A DNA stretch of 64,000 nucleotides from Azolla caroliniana. Its lineage: Eukaryota; Plantae; Polypodiophyta. The DNA lies in NCBI GenBank assembly GCA_043228905.1, contig JBHGNT010000021.1, positions 434,001 to 498,000 of the forward strand, written 5' to 3'. The notes under the pieces are model-generated. The model ran no database searches. It saw only the letters and a program-made list of their open reading frames with translations, and was not told the origin of the DNA. Made by a program: the position numbers and the translations under genes. Shown one piece after another: positions 1 through 64,000 of the stretch (within the stretch, counting starts at the first letter, position 1; every line of letters begins with the position of its first letter).

Positions 1-146
1 AAATCGAATCTGAGACCCTTCCGCCGCCCCCAAATGGATCATCATGAAGAGGTTGATAAAAGCAGCGCAGAGTTCAGCGATGATATGGATCGATTCCACT
101 CTGCACCTCCTGCTAGATTTGGGGCCCCTTCCCAATGTTGTCCTCA

Positions 147-941
147 TCAATTCCCACAGGTACAACAATTGGGGCATGGACAAGGGCCGGAGGAGCATAA
201 GAGTGGGTATGGGTACAACGTTGTTGGGTAGTAGAGACCAGTAGGAATATACGTTGGTCCACCTATATAACATCCATTATAGTTGATACATACTCATATT
301 TGTCAAATCTACTACCTCCATGGATTTTTTGATTGTTTAACAAGAAAATGTCAAGCAAAACATACACAAGTTATTGATTTGTGAGCACATGCGCGTGCAT
401 TACCTGGATAGCTAGGAGATATATGATGTAGAGGTAGAGGATGATGAGGGTGATGATATAAATGAGGGGGGTGAGGATGAGGTGATGAGATTTGAACGTG
501 TGCGGTTGTGCTCCTTGCTTGCGCCGAAGTAGGTTCTGTCAATCGTGTTGGTGGTGTTGATTGTGTCGCAACCGATGGTATTGGTGTCATTGACACTTGC
601 GCCGGAGTAGACTCTGTTTGAGGTGGAGGCACAGGGGGAGGAGGTGGCATTTTCTCAGGAGGCAATGGTGCAAGAGGCATCACTGCTTGTGGTGGCACCT
701 CTACATCTCCATCTAGACACCCTCCACAACACCTATCCACCACTCCTTTGGACCCGTAGGGAGAACCATCACCCACATGTCTACTAATGCATGCTCGTCT
801 TATGGCCTTTGCAATGATAAGGAGGATAATTATCGTCGTGACGACAATGATGACTCCCATTATGGCTAGTCCTGGGTCTGGGTGATGCCCCTCATTTTGT
901 TGGGTTGCATTGTAGGAGAAATCCACATTGGTTGTAGACAT
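147..941 (-). CDS. Single-pass membrane protein with Pro- and His-rich linker and Cys-rich C-terminus; exons 941..404 and 262..147 (about 217 aa)
   Basis: ATG at 941; hydrophobic helix LAIMGVIIVVTTIIILLIIA; DRCCGGCLDG resembles the plant TM family motif 'W.E.KC..C.DG'. Phase-1 donor CAG|GTAATG at 404/403 and acceptor TATAG| at 263 give GGPTYIPTGLYYPTTLYPYPLLCSSGPCPCPNCCTCGN*. The paralog at 43881 has the same structure. Confidence 0.75.
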
Positions 942-3008
942 AATGTTGCTTAATTTTTACAATCTTACTGTATAATATTCCTAGGGGAGTGGTTATTGTA
1001 AATACAATTAGAAGAAGCAAAAAGAGAAGGGTATATATTCCCCGTCCTATTGTGTTATACCCATTTTATAATATCTCTCCTTGGTCAAAAACTTATGTTG
1101 CTTACTTTTCCTCGGTTTCTATTGAAATGTTAAATAAAGTAGGCAATCCTTGTTTATTACATTGTAGTCCTTTTTCCTACGGAAGTGGTTACTATCAATG
1201 CAACTAGAGAGAAGGAAAAATGGAAGGGCATATGTTCCCCATTCTATTGTGGTATGTCCATTTAGTAAAAAATCTTTCCCTAGTCAAAATCAACATTCCA
1301 ATTGGAATGTTAAAGAAAGGAGGCGATTGTTTTTTATTACTTTGCATTCCTTTTTCCTCCCAATTGAACAATATGGGACGCATGTTTTCCTTATTGGAGT
1401 ATGTAAGTATGGTGCTTAGTCCATCCTAATATCATCAACATGTATCATTTGTTTTTTTAACACATAATCTTGTTGTTCATATAAATAAACCATCCTTTGT
1501 CAATCTTGCTTATGCAGTTCCTTGGGTCATTACTTTATATATATGCATGTATATTTGGACATCATCATTAAATCAACAAGATGCCAAGAGAACCAATGTC
1601 TTTTGGTTGTAATCGTAATGAGTACACGATCCCATTCCATTGAGCCATGCCCACATGGTTATATCTCATTGCAACAATTTTGTTTCTTGACATAAATTTT
1701 ACCCTCTCTCCACATTTGATTGGTGATGACCACCCTCTTTGCCAATAGACACATTTAATCTCTTACCACTACTCATTTGTAATGGAACAATTGCCTATTT
1801 TTATTACACATTCAATAGGGTTTATTTTTTTGGGCACTATTCTTTGTGAACCAAATTTATATTTTCCCTTTCATTTGAATGACATTTCTATATCCTTCCA
1901 CGATGCTAAATTTCAATAACATACCCAAGAGTTTTCATCATTAAGCACAAGCATGACACATCCTGTGTTATTCCATTTACACAAATTTGTTGACTTCACT
2001 TTGTTTATGGATAATGTTTATTATTTAAATTTACACACGTCATTTGTGAAGCCACAACCACTTGTTTATTTTTTTCTTCCCGCAACAATACATCCACCAA
2101 ACACGACTCTACATTTTCCTGTTACAATGTGCTTTCACAAGGGATGATTATATCAATTTCTTGTCGCACAAACAAAAAACGTTGTTTATGTGAACTATAG
2201 TTTAACATATTGCAAAGAAGGAACATTGGTCGTTTTAATGTTCTTAGAGTTTAATGCTTGAGATGTGGGTTAGACTAAATGAACATGATTTCTCACCTCT
2301 CTAGAGTAAAGAAGCTTCTCTCCACATACATAGTTCTAATTTAATTTTATGTTATTTAATTATAGCAAACTAAGCATTCATATATGTATACATACATTAA
2401 CAAGATTGTAATGGACTTCTCTCAACGTGAAACATATGTGTTAATGATTTATCACACCCCAATAACATATTGGTTTGTGAAATATACTAGATAGAATTTG
2501 TATGAATCCTATAGATCTCATTGTTATTGACCGTCTTTTCCATACAAATCTTATCCATAAGTGTTGTCACATCAAATTGTTCAAATAGTTGAAATGCCAA
2601 AGTTGGCCTTGATTGATTGCAAGGTGTTTTCCAATTACAATTCAAGTTCATATGTAAATGTTTTCAACAAAGTCATTGTTATCAATTCCATAAAAACAAC
2701 AATAGAATGACCAAATATGAAACTAAACAATGAAGTAAATCAAACAATAACGATATGAAAATCAAACTCCCAAACCAAGAATAACACAACTATACGAACA
2801 CTCTTTGGCATTATATTGCATTATGAAATTTGTCCTAAAATATTGCCATCGTTGATTCTAATGACAACATTGTTGAACCCAAATAACATGTTGACTAAAT
2901 ATTGAAATACCATGTTGTGTGTGTTAATATCTTGTCATGTTGTATCCTAATATTTCATTTGCATATGATTAAGTAGATCGTTCATAAATATTGAATGTGT
3001 CAAGATTC

Positions 3009-3235
3009 CTTTCCAATTAAGTAATGATATTTCATTGACACCATTTGGTATCTTTCCAATTAAGTAATCATATTTCATCTACAACCTTTGGTATCTTTCC
3101 AATTAAGTAATGATATTTCATTTACAACCTTAGATACCTTTCCAATTAAATATCCAATTAAGTGTTGGGATGATATTTCATTTACAACCTTTGGTATCTT
3201 TCCAATTAAGTAATGATATTTCATTTACAACCATT
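3009..3235. repeat. Tandem minisatellite, about 43-bp unit, about 5 copies
   Basis: Unit CTTTCCAATTAAGTAATGATATTTCATTTACAACCTTTGGTAT repeats directly. Confidence 0.9.
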
Positions 3236-3543
3236 GGGTAGAACGTTGCTCTAGTTATTCTTACAATCCTCTTATATGTACCATGGCTAACTTTAACCTT
3301 CAGGTAGGCTTACTATACTTGTCATGAAGTTGTTCCTACAAATTCGGGGGATTGAATCATAAGTGACGATAGGTTATTATCCAAAAACTCAAACTCACAA
3401 AACATGCCATCTTGAGAAGGTTTGATAACAATATCATATTTGGAATGATTATTGTTGTTGAGATATCAAGGCCATACCACACACCCTTTGGGGCACATGT
3501 ACTAGACTCCACAGTAAAAATAAAATGGATGGGAAATGACTCA

Positions 3544-3910
3544 ACTTGAATGAATTCACACATTAGCTTCATCAATGGGTTATCAATTTGAGCTACTCTA
3601 GTGGTAGCACTAAAAGGTTTAGACATGGCTTTTGGTGATTGAGGGCTCGTGTGACAAGCATATTGTTGTAAGGATGGTGGGAACTCATTGAACTAGTAAA
3701 AGTTTCAAATGGCTTCTCAACCATCCATTTCCATGTGGACTTGAATGAATTCACACATTAGCTTCATCAATGGGTTATCAATTGGAGCTACTGTAGTGGT
3801 AGCACCAAAACGTTTAATGGCTTTGGTGTCTAAACTTTTCGGTGATTGAGGGCTTGGTGGGAACTCATTGAACTAGTAAAAGTTTCAAATGGCTTCTCAA
3901 CCATCCATTT
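3544..3910. repeat. Imperfect tandem duplication of about 190 bp
   Basis: ACTTGAATGAATTCACACATTAGC... and TGGTGGGAACTCATTGAACTAG...CCATCCATTT each occur twice. Confidence 0.85.
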
Positions 3911-5629
3911 CGTATGCCCACGTGGCAATGTGGTGTTGAACCTCTAACATCTATTACTTACATGACAAGGAAATTAGCTTCCATTTTGTTGATACCATCA
4001 AGTGTCACACTGCTTCCATGATAAGGAATTTATCTTCCTTTTCTTTGTTGTCCTTGGGTGTCCCGTTCATGTTGAGCAAGTGCAATTGGCTAGATTTTGT
4101 TACCCATTGCCATAAGACTTTTGGCAATCATCAACAATGTCAACATTCATTGCATCACCTTGCTATCATCATTTTGCTTTGGCCATTGGTACGAACCAAT
4201 TCAAGGGATTTTTGAAGGCCTCTTGTTGGGTTGATAAAACGCTCAAATTGTTGTTGAAGTGCAATCAATGCCTCAAAAGTTGCCATTAACACCAATTCTT
4301 GATCGTAAAGCCACTCCTTTGTATGTTTTTCATCCATTAACCGTAGAGGTCCCTCGTAACTATCAATGAAGGAGGTAGGATGTTAAAGAAAAACTAATGA
4401 TCAAGCAAAAATTATATATTTAAGGAAATAAATAGATTAAGGGCACATTACCTCCAAATCACCCCCCAATCCAAGGAATTACAATGGATCATAAACACCA
4501 TCGTTATTCTATACCATCGAATATCACCTAAGATCATACCTTATGTGTAAATCCACAAAACATTATCATTAACAAGAGCCTCACCATACCACTGGTGTCT
4601 GAACAAGGTTTTGATAGAGGTATTCCTCTTCCCTCGTGACATTAGCTACTTCTTAGTTTATATTTGCACCCTAGGTCTGCATGCCATTGCATATACTTGA
4701 CATGTGTCCAAATCTTATGTGATTTACCTGAATCTTAATATACCCATAAAACCATTAATATTTTGGATCTTATATAAATATTACAATTCTTCACGTAAGG
4801 GCCTTCAAAACCTAATTTTTAACAACGTTAACCCCTCCTACAACTCTCTTGAATTTGTCCTTTGCCTATTGTAGTTGATGGTGAATGAATTTTTTCTCCA
4901 CTAGTTGGAATTTGTCCTTTGCCTATTGTAGTTGCTGGGGAAAAGCAACGAGTTGTTTCTCCACTAGTTAGGGTCATTGTTTTAGATATGAGTTATTGTA
5001 TATTTACAACTATTTGGTTTGATCACTTACCATGGTTACAAGTTACAACAATGATATAGTTCATTATTTTCCCATCCAACATTACCTTTACAAGCCAAGG
5101 CACTTAGAGGCATCTTGAAGCTTATATTCCTTTGTAGCCACCTTGACGCTTAGCTCCTTCACGAGTCTAGTGATTTGGAGTAACTTTTCATTTAATTACC
5201 ATTGTAAGAGAAACTAATACAATTGATAATTGTGTTTTTTCTTCACTTCATTAACCACATGTGCCCAACCATATTTAAGTCCCTTATAGTTTTGTTTGAG
5301 CTTTGTTGTTGTTGGTTCACATGTTTTTTTTATCCATATTTATCAACCCCATGTGACAGACAATTAATGACTAAGTGTTGAGAATCGAGATATCAAGCTC
5401 AATTATGATTGTTTAGTTAACCCATTGTTAAGATCCTTGTAGTTGTAAATATTTTGTAGTTGCCTTCATGTAGGTCAACTCCATAAGTGTTCGATGAAAT
5501 AAGATGTTGTGCTTTGAATCAATGTTAGATATTTTCTAGACATCCTATTTTCTCACTCATTCATTGTAGAATCTTGTTACCATTGCATGTCCACTCACAC
5601 GTGGTTCTTTTGAAATCGATGTTTAATAG

Positions 5630-7136
5630 TGTGAAATGCACATAAGAGATAAAAAACCAGTCTACTTAGCTTCTTACTTCTTAATCAATTTATAGTTGAT
5701 ACAACGGAACCCATTTGGGTTGGCTTGGTTAAACAGGGTTTGCTAAAAGGGTGGGTCAACTTGAGCACACACATCCTGAAAAGGGTGAGCTAAAAGGGTG
5801 GCACAAAGGAACACATGCACACCACATTTCCCCCCTGCGAGAAACAAGAGATTGAGGGGCATGAACAAGAACAGGACAAGAACAAGAACAAGAACAAGAA
5901 CAAGAACAATGGCTTGTCGAAGGAGGGGGAGCATCTGATAGCAGGTTTCAAATGGAAATCCATCGTTGATTTTAGTGCGAGGCGAGGGTTACACCCATAG
6001 AGTGCTTGAAAAGGGTTGATTTATGCAACCATCTCGTGTTTGAGGGTCTTGTTGAGGCGTTCGGTGAAGATGGCGTGGGGATGTAAACATCTATGGACAC
6101 GTAGTTGAGGTGCAACGACGTTGAGGACATCCCCATGGAACTGTTGGCCTTGATAGTTGGACGGGGCTAATGACGAAAAACGAGTTATCAATCGGCGAAT
6201 ATAGAACAATCACTCCTGTGGACTAAGGGCCACCTAGACTTTGCTGAGGTGGGGGACAGGAGGGCTATCGTGTCATCTCGGAGGGGGATCGAGGAAAGAT
6301 CATATGGTGGCGAAGATAAATCGCTCCTGTGGACTGAGGACCACCTGGACTTTGCTGAGGTGGGGGACAGGAGGGTTATCGTGTCGAAGGGGGATTGAGG
6401 AAAGATCATATGGCGGCGAGAGATGAATCGCACCTGTGGACTGAGGTGGGGGACAGGAGGGCTATCGTGTCAGAGGGGGATCGGGGAAAAGATCATTTGG
6501 CAAAGAAAGATCAATCACTCTTGTGGTCTAAGGGCCACCTGGACTTGGTTGAGGTGGGGGTCAGGAGGGCTATCGTATAGGAGGGGGATCAGAGAAACTC
6601 ATGGGACAAGAAGTTAATGGGCAACCTAAGGTGAGGGGGAAGAATTGGTGGGGCAAGACATAAAAGTGGTGTGAGAAAGTGAGAGTGTCTAAGGTGAAGG
6701 TGTAGTGGGCTTACGTGCTAGAGAGGTATAGATGGCGATCGCCAAAAACGGACTTGGATGGAGGAAGTGGTGGATATCGGGAGGCCTAACTAGTGAACTA
6801 AGGTGGTGCTAATAGAAGAGATACTACTACAAGAGACTAACAAGAGTGTCGGTGATGGTGGTGAGGGTGATGCTACTTACGAAGCGGAAGAGGTAGATGC
6901 TTAAATGTGGGGGACTGGTACCCCGCATCTCCACCAATATGTGAAATGCACATAAGAGATCAAAAATTAGTCTACTTAGCTTCTTACTTCTTAATCAATT
7001 TATAGTTGATACAACGGAACCCATTTGGGTTGGCTTGGCTAAACAGGGTGTGCTAAAAGGGTGGGTCAACTTGAGCACACGCATCCTAAAAAGGGTGAGC
7101 TAAAAGGGTGGCACAAAGGAACACATGCACACCACA
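5630..7136 (-). mobile_element. Non-autonomous mini LTR retrotransposon (TRIM-like, gypsy-derived), 1,507 bp
   Basis: 197-bp TG...CA LTRs at 5630..5826 and 6940..7136 with 7 mismatches. PBS 6919..6936 (TACCCCGCATCTCCACCA on +) equals the 3' end of plant tRNA-Ala(AGC). PPT GCAGGGGGGAAA abuts the 3' LTR. Integrase-like remnant ITRF...QGQQF...ERLNKTLK at 6021..6209. Confidence 0.9.
6205..6590. repeat. G-rich tandem repeat of about 105-110 bp inside the mini LTR element, about 4 copies
   Basis: AATCRCTCCTGTGGACT...GAGGTGGGGGACAGGAGGGCTATCGTGTC...GAAAGATCAT recurs. Confidence 0.85.
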
Positions 7137-7879
7137 AAGGAACACGTGGTTCTTTTGAAATTGATGTTTAATAGCATTTGCTCTTTTGTGCTTATTTTCT
7201 CAAGTATTAATCATCAACTATTATTGTATGTTTATTGTTTAATTATTTCTCTCTCTTAATTAAATTTTCCTCTCATATGCACACAAGCACAGATTAACAC
7301 ATATGCTTCCACTATGTAATCACACACATGTGACATGATTAAGAATCACTCACATAACTAGTACTAGTTACACATATGATTAGTACCTAATTAGTATACA
7401 ATTACATACAAAATAGTATATATTGGGTAATGTACCAAGTATTTATCTAGTTTGTTTTGAAGTGCCATGTTGAAAAGAGGATCTCAAATTGTCTTATTCA
7501 TTTGCAACACAGCAAGAAAAGAAGATGGAAAGAAAAACAAGTATAGATAAGGAGATAAGAAAGGGAAACACAATTAAATCACCAAGCAAGGAATGTCCCT
7601 TTTAGGGCATTATTCATTTCCTATTTAGGACTTGGTAATTTATCAAGGCATGGTCACTATTGTTGTAGTTATGTGTCCCGACTTTAAATATAGTCAATCC
7701 TTAAACTATCTAGTTGTTAAACCTTTTCTATACAAACTACACTATGTTATCCAATTCCTAAACATGAAACTTGTTATAACTTCTTATGTACATACCTTTA
7801 CCTATATTGCCATATGGCACATGATTGTTAGTTGTTGCTTTGCTTTGGCTCACTTGAGTTGGTCTCTAGCCTAACTAGG

Positions 7880-10800
7880 AATGGATTTGCCAACATGGTA
7901 GTATGGTTTTGGCCAAACACCATTCATCAAGGAAGTGGCCCATGCTATGATGAAAAGGAAGACAATAAGCACTCATAGCAAGCATAGGTTGTAATAGTAT
8001 CTGAAAACATATTTTTGGGGCATCCCAAAGCCGGGTTATTTATCTCATGCATTGGTGCCTAACTACTCGAGTACATGATATGACTCCGCACAAGTGATCG
8101 TATGGAAAGCAATCAAATTTGTATCACTTAAATGTTTTGATAACATCTATGCATGCATATTCTATGAATTCTAAACAAACTAGTTGTTGCAAAGTCAAGA
8201 AACGTGTATTTTTTTAGCTATTTCCTTAGGGTTTTAAAGTTCACATATGTCACTTCAACGAATCAACATTGTGGTATGCTCCAAAGTTGGTCACAACTAC
8301 AACAATCGAGGACATCATTGTTGTCAAACCAAACCTTATAATGTGTGACTAAGTGACTATCATGAGCTATTGAGTGACCACAACACATTGAGGGATAGTA
8401 GAGACCTTGACAATATCTCTTCATCCCATCCCATTTGTCTTGATAGAGGAAACATAAAGATGATCTATAGAGCTCCATTGATTTGACAAAACAACTTCAT
8501 CCGTTGATGATGAGATCGATGAGCATATCAAGAGGATACTTACTATGCAAATTTTATACTCCAACGATACATTTGAATCACATTTTTTCGAAGGGATTAA
8601 CATGACTCATACCTTGGAGCGTTGCACTTCCAAGTATCACTACCAAGTCTTGAAGGGTAGCTCTTTCCATGGGTGGGCTAACCAAGGAATTAGTGGATGT
8701 CACTCCCCAATGGTTGGGCCCTCTATTTTTTTCCACTTTCTACCTTTCGGGTCTGCCACATCACCACAACAAGTGTGTTAAAGTCCACCCTCGTAATTAA
8801 GTGATGTGAGATATCTTGATAGAATGGCCACTTTCCCATTGTGATAGATTGGTTCAAACTTCGATGCAAAATACGCATAGAATATCTTACATAAACCAAG
8901 CATGGTTCATTGTTAATATGAAATCAAAATCATGTAATAATTTAATTACACAAAATTTGGTTAAAAACTTAACACTACTTTTGAAGTGCAAGAAGTCTAA
9001 TTCAAAAGGAAATTGTAAAGACTAAATAAAAGGAAGAACTTAACATTTTTTTTGTATTTCAAATATGTTATATTATTCTAATTATTGTAATTGTACATAT
9101 CAACATTTCATCATTTGTGGGTTGCATTACAAATTTAGTTATGTGAGAGTATGCTTCATCACTATTTTATGGGATACTTGTTTCTTCATTGGAATATTTC
9201 AAATGCATATGTATTAATAAGATTGTTTGGCTCTTGTTCGATCCAGATTCCAAACCATGATCTAATGACTCATCCAATATTTAATTGGAAGAGACCACCA
9301 TGATATTTGATGTGAGTGCCAATGTTGGATCATGATTCATAAATGATTTGTTGTATCAAGAGACATACAATAGCAATTCGAATGTTTTGAATGTCAATAT
9401 CGGTATCGTAAATGAAAACCTCATGAATTCAATTACACAAATAATTTCATTAACTCTACCCCTCTCGATTGTCATGTGAGAAGTTTTGTCAAGAAGGGAA
9501 AAATATAAAACTGAAATCCATAGAGGATATCAAAGGTTCTAATGATTGTATTGGTACCGATATATAATCGACAAGAAGGTCAAGTACGCACATTTGGCGC
9601 AATATTTCAAATTTGTCTTGATAAGGCTCTTTGACATCCACCTATTAGTCATAACATAATGGCTAATAGCATAATACCATCATCCATGAATGAAATAATA
9701 TGTTTGAAACAAGTATATGCTAATGCAGAATTAGAGATTCATGGCACATAAATGATTTGCCGTATCAAGAGACATGCAATAGCAATTCAAATGTTTTGAA
9801 TGTCAATATCGGTATCATAAATGAAAACCTCATGAATTCAATTACACAAATAATTTCATTAACTCTACCCCTCTCGATTGTCGTGTGAGAAGTTTTGTCA
9901 AGAAGGGAAAATATAAAACTGAAATCCATAGATGATATCAAAGGTTCTAATGATTGTATTGGTACCGATATATAATCGACAAGAAGGTCAAGTACGCACA
10001 TTTGGTGCAATATTTCAAATTTGTCTTGATAAGGCTCTTTGACATCCACCTATTAGTCATAACATAATGGCTAATAGCATAATACCATCATCCATGAATG
10101 AAATAATATGTTTGAAACAAGTATATGTTAATGCAGAATTAGAGATTCATGGCACACCTAAATTTTCTTCTCATTAGAGTGTTGGTGGGCAGTCATTAAG
10201 TCTATATCCTATGTACACACGCTATCAATGTAAATGCAAACAACTACATAAAATTAAACATGGAGCCAAAAACCGTAAATGTTGAGGTGGAAATTTAATA
10301 TTAATCAAGTTTTGTTAGTATTCCCCTTTCACTCACATTGCAAGAAAACAATATAGACGTTGATATGAAGAAAACGGTTGATGTGCCTCGCAAAGTAACA
10401 ATACAAAAATCATCATCAAATCTATTACGTGTGAAGTTTAGAATTTTGATGAAATAATTTGGTGGATCTAAAAGCATTAATTTATGGAGACATCCAAAGT
10501 CTCTTCTATGATGTGTGAACTCATGACAAAAGCGGTGGTTGTTTCGTGCATGTGCAATGCACAAAGGAAAACATTAAGTCCCTTTCGAAGGTAGGTGTGT
10601 CAAATATAGAGAAAAATAAACAACCAATGCAATAAACAACAATTGTTTGGTTTGTTCAAATGTATGTATGTACATCTTATGAGTAGTGTTTTTGCATGAC
10701 GTATAAGCCAACAATGTCCAACGAGATAGTGATGATCCCTCTACTTGAAAACCCATGGGTGAAACCCCTATACTTTCATTTCCAAATAAGACGCAATCCC
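7880..10800 (-). mobile_element. Decayed transposase-like remnant, possibly MULE/SWIM type
   Basis: Stop-riddled coding-like minus-strand fragments including CCSC and Cys/His motifs; no termini found. Confidence 0.3.
9338..10155. repeat. Tandem duplication, 409-bp period
   Basis: CATAAATGATTTG..GTATCAAGAGACAT starts at 9338 and 9747; both copies end in AGAGATTCATGGCAC. Confidence 0.93.
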
Positions 10801-12213
10801 CATCACTATCAACTCAAGTATCTAATACATAGTTATCAACCACTTCACTTTCCTACTACCAATTTTTGGAACAATGTGTGACCCACCATTACCTACTCCT
10901 CCACCCCCCCTCCCCCACCCAAACTTAAAATATGTGCCTTTCAAATCCCTATAAGGACATGCAACGCTAGATCTAATCATCGCAACTACTTTTCAACAAC
11001 ATGCCCCTAATTTAGAATATCATTCTAGGATGTTGTGGTAAACACAATCCAAATTTAAAGGGAGGAGTCCGAGGAGAAATAATAAGTATCCAATTTACAC
11101 ATCTCCAAACATGATTTATGACTTTTGGAGTGATACCTCGACGTGAAACAACCGTCAACCATTATATTACACGCAGGTAGTGACAATACTCTATGGGATA
11201 TCAAGGTAAACCTACCATGATAGTGATAAGTGATGGATAATTATGGTTAAGCTAGTGAGAGAGGGGTATGAATCACGATGTAAACATAACTATTGCATGC
11301 ATGCCCATATTCCATATTCAAAGCATGTTTATTTGAGTTGAATACTAACCCCATCAAACGTGGTTGAATACTAATCCCATCAAATGTGGTGATAACGATC
11401 TACATAATAGTGATATTTCAAGGTCGTGATGGGTGATGTATGACAAGGACTTTTGTCTAAGGTTTTCAATTCATGGTAGAGAACTTGACGACTATTGCTA
11501 ATATGAACAAGTTATTGATCATGATTCAATGCCCAATGCTAGTTTAAATAATTGTATGCAGGTATTGCCATCACTCATCACTAAAGGACACATTTGTGAG
11601 TCGAAAATGTGTTCCTCCCTCTTCATCGATGTGTGGCCACCCTAAGGTTTAGGTTTATGCCATAGCCCTCTCGATTAGCAATTGACTATCTAGGGCTAAT
11701 GTAATTGCTTTAGCTAATCCACTTACTTTAGCCATTCCACATGCTCACAACAACAATATGATGAAAAGAGACAATCATCACGTGCACATTATGATTTGAT
11801 GGAGAATGTCACAAGTCATCGATTTATATGTGGGTGTTAACAACAATTGTGTAGCTTGTCCTAGAGTAACCATGCCCCTTTACGACATAATGAAATTGTC
11901 TTCTCGAGTGATTGAGAGGTTTCCATATGCCCACCACTCTTCCTAGGGTGAAAAGACGTGTCATCACCCATAGAAGTGGGCTCCCACAAAACATCACACA
12001 CTCTTTTTGCATTAATTTTCTCATCTGTTTCAGTGCAAGAGGGAGACAATAAAGGGTCATGCGTTCAATCCCCTACACTACGTAGTTGGGGCATAAAGGG
12101 ATTTGGAAGAGTCATTCATGTAGTCACCCACCCAAGAATATTTGAATTTAGAAGAGTCATTCATGTACCCACCCACCTAGGATGGATTTGAACCCAGGTG
12201 GGGTGTGCATGGC

Positions 12214-12755
12214 ACCATTTCATGTCCCTCCCTAAGATCAAATCTTACATCTAACATCTCTCTTTCTCTCTATTCTTCACTTTAACAAGGTTTGAACCAT
12301 TTCATGTCCCTCCCTAAGATCAAATCTTACATCTAACATCTCTCTTTCTCTCTATTCTTCACTTTAACAAGGTTTGAACCATTTCATGTCCCTCCCTAAG
12401 ATCAAATCTTACATCTAACATCTCTGAATTCTTCTCTTTTAACAAGGTTTGAACCATTTCATGTCCCATCCCTAAGACCACCAAATCTTACATCTAACAT
12501 CTCTCAATTATTCTCTTTTAACAAGGTTTGAACCATTTAATGTCCCTCCTGAAGACCAAATCTTACATCTAACATCTCTCTTTCTCTCTATTCTTCACTT
12601 TCATGTCCCTCCCTAAGATCAAATCTTACATCTAACATCTCTGAATTCTTCTCTTTTAACAAGGTTTGAACCATTTCATGTCCCTCCCTAAGACCAAATC
12701 TTCCATCTAACATCCCTCTTTCTCTCTATTCTTCCCCTTAACAAGGTCTGAACTT
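12214..12755. repeat. Tandem array of about 70-83-bp units, about 7 copies
   Basis: Unit ACCATTTCATGTCCCTCCCTAAGATCAAATCTTACATCTAACATCTCT...TTTAACAAGGTTTGA. Confidence 0.93.
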
Positions 12756-12779
12756 TGAAGACGAACAAAACACCCACCA

Positions 12780-13285
12780 CTCCATATCTCTGGCTTTTAG
12801 GGCTTGAAGAGCACACCCTGCCTCTGACATGTCTTTTTTAGGGCTCGAGAACAAACCCTACCTCTGATATTTAGGGTTTTGGGACAATGTCCGTATTCTG
12901 CTTTTAGGGTTTCCGTAAACACTCACATCTACAGGTTTGAGGAAATTCATCTCTAATGTTTAGGAACTTGACAGAACTGGCATCCCTGATTCTAGGACGT
13001 CGGAGAAAATCCATATCTGTTTTTAGCGTTTAAGGAAGAATCATTTCTTGTTTTAGCATTGCTCGGAAAACTCGTCTTTGATTTTAGGGTTTTGGTAGGA
13101 ACATCTCCGATTCTAGGGTTGTAGAAAGAACTCATCGCTGAATTTTAGCATTTGAGATAAAGCCCTTCCTTTATGGTTTGAGACTAAACTGTCTCTGATT
13201 TCAGCTTTGAAGAAAAACTCGTCTTCGATTTTAGGGTTTGATAAAAAACTCCATCTGTGATCTTTTTCAAGTTTAGGGAGGAAAT
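12780..13285 (+). promoter_or_regulatory. Degenerate array of about 30-bp units centred on TTTAGGGTTT (telobox-like), directly upstream of the DUF1223 ATG
   Basis: About 16 units with consensus AAAAC-TCATCTCTGA-TTTTAGGGTTT; AAACCCTA/TAGGGTTT motifs present. Confidence 0.55.
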
Positions 13286-13318
13286 CTCCCCGCACTGTGG
13301 ATCGAGAGTATCACAGCC

Positions 13319-16300
13319 ATGTCTGGCCTCTGCTTCTGCTTCTCTCGTGGTTCCTCTACAGAGAAGCTAAGCTCTGTTATACCTTCATCTTCTACTGTGG
13401 CAACAAAATTGCCTTTCCAGTCATCAGAACATTCTGGTTCATCAAAGTCATTGAGCCCACTACTAGTAGAGCTCTTCACATCACAAGGATGCAGCTCATG
13501 CCCCCCTGCAGATCTAATTATTTCAAAGCTTGGTCAACAAAGAGGAGAAAAAGATGAAAGAGGAGAATCGGAGAAAGAAAGAGAAATAGATAGAAAACGA
13601 GAAGGGGAAGATGGAGATGTAAAAAATAGAGACAAAGAAGATTCTAGAAGCAATGAACCTGACCAGATCTCGAAGCTTCCACCTGTAATTGCATTGGCTT
13701 ATCATGTGGATTATTGGGATTATCTAGGATGGAAGGACCCCTTTGCATGCAATCGATGGAGTGGTAGGCATCGAAGCTATGGTGAAGCTCTCCAACAAGA
13801 TAGTATCTATACGCCAGAGGTGGTTGTCCAGGGTCGTTTGCATTGTATTGGCTCGAACGTGGAATTGGTTTCCGATCTCATTGAATCTGCCCCGAGATTC
13901 CCTGCTCTGGATGTTCGGGTAAGAATGCTTCTGCTGGAGCCTTTTGTTTTTGCTGGTTTTTAGTTTTGTATTGGATATGGCGTTAATCAGGATGATAGTG
14001 ATCATCACCCAAAGGAAATGCAATGCATCTATGTGAGTGATAAGCTACAATGATGATGGTATTATGGATGATGTCTATGTTCACGATGGTGATCAGGATA
14101 ATAATGGTGACCCAAAGGAAATGCAATGTATCTAGTGATAGAGAGGATGATGATGAGAAGATGTATTGGCATTCACAGGGCGCCAACTTAATCTCTGGGA
14201 TCAACTATAATTAGAAGTACTCGCCCCAACTTTTAATACCAAAATCTGCCCATGGGACAATTGATTACAGTAATGGGATATGTACTCAATCATTGAAAAT
14301 AAAAAATAAAAGAAACATAAATAAAAAAGTTCTAGTGTGGTACAAAAAATGTTATGACGTGTAACATGTTCTATAAAGAAAAAGGCTTTGTCATAAGACT
14401 ATTGTTTCATTTCAATCCAAGTCCCTCGAAAAAGGGGGGGGGGGGTGTTGACAGGTTTCGATGTAGGTGTGCCCCATGGTTTCAATGTAAATTGTATCTT
14501 GACCATGATAGCTTCTAGGCGGGGTGAGTCCCGTTTCTTATCTTCTCATATCCTTCTACATGACAACGAGTGGCTTTGAAGCCCGGTATCTGAGGGCATT
14601 TGGTTGCTCTTTGGTTTTTTGCGTTAGTGAGGGAGAGGCTGAGTGGTGTAGTGTGTCCACGTTCATCGTTCCCCTTGTACTTGAAAAAATTCAATGGTTA
14701 TGAGTTCATGGCTATTAGAAAGGTTATAGTAAACATTTTGTAGCTTAGTCTCTCTATGTTGTATTAGCTCTAAGATATATGTACGTAGTGTCTTTATGTT
14801 TGAGGTATCTACTAATTGGGAGAGGGTGGGATAGATTCGAACTTTGCATGTAAAATGGTACTCATCCTTAGCAATGGGCACGGTTTCGGCTCAAACCGAA
14901 CCGAACCGTTAAACCGTGGCTTAACGGTTTATCGGTTCAAAATTAAATAATGAGTTTGGTTTGGTTTAAAGAATGAAAGTTCGGTTTGGTTTCGGTTCGG
15001 TTCGGTTTAACATTTATCGGTTTATCGGTTTATCGGTTTATCGGTTTTATCGGTTTAACGGTTTCTATTAATTTGGTTCGGTTTATAGGTTTATAGGTTC
15101 TTACCCTAGCCCTAAATTTTCAATTTTATAAATTATACCCTTCCTAAATTTTCTATTTTATAAATTATACCCTTCTTATTTTTACTATGGACCTAATACT
15201 AGTTAGTAGTAGTAAGTACATACTACATATTACAAACTATAGGGTATGATACAGACAGTCTACAGACACAACTATCGAACAGACACACTGTGTATCTACT
15301 GTTAACTACAGACAGACACAATTATCGAACAGAAACACAGGCGGCATTGTGCAGGCTGAGGCGGCAACCACCAATCACCACTTCATTGCTCTTCAGACTC
15401 CAAACTCTCCATAACACAGGTATGAATCATGATCCATAACACAGGCTGAGACACTCCAAACTTTTTTTATAGATGTGTGGTTTGCATATATGAGAATATG
15501 GGTATGTGAGTTAACGTGTGTGCATACATGTGAGAGAAGAGAGATTTGTATGTAAGCAAATATGAGATCAATACGAGTATGTGAGTTTATGCTCGATTGA
15601 ATAATCAGTAATATATGTATATGTATGTGTTTGTGAGCGAGTATCTTGAACTGGTATAATGTTTAAATCTATACTGGACTCCTGCAACTATGTTCTCTTT
15701 CGAATACTTGTTGCTTATCTCGAATAGCTTCAACTATGTTCTCTTTCGATATTTCTGTGATCTGTTTTGACATGATCTTAATGTACACCAATGCTCGTTA
15801 GATTTTCATTGAAAGGAATAATATTTCTTGGAGTTCTCAGTCCACGCTATCTGACTGAAGGAGTATCAATTGTATATGCTGAAATTAGAACACCTGCAAA
15901 TACACCTGCAAGAACATAACTAACTTAGAAAGACTGTATCATTATATTATAAAGTACTGAAAGTCTTCACCATTCATATCAAACATTGATGTTCATTGCT
16001 CATTTTCTGAGCCATTAAGATTGCATGTTTATTGTTTATTTTCTGGGTGGAGTAAACATAGATGATCATTATTTATCTTCAGAGTAGAGTAAATATGGTT
16101 ATCCACTGTTTATCTGGTTATTGATGTTAACATAAATGCACATTCTATATTTTGTGAGTAGAAAAACATGGATATCGAGTATTTATGTGGTGAATGGAGC
16201 ATTTTAAACATGGACGTCCATTGTTTATTTTGTGAGCAGAGTAAACAATAACATCTATTATTTACCTTATGAGCATTGGGGGCATGAGTGTCAGTTGTTT

Positions 16301-19300
16301 ATCCTGTCAGAAAATATGGATGTCCATGGATTATCCTGTTAATGAGAGTAAACATGGGTATCCATTGTTTATTTAATGATTGGAGTAAAGTAAACATGGA
16401 TGTCCAATTTATCTGGTGATTAAGGTAAACATGGGTGCGCGGTCATGGGTTAACTTGACAACTTGGATTTGCATCGTTTATCTTGTGAGTAGAGTAAACG
16501 GTGGTGTCCATTGTTTATCTGGTTAGTGAAGTTAACACGAATGTTTTATTGAGTGATTAGAGTAATGGGCATGTCTATCTTTCTATGTTTGCCATTGGAC
16601 ATAATGGTCGTTTTACTGTTCTTAGCTAACTTAGCAAACTTTCTACTTCATTTATTTTTCTCATTATAATGTACATATTTGAAATGTGCTAATTGAGTTA
16701 ATTGAATTTTATAGGACACCATAAAATGGAATCATCATCTCAAACTGATGCTGCAATGAACTCATCTTCATTTGATGTTAGTCGTGGGTCAACAAGTAGC
16801 TCAAGAAAAAGGCTACGCACATCATGGACAGATGCTCACATCATATTTTATATGGATAATGGCACACCTCGACGACGATGCCATCATTGCCATGTTTGTT
16901 GGTCTTCTACAACATCCACAGGCACTATAGCCAAACATTTAGCAGAAAAGCATCGTTTATCAAGCGACCCAGACCAAAATTCAGGTATATCACATCACAT
17001 TCAATCTTCAATTGAGTCAGCTAGAGTATCTCATGTTTTAGAGAAGAAAATTGATGCTGCCATCGTGAAGTATATTGTGAAGGGAACATTGCCCCATGCA
17101 CATGTGGAATCACCTGAATTTAAGGAATTCATGCAACAAATTGTACCTGGATATCAAGTAAAGTCAAGACGTACAATTAAGCGTTCTATCCTAGAAATGT
17201 ATGTGGTGTTGCGTCGTCAGGTGATAGATTTGCTATCAAAATGCCAATCAAGATTTTCCATAACATTTGATGGTTGGTCAAATAGTAGTTTGAAGGGCTT
17301 CTACTCAGTGACACTTCATTGGGTATGTCATGAGACAGCAAGGTCAAGGTCAATGTTATTGGATTTTGTGCATGTATTTCCAGGTGTTGGATCAGGGAAG
17401 CGTTGTGCACATGCCCTTTTTGCTCGACTTCGATCCTTTGATATTTCTAGTCGACTCTTAGCTACAATTTTTGATGGAGCGAGTGATGCACAAGTAGCTG
17501 CAAAAGAGTTGAGCATGTTGTTACAAGATGAGCATGGTAAGGAAATTTTGGCTCCATCACATATGTTAAGATGTATGGTTCACACTTTTCAGTTGGGTAT
17601 CAAGGCAGCATTAGAGGTTATCTCACCCTCAACAGAAAAGTTGAGAACAGTGCTCCATACTATTAGATCTAGCAAGGTTCGAAGGGAAGTGTTTAGGAAG
17701 TATGCTAGGATGGTTGAGCATCATGAAAGGGAACCCCCAAGGCTCGATGTTGTTACAAGATGGAATTCTACCTTGGAAATGTTTAGGCAATCTATCAAAG
17801 ATAAAGATGTATTGAACTTTACAATTTCAGATTTAACAATATCAAGTGATTTCAATGGTAATGTCTTGACCAGAGAAGATTGGAGTCACATACATGCCAT
17901 GGCGGAATGGCTAGATACACCGGCCGAGGTTTCTACTTTTTTGGGAGGCTCAAAATATCCTACATTATCACTAGCATCGCTAGCATATAATTGTTTACTA
18001 AATCATTGCAATCAATTTTTAGATTCTTCGCTTCCAGGATCATCTAGATTTACACAAGAGGTGCTTCAAAGAGCATCTGAGAACTGCTTGCAATATTTAA
18101 TTAAGTATCAAGAATCGTTAAAGTCTATTCCATCTCGCATAGCAATGTTTCTTGATCCCAGGTAATGCTTACCTTTATATCGTACAATTATCATCATGAT
18201 TTCTGATTTTTTATTTGAGTTTAAAACCGTTTTATTTGTTTGATAGATTGCCTCTTCCAAATAATCATACAGAAAGAGAGTTAGATATTAAGTTGGTTGA
18301 AAGCATGATTGAGTCCCACTATCACTCGTTCTCGAGTGATGTTGAACCACGTTCGGCTTCAACCACAATACATGAAAATGATAAGAACTCTAAAATTTGG
18401 ACGTTAATGGGTGTAAATAATAAAAGTCTTATTTCCGATTCACAGTCAGAAATTCAGCACTTTATGAGACTTCCTTCGGCTAGCACGGATAAGGATCCTT
18501 TACAATGGTGGAATGAAAATAAATCGGCAATGCCTTCACTATATAGGATGGCATGTGATTACCTCAGTATACCAGCATCATCAGTACCTGCTGAAGAGGC
18601 TAATTCGGCAGCAAAAATGACCTTTGATAATAGGATAAAACTACATTCATGCACTTTCAAAGCTGAAATGTGCGTTCGATCATGGATGAATGTTTTAAAA
18701 GAATGTAATGTTCAAATGTTAGATAATTTTCACATCAGTTATGCGGAACTAACAATGAATTTGGATGATCTTGTTGCTGAAGACGAGGTAATAGATTACA
18801 TATCGCATGATAGTCAAAGGAAGATTAAGGTATGCATACTTGTTACTTGGTTGTTTTTTGTTTGAGTCTTTACTTAAAGTTTTATTAATAATTACTTACT
18901 TGTTTTTATGTATTTTATATGTACAGGAATCATGTTGATTTTTGACATGTTAACGACAATAGTGGTTGCAATTGGAGATCTTCAAAGTCATTGTAATTTT
19001 TATTACATGTTGTTTACTATTTTGTTTTTAGTCGATTCTTTAAATTTGTTATTATGAATTACTTAATTCTTTTGTATATTTTATGCTTTCAGAAATCCCT
19101 TATTCAAATATTGGAAACAAAAAGCTGGATTAAGTCCTATGGTCCATGGATTTGGAAAATTGGAACTCTATTATATGGATTGTTGTTCTTAATTGGAAAA
19201 TTGGAACTCTACTGAATGGAAATTTGGAACTCTATTGTATGGAATTTCGGAACTCTATTGTATGGAATTTTGGAACTCTATTGTATGGAATTTTGGAACT

Positions 19301-22282
19301 CTATTGTATGGATTTTTGTTATCATTCCAAAAAACATTTATCTTTTTATGTAATATCTTATCATGTTTCACAAATTAACAATTTTCAGAAAATGTGTTGT
19401 GAATTTCTGTTATTTTATAGTGTTATAGTCTTTGATTTGGTACAATTTATTGTTTCGTGTTGGTTGGATTATGTCAAAACCAATTTGGTTTGGTTTGGTT
19501 TTGATGTTTGATACACTGGTTTGGTTTTGATTTTTGGTAAACCGGTTCGGTTTGGTTCTACATTTTACATAAACGGTTTGGTTTTAAATGGTTTGGTTTC
19601 TCATACCTATTAAACGGTTTGGTTTAAATGGTTTGGCTTAAATAGTTTGGTTTAAATGGCTTCAAATTTTTTAAATGGTTTGGTTTGGTTTTTTTTATGA
19701 ATAACCGGTTTGGTTTGGTTTGGTTTGGTTTCAAGGTCAAGAAACCGAACCGAACCGAAACCGAACCGCGCCCATTGCTACTCATCCTCTATCTCTCTAT
19801 GACATAATCTACATTTCCTTTCCTCTCGAGGAACTCCATTAGCACAACCATTTTCAATCCCAAGTTGGTGGGATGATACTCCAAGTTGTCCAAATGACAA
19901 CCCTTAATGCATTTGGTAAGAACATATCTAGATATTTTGGTCGTATAATAAATCTTAACTTAAGAGAAATGCATGAAGTGCTCTCAAAGTGTGATACTTG
20001 CATAGTCGACTACTCTCAACCCTTGTGTCCTAACTTTCTGTCTGACATTGCAATACACATGAGCTAGGTTGCATGGAAGCAATGGTTTGGATGGCAGACA
20101 ATGGGATGTGTTCTAACATGTATTCATGTGTGCGAATTTGTTGTTTGGCGAAGAATATAGATTTGGAGTTAGGTGCAACATAGATGAAGCTAGTGATGCA
20201 TCATGAAGCAAGTGTGTGGCATCCTATATTCCGAATCATTTTTCCATATCTTGCATCCAAATAGAACATAAAAATTAGCATTTATGTGTCTTTTGGATCT
20301 TTTGGAGAGAGAGAGAGGATGGCAAAAACCCATGGTTAGGAAAGGCTCTATTTTTCGGCACTTGGGGTATCCAATTGGGAATGAATGTTACGAATGGTGA
20401 ATTGATCGAATTGATGTCTAGTAAGTTAGGGTATAAGTCCATGTATTGTAAGTCACAATGTTGGCCATTGTACGTACACCTAAAGGTTGTACAATGTATT
20501 ATGGAACCATGGTATTATATTACTTGCGATTGTTGCCATGGACAAAGGCTTTGCATTTTGTTTTGCAACCTCTTTTATATTTGTTGTGGAGGCAAAGGGA
20601 TAATATGGGAATCAAATGGGTTGTGTGGAATCATCTATGAACACCTAAGCCCTTGGACTTATCTATGCATATGATGGCTCATAGATTTTCATTTTTGCAA
20701 GATGTGATCAAACTCACAATCATGGATATCTTTTATTTAATATTTTATTGAAAACAAGGTTTAATATATGGGAGGACATTGATTAAGGGTTCATGGTGGC
20801 AATTACGGAGCAAATGTATTTGACTTAGGATTCCTTGGTCTTCATGGTTCATGGCAAGAAGCTCTCTCGCTATTTGTATGGAAATCATCATCTAGTAAAG
20901 AGCATTGTAATTTAGTGCAAAAAAAGTTAATTGTGTCTTCTCGGTTATTATATTGGCCTAGAAAGGAGAGATCGTGCTCTTAGTTTAATCACATGTTTTA
21001 TTTGGGGGTTATAGAGGCGGGAGATATAATTGAGGCTCCATCTCAAAAAACTTTGGAGCTTGTTGAAGTACCTCAATTATTACGCATCTTGCCCAATGAT
21101 TGGTTTACCTTGCAACAACTACAAAATATTGCATTAATGTAAGGTTCATTACTGTTACAACCAAAAGAGAAATCGTGGTTTGATTAGTGTTTACAAGGTC
21201 ATATGCGGATTTTACAAGTGACTACTAATCTCTTGTATCAGTGTCTACTAAACTCTGAGCATAGATAGTGGCAGATCATACAACCTGGTTGGCATTTTAC
21301 ATTTCACTTGTAGCAGAGGTCTTCATTTGGAGAGTTTTGATTGGGGTTTTGCTTGTGGGATAAACTCTAAAACGATGAGAAATAGCAATGGGTAGTTGCT
21401 TCTTTTGCATTGTTCAAATGGAAGATAGTACTCATCGTTCATACAGTGCTTGATTGCTTGTTAGATTTGGAGTTATGTTTATCACATTCGGTTAGGTTTA
21501 TCACGGTTTTATTTGATGCTAAAGACAGTGGGTGTTTGCACAATTCACATAGGTCGACCCAAATTAGAGATGGAAATTGTTTTTCTACTTCTAAGATATT
21601 AGGGATTGTGTCATAATTGGGATATCCGCAATGCTTTTGTGTTTGATGGTAGGCATGGAGTCAAAAGCATGTTTGTGAAAGTTGAAGGGAGCACTGATGT
21701 GATATATTTTTTTATATGGGCAAGTGGAAATTCTTTTCTCAGTGGAGTGTTTGTCTTGCCTATATGCAATTTAACATATTCCACTACCCGTGTAGTTAGT
21801 GGGTGACCGTACTCCATTGTGACACTCATTGTAAGTAGTGGTTGTACACACATTTATTAATATAATTGGTGTTTGAGAGAGAGAGACAGAGAGAGAGATT
21901 TTATACCTTTTATCTCAATCAGGTTTCTTTCTCGAGGCCAAACCCATCAGAGCTCCAACTGACGCTAAGTGTATCCTTGAGAGTTAAGGTCGAGGGAAAT
22001 GTTGATGCAATGGTAGCCATTTTTGAGAATGGACTGGTGACAGATTGTTGCAAGGGCGAAAATAGAGGACGAGTTCTCACAAATGATCGCATTGTAAGAA
22101 GCCTAGAAAAGGTTTGCACCTTGCAAGCACCTGTAACTAAAAAGCCCACGCGGGGACAAGTTAACATTAAGCTTTGGGAAGGATATACAAAAGCTAAGTG
22201 TGGAATGGTTGTTTTCCTTCAAAATCCTTCTTCAATGGAGGTCGTTGGAGCTCAGCTTTTAGAGTTACCCAACGATGCATGA
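13319..22282 (+). CDS. DUF1223-family thioredoxin-like CxxC protein; exons 13319..13918 and 21923..22282 (319 aa), 8,004-bp intron
   Basis: Family motifs VELFTSQGCSSCPPAD, YHVDYWDYLGWKDPF, IYTP and GEN.GR.L.ND.IVR. Phase-0 donor CGG|GTAAGA and acceptor ATCAG|GTT are in frame. Confidence 0.9.
16020..16570. repeat. Degenerate array of roughly 40-50-bp units in the hAT leader intron
   Basis: GAGTAAACATGGATGTCCATTGTTTATC recurs about 10 times. Confidence 0.75.
16726..18938 (+). CDS. hAT transposase (BED finger, DDE core, dimerisation domain); exons 16726..18161, 18247..18829, 18927..18938 (about 676 aa)
   Basis: Motifs CHHC...HLAEKH, ITFDGWS, IFDGASD, CMVH, TRWNST, FLDPR and DPLQWW...YLSIPASSVPAE. 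GT-AG introns preserve the frame. Probable 5' UTR intron 15420..16714. Confidence 0.9.
19150..19312. repeat. Tandem repeat of about 22-23 bp in the hAT 3' region
   Basis: TGGAA(A/T)TTTGGAACTCTATTGTA repeated about 6 times. Confidence 0.88.
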
Positions 22283-25138
22283 TAGATATCGTATCTCAAT
22301 AAAAACTCTTTGATTGATGAACATAGTTATGTATGAAAGATAGAGGAGAGGGTACATGCCCTATTGTTGTATAATTTTTTATATTGTATTTTCCCTTGTA
22401 TCAATTCAAATTCTTTTATGAGTAATCATGTGTACGTACATATATTTTTATCTTGGGTTTACTGATAGGGCATATCTTAATGTGGCGAGTAACTTGAGCA
22501 TTTTGATCATCCTGTGTATTCTTGTAGAATGGTTTGAAATTCTTTATCCATTTGAGCTCAGAAAAATCTCCTTATTAATTCATATGAATTTTCAAACATG
22601 GAAGTATATATGTCCATGATGTTCCAATCAAAATTTTACTTTGGACATGTAGTTTGCTGAAGTAGACCCCATGATATGTATTTTGGGTTTGGTGGTCTTC
22701 AACCATCACCATCACCATTACCATCGCCATCGCCTATGCTTTGTTTTTAAAAGAGATGTCATCCCATCAATGTTGGAATTTAAAAGAGACTGATCCTCAT
22801 CTGCATTTTGGTTTAAAAGAGATCCCTACCAAAATTAGACCCAAATTGATTTGACCTTTTGTCAACCAATACCCAAATTGATTGCTACTCCTTATTGAAA
22901 CAACCTTTCCGGGCTCTCTTTATTTCAGAATGACTTGCTTTGCTAGGAAATCGTAGAGATTAGATTGTAGTTGTTGTTGACTCCAATGGATATCGCAATC
23001 CTCTTTTTCTGAAGATCAATTTACAATAATTAAGATGTGTGATTATTTAATTGCTAGTAGGCATGTCATAGTTGATAATTCATCACTCTAATTTTTGAAG
23101 CTTAATTTGTTCATTAGAAGCTCCCTTAATTAGTCAAAATCGTAGGTTTATATCTTAGTTAGAGCTCAATCGCAAAAAATGCTAAATCAATTTACCTTTC
23201 ACCCTAAATATTGATTGTGGTACTCTATGGAGAACATCTTAGAAGAACATATTCTCATAATCCAGTTATTCCGTTGGTAAAGCTATGGCTTCCTCCCTAT
23301 GTGAAAATTAGTTGAAAGGATGGCAAAACTTTCGTAATTAACAATGCCCAAATTTGTGACATAACAAACCAAATGACTTCAACAAGTAGGCTTGCAAGGA
23401 AATGCCAAATTGTGCTTGGTATCTCCTCAATCATTGTAGAAAAACTGGCCCCATTTGAATTTGTTGGTGTTTTAAACCAGCCCGAAAGGTAACCTTGATC
23501 ATCATTGGCTAACCGATGATTTCATGTAGAATTCCAACAATAAAGCCCTATTATGTTGTGATGTTTCCTTCTCAAGATCTATAATTTAATTTCAAATTTG
23601 GTTTGAAGTTGAGAACAGCTACCTCAGAACCTTATAGTTGCACAAGGTTTGTGCTATGTGCTTTAGTAGATAATATGTGTAATGCATCAATTGATTTTTG
23701 TAATGTAGAAGGTTGATATGGTCAGTTGAACAACTTCCAAGCCAACAAGAATAAAGGTGTTGGGGTATTGAATGTAATTGTGAATCAGGTGTATCACATA
23801 TTGCATATTCTCCTATCTATCATAAGTAAATAAAACAATAAATAACCGTAAATTTAAAAGTGTAACATCCTTGCAAGTTGCATGTGTATATCTAGAATTG
23901 AAATTAGTATAAATCATCATCTGCTTGCTACCCGATGATTATCCTATCTTCTCAAACTAATAATACACTATTCAACACATCTTCATGATATAAAAAGTCA
24001 TAAAGTGTTTTCAATGATATAGTCTATTGGTTATTTGTTCACGTCTCAATGTTCATATCCATCATTTGCATTCAACAACAAAAGTAGCCGGCGGGATCGT
24101 GGGTATCTTGTATAGATATTGGTTTGAACAATTTCTTCACGATTGACCGTTCCGAGTTTGTTGCACAAGAGCAAAATACATCATTGACATTGAATTTGCC
24201 TTTACTATTCACTGACTTTCAAAACATTTCTAACATTTGACACAAGCAGATAAATGCATGCATTATTTGGCAATTTGGTAATCTCACCAAAAAACAAAAA
24301 TTGCATAGTGTCTAGGTTGGAATTTCTAGATTGTTGGTGTATTTCCTTGTAGAAGATATTTCCCATGCATGGTTCTTCATACCAAAATATTTCATTAAGA
24401 ACAAACCTTATAAGGATATAAGACCTACGTTCACAATATTTAACTCACTTGTCCGCCTTTCCAAGAATTTATAACATATAAATCCAAAATGTGTCATTGT
24501 TTCATTGTTTCATTGCTTTCAAGAGGACAAATGTGTTATGTTTTGGAAGTTAGTGTTCAAAGAGGCCATCAGCTCAGAATCCTAACTTTATATTTAGGAT
24601 CTTACATTGTGATATTCAAGTGTGTATGTATGCAAGTTCTTGTTCATATTTAAATGAATGTGTGGAGAGGAGAAAAAGGACAATGGTAAGGCACACTATT
24701 CTTGTTCAACTTTATGGATGCTCTTCACATTTATCCATTGGCATCTTCATTTGGTTTTGTTGGTTATGATCTTGTCCAATACAATGTATGTTAGTGCGAA
24801 AAAAAGTCTAATTCTGAATATTGTCCTATAATAATATGGCAATCGGCAAAATGTCCACAAAAAAGTTCAATAAATTAAGGTCCAATTACTATGTAACAAT
24901 TGAGTGAAGAGAAGAGACCAAGTAAGACCAAGTATATTTACGAAGGAAGCAATCTAGACAACAAAAAGTTGCTCAATCAATACATTCAATGGACACTTAA
25001 CCATTATTGGTTTATATGTTATATGCAATAATATCTAACATTGCATAGGCCGTACAATCTACACTTTCCAAAAGGTGCAGCATGAAAGATAAGACTTTAC
25101 ATGTACAATCATAGCATTCTTTCCAAACTTGCGCACTA

Positions 25139-25370
25139 TACCTTTTAACATGCACGTCATTGCATGGATCATGTGCAAAGGATCAAATGAACAGGATGAT
25201 AAAGAAGGGGTTAAAATGTGGGAGTATCATTCAGAAGAAAAACCTAACTTTATACCTTTAACTTGCACATCATTGCATGGATTGCATGTGCAAAGGATAA
25301 AATGAGTAGGACAATCGAGAAGAGGGTTATAGTATGGGAGTACCATTCAGAAGGAAAACCTAACCATATT
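25139..25370. repeat. Imperfect tandem duplication of about 113 bp
   Basis: ATACCTTT.AC.TGCAC.TCATTGCATGGAT...CATTCAGAAG.AAAACCTAAC occurs twice. Confidence 0.8.
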
Positions 25371-25994
25371 GTTCATATCCATTTCCTTTTACCATTAAAT
25401 GCATTGCCAAATAAGCAAACTAAATTGTTTTAATGTTACTTGAGCAATTTCTGTAAACGAAGTGTAATAGAGAAGTTATTAGTTTGCTATAATTGCACGT
25501 GTCCTTTCCTAAAATGCACTCGGCTTTAGATCACATACACATAATACACCTTTAAAATACAAATAAGCTCTAATTCTCTGTGCATATATCTCCGTATCTT
25601 TATCATGGTTCAGCACCGTTCAAATAAAAATATATATTGTCTAAGGCGATCAAATCATCCATGGACAAATACATAACCATTCAATATATATATATAACTT
25701 CCATGCAATTGTGGATGACAGTGATGAACTAAATTTGATTCTTTTCTGTTAATCATAAATCATCTAAATTCATCACATGACTACTCTCTGGGCGTGCATG
25801 GAATCCAATGTATCAATGCAGTTTCACACCTTTTTCCTCACTCCCAGGATTCACATTATCCATAACTTCCCATGTTGGTTTCGAAGCTTTTCTTTCTGCA
25901 TACATACTCATAGGCTCAAACATCTATATGTTAAACAAGTCATTTGCCTTTGAAAAACAATTCACTACCAATTAAAAAATGTTTGTTATAACAT

Positions 25995-26375
25995 ATTTCT
26001 AACATAAATTATCAATGATTTCATGCATGTGCTGTGCTGATTTCTTTGGAACAAGTGTTAATTGTGCTCAGTTGTGTAACACATTTTCTAAAAAGACTTA
26101 TCAACACCGTTAAGAATTTAACTGCAATTACATCAATAGAGTCACAAGTCATTCAATAGGTTGTGAACAGAAGACATGACATACTTTATTTCTAACATAA
26201 ATTATCAATGATTTCATGCATATGTGCTGTGGTGATATCTTTGGAACAAGTGTTATTGTGCCCAGTTGTGTAACACATTCTAAAGAGAGTTATCAACACT
26301 GTTAAGAATTTAACTGCAAATACATCAATAGAGTTGCGAGCCATTCAATAGGTTGTAAACAGAAGACATGACATC
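25995..26375. repeat. Tandem duplication of about 193 bp downstream of the kinase
   Basis: ATTTCTAACATAAATTATCAATG...AGAAGACATGACAT occurs twice. Confidence 0.88.
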
Positions 26376-26689
26376 TTTTATTTCCCTTTCACAAAAATGT
26401 AGACAATTCAGGTTATAAAAGATCATGGTCTTGAATCTCATAATATTTACCTCCCCAGGAAATACACAAGGCATTTACAATTGATCTCAAATGATGTACA
26501 TCCCCAGAGGATTGTATCCACTTAGGGAATGATGTACATAATGCAAAGATTTCCGAGACCCTTAATAAAGACACTCGGAGACTATCACCATTCTTGATAG
26601 CTCTTTCATGTACCCTAAACAATATGCAATTATAAAATAGAACAATAGCGTAACCAATCCTCAACTAAAAATACCTTCAAGAACACAAG

Positions 26690-29600
26690 TCAGCTGAAGC
26701 TTGGCTTCCTCTTCAAAGCTGAAAAGAAGCCACCTTTTTTCTTCTCCTTTTCTTCTTCCGCGATGGTGACCTACAAATTAACTGCTTCATGATCAGGGAA
26801 GTGCTTTTTTTCATTCCAGGTTTTTAGAAGCCATTGCAATGAATGAAAACGAAATAGGATCATATAATAAGACCTCTTTCAGAAAATCCCGAAGAAGGCT
26901 TGTGATTTCCGAAAACTCAGGACGTTCAGCAGGATTCTGTTTCCAACAATGGAGAAGTAGATCAGCGAGTTTCGGATGGACATTCTTGGGGATGGTTGGG
27001 CGTAATCCCTGCACAACTTTATAGAATTAATCATTCAAAAGTGGCATACAAATCGCTCTATCTGATGTGAGTGGTGTAAATAGTAAGGATGTGTCTGATT
27101 TAGCAAACAAGTTCTTATGCTGTCTGTTAATGGGGTGGCATCTATTGTCATCTGTGACAACAGAGGATAGGAGGCAGTGTTCAAACACCCCACCTGTGGT
27201 TTAAGGCAAGCTTTGAGTAGGAAAACATTAACTTCATCAATACAACAAAAAAATGTGCCATTTTCCTACTCGTCGAACCTTTTGTACCACTCCGACAGCC
27301 GCTTGCAATGGCGTTAAGTGGTCATAGGGTAACTGCAATACAAAACAAAGGATTACACTACTCAGGAGTGCTATGCAGTGGGTGAGTATTACATATATGC
27401 ATACATAAAGTCAACACCACAACACCTTGCCAGTCAACAACTCCCACATGACTATTCCGAAACTGAATACATCAGCTTTATGATCATAAGGTTGGTGCTC
27501 AATAACCTGTTGAATATGACACAGTCATTTATCAGGAAAGAAATAATCAGAAAGCATATTATTAACATATAGCCTATACTAATACTTAGATGTATATATT
27601 TTTGGGAAGAGGACACATCAAACAAAGGCGTGGCAGAATGGCAGGGATAGAAAGATGGCCATCTTCAGTGACTAGAAAATATTGTTTGAAATTTGATGTG
27701 GGCTTCTGAAGAGTGAAAAATTCTCTGGGTGTTTTTTATCTACAGGAAAAATATTAACTAAATGAGAAATCCTACAGTATCCCAGACTCTAGGTGCATAC
27801 CTAGCAGCACATGCTTACCTCAGGAGCCATCCATCTATAAGTGCCAGTCTCTGCTGTCATCACACCACTTTGCGATTGGACACGGGCTACTCCAAAATCT
27901 GCAACCTTAATAACCTGGATATATCGTAATCAATTACGTTCTTAGACTTTCATTTATTGCAAATATTATCTAACAAAAATTACACAATCTCAAAATATAG
28001 ATTGATGTGTTACTTGAATTACCTCATGCTCATCAATTAAAAGATTTGCTGCCTTGAGATCTCTATGGATGATATTACATTGATGCAGAAAATCCATCCC
28101 TTTTGAAATATCAATTGCTACCTTAAGCAGATTTGGTAGCTTGAATGAACCATGTTTCTTATGCAAATGGTCATAAACACTCCCTCCTGACATGAATTCT
28201 ATTTTTTGATTCAATGAAACATCATGAGAATCTTTCAAGTAACAAAGTACAAACACAATTGAGTCAGCAGAAACCAATCCAAATATTATCACCTGTAACA
28301 ATACATAAATTGGGAGGTCGGGTGCATGCACCAATGAACTGTACAACATTCTTGTGACGAACTTTCCTGAAAGATTAAAAACAAAACATAAATGGTGTCT
28401 ACAGTCTGATAAAAGATTTTTCTCATACAATCATGCACGTGAAGCCTAAACTTGAGGATCAGATAGTAAAAACTTCAGCTTTAGATTAAGAAAATTGAAC
28501 CCATGTACTCCAAATATCACATTACTTCAGAACTTAACTAGTGGTTTACCCAAATGTTGTTGTGCAAGAAGGAAACTCATTGGACTATTTCAAATGAATT
28601 ATCACTGTGGAAAGATTCTTATCCTAGTGCTTTAAGACAGGCCAAATAATAATTTATTAAGATTGTTTTCTAATAGCACCTCATGATAGAGACTTCCTGA
28701 GCAAATTCCTTCTGCAGATCTTTGTTTAAACGCTCCGGTTTCAAGACTTTAATGGCCACATCTTGTCCACAGTATGTACCCCTAAACCTGCATTGAATTT
28801 GCAAAATATCCATTTTCAATGTTCAAATAAAGTCTTAAATGTAAGGAAGAGTTAGTACTCACAGATCTCCGAATGATCCACTTGCCACTTTATTGCCATA
28901 TCTAAGTAGGTTAGGATCAATCTCCCAGTCATCAGTGCCGTCAGATGGGATGCTCAAAAACTCATCTGCTGCCCTTTTAGCATCTGGCATTGCCTCATCA
29001 CTAGAATCTTTTGTCCAAATTTTCTTCTGTTGACAATAGAAATAAACAACTAGAATGCTTGCCATTGATCAAAATTTTATATTACTACCCAAACTGGGAT
29101 ATGTCAGCCTTTTTAAAAGTGCACATCAGCATGTACATCTGCCTAGTCACCATCACTACCATGTTATTTGAATTTTGGATCTACCCTTGAATTGTGGAAG
29201 GACACATTTATGAAAAAAGGAATGATGCTGAATAATTTATTACCCTCTGGCAAACTCATGGGGAACCTTATATGTACATGATCATGAATGAACCTTAGCA
29301 GCCAAATTATTTTATTATAAACGAAGATATATTAAAACTAAAATCTACACAATCCCATTTCAGCTACATGATAAGAATATAAAAGGCTGCTCATCAATGC
29401 ACATACCTCTGAATCAGCTATTGTATTCCACAATTGGTGTTGTAATTCTTCTGTGTCCTATATAAAATACATTCATTGCTGACATTTCACACCCAAAGAA
29501 AAAATAATAGAAAATGGCAATTACTATATGAGACTTGGTAATGCATTTGGTAATGAATCCTGTACCTCAGTTGGCCAACCATCTACTAGAAAAACATCTA

Positions 29601-32600
29601 AAGAATATCCATCATCTGTTGAGAATACATGAGCTTCACGAATGTTGAGTCCAACTTCTGCAAGCACAGATGATAACTGCGCATGCAACGCAGCTGTGAC
29701 TATAATCACAGATAGTATGGCATGATAATTTTATTGCAGAAATTCTTGCTCTCAACCTTCTTTACAACATTGATTTTACCTCACTAAGAAGCTTTGGTTT
29801 ATCCATTGTCGAAAAGGTAACTTCATGCATGGGTACATGATATCTTAATAATCCAACAAAAAAAGGTTTCTTTTAATACAAAGGGCATCAAGATGAAGAA
29901 TGATGGACACATATACATGCAAGCCCAGATATGCTGACACTTCTCGTAAAGATTACATAACATAGGTGCATCTTACTTGGGTGAAGAATGAAGACCATTA
30001 GCAATGCTAGATCTATCATTATCGATTCCTGAGGGCTTGATCATCTCTACTGCCAATGCTTCTAAACTTGCGAAAGTGCCGAATGAAGGAGGACCAGGCA
30101 TACTGACACAAGAAGATTTAAGTTTATCAATACATTGAATCAGAAAGATAAAATTTCCTTCAATATTGCAATACCTTGGCTTGGCAATGCCCCCAATATC
30201 TTCTTTCCCCGATGAATTCTCTAAAACATTTACTTCTGAAGCATCCAGTCCAGTGGGCACAACCTATACTCAACACACTCATAGAGTAAATTCAGCAAGA
30301 TGCAGACTAGAGTCAAAATAAAGTAAATATACACAAACTGTTGCATTTATTTTTAAGGATATACTGCGATAATTTATTCAGCCCATACTTCAATTATTTT
30401 CTAGGTCATTAATTTATATGCTAATTAAGAATCTAGAGATGATTATGGAAATTTAAAATCCCTACTATAAGTCGTGCAAAAATAGGACGAGAAAATTAAG
30501 ATCCTTAATTAAATACAGGTTCATAACACCATTTTGAACATGTCCAATGGAGAAAAAGGGGAAATGCTTACATGGATAGATCTAACATGGACAATGGGGG
30601 GGGCAGTTTTATTAGTTCTTGCCAATTCCAGTAATCTCTTGTGCCCCAAAACATCTTCAGCTCTCTCAGGATTGACATCCATAGCGTACCTGCAATGAAA
30701 GTCCTTGGTCTCCGTTTCTTGTAGAAAGATATTGTATTGTTCTAATATATACAAAACGCGCACATGATCTTAGCTCTCTCTCACACACTATATTGTTGCT
30801 TTGTGGACTTCAAATAAGCATTTGATACTGTATCATGGAGTGGGCTTTCGAAAAGAATGATGGAGATCAGAGAGCCAATAGAATATAAAACAGCTGTAGC
30901 ATGATTTTATGAGCATGTCAGGTGCAATTGAAAATGAATAGTGGTTTCTTGAAGTACTTTTTGAGCAACATGGGGGTCAAGCAATGGAGTCCACTCTCTC
31001 CCACACTCTTTGGTCTATGTATCGATAAACTTGAAGAAATAGTAAACAAGGCTGCAAAAGAAGAAGGATTGGATGGCGCAAAACTCATGCATGAGCTTGT
31101 TTTTCTACTCCTATATTCCAACAATGTTGTTTTATTCTCCTATAACATTTTATCAAATCAGTGGACTAAATGTTAATATGGACAAAACAAAAATGATGGC
31201 AATCAAGGCAATACAAAAGTGTCCAGGATAATTCATCAATTCCAGGAAATACAACACCCAAGAAAAGGCAATAAAGTCATAGCTATATATACAGGACAAT
31301 TCCAGGGAATACAACACCCAAGAAAACAGATCCATCAATAAAAAACTGGCCTGACATAGCACAAGAATGTACTGACAACATAAGGCTGTGCTATTGATAA
31401 AAATTGATGTTCTGTAGACAGTGGGCATATATGCAGGGGTAGCATATCATCAACGGGATTAGGAACATTGTTAGATTTCCTTAAACAATCATGGCTCCAG
31501 TCTCTGAAGACTCCTTGTCTGGCCGTATTCATAGAAGTTTTGGGTGCCATCATCAGCACTAACAGGTTGAAACACACTCTAATACACTGGCAGTAAAGTA
31601 CACTCTCATAGTGAACTTTACCATGATAACAATAGAGGTAACCCCAGTCTCTGCACATAGCATCTTTTGCTCAAGCTTGTACAATAGGTTATATAAGCAG
31701 AGGACCCATGATAAAGACAGACAATGACATGCTGACTAGCACAGATAATGACAATGGCACTGGAACACCATCAACATTAACAAGATGATAAACACCCTAA
31801 CGAACGGGCAGTAAAGTGCACTATCATATTATGAACTTTACCAAGATAACGAAGGAGGTAACCCCAGTTTCTCCACATAACATCCTTTGCTCAAGCTTGT
31901 AGCATGGGTTATATAGGCAGATGATCCAGAAAATAAAGACAGACAATGACATGTTGAGATTCTTCCAAAGATTACAGAGTACGCTATTTTAGTAAATACT
32001 TGGAATGGAAGTATGTGAACCCAAGCTACTAAATTCTGTAAGACTTGGTGTATAAACATTTTTCATATATAGGTTGCTTCACTTTGACAGAGTCCGTCTA
32101 TGTAATTAATGATAGGATTGACCAAAGCGAAGTCCAGGTTATTACCAAAAGTCTATCTCTTGTTCCAAAGGTGAAGGTTGGATGAGCTTGATCATAAATA
32201 TGGATGTTTAATTGCTACCAGCCTTAGAAACATTATCAAGCAGTGGATCTCCTAACAAAGAGAATAACATAATTTAACATAAAATTAAAGAAATTAAATA
32301 AGCGCACTAATAACCCTCTGACCTAACCAATTCCCTAAGCTAAGATCAGCCAGTAACCTAGGTGACTTTTGCACATCCCGTAGAGACCCATGTTGAAGAC
32401 TAGTGCATCAAGAAACATCCATACCACTGCAACCGTAAGAGGGTTGATCCAATCACATAACAGGGAGAAAAAGATGTGCAGAAGGGTAACTGGCCCTCTA
32501 CATGATATTAAACACCCAAGTATGTGCATGGAATATGTCAATGTCCAGCACTATAGCTATCCAGACAGGATATCGACAAAAGGCCAATTGCCCTATCTGT

Positions 32601-33794
32601 AACCTAAATTCAACTACACAATAGAAAAGTTTTCGAACAAACATGGCCTGGGAAAATCTCCAAAAGTTCCACAGTCACAGAAGGTTATCATATAAAGGGG
32701 ATACTTACATACTCAATAAGAAAGGGCATATGTAATTATCATAAAAAGGGGTGTTAATTTAGAACTTGAATACATGTGATATACAGATTTTAAGTATAGT
32801 TACCCCATGCAAATCAAGTAAAGACACCAACTTGAATGGTTAAACCTGCTGTAGAATATCATCTAAAAATGTGTAGACACTATCAACCTTAATCCATATA
32901 GCATAGCAAATGTTACAAGTAAATTTTTTGATAGTATCTCAAAGACAGATGTGGACATATCAGTTGAAATGAATATGAACTCATACAAAATAAATAAATA
33001 ACAAACATAACTTCAATGATTTAGTTTGCGTTACAATTATAATATGAAAATAGCACATGGTCATATTTATGATCTCATTCAAATAAAATTTAGGAAAGGC
33101 TCAATGGAATGTTTAATCCTAAACCATATTATCCTAAAGCATGAATTCATTTCAATCTGATAGAGCAAAAATTAATTGAAATGCTAAACCACACAGGTAG
33201 ATATAGAGCAAAAATTAATTAATTAACCAGAAATGAGTAGAAACTTGGGCAAATCAGATAAAAATAATATAAAATGAATGCATGAAAAATATCATATGAT
33301 CATATTCTGACGAAATGTTTAACCCCTAACCCCTGACTCACATACCTTACCACATGTTCATACATGTGACCAAATCATTTGTTCCCATCAAATGACCAGA
33401 ATTCATGCACATCTAAGTAAGACGAAAATTAACCACGAAACGTTTGAAACTCAAAACACCTAATATCATTTTGGTCATATAAAATGAACTGAACTCGTGC
33501 AAACATGAGAAAGACATAAATAAACTGAAATGTGCAAATAATCCTCAACCCTATGAACCCTACTAGGCCGTACCTGACAGGTAGATGCTGGAAATGGGCA
33601 TGGAGGCCTTCTACGAACCCGGGACTATCCACAGCTTCATGTCCAGATTCTCGGAGCCTTTCAATAATCTCATTGCATACGTCCTTCTTTTGGCGGATCT
33701 GCTTTTCAGTCGTATTCCCGAAGCTCGTTCGAGAAAAGCCCACTGTTTCTTCTTTGCTTTTAGTATGATTATGATTACGAAATTCTGCTTCCAT
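26690..33794 (-). CDS. ACT-domain Raf-like Ser/Thr/Tyr kinase (STY8/STY17/STY46-like), 16 exons, about 582 aa
   Basis: Exons: 33794-33574, 30689-30572, 30263-30175, 30102-29977, 29843-29780, 29676-29566, 29457-29407, 29026-28863, 28787-28680, 28366-28293, 28198-28023, 27914-27819, 27506-27426, 27332-27279, 27008-26874, 26770-26690. All GT-AG, 1,749 nt in frame. ACT motifs [14 protein letters not shown] and [20 protein letters not shown]; kinase motifs [24 protein letters not shown]. Confidence 0.93.
30785..31230 (+). mobile_element. LINE reverse-transcriptase fragment in kinase intron 1
   Basis: [28 protein letters not shown] and LLYSNNVVL, which are degenerate RT motifs (D...AFD, QG.PLSP.LF, YADD). 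Confidence 0.8.
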
Positions 33795-34387
33795 AGAAAA
33801 AACCTAATTTTTTTATTATTATTATTACAAAAGACTGAGGGCAAAAGTAGAAACTTAAGAAAGGGAAGGGAGTGGGTAGTTTGGAATTAGGGACAGACTC
33901 AGGCGCGGGAAAGCTGAAACCCTGAAATTCTGTGAGAAATGAGAGAAGAAAACCAAGGTTTATCGAGAGCTTTGGGATGAAACCCAAATGAGAGGGAGAT
34001 TTGTCTGTGCAACCATGAGATTAGGGCAGGAACAGAGGAGATATTTGTTGTTGCAGGGGATGTGGGCCTTGAGCCAACAAACCTCTAATAATTGGAAAAG
34101 AGAAATATTATTATATTTTGGTGGTGTAGTGAGACGAGAAGTCAATAGGCAAGTGGATCAAGATCCTAGGAATCGCCACTCAGTTTGATTGACCCGCGGA
34201 AGATCCATCCAGGCATATGATCCTCGTTACTATTAATCACACCTATGTCAATGAATCGATCTATCGGGTCGACGATTCTCGCCTCTATCCTGAATGACTT
34301 ACTGGATGCTAAATGATGCTTGTCATTATCTCATAATGGGGATGAATGGTTAGATCAGCAATAGAGAATCCTTGTTGTTATCGCATT

Positions 34388-34392
<5 letters not shown>

Positions 34393-34421
<29 letters not shown>
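34393..34421. repeat. (GA)n microsatellite
   Basis: Direct dinucleotide run. Confidence 0.95.
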
Positions 34422-34423
<2 letters not shown>

Positions 34424-36627
34424 TTGGTCGGTCAATTGATTGGCAATGGAGGATCGTTGTCTTGATTCCTTAAACGAGATTGAGGGAGTTTGATTAGCAT
34501 TTGAGGATGCTTGTAGCTATCTCAAAAAACAAATCTTCGTTGGTCGATGATTAGTGATCATTGTTAGTATCTTATAAACAAGGGAATTGAGTTGCTTGAC
34601 ATGATTAGTGATCATTGTCACTATCGCATAGCAAGGAGGATTATTTGATCAATTAACTTTTGGTGGAGGATCCTTGTCACTCTTGGCAAGTGATTTTATC
34701 AACTAATCAATAGTGGAGAATCCTTTCATATGATCTCCTAGACAAAGTAAACTGCCATTGATTGATGATGTAGTATCTTCATCACTAAGGCATCTTATGA
34801 GTTTGAGAAAAAATAATTAAGAATATACTATTGAAAGTAATATCATCATAAGGAATCAAGGGTGAAAGTGTTTGAGCATGTAAGAAGGTCCAATATGAAA
34901 TGCACAAGACATGCATACCTCTTATATGTTACATATATAATCTCTACTAGCAAAGTTTTACTTCAACTAAATCTTGACATTCAATGCCTCCTATATTCCA
35001 TAATGATTGCCAACATGCTAGAGTTGCTATTGTTGTTTCACAAAATCTTCTATCCACCTAGGATTTAGCCTTTGAGATGCTCTTGGTCTAGGTTAAATAC
35101 CTTACCCTTTCGTAATCAAAGGTTGATTCTTTTAGCTCATCATTTCTTGTCTAAGGTTGAGTCCATATTCATGAAATTAGCTTCTCATAAACCCTTTTGC
35201 CTCCAACACATCAAAATTAGACACAAATAAGTTAATCCTTTTCTTCAAAGCTTTTGTGGACCGAATTCTTGTTTTGATATCTTGATGAATAAATATGCCT
35301 TAAAGGTAATGGTAGTTTTTTATAAAATTGTATTTTTCTACAAAAGTCATGGCTAAGTAATTGTAGAGTTTTTCAACTAGAAATGCAAGTACTATGGATA
35401 TAAATTATAATAATGGACATATTTGAAGCCACAGCTGTAACATTGTGAAGCGTACTTTTTTATTTTTGCACTTTCTTGTTGAAATATTTAATTTATGAGA
35501 AGATTTTCACACGGAAGTAACTTACAAAGTGGACATGAAGATCTAATCTTTAGCATCATGATTCTTATATTGCTTCTAATCTCTTTTGGAGGGTGTACTT
35601 TGAAATCCTCCTTTATAAAGTATCTCCTCCTCTACTTGTTCTTTTATCGATATGAAAGTTTTAATTGCTTCAAATGTTTGTGTTACATTCAAAAACCCAA
35701 GACATCAAATCTTAATCCAATCCAAGTCATTGACTATTAAAGCTGACATTGTTCCATACTTTCATTTGTTACCAACTTTTCTACAAAATATCATGGAACC
35801 TATCATCTTATATAATTGAAGAAACAAAATATTATCGATTATGCTTTGCATCTTAATATAATCCAATCCCATCACCTATTAAAAGTTTACATCATACCAT
35901 ATTCCCATTTGTTACTAATTCTTCTAGAAACACCATTGGATCTATGAAATCATAATTGAAGGAACAAATGTTATTGATTTTGCTTCCTTGAAATTGGAGC
36001 ACAATTAAGATGATTTCAAACATTTTGCTAAATGGCATTGAGAGATTTGTGGTTAGGTATGGGTATAAGAACAAATTATGGCACACATCATATTGGGACT
36101 AGATCATATAGGGGTATACAAAAATGTATGTCTGTCATCTAATCTCTACTCTTGTAAGGATGATTTTTGGTTTACCATATCCTGCTGGCAAGTGTATGAG
36201 TCATCCTCTTTTTGTTAATTGACAATGCTCACAAGGAAGCTCAATGCTTGGTTATGAGAACAAAGCTTTTTTCACACCAAGTTATTGCTTCTGTCTCTGA
36301 AGTAGAAGTGATGGGTTCAATTCTTCATTGCATCCTATACTTCCTATGAAGTCGATAAAGCAGATTCTCCTCGTGGGTTTTCTTTTTCATGAAATGATTT
36401 ATAGGAAACTGGAACAGATATCATGCAAAAAGAGACATTTTCAAATGATTGATGTGATAAAGGCTGGAAATGACATCTGCATATACATGAATGGATTACC
36501 TGAGACAAAGAAAATAAGCCAAATGAATTTGTAGTGCAAGAAGAAAGTCATGGTGAATTAAACATTTTACTCAGAACTACATTATGAATGCCCAACATAT
36601 GCCACATGTACCAATGCAAAATATTTT

Positions 36628-36727
36628 NNNNNNNNNNNNNNNNNNNNNNNNNNNNNNNNNNNNNNNNNNNNNNNNNNNNNNNNNNNNNNNNNNNNNNNNN
36701 NNNNNNNNNNNNNNNNNNNNNNNNNNN
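36628..36727. other. Assembly gap, 100 N (unsized scaffold join)
   Basis: Exactly 100 N. Confidence 0.99.
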
Positions 36728-36799
36728 AGCCAGATGACTATTTACGAAAAGGGTAGCAACGAGCTCATGTCACACTATCACCACTTTTGTTTTTCCCTG

Positions 36800-38340
36800 T
36801 TTACAATTAGTCCACTCCTAGTAGACTTTGCATGGCAATAACATCATATGTAAATATAACCATTTCATTTGCATATAAAAGCAATAACATAACTAGTTGC
36901 ATAAGTTTTGGGGCATCTAATCCTTCTTCTTTTTTAATGTTCCCATTATCAATCCCTAAAGCAAAGAGTGTAAGTGGTGGTACATATCCTTCCTTAACCC
37001 CCACATTACTAAATATTCTAAGATCCATTGTCAGTTTTAGTTAGCAATAGCAACTTGAAACTCTGATGGCATGTCCATTTCCACCATTTAATTCCATATC
37101 TCACTTTGTGATATTGTATCACAAGCTCTTTTTCAAATCAATAAAATAGCAACAAGATGTTTTTTCATTGTAGTCAACTTTCGTCCATAGCTACTCTAAA
37201 ATTAACCAAATGATTCATAAGAGAATCTTCTTGTCTAAAACCTGCTTGCCCAATTGCTCCTTTGTTTCTACTATCAGCCAATGCACTTATCTTCTGCTCC
37301 ATGATAGTACTATACAATTTAGCCATAGTTGAGCTCAGCATGATTATGCCATAATGTGAAACTTGATTCATATCTCTTACTTTGATATTGACTTCTTCTT
37401 CTTTTTCTTGAGCCTGAGCCAATCATTCGACAAACCTTGTTTAATAGCTTGATCTATAATGATCATTATCAATGACAAGTATGTGGCCTTGTCCCTTTTA
37501 AGAGCTCACTTGTAATAAGAGTTACATATGCAACTCTTCCATTAGCTATCTTTTTGTTCCCTTATTGACATCTCTTATATCAATGCACATACTACAATGT
37601 GTTTCAATGTTCTCAACGGTAAGAGATCACATCCCTTCATTTATGCACAATTTACCACACTTCCTCCACCTCAAGCCAGTACCATGCAAGAAATTTGTGA
37701 AAGGTAAATCATTTATAACATTTAAGACAATCAAGTTCGTGTCATCAACCATACGAATAAGAATCGTTTCATAATTTACACTTCTTTGAGTCACGAAATG
37801 GACAAGTATCCATTACATTGTCTTCTAATGACTCCATATTTTGTTTTTTTTTCCAAAACTCGCATTAAAATCTCCTATAATCAACACTCGACAAAGCTTC
37901 TTAAGATAAGTATATCTTGAACTAAGTCTATGAAATGATCATATTATTCCAACCCAAATCTACTATACTGGTTTGACTCTTTATGACTGATTTTACAAAC
38001 AACTATATAGAGCTCCTCTTTCCCTAAATTAACCTTTGTCCACAAGTATCGATTCTAATCATCGCATTTACATAGTTTTATAAAATTATCTAAGCTCTCA
38101 TTATACATACATGCTACCCTTGTACGTTCAATATTCCCTTTGGAGTTAGGGCATATCGCTTTTATAAGGTGACCATCTATTTTATGTATGTCTTTTTCCT
38201 TATGCTTCTAAGTTTCAACCAAAAACATAACCATGCACTGAGCTGCATCACTTTGTCCCAATCCATTATGCCATAGATATCATCTAGAGGTCCAAAACAT
38301 GCTTCCCATACTTGAGGTATGTGTAGTCCCATATATCATC
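36800..38340 (-). mobile_element. Decayed LINE (endonuclease to RT), same family as 30785..31230
   Basis: IMLSSTMAKLYSTIME...QAGFR, VGVKEG..PLTLFALGID, EEGLDAPKLM..LLLYAN. Confidence 0.8.
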
Positions 38341-38499
38341 ACATGTTATTCATTTTGAATTCCTTTCTTAAGCCCATATGCTTGCCTTCTATGTTACTTA
38401 CTCTCTTTTGAAGTTTGATCGGATCTTTCGATACAAACAAGAAAGTAGCAAACAAGCATATGCACCTACAAAGGAATTCAAAATGTGTACCAAGGGATG

Positions 38500-40655
38500 A
38501 TGCATTGCACTGCACTACAAGTGCCTCAAGTTTGAAAATCATGTTTTGGACTACTAGACAATATCCAAAGTTAGGAACAAGTGATGTAGCTCAACATATT
38601 GATGTTGTAGTTTTGGTTGAAACTTATGAGCATGTGCCAAAATGTAGACCAAAGATAGTTGGTTACCTTATAAAATCAATATACGCTCACTCGAAAAGAG
38701 AATATAGGAAATTGAGAGATAGTATGAGAAGCTTTATATCACCATAAAGGTAGATTTGGGTTGGAATGCGAATGATCCATTCATAAACTTGAGTTGACAT
38801 ATACTTTTGTAAAGATATTGATTATGATCAATTTCAATGCTAAATTTAAAAAGTATCAAAATATGGAGACATTTGAAGAAAATATAATAAATACTTGATT
38901 ATTTCGTCACCCAAAGGTTTGTATTGCAAAGGATTCTCATATATATGCTTGATTGTACAAACTTGATTGTCTTAAGTAGCATAAATGATTTTCCTTTCAC
39001 AAATATACTCACATGTTTACTAGCTTGAGGTCAAGGAAATGTCCTAGATTGCGCATTAATGAAGGTATGTGATCTATCCTTGGCAAATGTGTTTATAAAA
39101 TTTGTTCTCTTTATTCTAACTCAAAACCAAAAGCCCTTGTAATTGTGCATTAACAATCTCACATTCCATCAAGAATGCAATGGAGTGAAAAAGAAGGTAA
39201 TCACAAAAAGTTAGGATGCATGCAAAGGATGTTGAGAAGCATTTGTCGAAGCTCTCCGGTTAACAATCTCACATTCCATTAACAAATGCAATGGAGTGGC
39301 AAAGGATAGTAATTACAAAAAAGTTAGGATATATACAAAGGATGTTGAGAATTATTTGCAAAGCTCTCAAACCTTAACAAACTCACATTTCCTGAACAAA
39401 TGCAATGGAATGAAAAAGGGGAGACATTACAAAAAGGTAGGATATATGCAATGGATGTTGAGAACCATATGTTAAAGATCTCTCTAAGAAACAAGCTTAG
39501 AGAAAAATGGCAACATTTGAAAGATGCCATCTTTAACATAGGATCTCAATACTTCCATATGCATATATCAAGTTTCCCATGTACTTCTTAGTTTGATGAG
39601 GAATGCAAGATGTATCTCAAATTATTTAAGTTGGCAAAAGAAGAAAATGAAAGGTCCATGGCATAGTACCAATTTAGAAACGTAGTGACGAGAAAAAAAG
39701 AAACAATATTTCCAAATGCAAGAAAATATTGTTTAAGCTCCAACCCAAACTACCATGGGAATTCCAAGGTAAGCAATATAGGTAAATTTAGAAATGAAGA
39801 GATGCTACAATATGGACAAAAGCTTTATATGCATGAGGAGTGGCTCCTATAGTTAAGAACATTAAAACACCGTGTAATATGCACATTGATATTAGACATC
39901 TCAATAAGAAAACAAAAAACGAAGAAGCTAATGGCAAAGTTGGCAAAAGAAGAAAATGAAAGGTCCATGGCATAGTACCAATTTAGAAACGTAGTGACAA
40001 GAAAAAAAGAAACAATATTTCCAAATTCAAGAAAATATTGTTTAAGCTCCAACCCAAACTACCATGGGAATTCCAAGGTAAGCAATATAGGTAAATTTAG
40101 AAATGAAGAGATGCTACAATATGGACAAAAGCTTTATATGCATGAGGAGTGGCTCCTATAGTTAAGAACATTAAAACACCGTGTAATATGCACATTGATA
40201 TTAGACATCTCAATAAGAAAACAAAAAACGAAGAAGCTAATGGCAAAGTTGCATATATAACTCTTATTACAAGTGAGCTCTTAAAATAGACAAGGCCACA
40301 TCATTGATAATGATTATTATAGATCAAGCTATTAAATAAGGTTTGCCTAATAATTGGTTTAGGCTCATTATTTGAACTAAGTCAATATTCAAGCAATAAG
40401 AATAAAGTATTAAACTAGCACAATCATGTTGAGCTCAACTATGGCTAAATTGTTTAGCACTATCATGGAGCAAAAGGTAAGTGGATGGGCTAAGAGTCAA
40501 AACAAAGGAGCAATTGGGCAAGCAAGTCATAGAAAAGAACACTTGCTTATGGATGATTTGGTTAATTAAAGATTAATTACACAAGAAAGTCAACCATAAA
40601 AGAAAGTAGACCTTGTGATATAGTACCACAAATTGAGCTTTGGAATAGAATGGTA
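38500..40655 (+). mobile_element. Decayed LINE, inverted homolog of 37080..38330
   Basis: 40246..40560 aligns to the reverse complement of about 37200..37535 and 38510..38635 to about 38200..38330. Confidence 0.78.
39628..40251. repeat. Near-perfect tandem duplication, 309-bp period
   Basis: Copies start at 39628 and 39937, with 2 mismatches seen and AAGTTG microhomology at the junctions. Confidence 0.93.
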
Positions 40656-41741
40656 CCAAACAAAGAGGAAACTTATCAAACTAACCCTCTAGTTTCCTAT
40701 AATTCCTCTCGTGCCACTTGACTTGAGCAAATTTGTAGAATGTCAAAATAGCACCTTTTTATGATTTCATAAGGCAAATTGTATTTCATCATCACCAAAT
40801 CTTCGTTAAGTTTCAAGCAACACTAATCATCTAGATCACTTATCAAAATGCCACTCTAGTTTACCATGACTCCCCGTTTGCCATGGAAATCAGAGAAAAA
40901 ATTCAACACTCAAAGAAAACCAAATCACTTTAAAGTATATGGTAAAAAATCACCAGCCAAATCAACGAGATCAAATATTTCTGATGGTGAAAAAAGAGAC
41001 ATGCATCATCATAAATGAGACATAAATCAGAGAAACATTGCATCTAAAGGCAACACCAAAACACTTCACAGCATATATCATCAACAAAGATTCAGCATTT
41101 CAAAGTTAGAAGAACTTTTCCAATGAGAAAGATGAGAAATACATTATCAGAAAAGCATATAAGTAAAGTAATCATTTCTCGATATGCAGCAACAGATCAC
41201 ATGGTTTCCAACTATAACAACCATCGTAAGGTGAAATAATAGAAACTATCATCACAGATGAGAAAGAAGGCCGACAAAGATTGTAGAGGAAACCTCGCCA
41301 TTATTCTATTTACGCGGCAAAAAACAGAAACTGCCATGGGGTATTTCACATGAATCCAAGCTTTTGAACATGGAAGAAAAGAAATGCATTATCAAAAATG
41401 AGATGAGAAATCAGAAAATGCTAATCACTTCTAAATAATCCTTAATACTGTGTTGCCCTAGAAAACACTGATTTTCTTTGGAAGGTGAATGAAAAGATAA
41501 ATCCATTACATTCAAATATTCCAAGTAAAAGGAGACGAACATTATCAACAAGAAACTCTAATTTTGCACTGCATCATTTGTGTTTACTTTGAGAACTATA
41601 TCTCCATTTACAAGGTTAAACAAAACAAACATAACTTTACATGGAAACAGGAAGCAACAAAAAAGTCTAAGAAACGTGTGTTGTTGTGTTGAATCATGCC
41701 ATCTCGTGTTGTGGTGTGATGTGAAGTGTTCAAGGTCTTAC

Positions 41742-41873
41742 CTTTAAAATTCTGATTTCCTGATCGTTCAGGCGCCTACCGCGTATAAGGTGTTCAGCAG
41801 ACATAGAGGACAACTCATCAGCAGAATCATCGAGAGATGTCAACCTCGCTGATGCCAAGAGAAGTCATTCCAT
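41742..41873 (-). pseudogene. RPT5: First exon of a 26S proteasome AAA-ATPase RPT5 (subunit 6A)-like gene, apparently disrupted; remaining exons not seen
   Basis: DELSSMSAEHLIRGRRLNDQEIRILK then donor AAG|GTAAG, versus plant RPT5 DQLASMSTEDI.RA.RLLDNEIRILK. The upstream in-frame ATG is followed by GAA TGA. Confidence 0.65.
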
Positions 41874-42889
41874 TTCTCTTCTCCTTCTCCTTCTTCTCTT
41901 TCTCTTCTCTCTTTCTCTTCTGTTTCCTTACCCGGCGACAGTCTTCTTCTCCTCTCTGTCGCTTGCTTCTTCTGTTTTTGCTTCTTCTGTATTCATTCAT
42001 TTCTTCTGTCTACTTCGGAGAAAGAGAGAGAGTATATATTTCTCAAAATACCCCTCTCCACCAACTCGAGAGAAACTAGGGGTATATCATGAATTACCAA
42101 AGTCCGCATTTTCCACTCATTTGTCATTACTCACATTCTTCTCTCCATTATCTTGTTTCACAAGTCTTGAATCATGTCTCTCCTTTGAAAGATGAGGGAC
42201 TCTTGTCGCCCTTTGCTCAGGGTGCCATGTTCTCCCACATGGTCTCAAGGAGCGTCCGTCTCCTACACTTCACTTCTTCAGCTTTCTCCATTGGGTTTTT
42301 CCTTGTAGCGAGCTCGTTTGTCTCCCATACATATCCTTCCTCTTTTTGTGCTTGAGTGGGTTATGGGGCATATGGTACGTGGTACGCGGTATGCAAGGGA
42401 GTTGAGTCCAAATGATGCCCTTACTCTTGTTCCTATGAATGTGAAGGGACACTATCCTTATGAAGTTCCACAAGGAACGATCATAAAGCACCAACCATGC
42501 AGCCGTTCTTTTGGAAATTATCTAAAGACCATCAAATGGTTCACAGTTGATTGGATGTGGCCAATATTGTGAGGTGGGGTGATTTGGACTATGTCGAAGG
42601 TAATTATCAATTAGTAGGATTTTATTTTGTCTTGACTGGAGTTTGTGAGCGTTTAACTAGATGCTTGATTGGATGGTTAACGTTTTGTGTGCATATTGTT
42701 AATTGTTTATTGAAGTTAATTAATGCTCATGTGGTATTTTTCGTAGATTTCAAATTTCGACAACAAGATTTTCCTTAGAAAATGGTTAATTGTTTCGCCT
42801 TGTTTTGCTTGTGTCTTTTCATGTGTCAATGTAATCTTTTCCGGCTTGCACAAAATTTTATTTTATTTTTCCAAAAAAAAAACTCCTTC

Positions 42890-43410
42890 CATTAGTTATA
42901 AAATTTTACAAATGATACGATTATGTACAAATCCCTGAAGGGGCACGATAGTTCCATCTTATGTGGATGGCCACTAACTCAAGAAAGGGAGAGAACGACC
43001 ATTGTTGGATGAAGGCTATTAGTTGTCTTTCAACTCCCTCGGAGCCGCCCTTAAGGCCATCATATTGGCTCTTCAAAGTGGCTACAATTTCACTTCATGT
43101 CTCTTGCAGTAACCTTGTTGGATGTGCGGTTTGGTTGGAGAAGACTCGCCTACATCGTTGTTTCCATAGAATCCAAAGAGTTCTTGGGCTAACCAATTCC
43201 AACACCTCTTGAGATTTGTCATTAAGAGGAGTGGAGTGGACATTGCCATTGGAGGAGAAAAAGACCTCTTGTGCTTTTATCACCAAAGACATCCCCTCCT
43301 CCTGATGCTCGTATTTGCTAATTGCGGCCTGCCATGATAGCCAACATATATTTCCCCACTTGATCGAGCCTTGCACCTGGCACAATTGCAACAAGCGGCC
43401 AACCCCCCGC
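42890..43410 (-). mobile_element. L1-clade LINE ORF2 3' fragment
   Basis: LWILWKQRCRRVF matches the L1 'W.IW..RN..F' motif. Confidence 0.65.
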
Positions 43411-43880
43411 CATATTCAAATATATATTTGGATTCAAATTATTGTAGACATCACTCAAAACACAATCATATCTTAGGTGCTATATCGTTTCCAAATTTGA
43501 TTCATAAAAAAAAACCTGCTATGTTATATAGTGAGTGAAATTTTTTTCGCGTTTCATTTAGAAATGAATAGAATGACAAATTCTATTGTTACATAATTAA
43601 ATATATTGTTCTCCCCATTGGGATGAATAGTTTGGCACAATTTATCACAAATAAAAAAAGTGGATGAGGATGTGTTTTTACATCTCCCAATTCTCCACCA
43701 TTCATATGCCATTGAAGTATCTCAACAATTGATGTCCAAGGGATTTTCATCCTCAACTCTATGTGTATGCATCGCTTTTCATTCTTCTTTTTGTCCCCCT
43801 CGTGGAATTTCAAGAGATGTGAGAATCAAGATGATAGAAGGTGGTTGATTGCCACGTGTCAAGAACTACATGTGATATGC

Positions 43881-44713
43881 TCAATAATCTTGGCATCGAC
43901 AATATAGAGCAGAATATGGACACATTTGCTTATGGTAGATGTTTGAGACTCCTGGACCAACAAGAGGGCCACCTAATTACACACATGATTAAGGTATTAG
44001 GGATAAAATAAGTAACATCTCTCTCTAATCAATATTAATATATATAACGCAAATATTTTGTATTCATAAAATTTAACAATATAACTAGTATAAAAAATAT
44101 AAAAAACATGGCTTTGTTTTTTAAATGAAACCATGAACCTAATCATTGTGTTTAGATTGCTTGATATTTGCATTCACATCAATTTTATGATGTTTAAGTA
44201 TCAAAAACGTGTTAAGTATCATTCTTCTCAATTTAAGCATGCTCAAATGATATGTTACAATATTTTGATTATTTCCAAATGATGTTCTCGATGTGTTGTT
44301 TTCAATAGATTAACCTTGTAAATATTCAATACGAGTCATATAAATATTCTCACTAGATTACCTGAGATATAGCTAACAGGTAGATGTTGTAAAGTTATAT
44401 GTATAGTAGTTGTAGGAGGTGGTATTGGGGAGATTGGTGATTGGGTCAATGGTTCCTCAACATCCTCATCTAAGCATCTTCCATGTCGTTTGTCAAACCA
44501 TTCTTTGACGTCATATATGTGAGATCCATTGGCTATGTTTCCTCCACCACAACGTCGACCTACGACCTTCACAATAATACCCATAATAGTGATTGCACCT
44601 AACATGATAACAAACTCGACGATGGCACGACTTGGGTCAGGGCGGAACCAAGGAGAGCCAGGTTGTTGGTGTTGTCTAGCATTGTATATGAGATTTGCAT
44701 GATTTGTTGACAT
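43881..44713 (-). CDS. Diverged paralog of the TM protein at 147..941; exons 44713..44362 and 43972..43881 (about 147 aa)
   Basis: MSTN...YNA...PDP..AI, TM helix, YDVKEWFDKRHGRCLDEDVEEP. Same phase-1 donor CAG|GTAAT after SY.. and exon 2 also begins GGP. Confidence 0.7.
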
Positions 44714-47218
44714 CCTCACTCAGATTTCTAGCTTTTATAACTTTGTCACTCTATGCATGGATATATTATTATTACACGGTGGATATGATCTTGTCACGAC
44801 AATTTACGCAAGAATATGAGAGATGTTGAGGTTTATTAGTCTCTTAAGTCTTATTCCTAGGTGGTTATTGCTACGACAACTTGAGAGTATGTTTCCTACA
44901 ACATAAGAGTATGGTTCTTGTTGCAAACTATTCCAAGTATAATGTTTCTTGATCCACAACTCGATATCATTTTATAGCGTTTCATAGTCAAACGTTTATT
45001 AGGCATTGATTGCGGACGCGTGTCTAGACATTTAATCATGTATTGGGTTTAATTGCACGTTTTCTTTTGTTTGACATATGACCAACTTCATGTAATTTGG
45101 ATTTGGAAATTCCTTGCATGTCTCACTTAATGATGCTCGACCAAGCTATGATTTAATTGAGATTTCTATGGGTAATGCGTACTTCAAGAATTGAATTCAT
45201 GTTAATACGGTATGCCGTACAATCATCATCTCATAACCAAGAAATCAAACATAGAATTGAAGAGACAAATGAATTGATCGTGGGTTTTTTATTTCCACAA
45301 ACAAACAATAATTACATCAAACAAGTTATTGGAATTTCAATGCTTGCTCTAACCATTCTCTTGGACTCTTTAATATTTATGTAAGTTCCAATGATGATGT
45401 TTGTATTTCCATTTAAATAAATATGAATTGTGAGTTTAATTTTACTACAGGGATCTAGGTTGCCTTACGTTTCATCTAGATTTACATACTATTTGAGTTT
45501 TATTGGGCAATTTACGGTGTGTTTGCATTAATGGGTTCCATCTCTTACAATGATTTATGACAACGCTCGTTGGCTTATGTTTAATGCTTCATAATGTGCT
45601 CACTACAAAACTTCAAACACATGCAACCTGTTAAACCGAGAAAATAGTGATTGACGATGAAAATAGTGTTAGCATGTCAGAATTCCTCCATAATGACTTT
45701 AATATTAGAGGCTAGCATTTAATTATTCATAACTTACAAACACACTATGTTTGTTTATTTGATGGTTACCAGTCTTAAATTGTATTATTTGAGTAAATAG
45801 TGGATTTTTTAAATTTTGCATTAATCACATTCATTACATCCAAAAATGATTCCACTAGAAGGAATCTCTATTAAGACAACGAAAAATGTTTCTCATTCAA
45901 TTATGCTCCAATGATTATTTATGCTGATATTTAAAAAATAAATCATGTGTTTCCTCCAATGATTATTTATGCTGATATTTATAAAAAAAAATCATGTGTT
46001 TCCCTTTAATCTATTCTAGTGTATTGTGCAATCTATTTTAATACTTTGGATGCAAGTTAATCGAATTAATCTCATATCTTTTGCTACATCCTATATAATG
46101 ACTTGTGACAAATGTTGCTTGACTTATGCTATTCAAATGTGATTGGAGTAAAATTATGTTAATTTGGCATTGGTATTCATTACATCCATCCCAAACATAA
46201 ATGTGCTAAATTCCAAACCATGGTGTTTTGACAATCAAACTTGAGAGTGCCTAAAGCTAGGGTAATCATCCCAATTGTCAAAACACCCCATCGTATTCAT
46301 AAAAACAACTATTATACCGAATATCACGTAGATAGTTCTAATTATGGTATTTCAAATTCCATCTAATTATTTAGGAGTTTAATTATTTTTGTTTGGCTCA
46401 TGTTTAGTCTATAATTTAAGCTCCAATGGAAACTTTAATCCATGCTAATCATTAAACTCATCCCATATTCGTTGCATTTGTTGGGAATGTTGGTGTACTA
46501 GCAATAATAAGATAAACTAAAACCAATAAATCAGATATAAACTACAAATGTTACAAAAAATCAATGTGGGATTTGAGAGAATCAAACTCACAAACATCTC
46601 ATACTTGAAGGGACTCAATCACCTTCGAGGTCGACGTATACATTTTGTTTGATACACATTTTCTGATATTAAGAATGATCAATTTATTGTTCCTTTTCGC
46701 ATAGTTTCTTTGGGGATATTGTAGTTCATGGTCGGGTATTAGCATGGAGTTGATGATATGGCCGTAGCACTAGTGACAAGTTTTAATGGATAATGGTAGG
46801 CTAAGTGAGAAACTAATTGTCCTGAGACTTGAGACAACACATATAGTTTTGGAGTTCAAGTACATAGAGGGGATTAGCCATCCCCTTTGACATGACATCG
46901 TAAAGACAATGTAATGCTTTGTTGGTGAGGCCAAGCTCTCTTATTTCAGATGCATAATATAATTAGCTCAAGAGGTATAATACATAGAAATATTTTGTGA
47001 TATAGGATGCCGATGGGGTTTTCTATTTGTCTTGATGTCGCTAGGAGGCTGGTTTGATGAGATATCAAGTTCAACCAAACTCACTATGTGTAACACATTT
47101 CATTGGAGAGTGTATGTTAAAGTCCAATCTTGTCATAAGTGTTTTTTTTGTAACTCTTTATATGCTAGGAGGAAATGTCAAGACTTTGTGAGACCACACA
47201 AAAGAAAAACTAAAGTAT

Positions 47219-47488
47219 TGTGATGTCCTTAAGTTGTCCCAATTGGGGCACAATCCTAATTAGAGTTGGGACTCACCACGGGGCCCAATCTCAGTCCCAA
47301 AGAAGGCACCACCTTAGGTTGGGACAACCCAATCCCGACTGGGAGTTCGAAGGGGACCTCCCAATGGCCATATTTGGCCTGTATAAGGAGGATTACTCCT
47401 CATTTGTAACAATTCTGACATTCCCATTTTGAGAGATTCACTCTCTCCTATTCTCTTGTTCTCATATTGGTTCCAATGAGCTTGTAAC

Positions 47489-47558
<70 letters not shown>

Positions 47559-47741
47559 TTTTGGTGGTTTTGGGGAGTTGTCCCAACTCAATCTCCACTT
47601 GTGCCAATTCCGAGTGGTTGATCGTGGTTTGTCCCAATTTGGGACGGTTGTAAGCTTTTGTATTCATAATGAAATATAACTATGATTTATGTCCTAATTG
47701 GTGTCTCAACTGTGTTTTCTTGTGGTTTTGAGACCATCATA
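47219..47741 (+). mobile_element. Possible solo LTR containing (CT)n at 47492..47555
   Basis: Starts TGTGATG and ends CATCATA (near inverted), with a TATA-like TGTATAAG. No TSD found. Confidence 0.35.
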
Positions 47742-49214
47742 ATCTAGGGGCATACCATGTACAAAGTTGTGCACAAAAGCATTGAATGTCGACGTTAGTA
47801 CTAAACTAAGTGCACGATTAGGAGAAAAGAAGAAAAACAAAACTATCTCAATTGTTTTAGGCCAAATGACCTTACCTCAATGTGAAACGGAACAACCTTT
47901 TTGTGAGAGAGTTATGAAACTAACTTTTGTGACGTGTTTGCTCTTTCTTCTTCATTTTTGGCCTAAATTTCTCTTAGATAGAATCCAGGCTTGTTGAGTA
48001 CACTCTTGTCCAAATCCACCTTTATACTTGTTTGCTAGTACGCTACTTCATTCACATCAAACATGATCACTTTCTCTATTGTAATGCATGCTTAGCACAA
48101 AGTCATAATGTGCCTTCATGTTAATGCATGTAGGATGATTCTCCATCAAGGCCAACGTGAATCATTGGGCTTGATTACCACATATAGATATCTAGGGTTT
48201 CCATATTCACATCTAAACCCACATGTAATGCGCTTCATTGACCCAATGGACAACATGGTTTTTGTTTACGAGCCCTATTCTATACAATATTATCACATGT
48301 CTTGACCTTGTAGGGCTCGCTTTTTTGCATGTTTGAGGACAAAAAGCTAAACCTCAACCTCATGTGTGTTTGAGCATGTATGCCACACATAATTGATGTG
48401 TTTTACTCTACATGAAGCTTTCTCTTTAAAACTACCCTCAAAGTATCACATATTTGACATGATATCCATTGAATTTCATTCAATGAAGAATAGGGTACTA
48501 CTACGAGGGACATTTTAATGCAAACTTCATCTTGATTGTCCTAAAGTCTAGATATCTCCATACATAACCATTTCACCCTCCTTTGTTGCTTCAATCATTT
48601 GTGAGTTGTTATTGTTATGACATGTAAGTTGAGCACGCATCAAGGCATCATCTAAGTATATATGTAGTGAGTGTGCTTCTTAAGAGTTTCTTCGACATGA
48701 TGTCTTGGAAGCAAATAATAAAGGTTATGCATCCGAAGTCATCCTTATCTATGCTCCATGCAAGTTTGTTCCAGAGGTTTGGCTTCATCTTGTGGATTCA
48801 TGTACATACACAAACGTTAATTCTAATATAGGTTGATCAATTTATCTCCACTTCACTAACTTTTTTAGACTAGAACTTAGATGTACAAGTTTCGTTAGTT
48901 ATAAATTCAGTATATTACTTCATCAGGAACTAAAATCTTTCTTCTTCTTCTTCTTCTTCTTCTTTTCCTTTTGTTAGAATTGTTAAAACAAAAGAAGCAA
49001 AAACAGGTATGCTAAGCATGATGCTTTCTGTACAAATTTTCTGAATAATGCGGAAGAGAAGCTGTGGGAAATCGAATCTGAGACCCTTCCGCCGCCCCCA
49101 AATGGATCATCATGAAGAGGTTGATAAAAGCAGCGCAGAGTTCAGCGATGATATGGATCGATTCCACTCTGCACCTCCTGCTAGATTTGGGGCCCCTTCC
49201 CAATGTTGTCCTCA

Positions 49215-50009
49215 TCAATTCCCACAGGTACAACAATTGGGGCATGGACAAGGGCCGGAGGAGCATAAGAGTGGGTATGGGTACAACGTTGTTGGGTAGT
49301 AGAGACCAGTAGGAATATACGTTGGTCCACCTATATAACATCCATTATAGTTGATACATACTCATATTTGTCAAATCTACTACCTCCATGGATTTTTTGA
49401 TTGTTTAACAAGAAAATGTCAAGCAAAACATACACAAGTTATTGATTTGTGAGCACATGCGCGTGCATTACCTGGATAGCTAGGAGATATATGATGTAGA
49501 GGTAGAGGATGATGAGGGTGATGATATAAATGAGGGGGGTGAGGATGAGGTGATGAGATTTGAACGTGTGCGGTTGTGCTCCTTGCTTGCGCCGAAGTAG
49601 GTTCTGTCAATCGTGTTGGTGGTGTTGATTGTGTCGCAACCGATGGTATTGGTGTCATTGACACTTGCGCCGGAGTAGACTCTGTTTGAGGTGGAGGCAC
49701 AGGGGGAGGAGGTGGCATTTTCTCAGGAGGCAATGGTGCAAGAGGCATCACTGCTTGTGGTGGCACCTCTACATCTCCATCTAGACACCCTCCACAACAC
49801 CTATCCACCACTCCTTTGGACCCGTAGGGAGAACCATCACCCACATGTCTACTAATGCATGCTCGTCTTATGGCCTTTGCAATGATAAGGAGGATAATTA
49901 TCGTCGTGACGACAATGATGACTCCCATTATGGCTAGTCCTGGGTCTGGGTGATGCCCCTCATGTTGTTGGGTTGCATTGTAGGAGAAATCCACATTGGT
50001 TGTAGACAT
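49215..50009 (-). CDS. Copy 2 of the TM Pro/His/Cys-rich protein; exons 50009..49472 and 49330..49215
   Basis: Identical to 147..941 except N16H. Confidence 0.75.
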
Positions 50010-53000
50010 AATGTTGCTTAATTTTTACAATCTTACTGTATAATATTCCTAGGGGAGTGGTTATTGTAAATACAATTAGAAGAAGCAAAAAGAGAAGGGT
50101 ATATATTCCCCGTCCTATTGTGTTATACCCATTTTATAATATCTCTCCTTGGTCAAAAACTTATGTTGCTTACTTTTCCTCGGTTTCTATTGAAATGTTA
50201 AATAAAGTAGGCAATCCTTGTTTATTACATTGTAGTCCTTTTTCCTACGGAAGTGGTTACTATCAATGCAACTAGAGAGAAGGAAAAATGGAAGGGCATA
50301 TGTTCCCCATTCTATTGTGGTATGTCCATTTAGTAAAAAATCTTTCCCTAGTCAAAATCAACATTCCAATTGGAATGTTAAAGAAAGGAGGCGATTGTTT
50401 TTTATTACTTTGCATTCCTTTTTCCTCCCAATTGAACAATATGGGACGCATGTTTTCCTTATTGGAGTATGTAAGTATGGTGCTTAGTCCATCCTAATAT
50501 CATCAACATGTATCATTTGTTTTTTTAACACATAATCTTGTTGTTCATATAAATAAACCATCCTTTGTCAATCTTGCTTATGCAGTTCCTTGGGTCATTA
50601 CTTTATATATATGCATGTATATTTGGACATCATCATTAAATCAACAAGATGCCAAGAGAACCAATGTCTTTTGGTTGTAATCGTAATGAGTACACGATCC
50701 CATTCCATTGAGCCATGCCCACATGGTTATATCTCATTGCAACAATTTTGTTTCTTGACATAAATTTTACCCTCTCTCCACATTTGATTGGTGATGACCA
50801 CCCTCTTTGCCAATAGACACATTTAATCTCTTACCACTACTCATTTGTAATGGAACAATTGCCTATTTTTATTACACATTCAATAGGGTTTATTTTTTTG
50901 GGCACTATTCTTTGTGAACCAAATTTATATTTTCCCTTTCATTTGAATGACATTTCTATATCCTTCCACGATGCTAAATTTCAATAACATACCCAAGAGT
51001 TTTCATCATTAAGCACAAGCATGACACATCCTGTGTTATTCCATTTACACAAATTTGTTGACTTCACTTTGTTTATGGATAATGTTTATTATTTAAATTT
51101 ACACACGTCATTTGTGAAGCCACAACCACTTGTTTATTTTTTTCTTCCCGCAACAATACATCCACCAAACACGACTCTACATTTTCCTGTTACAATGTGC
51201 TTTCACAAGGGATGATTATATCAATTTCTTGTCGCACAAACAAAAAACGTTGTTTATGTGAACTATAGTTTAACATATTGCAAAGAAGGAACATTGGTCG
51301 TTTTAATGTTCTTAGAGTTTAATGCTTGAGATGTGGGTTAGACTAAATGAACATGATTTCTCACCTCTCTAGAGTAAAGAAGCTTCTCTCCACATACATA
51401 GTTCTAATTTAATTTTATGTTATTTAATTATAGCAAACTAAGCATTCATATATGTATACATACATTAACAAGATTGTAATGGACTTCTCTCAACGTGAAA
51501 CATATGTGTTAATGATTTATCACACCCCAATAACATATTGGTTTGTGAAATATACTAGATAGAATTTGTATGAATCCTATAGATCTCATTGTTATTGACC
51601 GTCTTTTCCATACAAATCTTATCCATAAGTGTTGTCACATCAAATTGTTCAAATAGTTGAAATGCCAAAGTTGGCCTTGATTGATTGCAAGGTGTTTTCC
51701 AATTACAATTCAAGTTCATATGTAAATGTTTTCAACAAAGTCATTGTTATCAATTCCATAAAAACAACAATAGAATGACCAAATATGAAACTAAACAATG
51801 AAGTAAATCAAACAATAACGATATGAAAATCAAACTCCCAAACCAAGAATAACACAACTATACGAACACTCTTTGGCATTATATTGCATTATGAAATTTG
51901 TCCTAAAATATTGCCATCGTTGATTCTAATGACAACATTGTTGAACCCAAATAACATGTTGACTAAATATTGAAATACCATGTTGTGTGTGTTAATATCT
52001 TGTCATGTTGTATCCTAATATTTCATTTGCATATGATTAAGTAGATCGTTCATAAATATTGAATGTGTCAAGATTCCTTTCCAATTAAGTAATGATATTT
52101 CATTTACACCATTTGGTATCTTTCCAATTAAGTAATCATATTTCATCTACAACCTTTGGTATCTTTCCAATTAAGTAATGATATTTCATTTACAACCTTA
52201 GATACCTTTCCAATTAAATATCCAATTAAGTGTTGGGATGATATTTCATTTACAACCTTTGGTATCTTTCCAATTAAGTAATGATATTTCATTTACAACC
52301 ATTGGGTAGAACGTTGCTCTAGTTATTCTTACAATCCTCTTATATGTACCATGGCTAACTTTAACCTTCAGGTAGGCTTACTATACTTGTCATGAAGTTG
52401 TTCCTACAAATTCGGGGGATTGAATCATAAGTGACGATAGGTTATTATCCAAAAACTCAAACTCACAAAACATGCCATCTTGAGAAGGTTTGATAACAAT
52501 ATCATATTTGGAATGATTATTGTTGTTGAGATATCAAGGCCATACCACACACCCTTTGGGGCACATGTACTAGACTCCACAGTAAAAATAAAATGGATGG
52601 GAAATGACTCAACTTGAATGAATTCACACATTAGCTTCATCAATGGGTTATCAATTTGAGCTACTCTAGTGGTAGCACTAAAAGGTTTAGACATGGCTTT
52701 TGGTGATTGAGGGCTCGTGTGACAAGCATATTGTTGTAAGGATGGTGGGAACTCATTGAACTAGTAAAAGTTTCAAATGGCTTCTCAACCATCCATTTCC
52801 ATGTGGACTTGAATGAATTCACACATTAGCTTCATCAATGGGTTATCAATTGGAGCTACTGTAGTGGTAGCACCAAAACGTTTAATGGCTTTGGTGTCTA
52901 AACTTTTCGGTGATTGAGGGCTTGGTGGGAACTCATTGAACTAGTAAAAGTTTCAAATGGCTTCTCAACCATCCATTTCGTATGCCCACGTGGCAATGTG

Positions 53001-54697
53001 GTGTTGAACCTCTAACATCTATTACTTACATGACAAGGAAATTAGCTTCCATTTTGTTGATACCATCAAGTGTCACACTGCTTCCATGATAAGGAATTTA
53101 TCTTCCTTTTCTTTGTTGTCCTTGGGTGTCCCGTTCATGTTGAGCAAGTGCAATTGGCTAGATTTTGTTACCCATTGCCATAAGACTTTTGGCAATCATC
53201 AACAATGTCAACATTCATTGCATCACCTTGCTACCATCATTTTGCTTTGGCCATTGGTACGAACCAATTCAAGGGATTTTTGAAGGCCTCTTGTTGGGTT
53301 GATAAAACGCTCAAATTGTTGTTGAAGTGCAATCAATGCCTCAAAAGTTGCCATTAACACCAATTCTTGATCGTAAAGCCACTCCTTTGTATGTTTTTCA
53401 TCCATTAACCGTAGAGGTCCCTCGTAACTATCAATGAAGGAGGTAGGATGTTAAAGAAAAACTAATGATCAAGCAAAAATTATATATTTAAGGAAATAAA
53501 TAGATTAAGGGCACATTACCTCCAAATCACCCCCCAATCCAAGGAATTACAATGGATCATAAACACCATCGTTATTCTATACCATCGAATATCACCTAAG
53601 ATCATACCTTATGTGTAAATCCACAAAACATTATCATTAACAAGAGCCTCACCATACCACTGGTGTCTGAACAAGGTTTTGATAGAGGTATTCCTCTTCC
53701 CTCGTGACATTAGCTACTTCTTAGTTTATATTTGCACCCTAGGTTTGCATGCCATTGCATATACTTGACATGTGTCCAAATCTTATGTGATTTACCTGAA
53801 TCTTAATATACCCATAAAACCATTAATATTTTGGATCTTATATAAATATTACAATTCTTCACGTAAGGGCCTTCAAAACCTAATTTTTAACAACGTTAAC
53901 CCCTCCTACAACTCTCTTGAATTTGTCCTTTGCCTATTGTAGTTGATGGTGAATGAATTTTTTCTCCACTAGTTGGAATTTGTCCTTTGCCTATTGTAGT
54001 TGCTGGGGAAAAGCAACGAGTTGTTTCTCCACTAGTTAGGGTCATTGTTTTAGATATGAGTGATTGTATATTTACAACTATTTGGTTTGATCACTTACCA
54101 TGGTTACAAGTTACAACAATGATATAGTTCATTATTTTCCCATCCAACATTACCTTTACAAGCCAAGGCACTTAGAGGCATCTTGAAGCTTATATTCCTT
54201 TGTAGCCACCTTGACGCTTAGCTCCTTCACGAGTCTAGTGATTTGGAGTAACTTTTCATTTAATTACCATTGTAAGAGAAACTAATACAATTGATAATTG
54301 TGTTTTTTCTTCACTTCATTAACCACATGTGCCCAACCATATTTAAGTCCCTTATAGTTTTGTTTGAGCTTTGTTGTTGTTGGTTCACATGTTTTTTTTA
54401 TCCATATTTATCAACCCCATGTGACAGACAATTAATGACTAAGTGTTGAGAATCGAGATATCAAGCTCAATTATGATTGTTTAGTTAACCCATTGTTAAG
54501 ATCCTTGTAGTTGTAAATATTTTGTAGTTGCCTTCATGTAGGTCAACTCCATAAGTGTTCGATGAAATAAGATGTTGTGCTTTGAATCAATGTTAGATAT
54601 TTTCTAGACATCCTATTTTCTCACTCATTCATTGTAGAATCTTGTTACCATTGCATGTCCACTCACACGTGGTTCTTTTGAAATCGATGTTTAATAG

Positions 54698-56204
54698 TGT
54701 GAAATGCACATAAGAGATAAAAAACCAGTCTACTTAGCTTCTTACTTCTTAATCAATTTATAGTTGATACAACGGAACCCATTTGGGTTGGCTTGGTTAA
54801 ACAGGGTTTGCTAAAAGGGTGGGTCAACTTGAGCACACACATCCTGAAAAGGGTGAGCTAAAAGGGTGGCACAAAGGAACACATGCACACCACATTTCCC
54901 CCCTGCGAGAAACAAGAGATTGAGGGGCATGAACAAGAACAGGACAAGAACAAGAACAAGAACAAGAACAAGAACAATGGCTTGTCGAAGGAGGGGGAGC
55001 ATCTGATAGCAGGTTTCAAATGGAAATCCATCGTTGATTTTAGTGCGAGGCGAGGGTTACACCCATAGAGTGCTTGAAAAGGGTTGATTTATGCAACCAT
55101 CTCGTGTTTGAGGGTCTTGTTGAGGCGTTCGGTGAAGATGGCGTGGGGATGTAAACATCTATGGACACGTAGTTGAGGTGCAACGACGTTGAGGACATCC
55201 CCATGGAACTGTTGGCCTTGATAGTTGGACGGGGCTAATGACGAAAAACGAGTTATCAATCGGCGAATATAGATCAATCACTCCTGTGGACTAAGGGCCA
55301 CCTAGACTTTGCTGAGGTGGGGGACAGGAGGGCTATCGTGTCATCTCGGAGGGGGATCGAGGAAAGATCATATGGTGGCGAAGATAAATCGCTCCTGTGG
55401 ACTGAGGACCACCTGGACTTTGCTGAGGTGGGGGACAGGAGGGTTATCGTGTCGAAGGGGGATTGAGGAAAGATCATATGGCGGCGAGAGATGAATCGCA
55501 CCTGTGGACTGAGGTGGGGGACAGGAGGGCTATCGTGTCAGAGGGGGATCGGGGAAAAGATCATTTGGCAAAGAAAGATCAATCACTCTTGTGGTCTAAG
55601 GGCCACCTGGACTTGGTTGAGGTGGGGGTCAGGAGGGCTATCGTGTAGGAGGGGGATCAGAGAAACTCATGGGACAAGAAGTTAATGGGCAACCTAAGGT
55701 GAGGGGGAAGAATTGGTGGGGCAAGACATAAAAGTGGTGTGAGAAAGTGAGAGTGTCTAAGGTGAAGGTGTAGTGGGCTTACGTGCTAGAGAGGTATAGA
55801 TGGCGATCGCCAAAAACGGACTTGGATGGAGGAAGTGGTGGATATCGGGAGGCCTAACTAGTGAACTAAGGTGGTGCTAATAGAAGAGATACTACTACAA
55901 GAGACTAACAAGAGTGTCGGTGATGGTGGTGAGGGTGATGCTACTTACGAAGCGGAAGAGGTAGATGCTTAAATGTGGGGGACTGGTACCCCGCATCTCC
56001 ACCAATATGTGAAATGCACATAAGAGATCAAAAATTAGTCTACTTAGCTTCTTACTTCTTAATCAATTTATAGTTGATACAACGGAACCCATTTGGGTTG
56101 GCTTGGCAAAACAGGGTGTGCTAAAAGGGTGGGTCAACTTGAGCACACGCATCCTAAAAAGGGTGAGCTAAAAGGGTGGCACAAAGGAACACATGCACAC
56201 CACA
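54698..56204 (-). mobile_element. Copy 2 of the tRNA-Ala-primed mini LTR element
   Basis: Same LTRs, PBS, PPT and flanks at +49,068. Confidence 0.9.
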
Positions 56205-59200
56205 AAGGAACACGTGGTTCTTTTGAAATTGATGTTTAATAGCATTTGCTCTTTTGTGCTTATTTTCTCAAGTATTAATCATCAACTATTATTGTATGAT
56301 TATTGTTTAATTATTTCTCTCTCTTAATTAAATTTTCCTCTCATATGCACACAAGCACAGATTAACACATATGCTTCCACTATGTAATCACACACATGTG
56401 ACATGATTAAGAATCACTCACATAACTAGTACTAGTTACACATATGATTAGTACCTAATTAGTATACAATTACATACAAAATAGTATATATTGGGTAATG
56501 TACCAAGTATTTATCTAGTTTGTTTTGAAGTGCCATGTTGAAAAGAGGATCTCAAATTGTCTTATTCATTTGCAACACAGCAAGAAAAGAAGATGGAAAG
56601 AAAAACAAGTATAGATAAGGAGATAAGAAAGGGAAACACAATTAAATCACCAAGCAAGGAATGTCCCTTTTAGGGCATTATTCATTTCCTATTTAGGACT
56701 TGGTAATTTATCAAGGCATGGTCACTATTGTTGTAGTTATGTGTCCCGACTTTAAATATAGTCAATCCTTAAACTATCTAGTTGTTAAACCTTTTCTATA
56801 CAAACTACACTATGTTATCCAATTCCTAAACATGAAACTTGTTATAACTTCTTATGTACATACCTTTACCTATATTGCCATATGGCACATGATTGTTAGT
56901 TGTTGCTTTGCTTTGGCTCACTTGAGTTGGTCTCTAGCCTAACTAGGAATGGATTTGCCAACATGGTAGTATGGTTTTGGCCAAACACCATTCATCAAGG
57001 AAGTGGCCCATGCTATGATGAAAAGGAAGACAATAAGCACTCATAGCAAGCATAGGTTGTAATAGTATCTGAAAACATATTTTTGGGGCATCCCAAAGCC
57101 GGGTTATTTATCTCATGCATTGGTGCCTAACTACTCGAGTACATGATATGACTCCGCACAAGTGATCGTATGGAAAGCAATCAAATTTGTATCACTTAAA
57201 TGTTTTGATAACATCTATGCATGCATATTCTATGAATTCTAAACAAACTAGTTGTTGCAAAGTCAAGAAACGTGTATTTTTTTAGCTATTTCCTTAGGGT
57301 TTTAAAGTTCACATATGTCACTTCAACGAATCAACATTGTGGTATGCTCCAAAGTTGGTCACAACTACAACAATCGAGGACATCATTGTTGTCAAACCAA
57401 ACCTTATAATGTGTGACTAAGTGACTATCATGAGCTATTGAGTGACCACAACACATTGAGGGATAGTAGAGACCTTGACAATATCTCTTCATCCCATCCC
57501 ATTTGTCTTGATAGAGGAAACATAAAGATGATCTATAGAGCTCCATTGATTTGACAAAACAACTTCATCCGTTGATGATGAGATCGATGAGCATATCAAG
57601 AGGATACTTACTATGCAAATTTTATACTCCAACGATACATTTGAATCACATTTTTTCGAAGGGATTAACATGACTCATACCTTGGAGCGTTGCACTTCCA
57701 AGTATCACTACCAAGTCTTGAAGGGTAGCTCTTTCCATGGGTGGGCTAACCAAGGAATTAGTGGATGTCACTCCCCAATGGTTGGGCCCTCTATTTTTTT
57801 CCACTTTCTACCTTTCGGGTCTGCCACATCACCACAACAAGTGTGTTAAAGTCCACCCTCGTAATTAAGTGATGTGAGATATCTTGATAGAATGGCCACT
57901 TTCCCATTGTGATAGATTGGTTCAAACTTCGATGCAAAATACGCATAGAATATCTTACATAAACCAAGCATGGTTCATTGTTAATATGAAATCAAAATCA
58001 TGTAATAATTTAATTACACAAAATTTGGTTAAAAACTTAACACTACTTTTGAAGTGCAAGAAGTCTAATTCAAAAGGAAATTGTAAAGACTAAATAAAAG
58101 GAAGAACTTAACATTTTTTTTGTATTTCAAATATGTTATATTATTCTAATTATTGTAATTGTACATATCAACATTTCATCATTTGTGGGTTGCATTACAA
58201 ATTTAGTTATGTGAGAGTATGCTTCATCACTATTTTATGGGATACTTGTTTCTTCATTGGAATATTTCAAATGCATATGTATTAATAAGATTGTTTGGCT
58301 CTTGTTCGATCCAGATTCCAAACCATGATCTAATGACTCATCCAATATTTAATTGGAAGAGACCACCATGATATTTGATGTGAGTGCCAATGTTGGATCA
58401 TGATTCATAAATGATTTGTTGTATCAAGAGACATACAATAGCAATTCGAATGTTTTGAATGTCAATATCGGTATCGTAAATGAAAACCTCATGAATTCAA
58501 TTACACAAATAATTTCATTAACTCTACCCCTCTCGATTGTCATGTGAGAAGTTTTGTCAAGAAGGGAAAAATATAAAACTGAAATCCATAGAGGATATCA
58601 AAGGTTCTAATGATTGTATTGGTACCGATATATAATCGACAAGAAGGTCAAGTACGCACATTTGGCGCAATATTTCAAATTTGTCTTGATAAGGCTCTTT
58701 GACATCCACCTATTAGTCATAACATAATGGCTAATAGCATAATACCATCATCCATGAATGAAATAATATGTTTGAAACAAGTATATGCTAATGCAGAATT
58801 AGAGATTCATGGCACATAAATGATTTGCCGTATCAAGAGACATGCAATAGCAATTCAAATGTTTTGAATGTCAATATCGGTATCATAAATGAAAACCTCA
58901 TGAATTCAATTACACAAATAATTTCATTAACTCTACCCCTCTCGATTGTCGTGTGAGAAGTTTTGTCAAGAAGGGAAAATATAAAACTGAAATCCATAGA
59001 TGATATCAAAGGTTCTAATGATTGTATTGGTACCGATATATAATCGACAAGAAGGTCAAGTACGCACATTTGGTGCAATATTTCAAATTTGTCTTGATAA
59101 GGCTCTTTGACATCCACCTATTAGTCATAACATAATGGCTAATAGCATAATACCATCATCCATGAATGAAATAATATGTTTGAAACAAGTATATGTTAAT

Positions 59201-62200
59201 GCAGAATTAGAGATTCATGGCACACCTAAATTTTCTTCTCATTAGAGTGTTGGTGGGCAGTCATTAAGTCTATATCCTATGTACACACGCTATCAATGTA
59301 AATGCAAACAACTACATAAAATTAAACATGGAGCCAAAAACCGTAAATGTTGAGGTGGAAATTTAATATTAATCAAGTTTTGTTAGTATTCCCCTTTCAC
59401 TCACATTGCAAGAAAACAATATAGACGTTGATATGAAGAAAACGGTTGATGTGCCTCGCAAAGTAACAATACAAAAATCATCATCAAATCTATTACGTGT
59501 GAAGTTTAGAATTTTGATGAAATAATTTGGTGGATCTAAAAGCATTAATTTATGGAGACATCCAAAGTCTCTTCTATGATGTGTGAACTCATGACAAAAG
59601 CGGTGGTTGTTTCGTGCATGTGCAATGCACAAAGGAAAACATTAAGTCCCTTTCGAAGGTAGGTGTGTCAAATATAGAGAAAAATAAACAACCAATGCAA
59701 TAAACAACAATTGTTTGGTTTGTTCAAATGTATGTATGTACATCTTATGAGTAGTGTTTTTGCATGACGTATAAGCCAACAATGTCCAACGAGATAGTGA
59801 TGATCCCTCTACTTGAAAACCCATGGGTGAAACCCCTATACTTTCATTTCCAAATAAGACGCAATCCCCATCACTATCAACTCAAGTATCTAATACATAG
59901 TTATCAACCACTTCACTTTCCTACTACCAATTTTTGGAACAATGTGTGACCCACCATTACCTACTCCTCCACCCCCCCTCCCCCACCCAAACTTAAAATA
60001 TGTGCCTTTCAAATCCCTATAAGGACATGCAACGCTAGATCTAATCATCGCAACTACTTTTCAACAACATGCCCCTAATTTAGAATATCATTCTAGGATG
60101 TTGTGGTAAACACAATCCAAATTTAAAGGGAGGAGTCCGAGGAGAAATAATAAGTATCCAATTTACACATCTCCAAACATGATTTATGACTTTTGGAGTG
60201 ATACCTCGACGTGAAACAACCGTCAACCATTATATTACACGCAGGTAGTGACAATACTCTATGGGATATCAAGGTAAACCTACCATGATAGTGATAAGTG
60301 ATGGATAATTATGGTTAAGCTAGTGAGAGAGGGGTATGAATCACGATGTAAACATAACTATTGCATGCATGCCCATATTCCATATTCAAAGCATGTTTAT
60401 TTGAGTTGAATACTAACCCCATCAAACGTGGTTGAATACTAATCCCATCAAATGTGGTGATAACGATCTACATAATAGTGATATTTCAAGGTCGTGATGG
60501 GTGATGTATGACAAGGACTTTTGTCTAAGGTTTTCAATTCATGGTAGAGAACTTGACGACTATTGCTAATATGAACAAGTTATTGATCATGATTCAATGC
60601 CCAATGCTAGTTTAAATAATTGTATGCAGGTATTGCCATCACTCATCACTAAAGGACACATTTGTGAGTCGAAAATGTGTTCCTCCCTCTTCATCGATGT
60701 GTGGCCACCCTAAGGTTTAGGTTTATGCCATAGCCCTCTCGATTAGCAATTGACTATCTAGGGCTAATGTAATTGCTTTAGCTAATCCACTTACTTTAGC
60801 CATTCCACATGCTCACAACAACAATATGATGAAAAGAGACAATCATCACGTGCACATTATGATTTGATGGAGAATGTCACAAGTCATCGATTTATATGTG
60901 GGTGTTAACAACAATTGTGTAGCTTGTCCTAGAGTAACCATGCCCCTTTACGACATAATGAAATTGTCTTCTCGAGTGATTGAGAGGTTTCCATATGCCC
61001 ACCACTCTTCCTAGGGTGAAAAGACGTGTCATCACCCATAGAAGTGGGCTCCCACAAAACATCACACACTCTTTTTGCATTAATTTTCTCATCTGTTTCA
61101 GTGCAAGAGGGAGACAATAAAGGGTCATGCGTTCAATCCCCTACACTACGTAGTTGGGGCATAAAGGGATTTGGAAGAGTCATTCATGTAGTCACCCACC
61201 CAAGAATATTTGAATTTAGAAGAGTCATTCATGTACCCACCCACCTAGGATGGATTTGAACCCAGGTGGGGTGTGCATGGCACCATTTCATGTCCCTCCC
61301 TAAGATCAAATCTTACATCTAACATCTCTCTTTCTCTCTATTCTTCACTTTAACAAGGTTTGAACCATTTCATGTCCCTCCCTAAGATCAAATCTTACAT
61401 CTAACATCTCTCTTTCTCTCTATTCTTCACTTTAACAAGGTTCGAACCATTTCATGTCCCTCCCTAAGATCAAATCTTACATCTAACATCTCTGAATTCT
61501 TCTCTTTTAACAAGGTTTGAACCATTTCATGTCCCATCCCTAAGACCACCAAATCTTACATCTAACATCTCTCAATTATTCTCTTTTAACAAGGTTTGAA
61601 CCATTTAATGTCCCTCCTGAAGACCAAATCTTACATCTAACATCTCTCTTTCTCTCTATTCTTCACTTTCATGTCCCTCCCTAAGATCAAATCTTACATC
61701 TAACATCTCTGAATTCTTCTCTTTTAACAAGGTTTGAACCATTTCATGTCCCTCCCTAAGACCAAATCTTCCATCTAACATCCCTCTTTCTCTCTATTCT
61801 TCCCCTTAACAAGGTCTGAACTTTGAAGACGAACAAAACACCCACCACTCCATATCTCTGGCTTTTAGGGCTTGAAGAGCACACCCTGCCTCTGACATGT
61901 CTTTTTTAGGGCTCGAGAACAAACCCTACCTCTGATATTTAGGGTTTTGGGACAATGTCCGTATTCTGCTTTTAGGGTTTCCGTAAACACTCACATCTAC
62001 AGGTTTGAGGAAATTCATCTCTAATGTTTAGGAACTTGACAGAACTGGCATCCCTGATTCTAGGACGTCGGAGAAAATCCATATCTGTTTTTAGCGTTTA
62101 AGGAAGAATCATTTCTTGTTTTAGCATTGCTCGGAAAACTCGTCTTTGATTTTAGGGTTTTGGTAGGAACATCTCCGATTCTAGGGTTGTAGAAAGAACT

Positions 62201-62386
62201 CATCGCTGAATTTTAGCATTTGAGATAAAGCCCTTCCTTTATGGTTTGAGACTAAACTGTCTCTGATTTCAGCTTTGAAGAAAAACTCGTCTTCGATTTT
62301 AGGGTTTGATAAAAAACTCCATCTGTGATCTTTTTCAAGTTTAGGGAGGAAATCTCCCCGCACTGTGGATCGAGAGTATCACAGCC

Positions 62387-62986
62387 ATGTCTGGCCTCTG
62401 CTTCTGCTTCTCTCGTGGTTCCTCTACAGAGAAGCTAAGCTCTGTTATACCTTCATCTTCTACTGTGGCAACAAAATTGCCTTTCCAGTCATCAGAACAT
62501 TCTGGTTCATCAAAGTCATTGAGCCCACTACTAGTAGAGCTCTTCACATCACAAGGATGCAGCTCATGCCCCCCTGCAGATCTAATTATTTCAAAGCTTG
62601 GTCAACAAAGAGGAGAAAAAGATGAAAGAGGAGAATCGGAGAAAGAAAGAGAAATAGATAGAAAACGAGAAGGGGAAGATGGAGATGTAAAAAATAGAGA
62701 CAAAGAAGATTCTAGAAGCAATGAACCTGACCAGATCTCGAAGCTTCCACCTGTAATTGCATTGGCTTATCATGTGGATTATTGGGATTATCTAGGATGG
62801 AAGGACCCCTTTGCATGCAATCGATGGAGTGGTAGGCATCGAAGCTATGGTGAAGCTCTCCAACAAGATAGTATCTATACGCCAGAGGTGGTTGTCCAGG
62901 GTCGTTTGCATTGTATTGGCTCGAACGTGGAATTGGTTTCCGATCTCATTGAATCTGCCCCGAGATTCCCTGCTCTGGATGTTCGG
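62387..62986 (+). CDS. Copy 2 of DUF1223 gene, exon 1; exon 2 is beyond the window
   Basis: Identical translation and donor; the intron lacks the hAT. Confidence 0.88.
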
Positions 62987-64000
62987 GTAAGAATGCTTCT
63001 GCTGGAGCCTTTTGTTTTTGCTGGTTTTTAGTTTTGTATTGGATATGGCGTTAATCAGGATGATAGTGATCATCACCCAAAGGAAATGCAATGCATCTAT
63101 GTGAGTGATAAGCTACAATGATGATGGTATTATGGATGATGTCTATGTTCACGATGGTGATCAGGATAATAATGGTGACCCAAAGGAAATGCAATGTATC
63201 TAGTGATAGAGAGGATGATGATGAGAAGATGTATTGGCATTCACAGGGCGCCAACTTAATCTCTGGGATCAACTATAATTAGAAGTACTCGCCCCAACTT
63301 TTAATACCAAAATCTGCCCATGGGACAATTGATTACAGTAATGGGATATGTACTCAATCATTGAAAATAAAAAATAAAAGAAACATAAATAAAAAAGTTC
63401 TAGTGTGGTACAAAAAATGTTATGACGTGTAACATGTTCTATAAAGAAAAAGGCTTTGTCATAAGACTATTGTTTCATTTCAATCCAAGTCCCTCGAAAA
63501 AGGGGGGGGGGGGGTGTTGACAGGTTTCGATGTAGGTGTGCCCCATGGTTTCAATGTAAATTGTATCTTGACCATGATAGCTTCTAGGCGGGGTGAGTCC
63601 CGTTTCTTATCTTCTCATATCCTTCTACATGACAACGAGTGGCTTTGAAGCCCGGTATCTGAGGGCATTTGGTTGCTCTTTGGTTTTTTGCGTTAGTGAG
63701 GGAGAGGCTGAGTGGTGTAGTGTGTCCACGTTCATCGTTCCCCTTGTACTTGAAAAAATTCAATGGTTATGAGTTCATGGCTATTAGAAAGGTTATAGTA
63801 AACATTTTGTAGCTTAGTCTCTCTATGTTGTATTAGCTCTAAGATATATGTACGTAGTGTCTTTATGTTTGAGGTATCTACTAATTGGGAGAGGGTGGGA
63901 TAGATTCGAACTTTGCATGTAAAATGGTACTCATCCTCTATCTCTCTATGACATAATCTACATTTCCTTTCCTCTCGAGGAACTCCATTAGCACAACCAT

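What the first reader, a model, noticed from the sequence alone, without database searches (positions are those of the whole stretch)
14861..19788. Intact autonomous-looking hAT caught just after jumping: filled site in copy 1, footprint-free empty site in copy 2
Seen: the element has 17-bp TIRs, a perfect 8-bp TSD (CTCATCCT) and a stop-free spliced transposase of about 676 aa. The duplicate has one CTCATCCT at 63930..63937 with no footprint. Known: hAT elements make 8-bp TSDs and excision usually leaves footprints. Inference: the insertion postdates the split of two roughly 99.9% identical copies, so this is a candidate currently active element and a possible tagging tool in this lineage.
Basis: partly seen in the sequence, partly recalled or inferred. 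Interest (0 to 1): 0.85.

Follow-up and report, generated by a model that had tools for sequence, protein, structure and literature searches.

The report
Young fern hAT, one allele only
An intact-looking cut-and-paste jumping gene of the hAT type sits in an intron of a gene of a plant, likely a fern, and the nearby 'empty copy' is likely the other parental chromosome laid beside it by the assembly, so this is likely a young insertion on one chromosome and not a jump caught in the act.

Summary
The anatomy is real: a 4,912-bp element (14869-19780) with 17-bp TIRs (16/17 matched), a perfect 8-bp TSD and a stop-free, predicted-spliced 676-aa hAT transposase with all five Hermes catalytic residues. 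It lies in the intron of a DUF1223 gene whose best named relatives are fern genes. The clean empty site at 63930 is real. In other samples this segment has single-copy contig depth, so the 'duplicate' is most likely the second allele (false duplication). No contig bridged the filled junction in 4 of 4 runs. The 2 runs covering the flank continue into non-element letters, so the insertion is polymorphic and the empty state ancestral. The subfamily is young (0 differences over about 1.1 kb, several copies, many other sites, a deletion derivative). The 10 flank SNPs allow an age up to tens of thousands of years (rate assumed); splicing and present mobility are untested. The transposase belongs to a hAT clade (E-x-A-N-S/FKAEMC) with Marchantia, Plasmodiophora, Achlya and lamprey members, for which my searches found no name. 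A modestly interesting new hAT member and tool candidate.

The parts
14861..14868 (+). left 8-bp target site duplication
14869..14885 (+). left TIR, 17 bp, begins TAGCA (16/17 match to right TIR)
14881..15093 (+). left subterminal cluster of AACCG/CGGTT/GGTTT motifs, likely BED-finger binding sites (inferred)
15420..16714 (+). predicted 5' leader intron (GT..AG) holding degenerate internal repeats; most of it (15543-16639) is exact in multi-copy contigs of other samples
   Evidence: splicing not observed
16726..18161 (+). transposase coding exon 1: BED-like C52/C55/H71/H76, D182, D250, C283xxH286, R345-W346
18247..18829 (+). transposase coding exon 2: catalytic E595, PF05699 Dimer_Tnp_hAT (E 4.6e-18), FKAEMC motif
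18927..18938 (+). predicted coding exon 3 (3 residues and stop); weakest part of the model
   Evidence: GT..AG only
19477..19768 (+). right subterminal GGTTT/AACCG cluster
19764..19780 (-). right TIR
19781..19788 (+). right 8-bp target site duplication
13319..13918 (+). host DUF1223 gene exon 1 (identical in copy 2)
   Evidence: RNA cover in a related species
21923..22282 (+). host DUF1223 gene exon 2; predicted spliced product 319 aa, 53-59% to four named fern proteins
14447..21850 (.). approximate span of a high-copy repeat (about 2.5 kb without the hAT) in the host intron, into which the hAT inserted; LTR-like start (purine run then TGTTG) is my inference
   Evidence: contig depth in the hundreds to thousands on both flanks
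36628..36727 (.). 100-N assembly gap between the two copies
49069..64000 (+). second copy of 1-14868 plus the downstream flank, likely the other allele
63930..63937 (+). empty target site, no footprint

Best explanation
A 4.9-kb hAT transposon with intact ends and a predicted intact 676-residue transposase sits in an intron of a likely fern gene, and it is likely a young insertion on one of two alleles that the assembly likely placed in tandem across a gap. Mechanism, inferred from Hermes-type hATs: a transposase from this copy or a near-identical sister binds the subterminal AACCG/GGTTT clusters through its BED finger and the TIR tips through its core. It cuts with D182/D250/E595 and joins the ends across an 8-bp stagger, which produced the TSD. 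The target was an older high-copy repeat inside the DUF1223 intron, enlarging the intron from 3,084 to 8,004 bp. The 4.9-kb difference likely kept the two haplotype contigs from merging. The empty copy is the never-filled allele, not an excision product. The subfamily has spread recently (several near-identical copies, many other sites, an internal-deletion derivative). Whether it moves today is untested.
For: Shown: TSD, TIRs, ORF, empty site, and a 100-N gap between the copies. The profile of 74 relatives hits Hermes at E 1e-48, and the predicted fold's top 10 matches are all Hermes. Contigs inside the 'duplicated' segment have depth 13-20 in X3 and 10 in X9. Junction contigs at other loci have 9.5-16.8 in X3 (a 7,731-bp contig at 16.8) and 8.6-10 in X9, so the segment is not doubled there. 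No record bridges 14868|14869 in 4 of 4 runs. In the 2 that cover the flank (X3, organism A; X9, organism B) the flank contig matches to 14868 (no other letters) and has 4 more letters that do not fit the element, and summed depth over 14812-14863 equals that one record. Element-interior contigs with 0 differences have depth 57 in X1 and 146-161 in X3, against 13-20 for the locus. X3 has 63 contigs with other flanks before 14869. X1 has a 15041-to-19517 joint. A gap between duplicates on one scaffold is a listed mark of false duplication (PMC9516828 passages).
Against: The reads of the assembled individual were not identified, so the direct test (half depth, spanning reads) was not run, and neither end of the duplicated unit is in the window. 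Contig depth is a rough proxy that the tool says is no copy number. Contigs show presence, not absence. X1 and X10 did not cover the flank (2 of 4 uninformative). The 4 extra letters were not printed, so 'empty allele' there is inferred. A private tandem duplication made by unequal crossing-over between two haplotypes would look the same in my data. Neither transposase intron was seen spliced.
Confidence: 0.72

Rival explanations
1. One reading: a real tandem segmental duplication of about 49 kb in this lineage, with the hAT inserted into one copy afterwards.
For: Both copies are on one scaffold in the same orientation, 49,068 bp apart. Near-identical tandem repeats also break contigs and leave gaps (general knowledge).
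Against: The segment has single-copy depth in X3 and X9, so the duplication would have to be private while already carrying 10 SNPs. The gap lies in the 29-kb interval where the junction must be.
Confidence: 0.13
2. The insertion is de novo or somatic in the sequenced plant or culture (truly caught after jumping), on one of two pre-existing haplotypes.
For: The filled junction was not seen in 4 of 4 other runs. There is no substitution in the 2,493 bp left of the site between the alleles. About 1.1-1.3 kb of the element is identical to multi-copy contigs in three runs. Apparent copy number differs between X1 and X3.
Against: Position 15230 differs from all subfamily-depth contigs in X1, X3 and X5, and K410 is R in 11 of 11 close relatives. 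Either the copy has aged or the donor is a private variant. Only 2 informative samples were available.
Confidence: 0.2
3. The copy is not autonomous in practice (silenced, mis-spliced or weakened) and was mobilised in trans by a sister copy.
For: Transposase bins had depth of at most 1.24 in the one raw RNA run laid, against 13-19 on host exons (different species, 90% likeness, about 12% of the run read). The residue after the catalytic E is E, where non-fern clade members mostly have R.
Against: That E-E pair is the family norm: PAEEANS in 47 of 74 exon-2 relatives, and an E-E pair in 54 of 74, so it is no private lesion. All five Hermes-essential residues are present. The ORF is 99.4-99.8% identical to its closest relatives (P0037, P0039, P0041, P0043).
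Confidence: 0.3
4. Precise excision: the filled state is older and the empty copy lost the element cleanly.
For: The window alone cannot polarise the event.
Against: The flank runs into non-element letters in two other samples, one labelled as another organism. The target is a high-copy repeat, and contigs of X1 and X3 join across the element's place (14862 to 19830, letters between not known). hAT excision usually leaves footprints (recalled).
Confidence: 0.03

Closest known systems
Hermes (Musca domestica hAT; PDB 8EDG, 4D1Q, 6DWW, 2BW3)
   Same: Profile match at E 1e-48 over the whole length. The predicted exon-1 fold's ranks 1-10 are Hermes, TM 0.44-0.52. Equivalents of D180, D248, R318, W319 and E572 are present (PMC6027215 passage).
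   Different: Only 16-18% identity. The motif after the catalytic E is E-A-N-S, not R-T-F-S. There is an extra FKAEMC motif and a conserved acidic C-terminal tail of about 50 aa. The gene has introns.
Canonical plant hATs (Ac/Tam3 type; names and traits partly recalled)
   Same: About 4-5 kb, short TIRs, 8-bp TSD, subterminal AACCG-like repeats, spliced transposase, deletion derivatives.
   Different: No PF14372 or DUF659 hit for the window protein, although 16 of 74 aligned relatives hit PF14372. The TIR breaks the plant consensus [T/C]AGNGNNG at position 5 (PMC6027215 section 3.3). ESxFS/ERxFS-type proteins fall outside its clade. No named Ac, Tam3 or Tag1 sequence was available for the tree.
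Unnamed hAT-like proteins of Plasmodiophora brassicae (XXQ31914.1), Lampetra (XP_078720813.1), Achlya hypogyna (ACHHYP_13953) and Marchantia polymorpha (OAE19469.1 / Mp2g20130)
   Same: 33-37% identity over 624-670 aligned residues. The first three share ERANS and FKAEMC, and all fall in one 15-row group at 94/96 support within a 20-row group at 100/100.
   Different: They are database predictions, not described elements. The Marchantia protein lacks the catalytic-E segment. The fern + Marchantia pairing is weak (90/56), so neither vertical descent nor horizontal transfer is shown.
Heterotype false duplication (PMC9516828)
   Same: Near-identical copies on one scaffold, separated by an assembly gap.
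   Different: Half depth and discordant pairs in the source reads could not be tested; depth in other samples was used as a proxy.

Membership tests
hAT superfamily | 8-bp TSD | tested here: met
   criterion in PMC3942097 passage
hAT superfamily | short TIRs (10-25 bp) and length 2.5-5 kb | tested here: met
   17 bp (16/17), 4,912 bp; criterion
hAT superfamily | D, D, R-W, E at Hermes-equivalent places | tested here: met
   D182, D250, R345, W346, E595; criterion. E595 rests on the predicted splice.
hAT superfamily | CxxH motif in the insertion domain (recalled) | tested here: met
   C283 and H286, at least 90% invariant in 74 rows
hAT superfamily | C-terminal dimerisation domain PF05699 | tested here: met
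   65.2 bits against a cut-off of 21.4
hAT superfamily | Hermes-like fold | tested here: met
   exon-1 model pLDDT 88; Foldseek ranks 1-10 Hermes, E 5e-11 to 4e-9
hAT superfamily | N-terminal BED zinc finger | tested here: inconclusive
   C52/C55/H71/H76 pattern present, but no PF02892 hit at E 0.01; 17 of 74 relatives hit it
plant hAT (Ac-type) | TIR consensus [T/C]AGNGNNG | tested here: not met
   position 5 is A
plant hAT (Ac-type) | PF14372 hAT-like RNase-H domain (used here as a marker; recalled) | tested here: not met
Ac / Buster / Tip families | phylogenetic placement against named members | not testable with these tools
   no named reference transposases were returned as usable proteins; the trees hold mostly unnamed rows
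currently active autonomous element | insertion polymorphism | tested here: met
   filled junction in 0 of 4 runs; non-element continuation in the 2 of 4 with flank cover
currently active autonomous element | spliced transposase mRNA | tested here: inconclusive
   one RNA run of a related species; depth at most 1.24 on the ORF, no junction among the rows shown
currently active autonomous element | excision or new insertions in progeny or an assay | not testable with these tools
   needs bench work or parent-offspring reads
heterotype false duplication | gap between duplicates on the same scaffold | tested here: met
   criterion
heterotype false duplication | half depth and discordant pairs in the source reads | not testable with these tools
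   source reads not identified; proxy: single-copy depth in X3 and X9

The most novel reading that the evidence does not exclude
A presently mobile autonomous hAT in a fern, inserted de novo in the sequenced plant. It would be the first working member of an unnamed hAT clade (E-x-A-N-S/FKAEMC, non-consensus TIR) that also holds liverwort, protist, oomycete and lamprey sequences, and it would give ferns a native tagging system with ready-made non-autonomous partners.
Probability: 0.2. Interest if true: 0.62.

Novelty: new member of a known kind. Interest (0 to 1): 0.3.

Why it matters
Young polymorphic hAT insertions are common in plants, and filled/empty pairs across gaps are a known assembly signature, so the headline reading is ordinary. 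Two things keep some value. First, my searches listed no active DNA transposon described from a fern, and this family has an intact gene, near-identical copies and deletion derivatives, so a tagging or gene-transfer tool can be tested directly. Second, the transposase sits in a hAT clade apart from ESxFS/ERxFS types, for which my searches found no name. The window also flags a probable false gene duplication (DUF1223 and neighbours) in this assembly.

Tried and rejected
No whole genome is held, so copies with other TSDs could not be listed; read-derived contigs were used instead. No RNA holder was listed, which is no evidence either way. RNA run X21 showed no junction for the transposase or the host intron among the rows shown (72 joint rows hidden; repeat-like letters near the host acceptor were skipped). 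X5 had locus depth of about 0-2, too low to genotype. X1 and X10 had no cover of the flank at 97%. The 10 inter-copy SNPs were not genotyped in other samples. Rejected: E596 as a private inactivating change (family-wide). Not supported: horizontal transfer into the fern, because identities to non-plants are only 33-37% and a Marchantia relative exists; my first impression of 'no plant relatives' was wrong. Single-sequence phmmer against PDB found no hAT; the profile did. The Atlas search with P0002 gave only generic BED/hAT clusters. The first IQ-TREE run timed out. Trees: FastTree on 72 rows (32 near-duplicate full-span hits dropped) and IQ-TREE LG+G4 on a hand-picked 29 rows, with no mixture model and no AU test. 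The lamprey Tel2 preprint (passages) concerns a Tol2 relative and does not mention Achlya or oomycetes; its supplements are closed and were not seen. 'Mp2g20130' gave 0 papers. The supplements of PMC6027215 (69 transposases) were not read and could bear on family placement. Earlier scan notes held nothing on this element.
Full report
Observation. The element runs 14869-19780 (4,912 bp) between two CTCATCCT octamers at 14861 and 19781. The third + strand occurrence of that octamer is at 63930. The ends are inverted repeats matching at 16 of 17 bases, followed by dense AACCG/CGGTT/GGTTT clusters at both ends. Exons 16726-18161, 18247-18829 and 18927-18938, joined at GT..AG introns of 85 and 97 bp, give 676 aa without a stop. 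The first splice is backed by homology: the Plasmodiophora protein P0104 aligns through the junction without a long gap, and the 12 full-length close relatives compared have the same 479-aa length as the unspliced exon-1 ORF. The third exon rests on splice signals alone. Bases 1-14868 recur at 49069-63937 with 10 substitutions and one 1-bp indel, and the empty site continues exactly as the right flank does.

The protein. Exon 2 hits PF05699 at E 4.6e-18; exon 1 alone hits no family in this Pfam copy. A profile of 74 relatives matches Hermes at E 1e-48. The AlphaFold model of exon 1 (pLDDT 88) has Hermes chains at ranks 1-10. The five residues that PMC6027215 lists as essential (passage) map to D182, D250, R345, W346 and E595; C283xxH286 and a BED-like C52/C55/H71/H76 pattern are present. 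The residue after E595 is E where most non-fern relatives have R. This is the family norm (PAEEANS in 47 of 74 exon-2 relatives), not a lesion. Against close unnamed ENA relatives the copy differs by 1-3 residues in exon 1 at best; K410 is R in 11 of 11 relatives.

Context. The element lies in the single predicted intron of a DUF1223 gene (13319-13918 and 21923-22282; 319 aa), in the same orientation. The best named relatives are fern proteins (Adiantum, Ceratopteris; 53-59% over the full length), so the host is inferred to be a fern; a water fern is my guess only. Both immediate flanks have contig depth in the hundreds to thousands, so the hAT is nested in an older high-copy repeat. The intron is 8,004 bp filled and 3,084 bp empty. 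In RNA run X21 of a related species the host exons have depth 13-19, with first mates on the - strand (sense +, if the library is stranded as usual). The transposase bins reach at most 1.24, which is inconclusive.

Is the duplication real? Probably not. The junction between the copies must lie between 19852 and 49068, and the window's only gap is there. If both contig ends are inside the repeat, they overlap by about 49 kb. PMC9516828 (passages) lists gaps between same-scaffold duplicates and half depth as the marks of heterotype false duplication. Source reads were not available, but other samples give a proxy. In X3, exact contigs inside the segment have depth 13, 13, 17.2, 20.3 and 18.3. 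X3 contigs at other insertion loci have 16.8 (7,731 bp), 16.3, 9.5 and 14.5. In X9 the flank contig has depth 10, against 9.6, 8.6 and 10 elsewhere. The segment is therefore not doubled in these two samples. A private tandem duplication built from two haplotypes is not excluded.

Polymorphism and polarity. I laid 14812-14923 so that any contig bridging the filled junction would be the longest piece. None bridged in 4 of 4 runs (X1, X3, X9, X10). In X3 and X9 (the latter labelled as another organism) the flank contig matches to 14868 and has 4 further letters that do not fit the element. Summed depth over 14812-14863 equals that single record (32 of 414 records were listed, but the depth table sums all). 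X1 and X10 did not cover the flank. The insertion is thus not fixed, and the empty state is ancestral by inference.

Age and family. Exact contigs from the element's non-coding interior have depth 57 in X1 (1,097 bp, 0 differences) and 146-161 in X3, about 3-4 and 8-12 times the locus depth; this is a rough proxy, and contigs hide rare variants. X3 has 63 contigs with other flanks before 14869, and X1 has a joint from 15041 to 19517 at depth 59, an internal-deletion derivative. The alleles differ by 0.067% (95% interval 0.032-0.124%), which is 22-135 thousand years at assumed rates of 1.5e-8 to 2.5e-9 per site per year. That is an upper bound if the insertion arose on this haplotype. One base (15230) differs from all subfamily-depth contigs in X1, X3 and X5. 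The data fit any age from yesterday to tens of thousands of years.

Relatives. Beyond unnamed ENA proteins at about 52-97%, the nearest full-length named sequences are from Plasmodiophora (36.7%), Lampetra (34.3%), Achlya (33.4%) and Marchantia (33.4%). In an exhaustive search of 1.84 billion representatives only 64 reached E 1e-30. These named sequences fall in one group with E-x-A-N-S and FKAEMC motifs (15 rows, 94/96, inside 20 rows at 100/100), apart from ESxFS/ERxFS types. Fern + Marchantia is weakly supported (90/56), so vertical inheritance suffices but is not proven. The TIR departs from the plant consensus at position 5, and PF14372 is not hit. Family placement among Ac, Buster and Tip (PMC3942097 passages) could not be tested. 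Searches (listings and abstract starts only) showed no description of this clade or of an active fern hAT. The library lacks most subscription papers and Repbase, so this is weak.

Verdict. This is a real, intact-looking, young hAT, likely heterozygous, in a likely false duplication (confidence 0.72). It is a new member of a known superfamily from a little-described clade. Present activity is open. Interest 0.3.

Noticed in passing
proteins P0019 (Lampetra XP_078720813.1) and P0020 (Achlya ACHHYP_13953): The lamprey and oomycete transposases are 79.6% identical over 651 aa and sister at 100/100; the lamprey cluster has 21 members. This is a candidate animal-oomycete horizontal transfer, or contamination. 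It is not mentioned in the lamprey Tel2 preprint passages.
   Followed up: partly
protein P0388 / P0245 (Marchantia Mp2g20130): The Marchantia member lacks the segment holding the catalytic E: a dead or domesticated copy, or a gene-model error. The locus name gave 0 papers.
   Followed up: partly
window 15041 to 19517 (joint in run X1): Internal-deletion derivative of about 440 bp at depth 59, a MITE-like partner of the element.
   Followed up: no
window 13918 / 16715: Splicing of host exon 1 to the element's predicted leader acceptor would be out of frame and stop after 17 codons, so the filled allele could be weakened by exon trapping.
   Followed up: partly
window 18843-18931 and 19014-19097: Intron 2 and a downstream stretch are about 72% alike; possibly a duplicated 3' UTR intron.
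   Followed up: no
window about 23000-34400, - strand: Multi-exon protein kinase gene (PF07714 on 27993-28430; STY/ACT-type is recalled). It may also be falsely duplicated beyond the window.
   Followed up: no
window 37192-40575: Long degenerate inverted repeats (37192-37963 against 40575-38750, 73-80%) with a 309-bp tandem duplicate at 99%; a foldback or MULE-like relic.
   Followed up: no
window 351-956 (-), 49419-50024 (-), 44336-44719 (-): Proline-rich, single-transmembrane-looking ORFs without a Pfam hit; 44336-44719 looks by eye like a paralogue of 351-956.
   Followed up: no
window 21383-21393 and 11531-11541 (and 60599): Isolated 10-11/11 matches to the TIR core without the element's TSD; probably chance or relics.
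   Followed up: no
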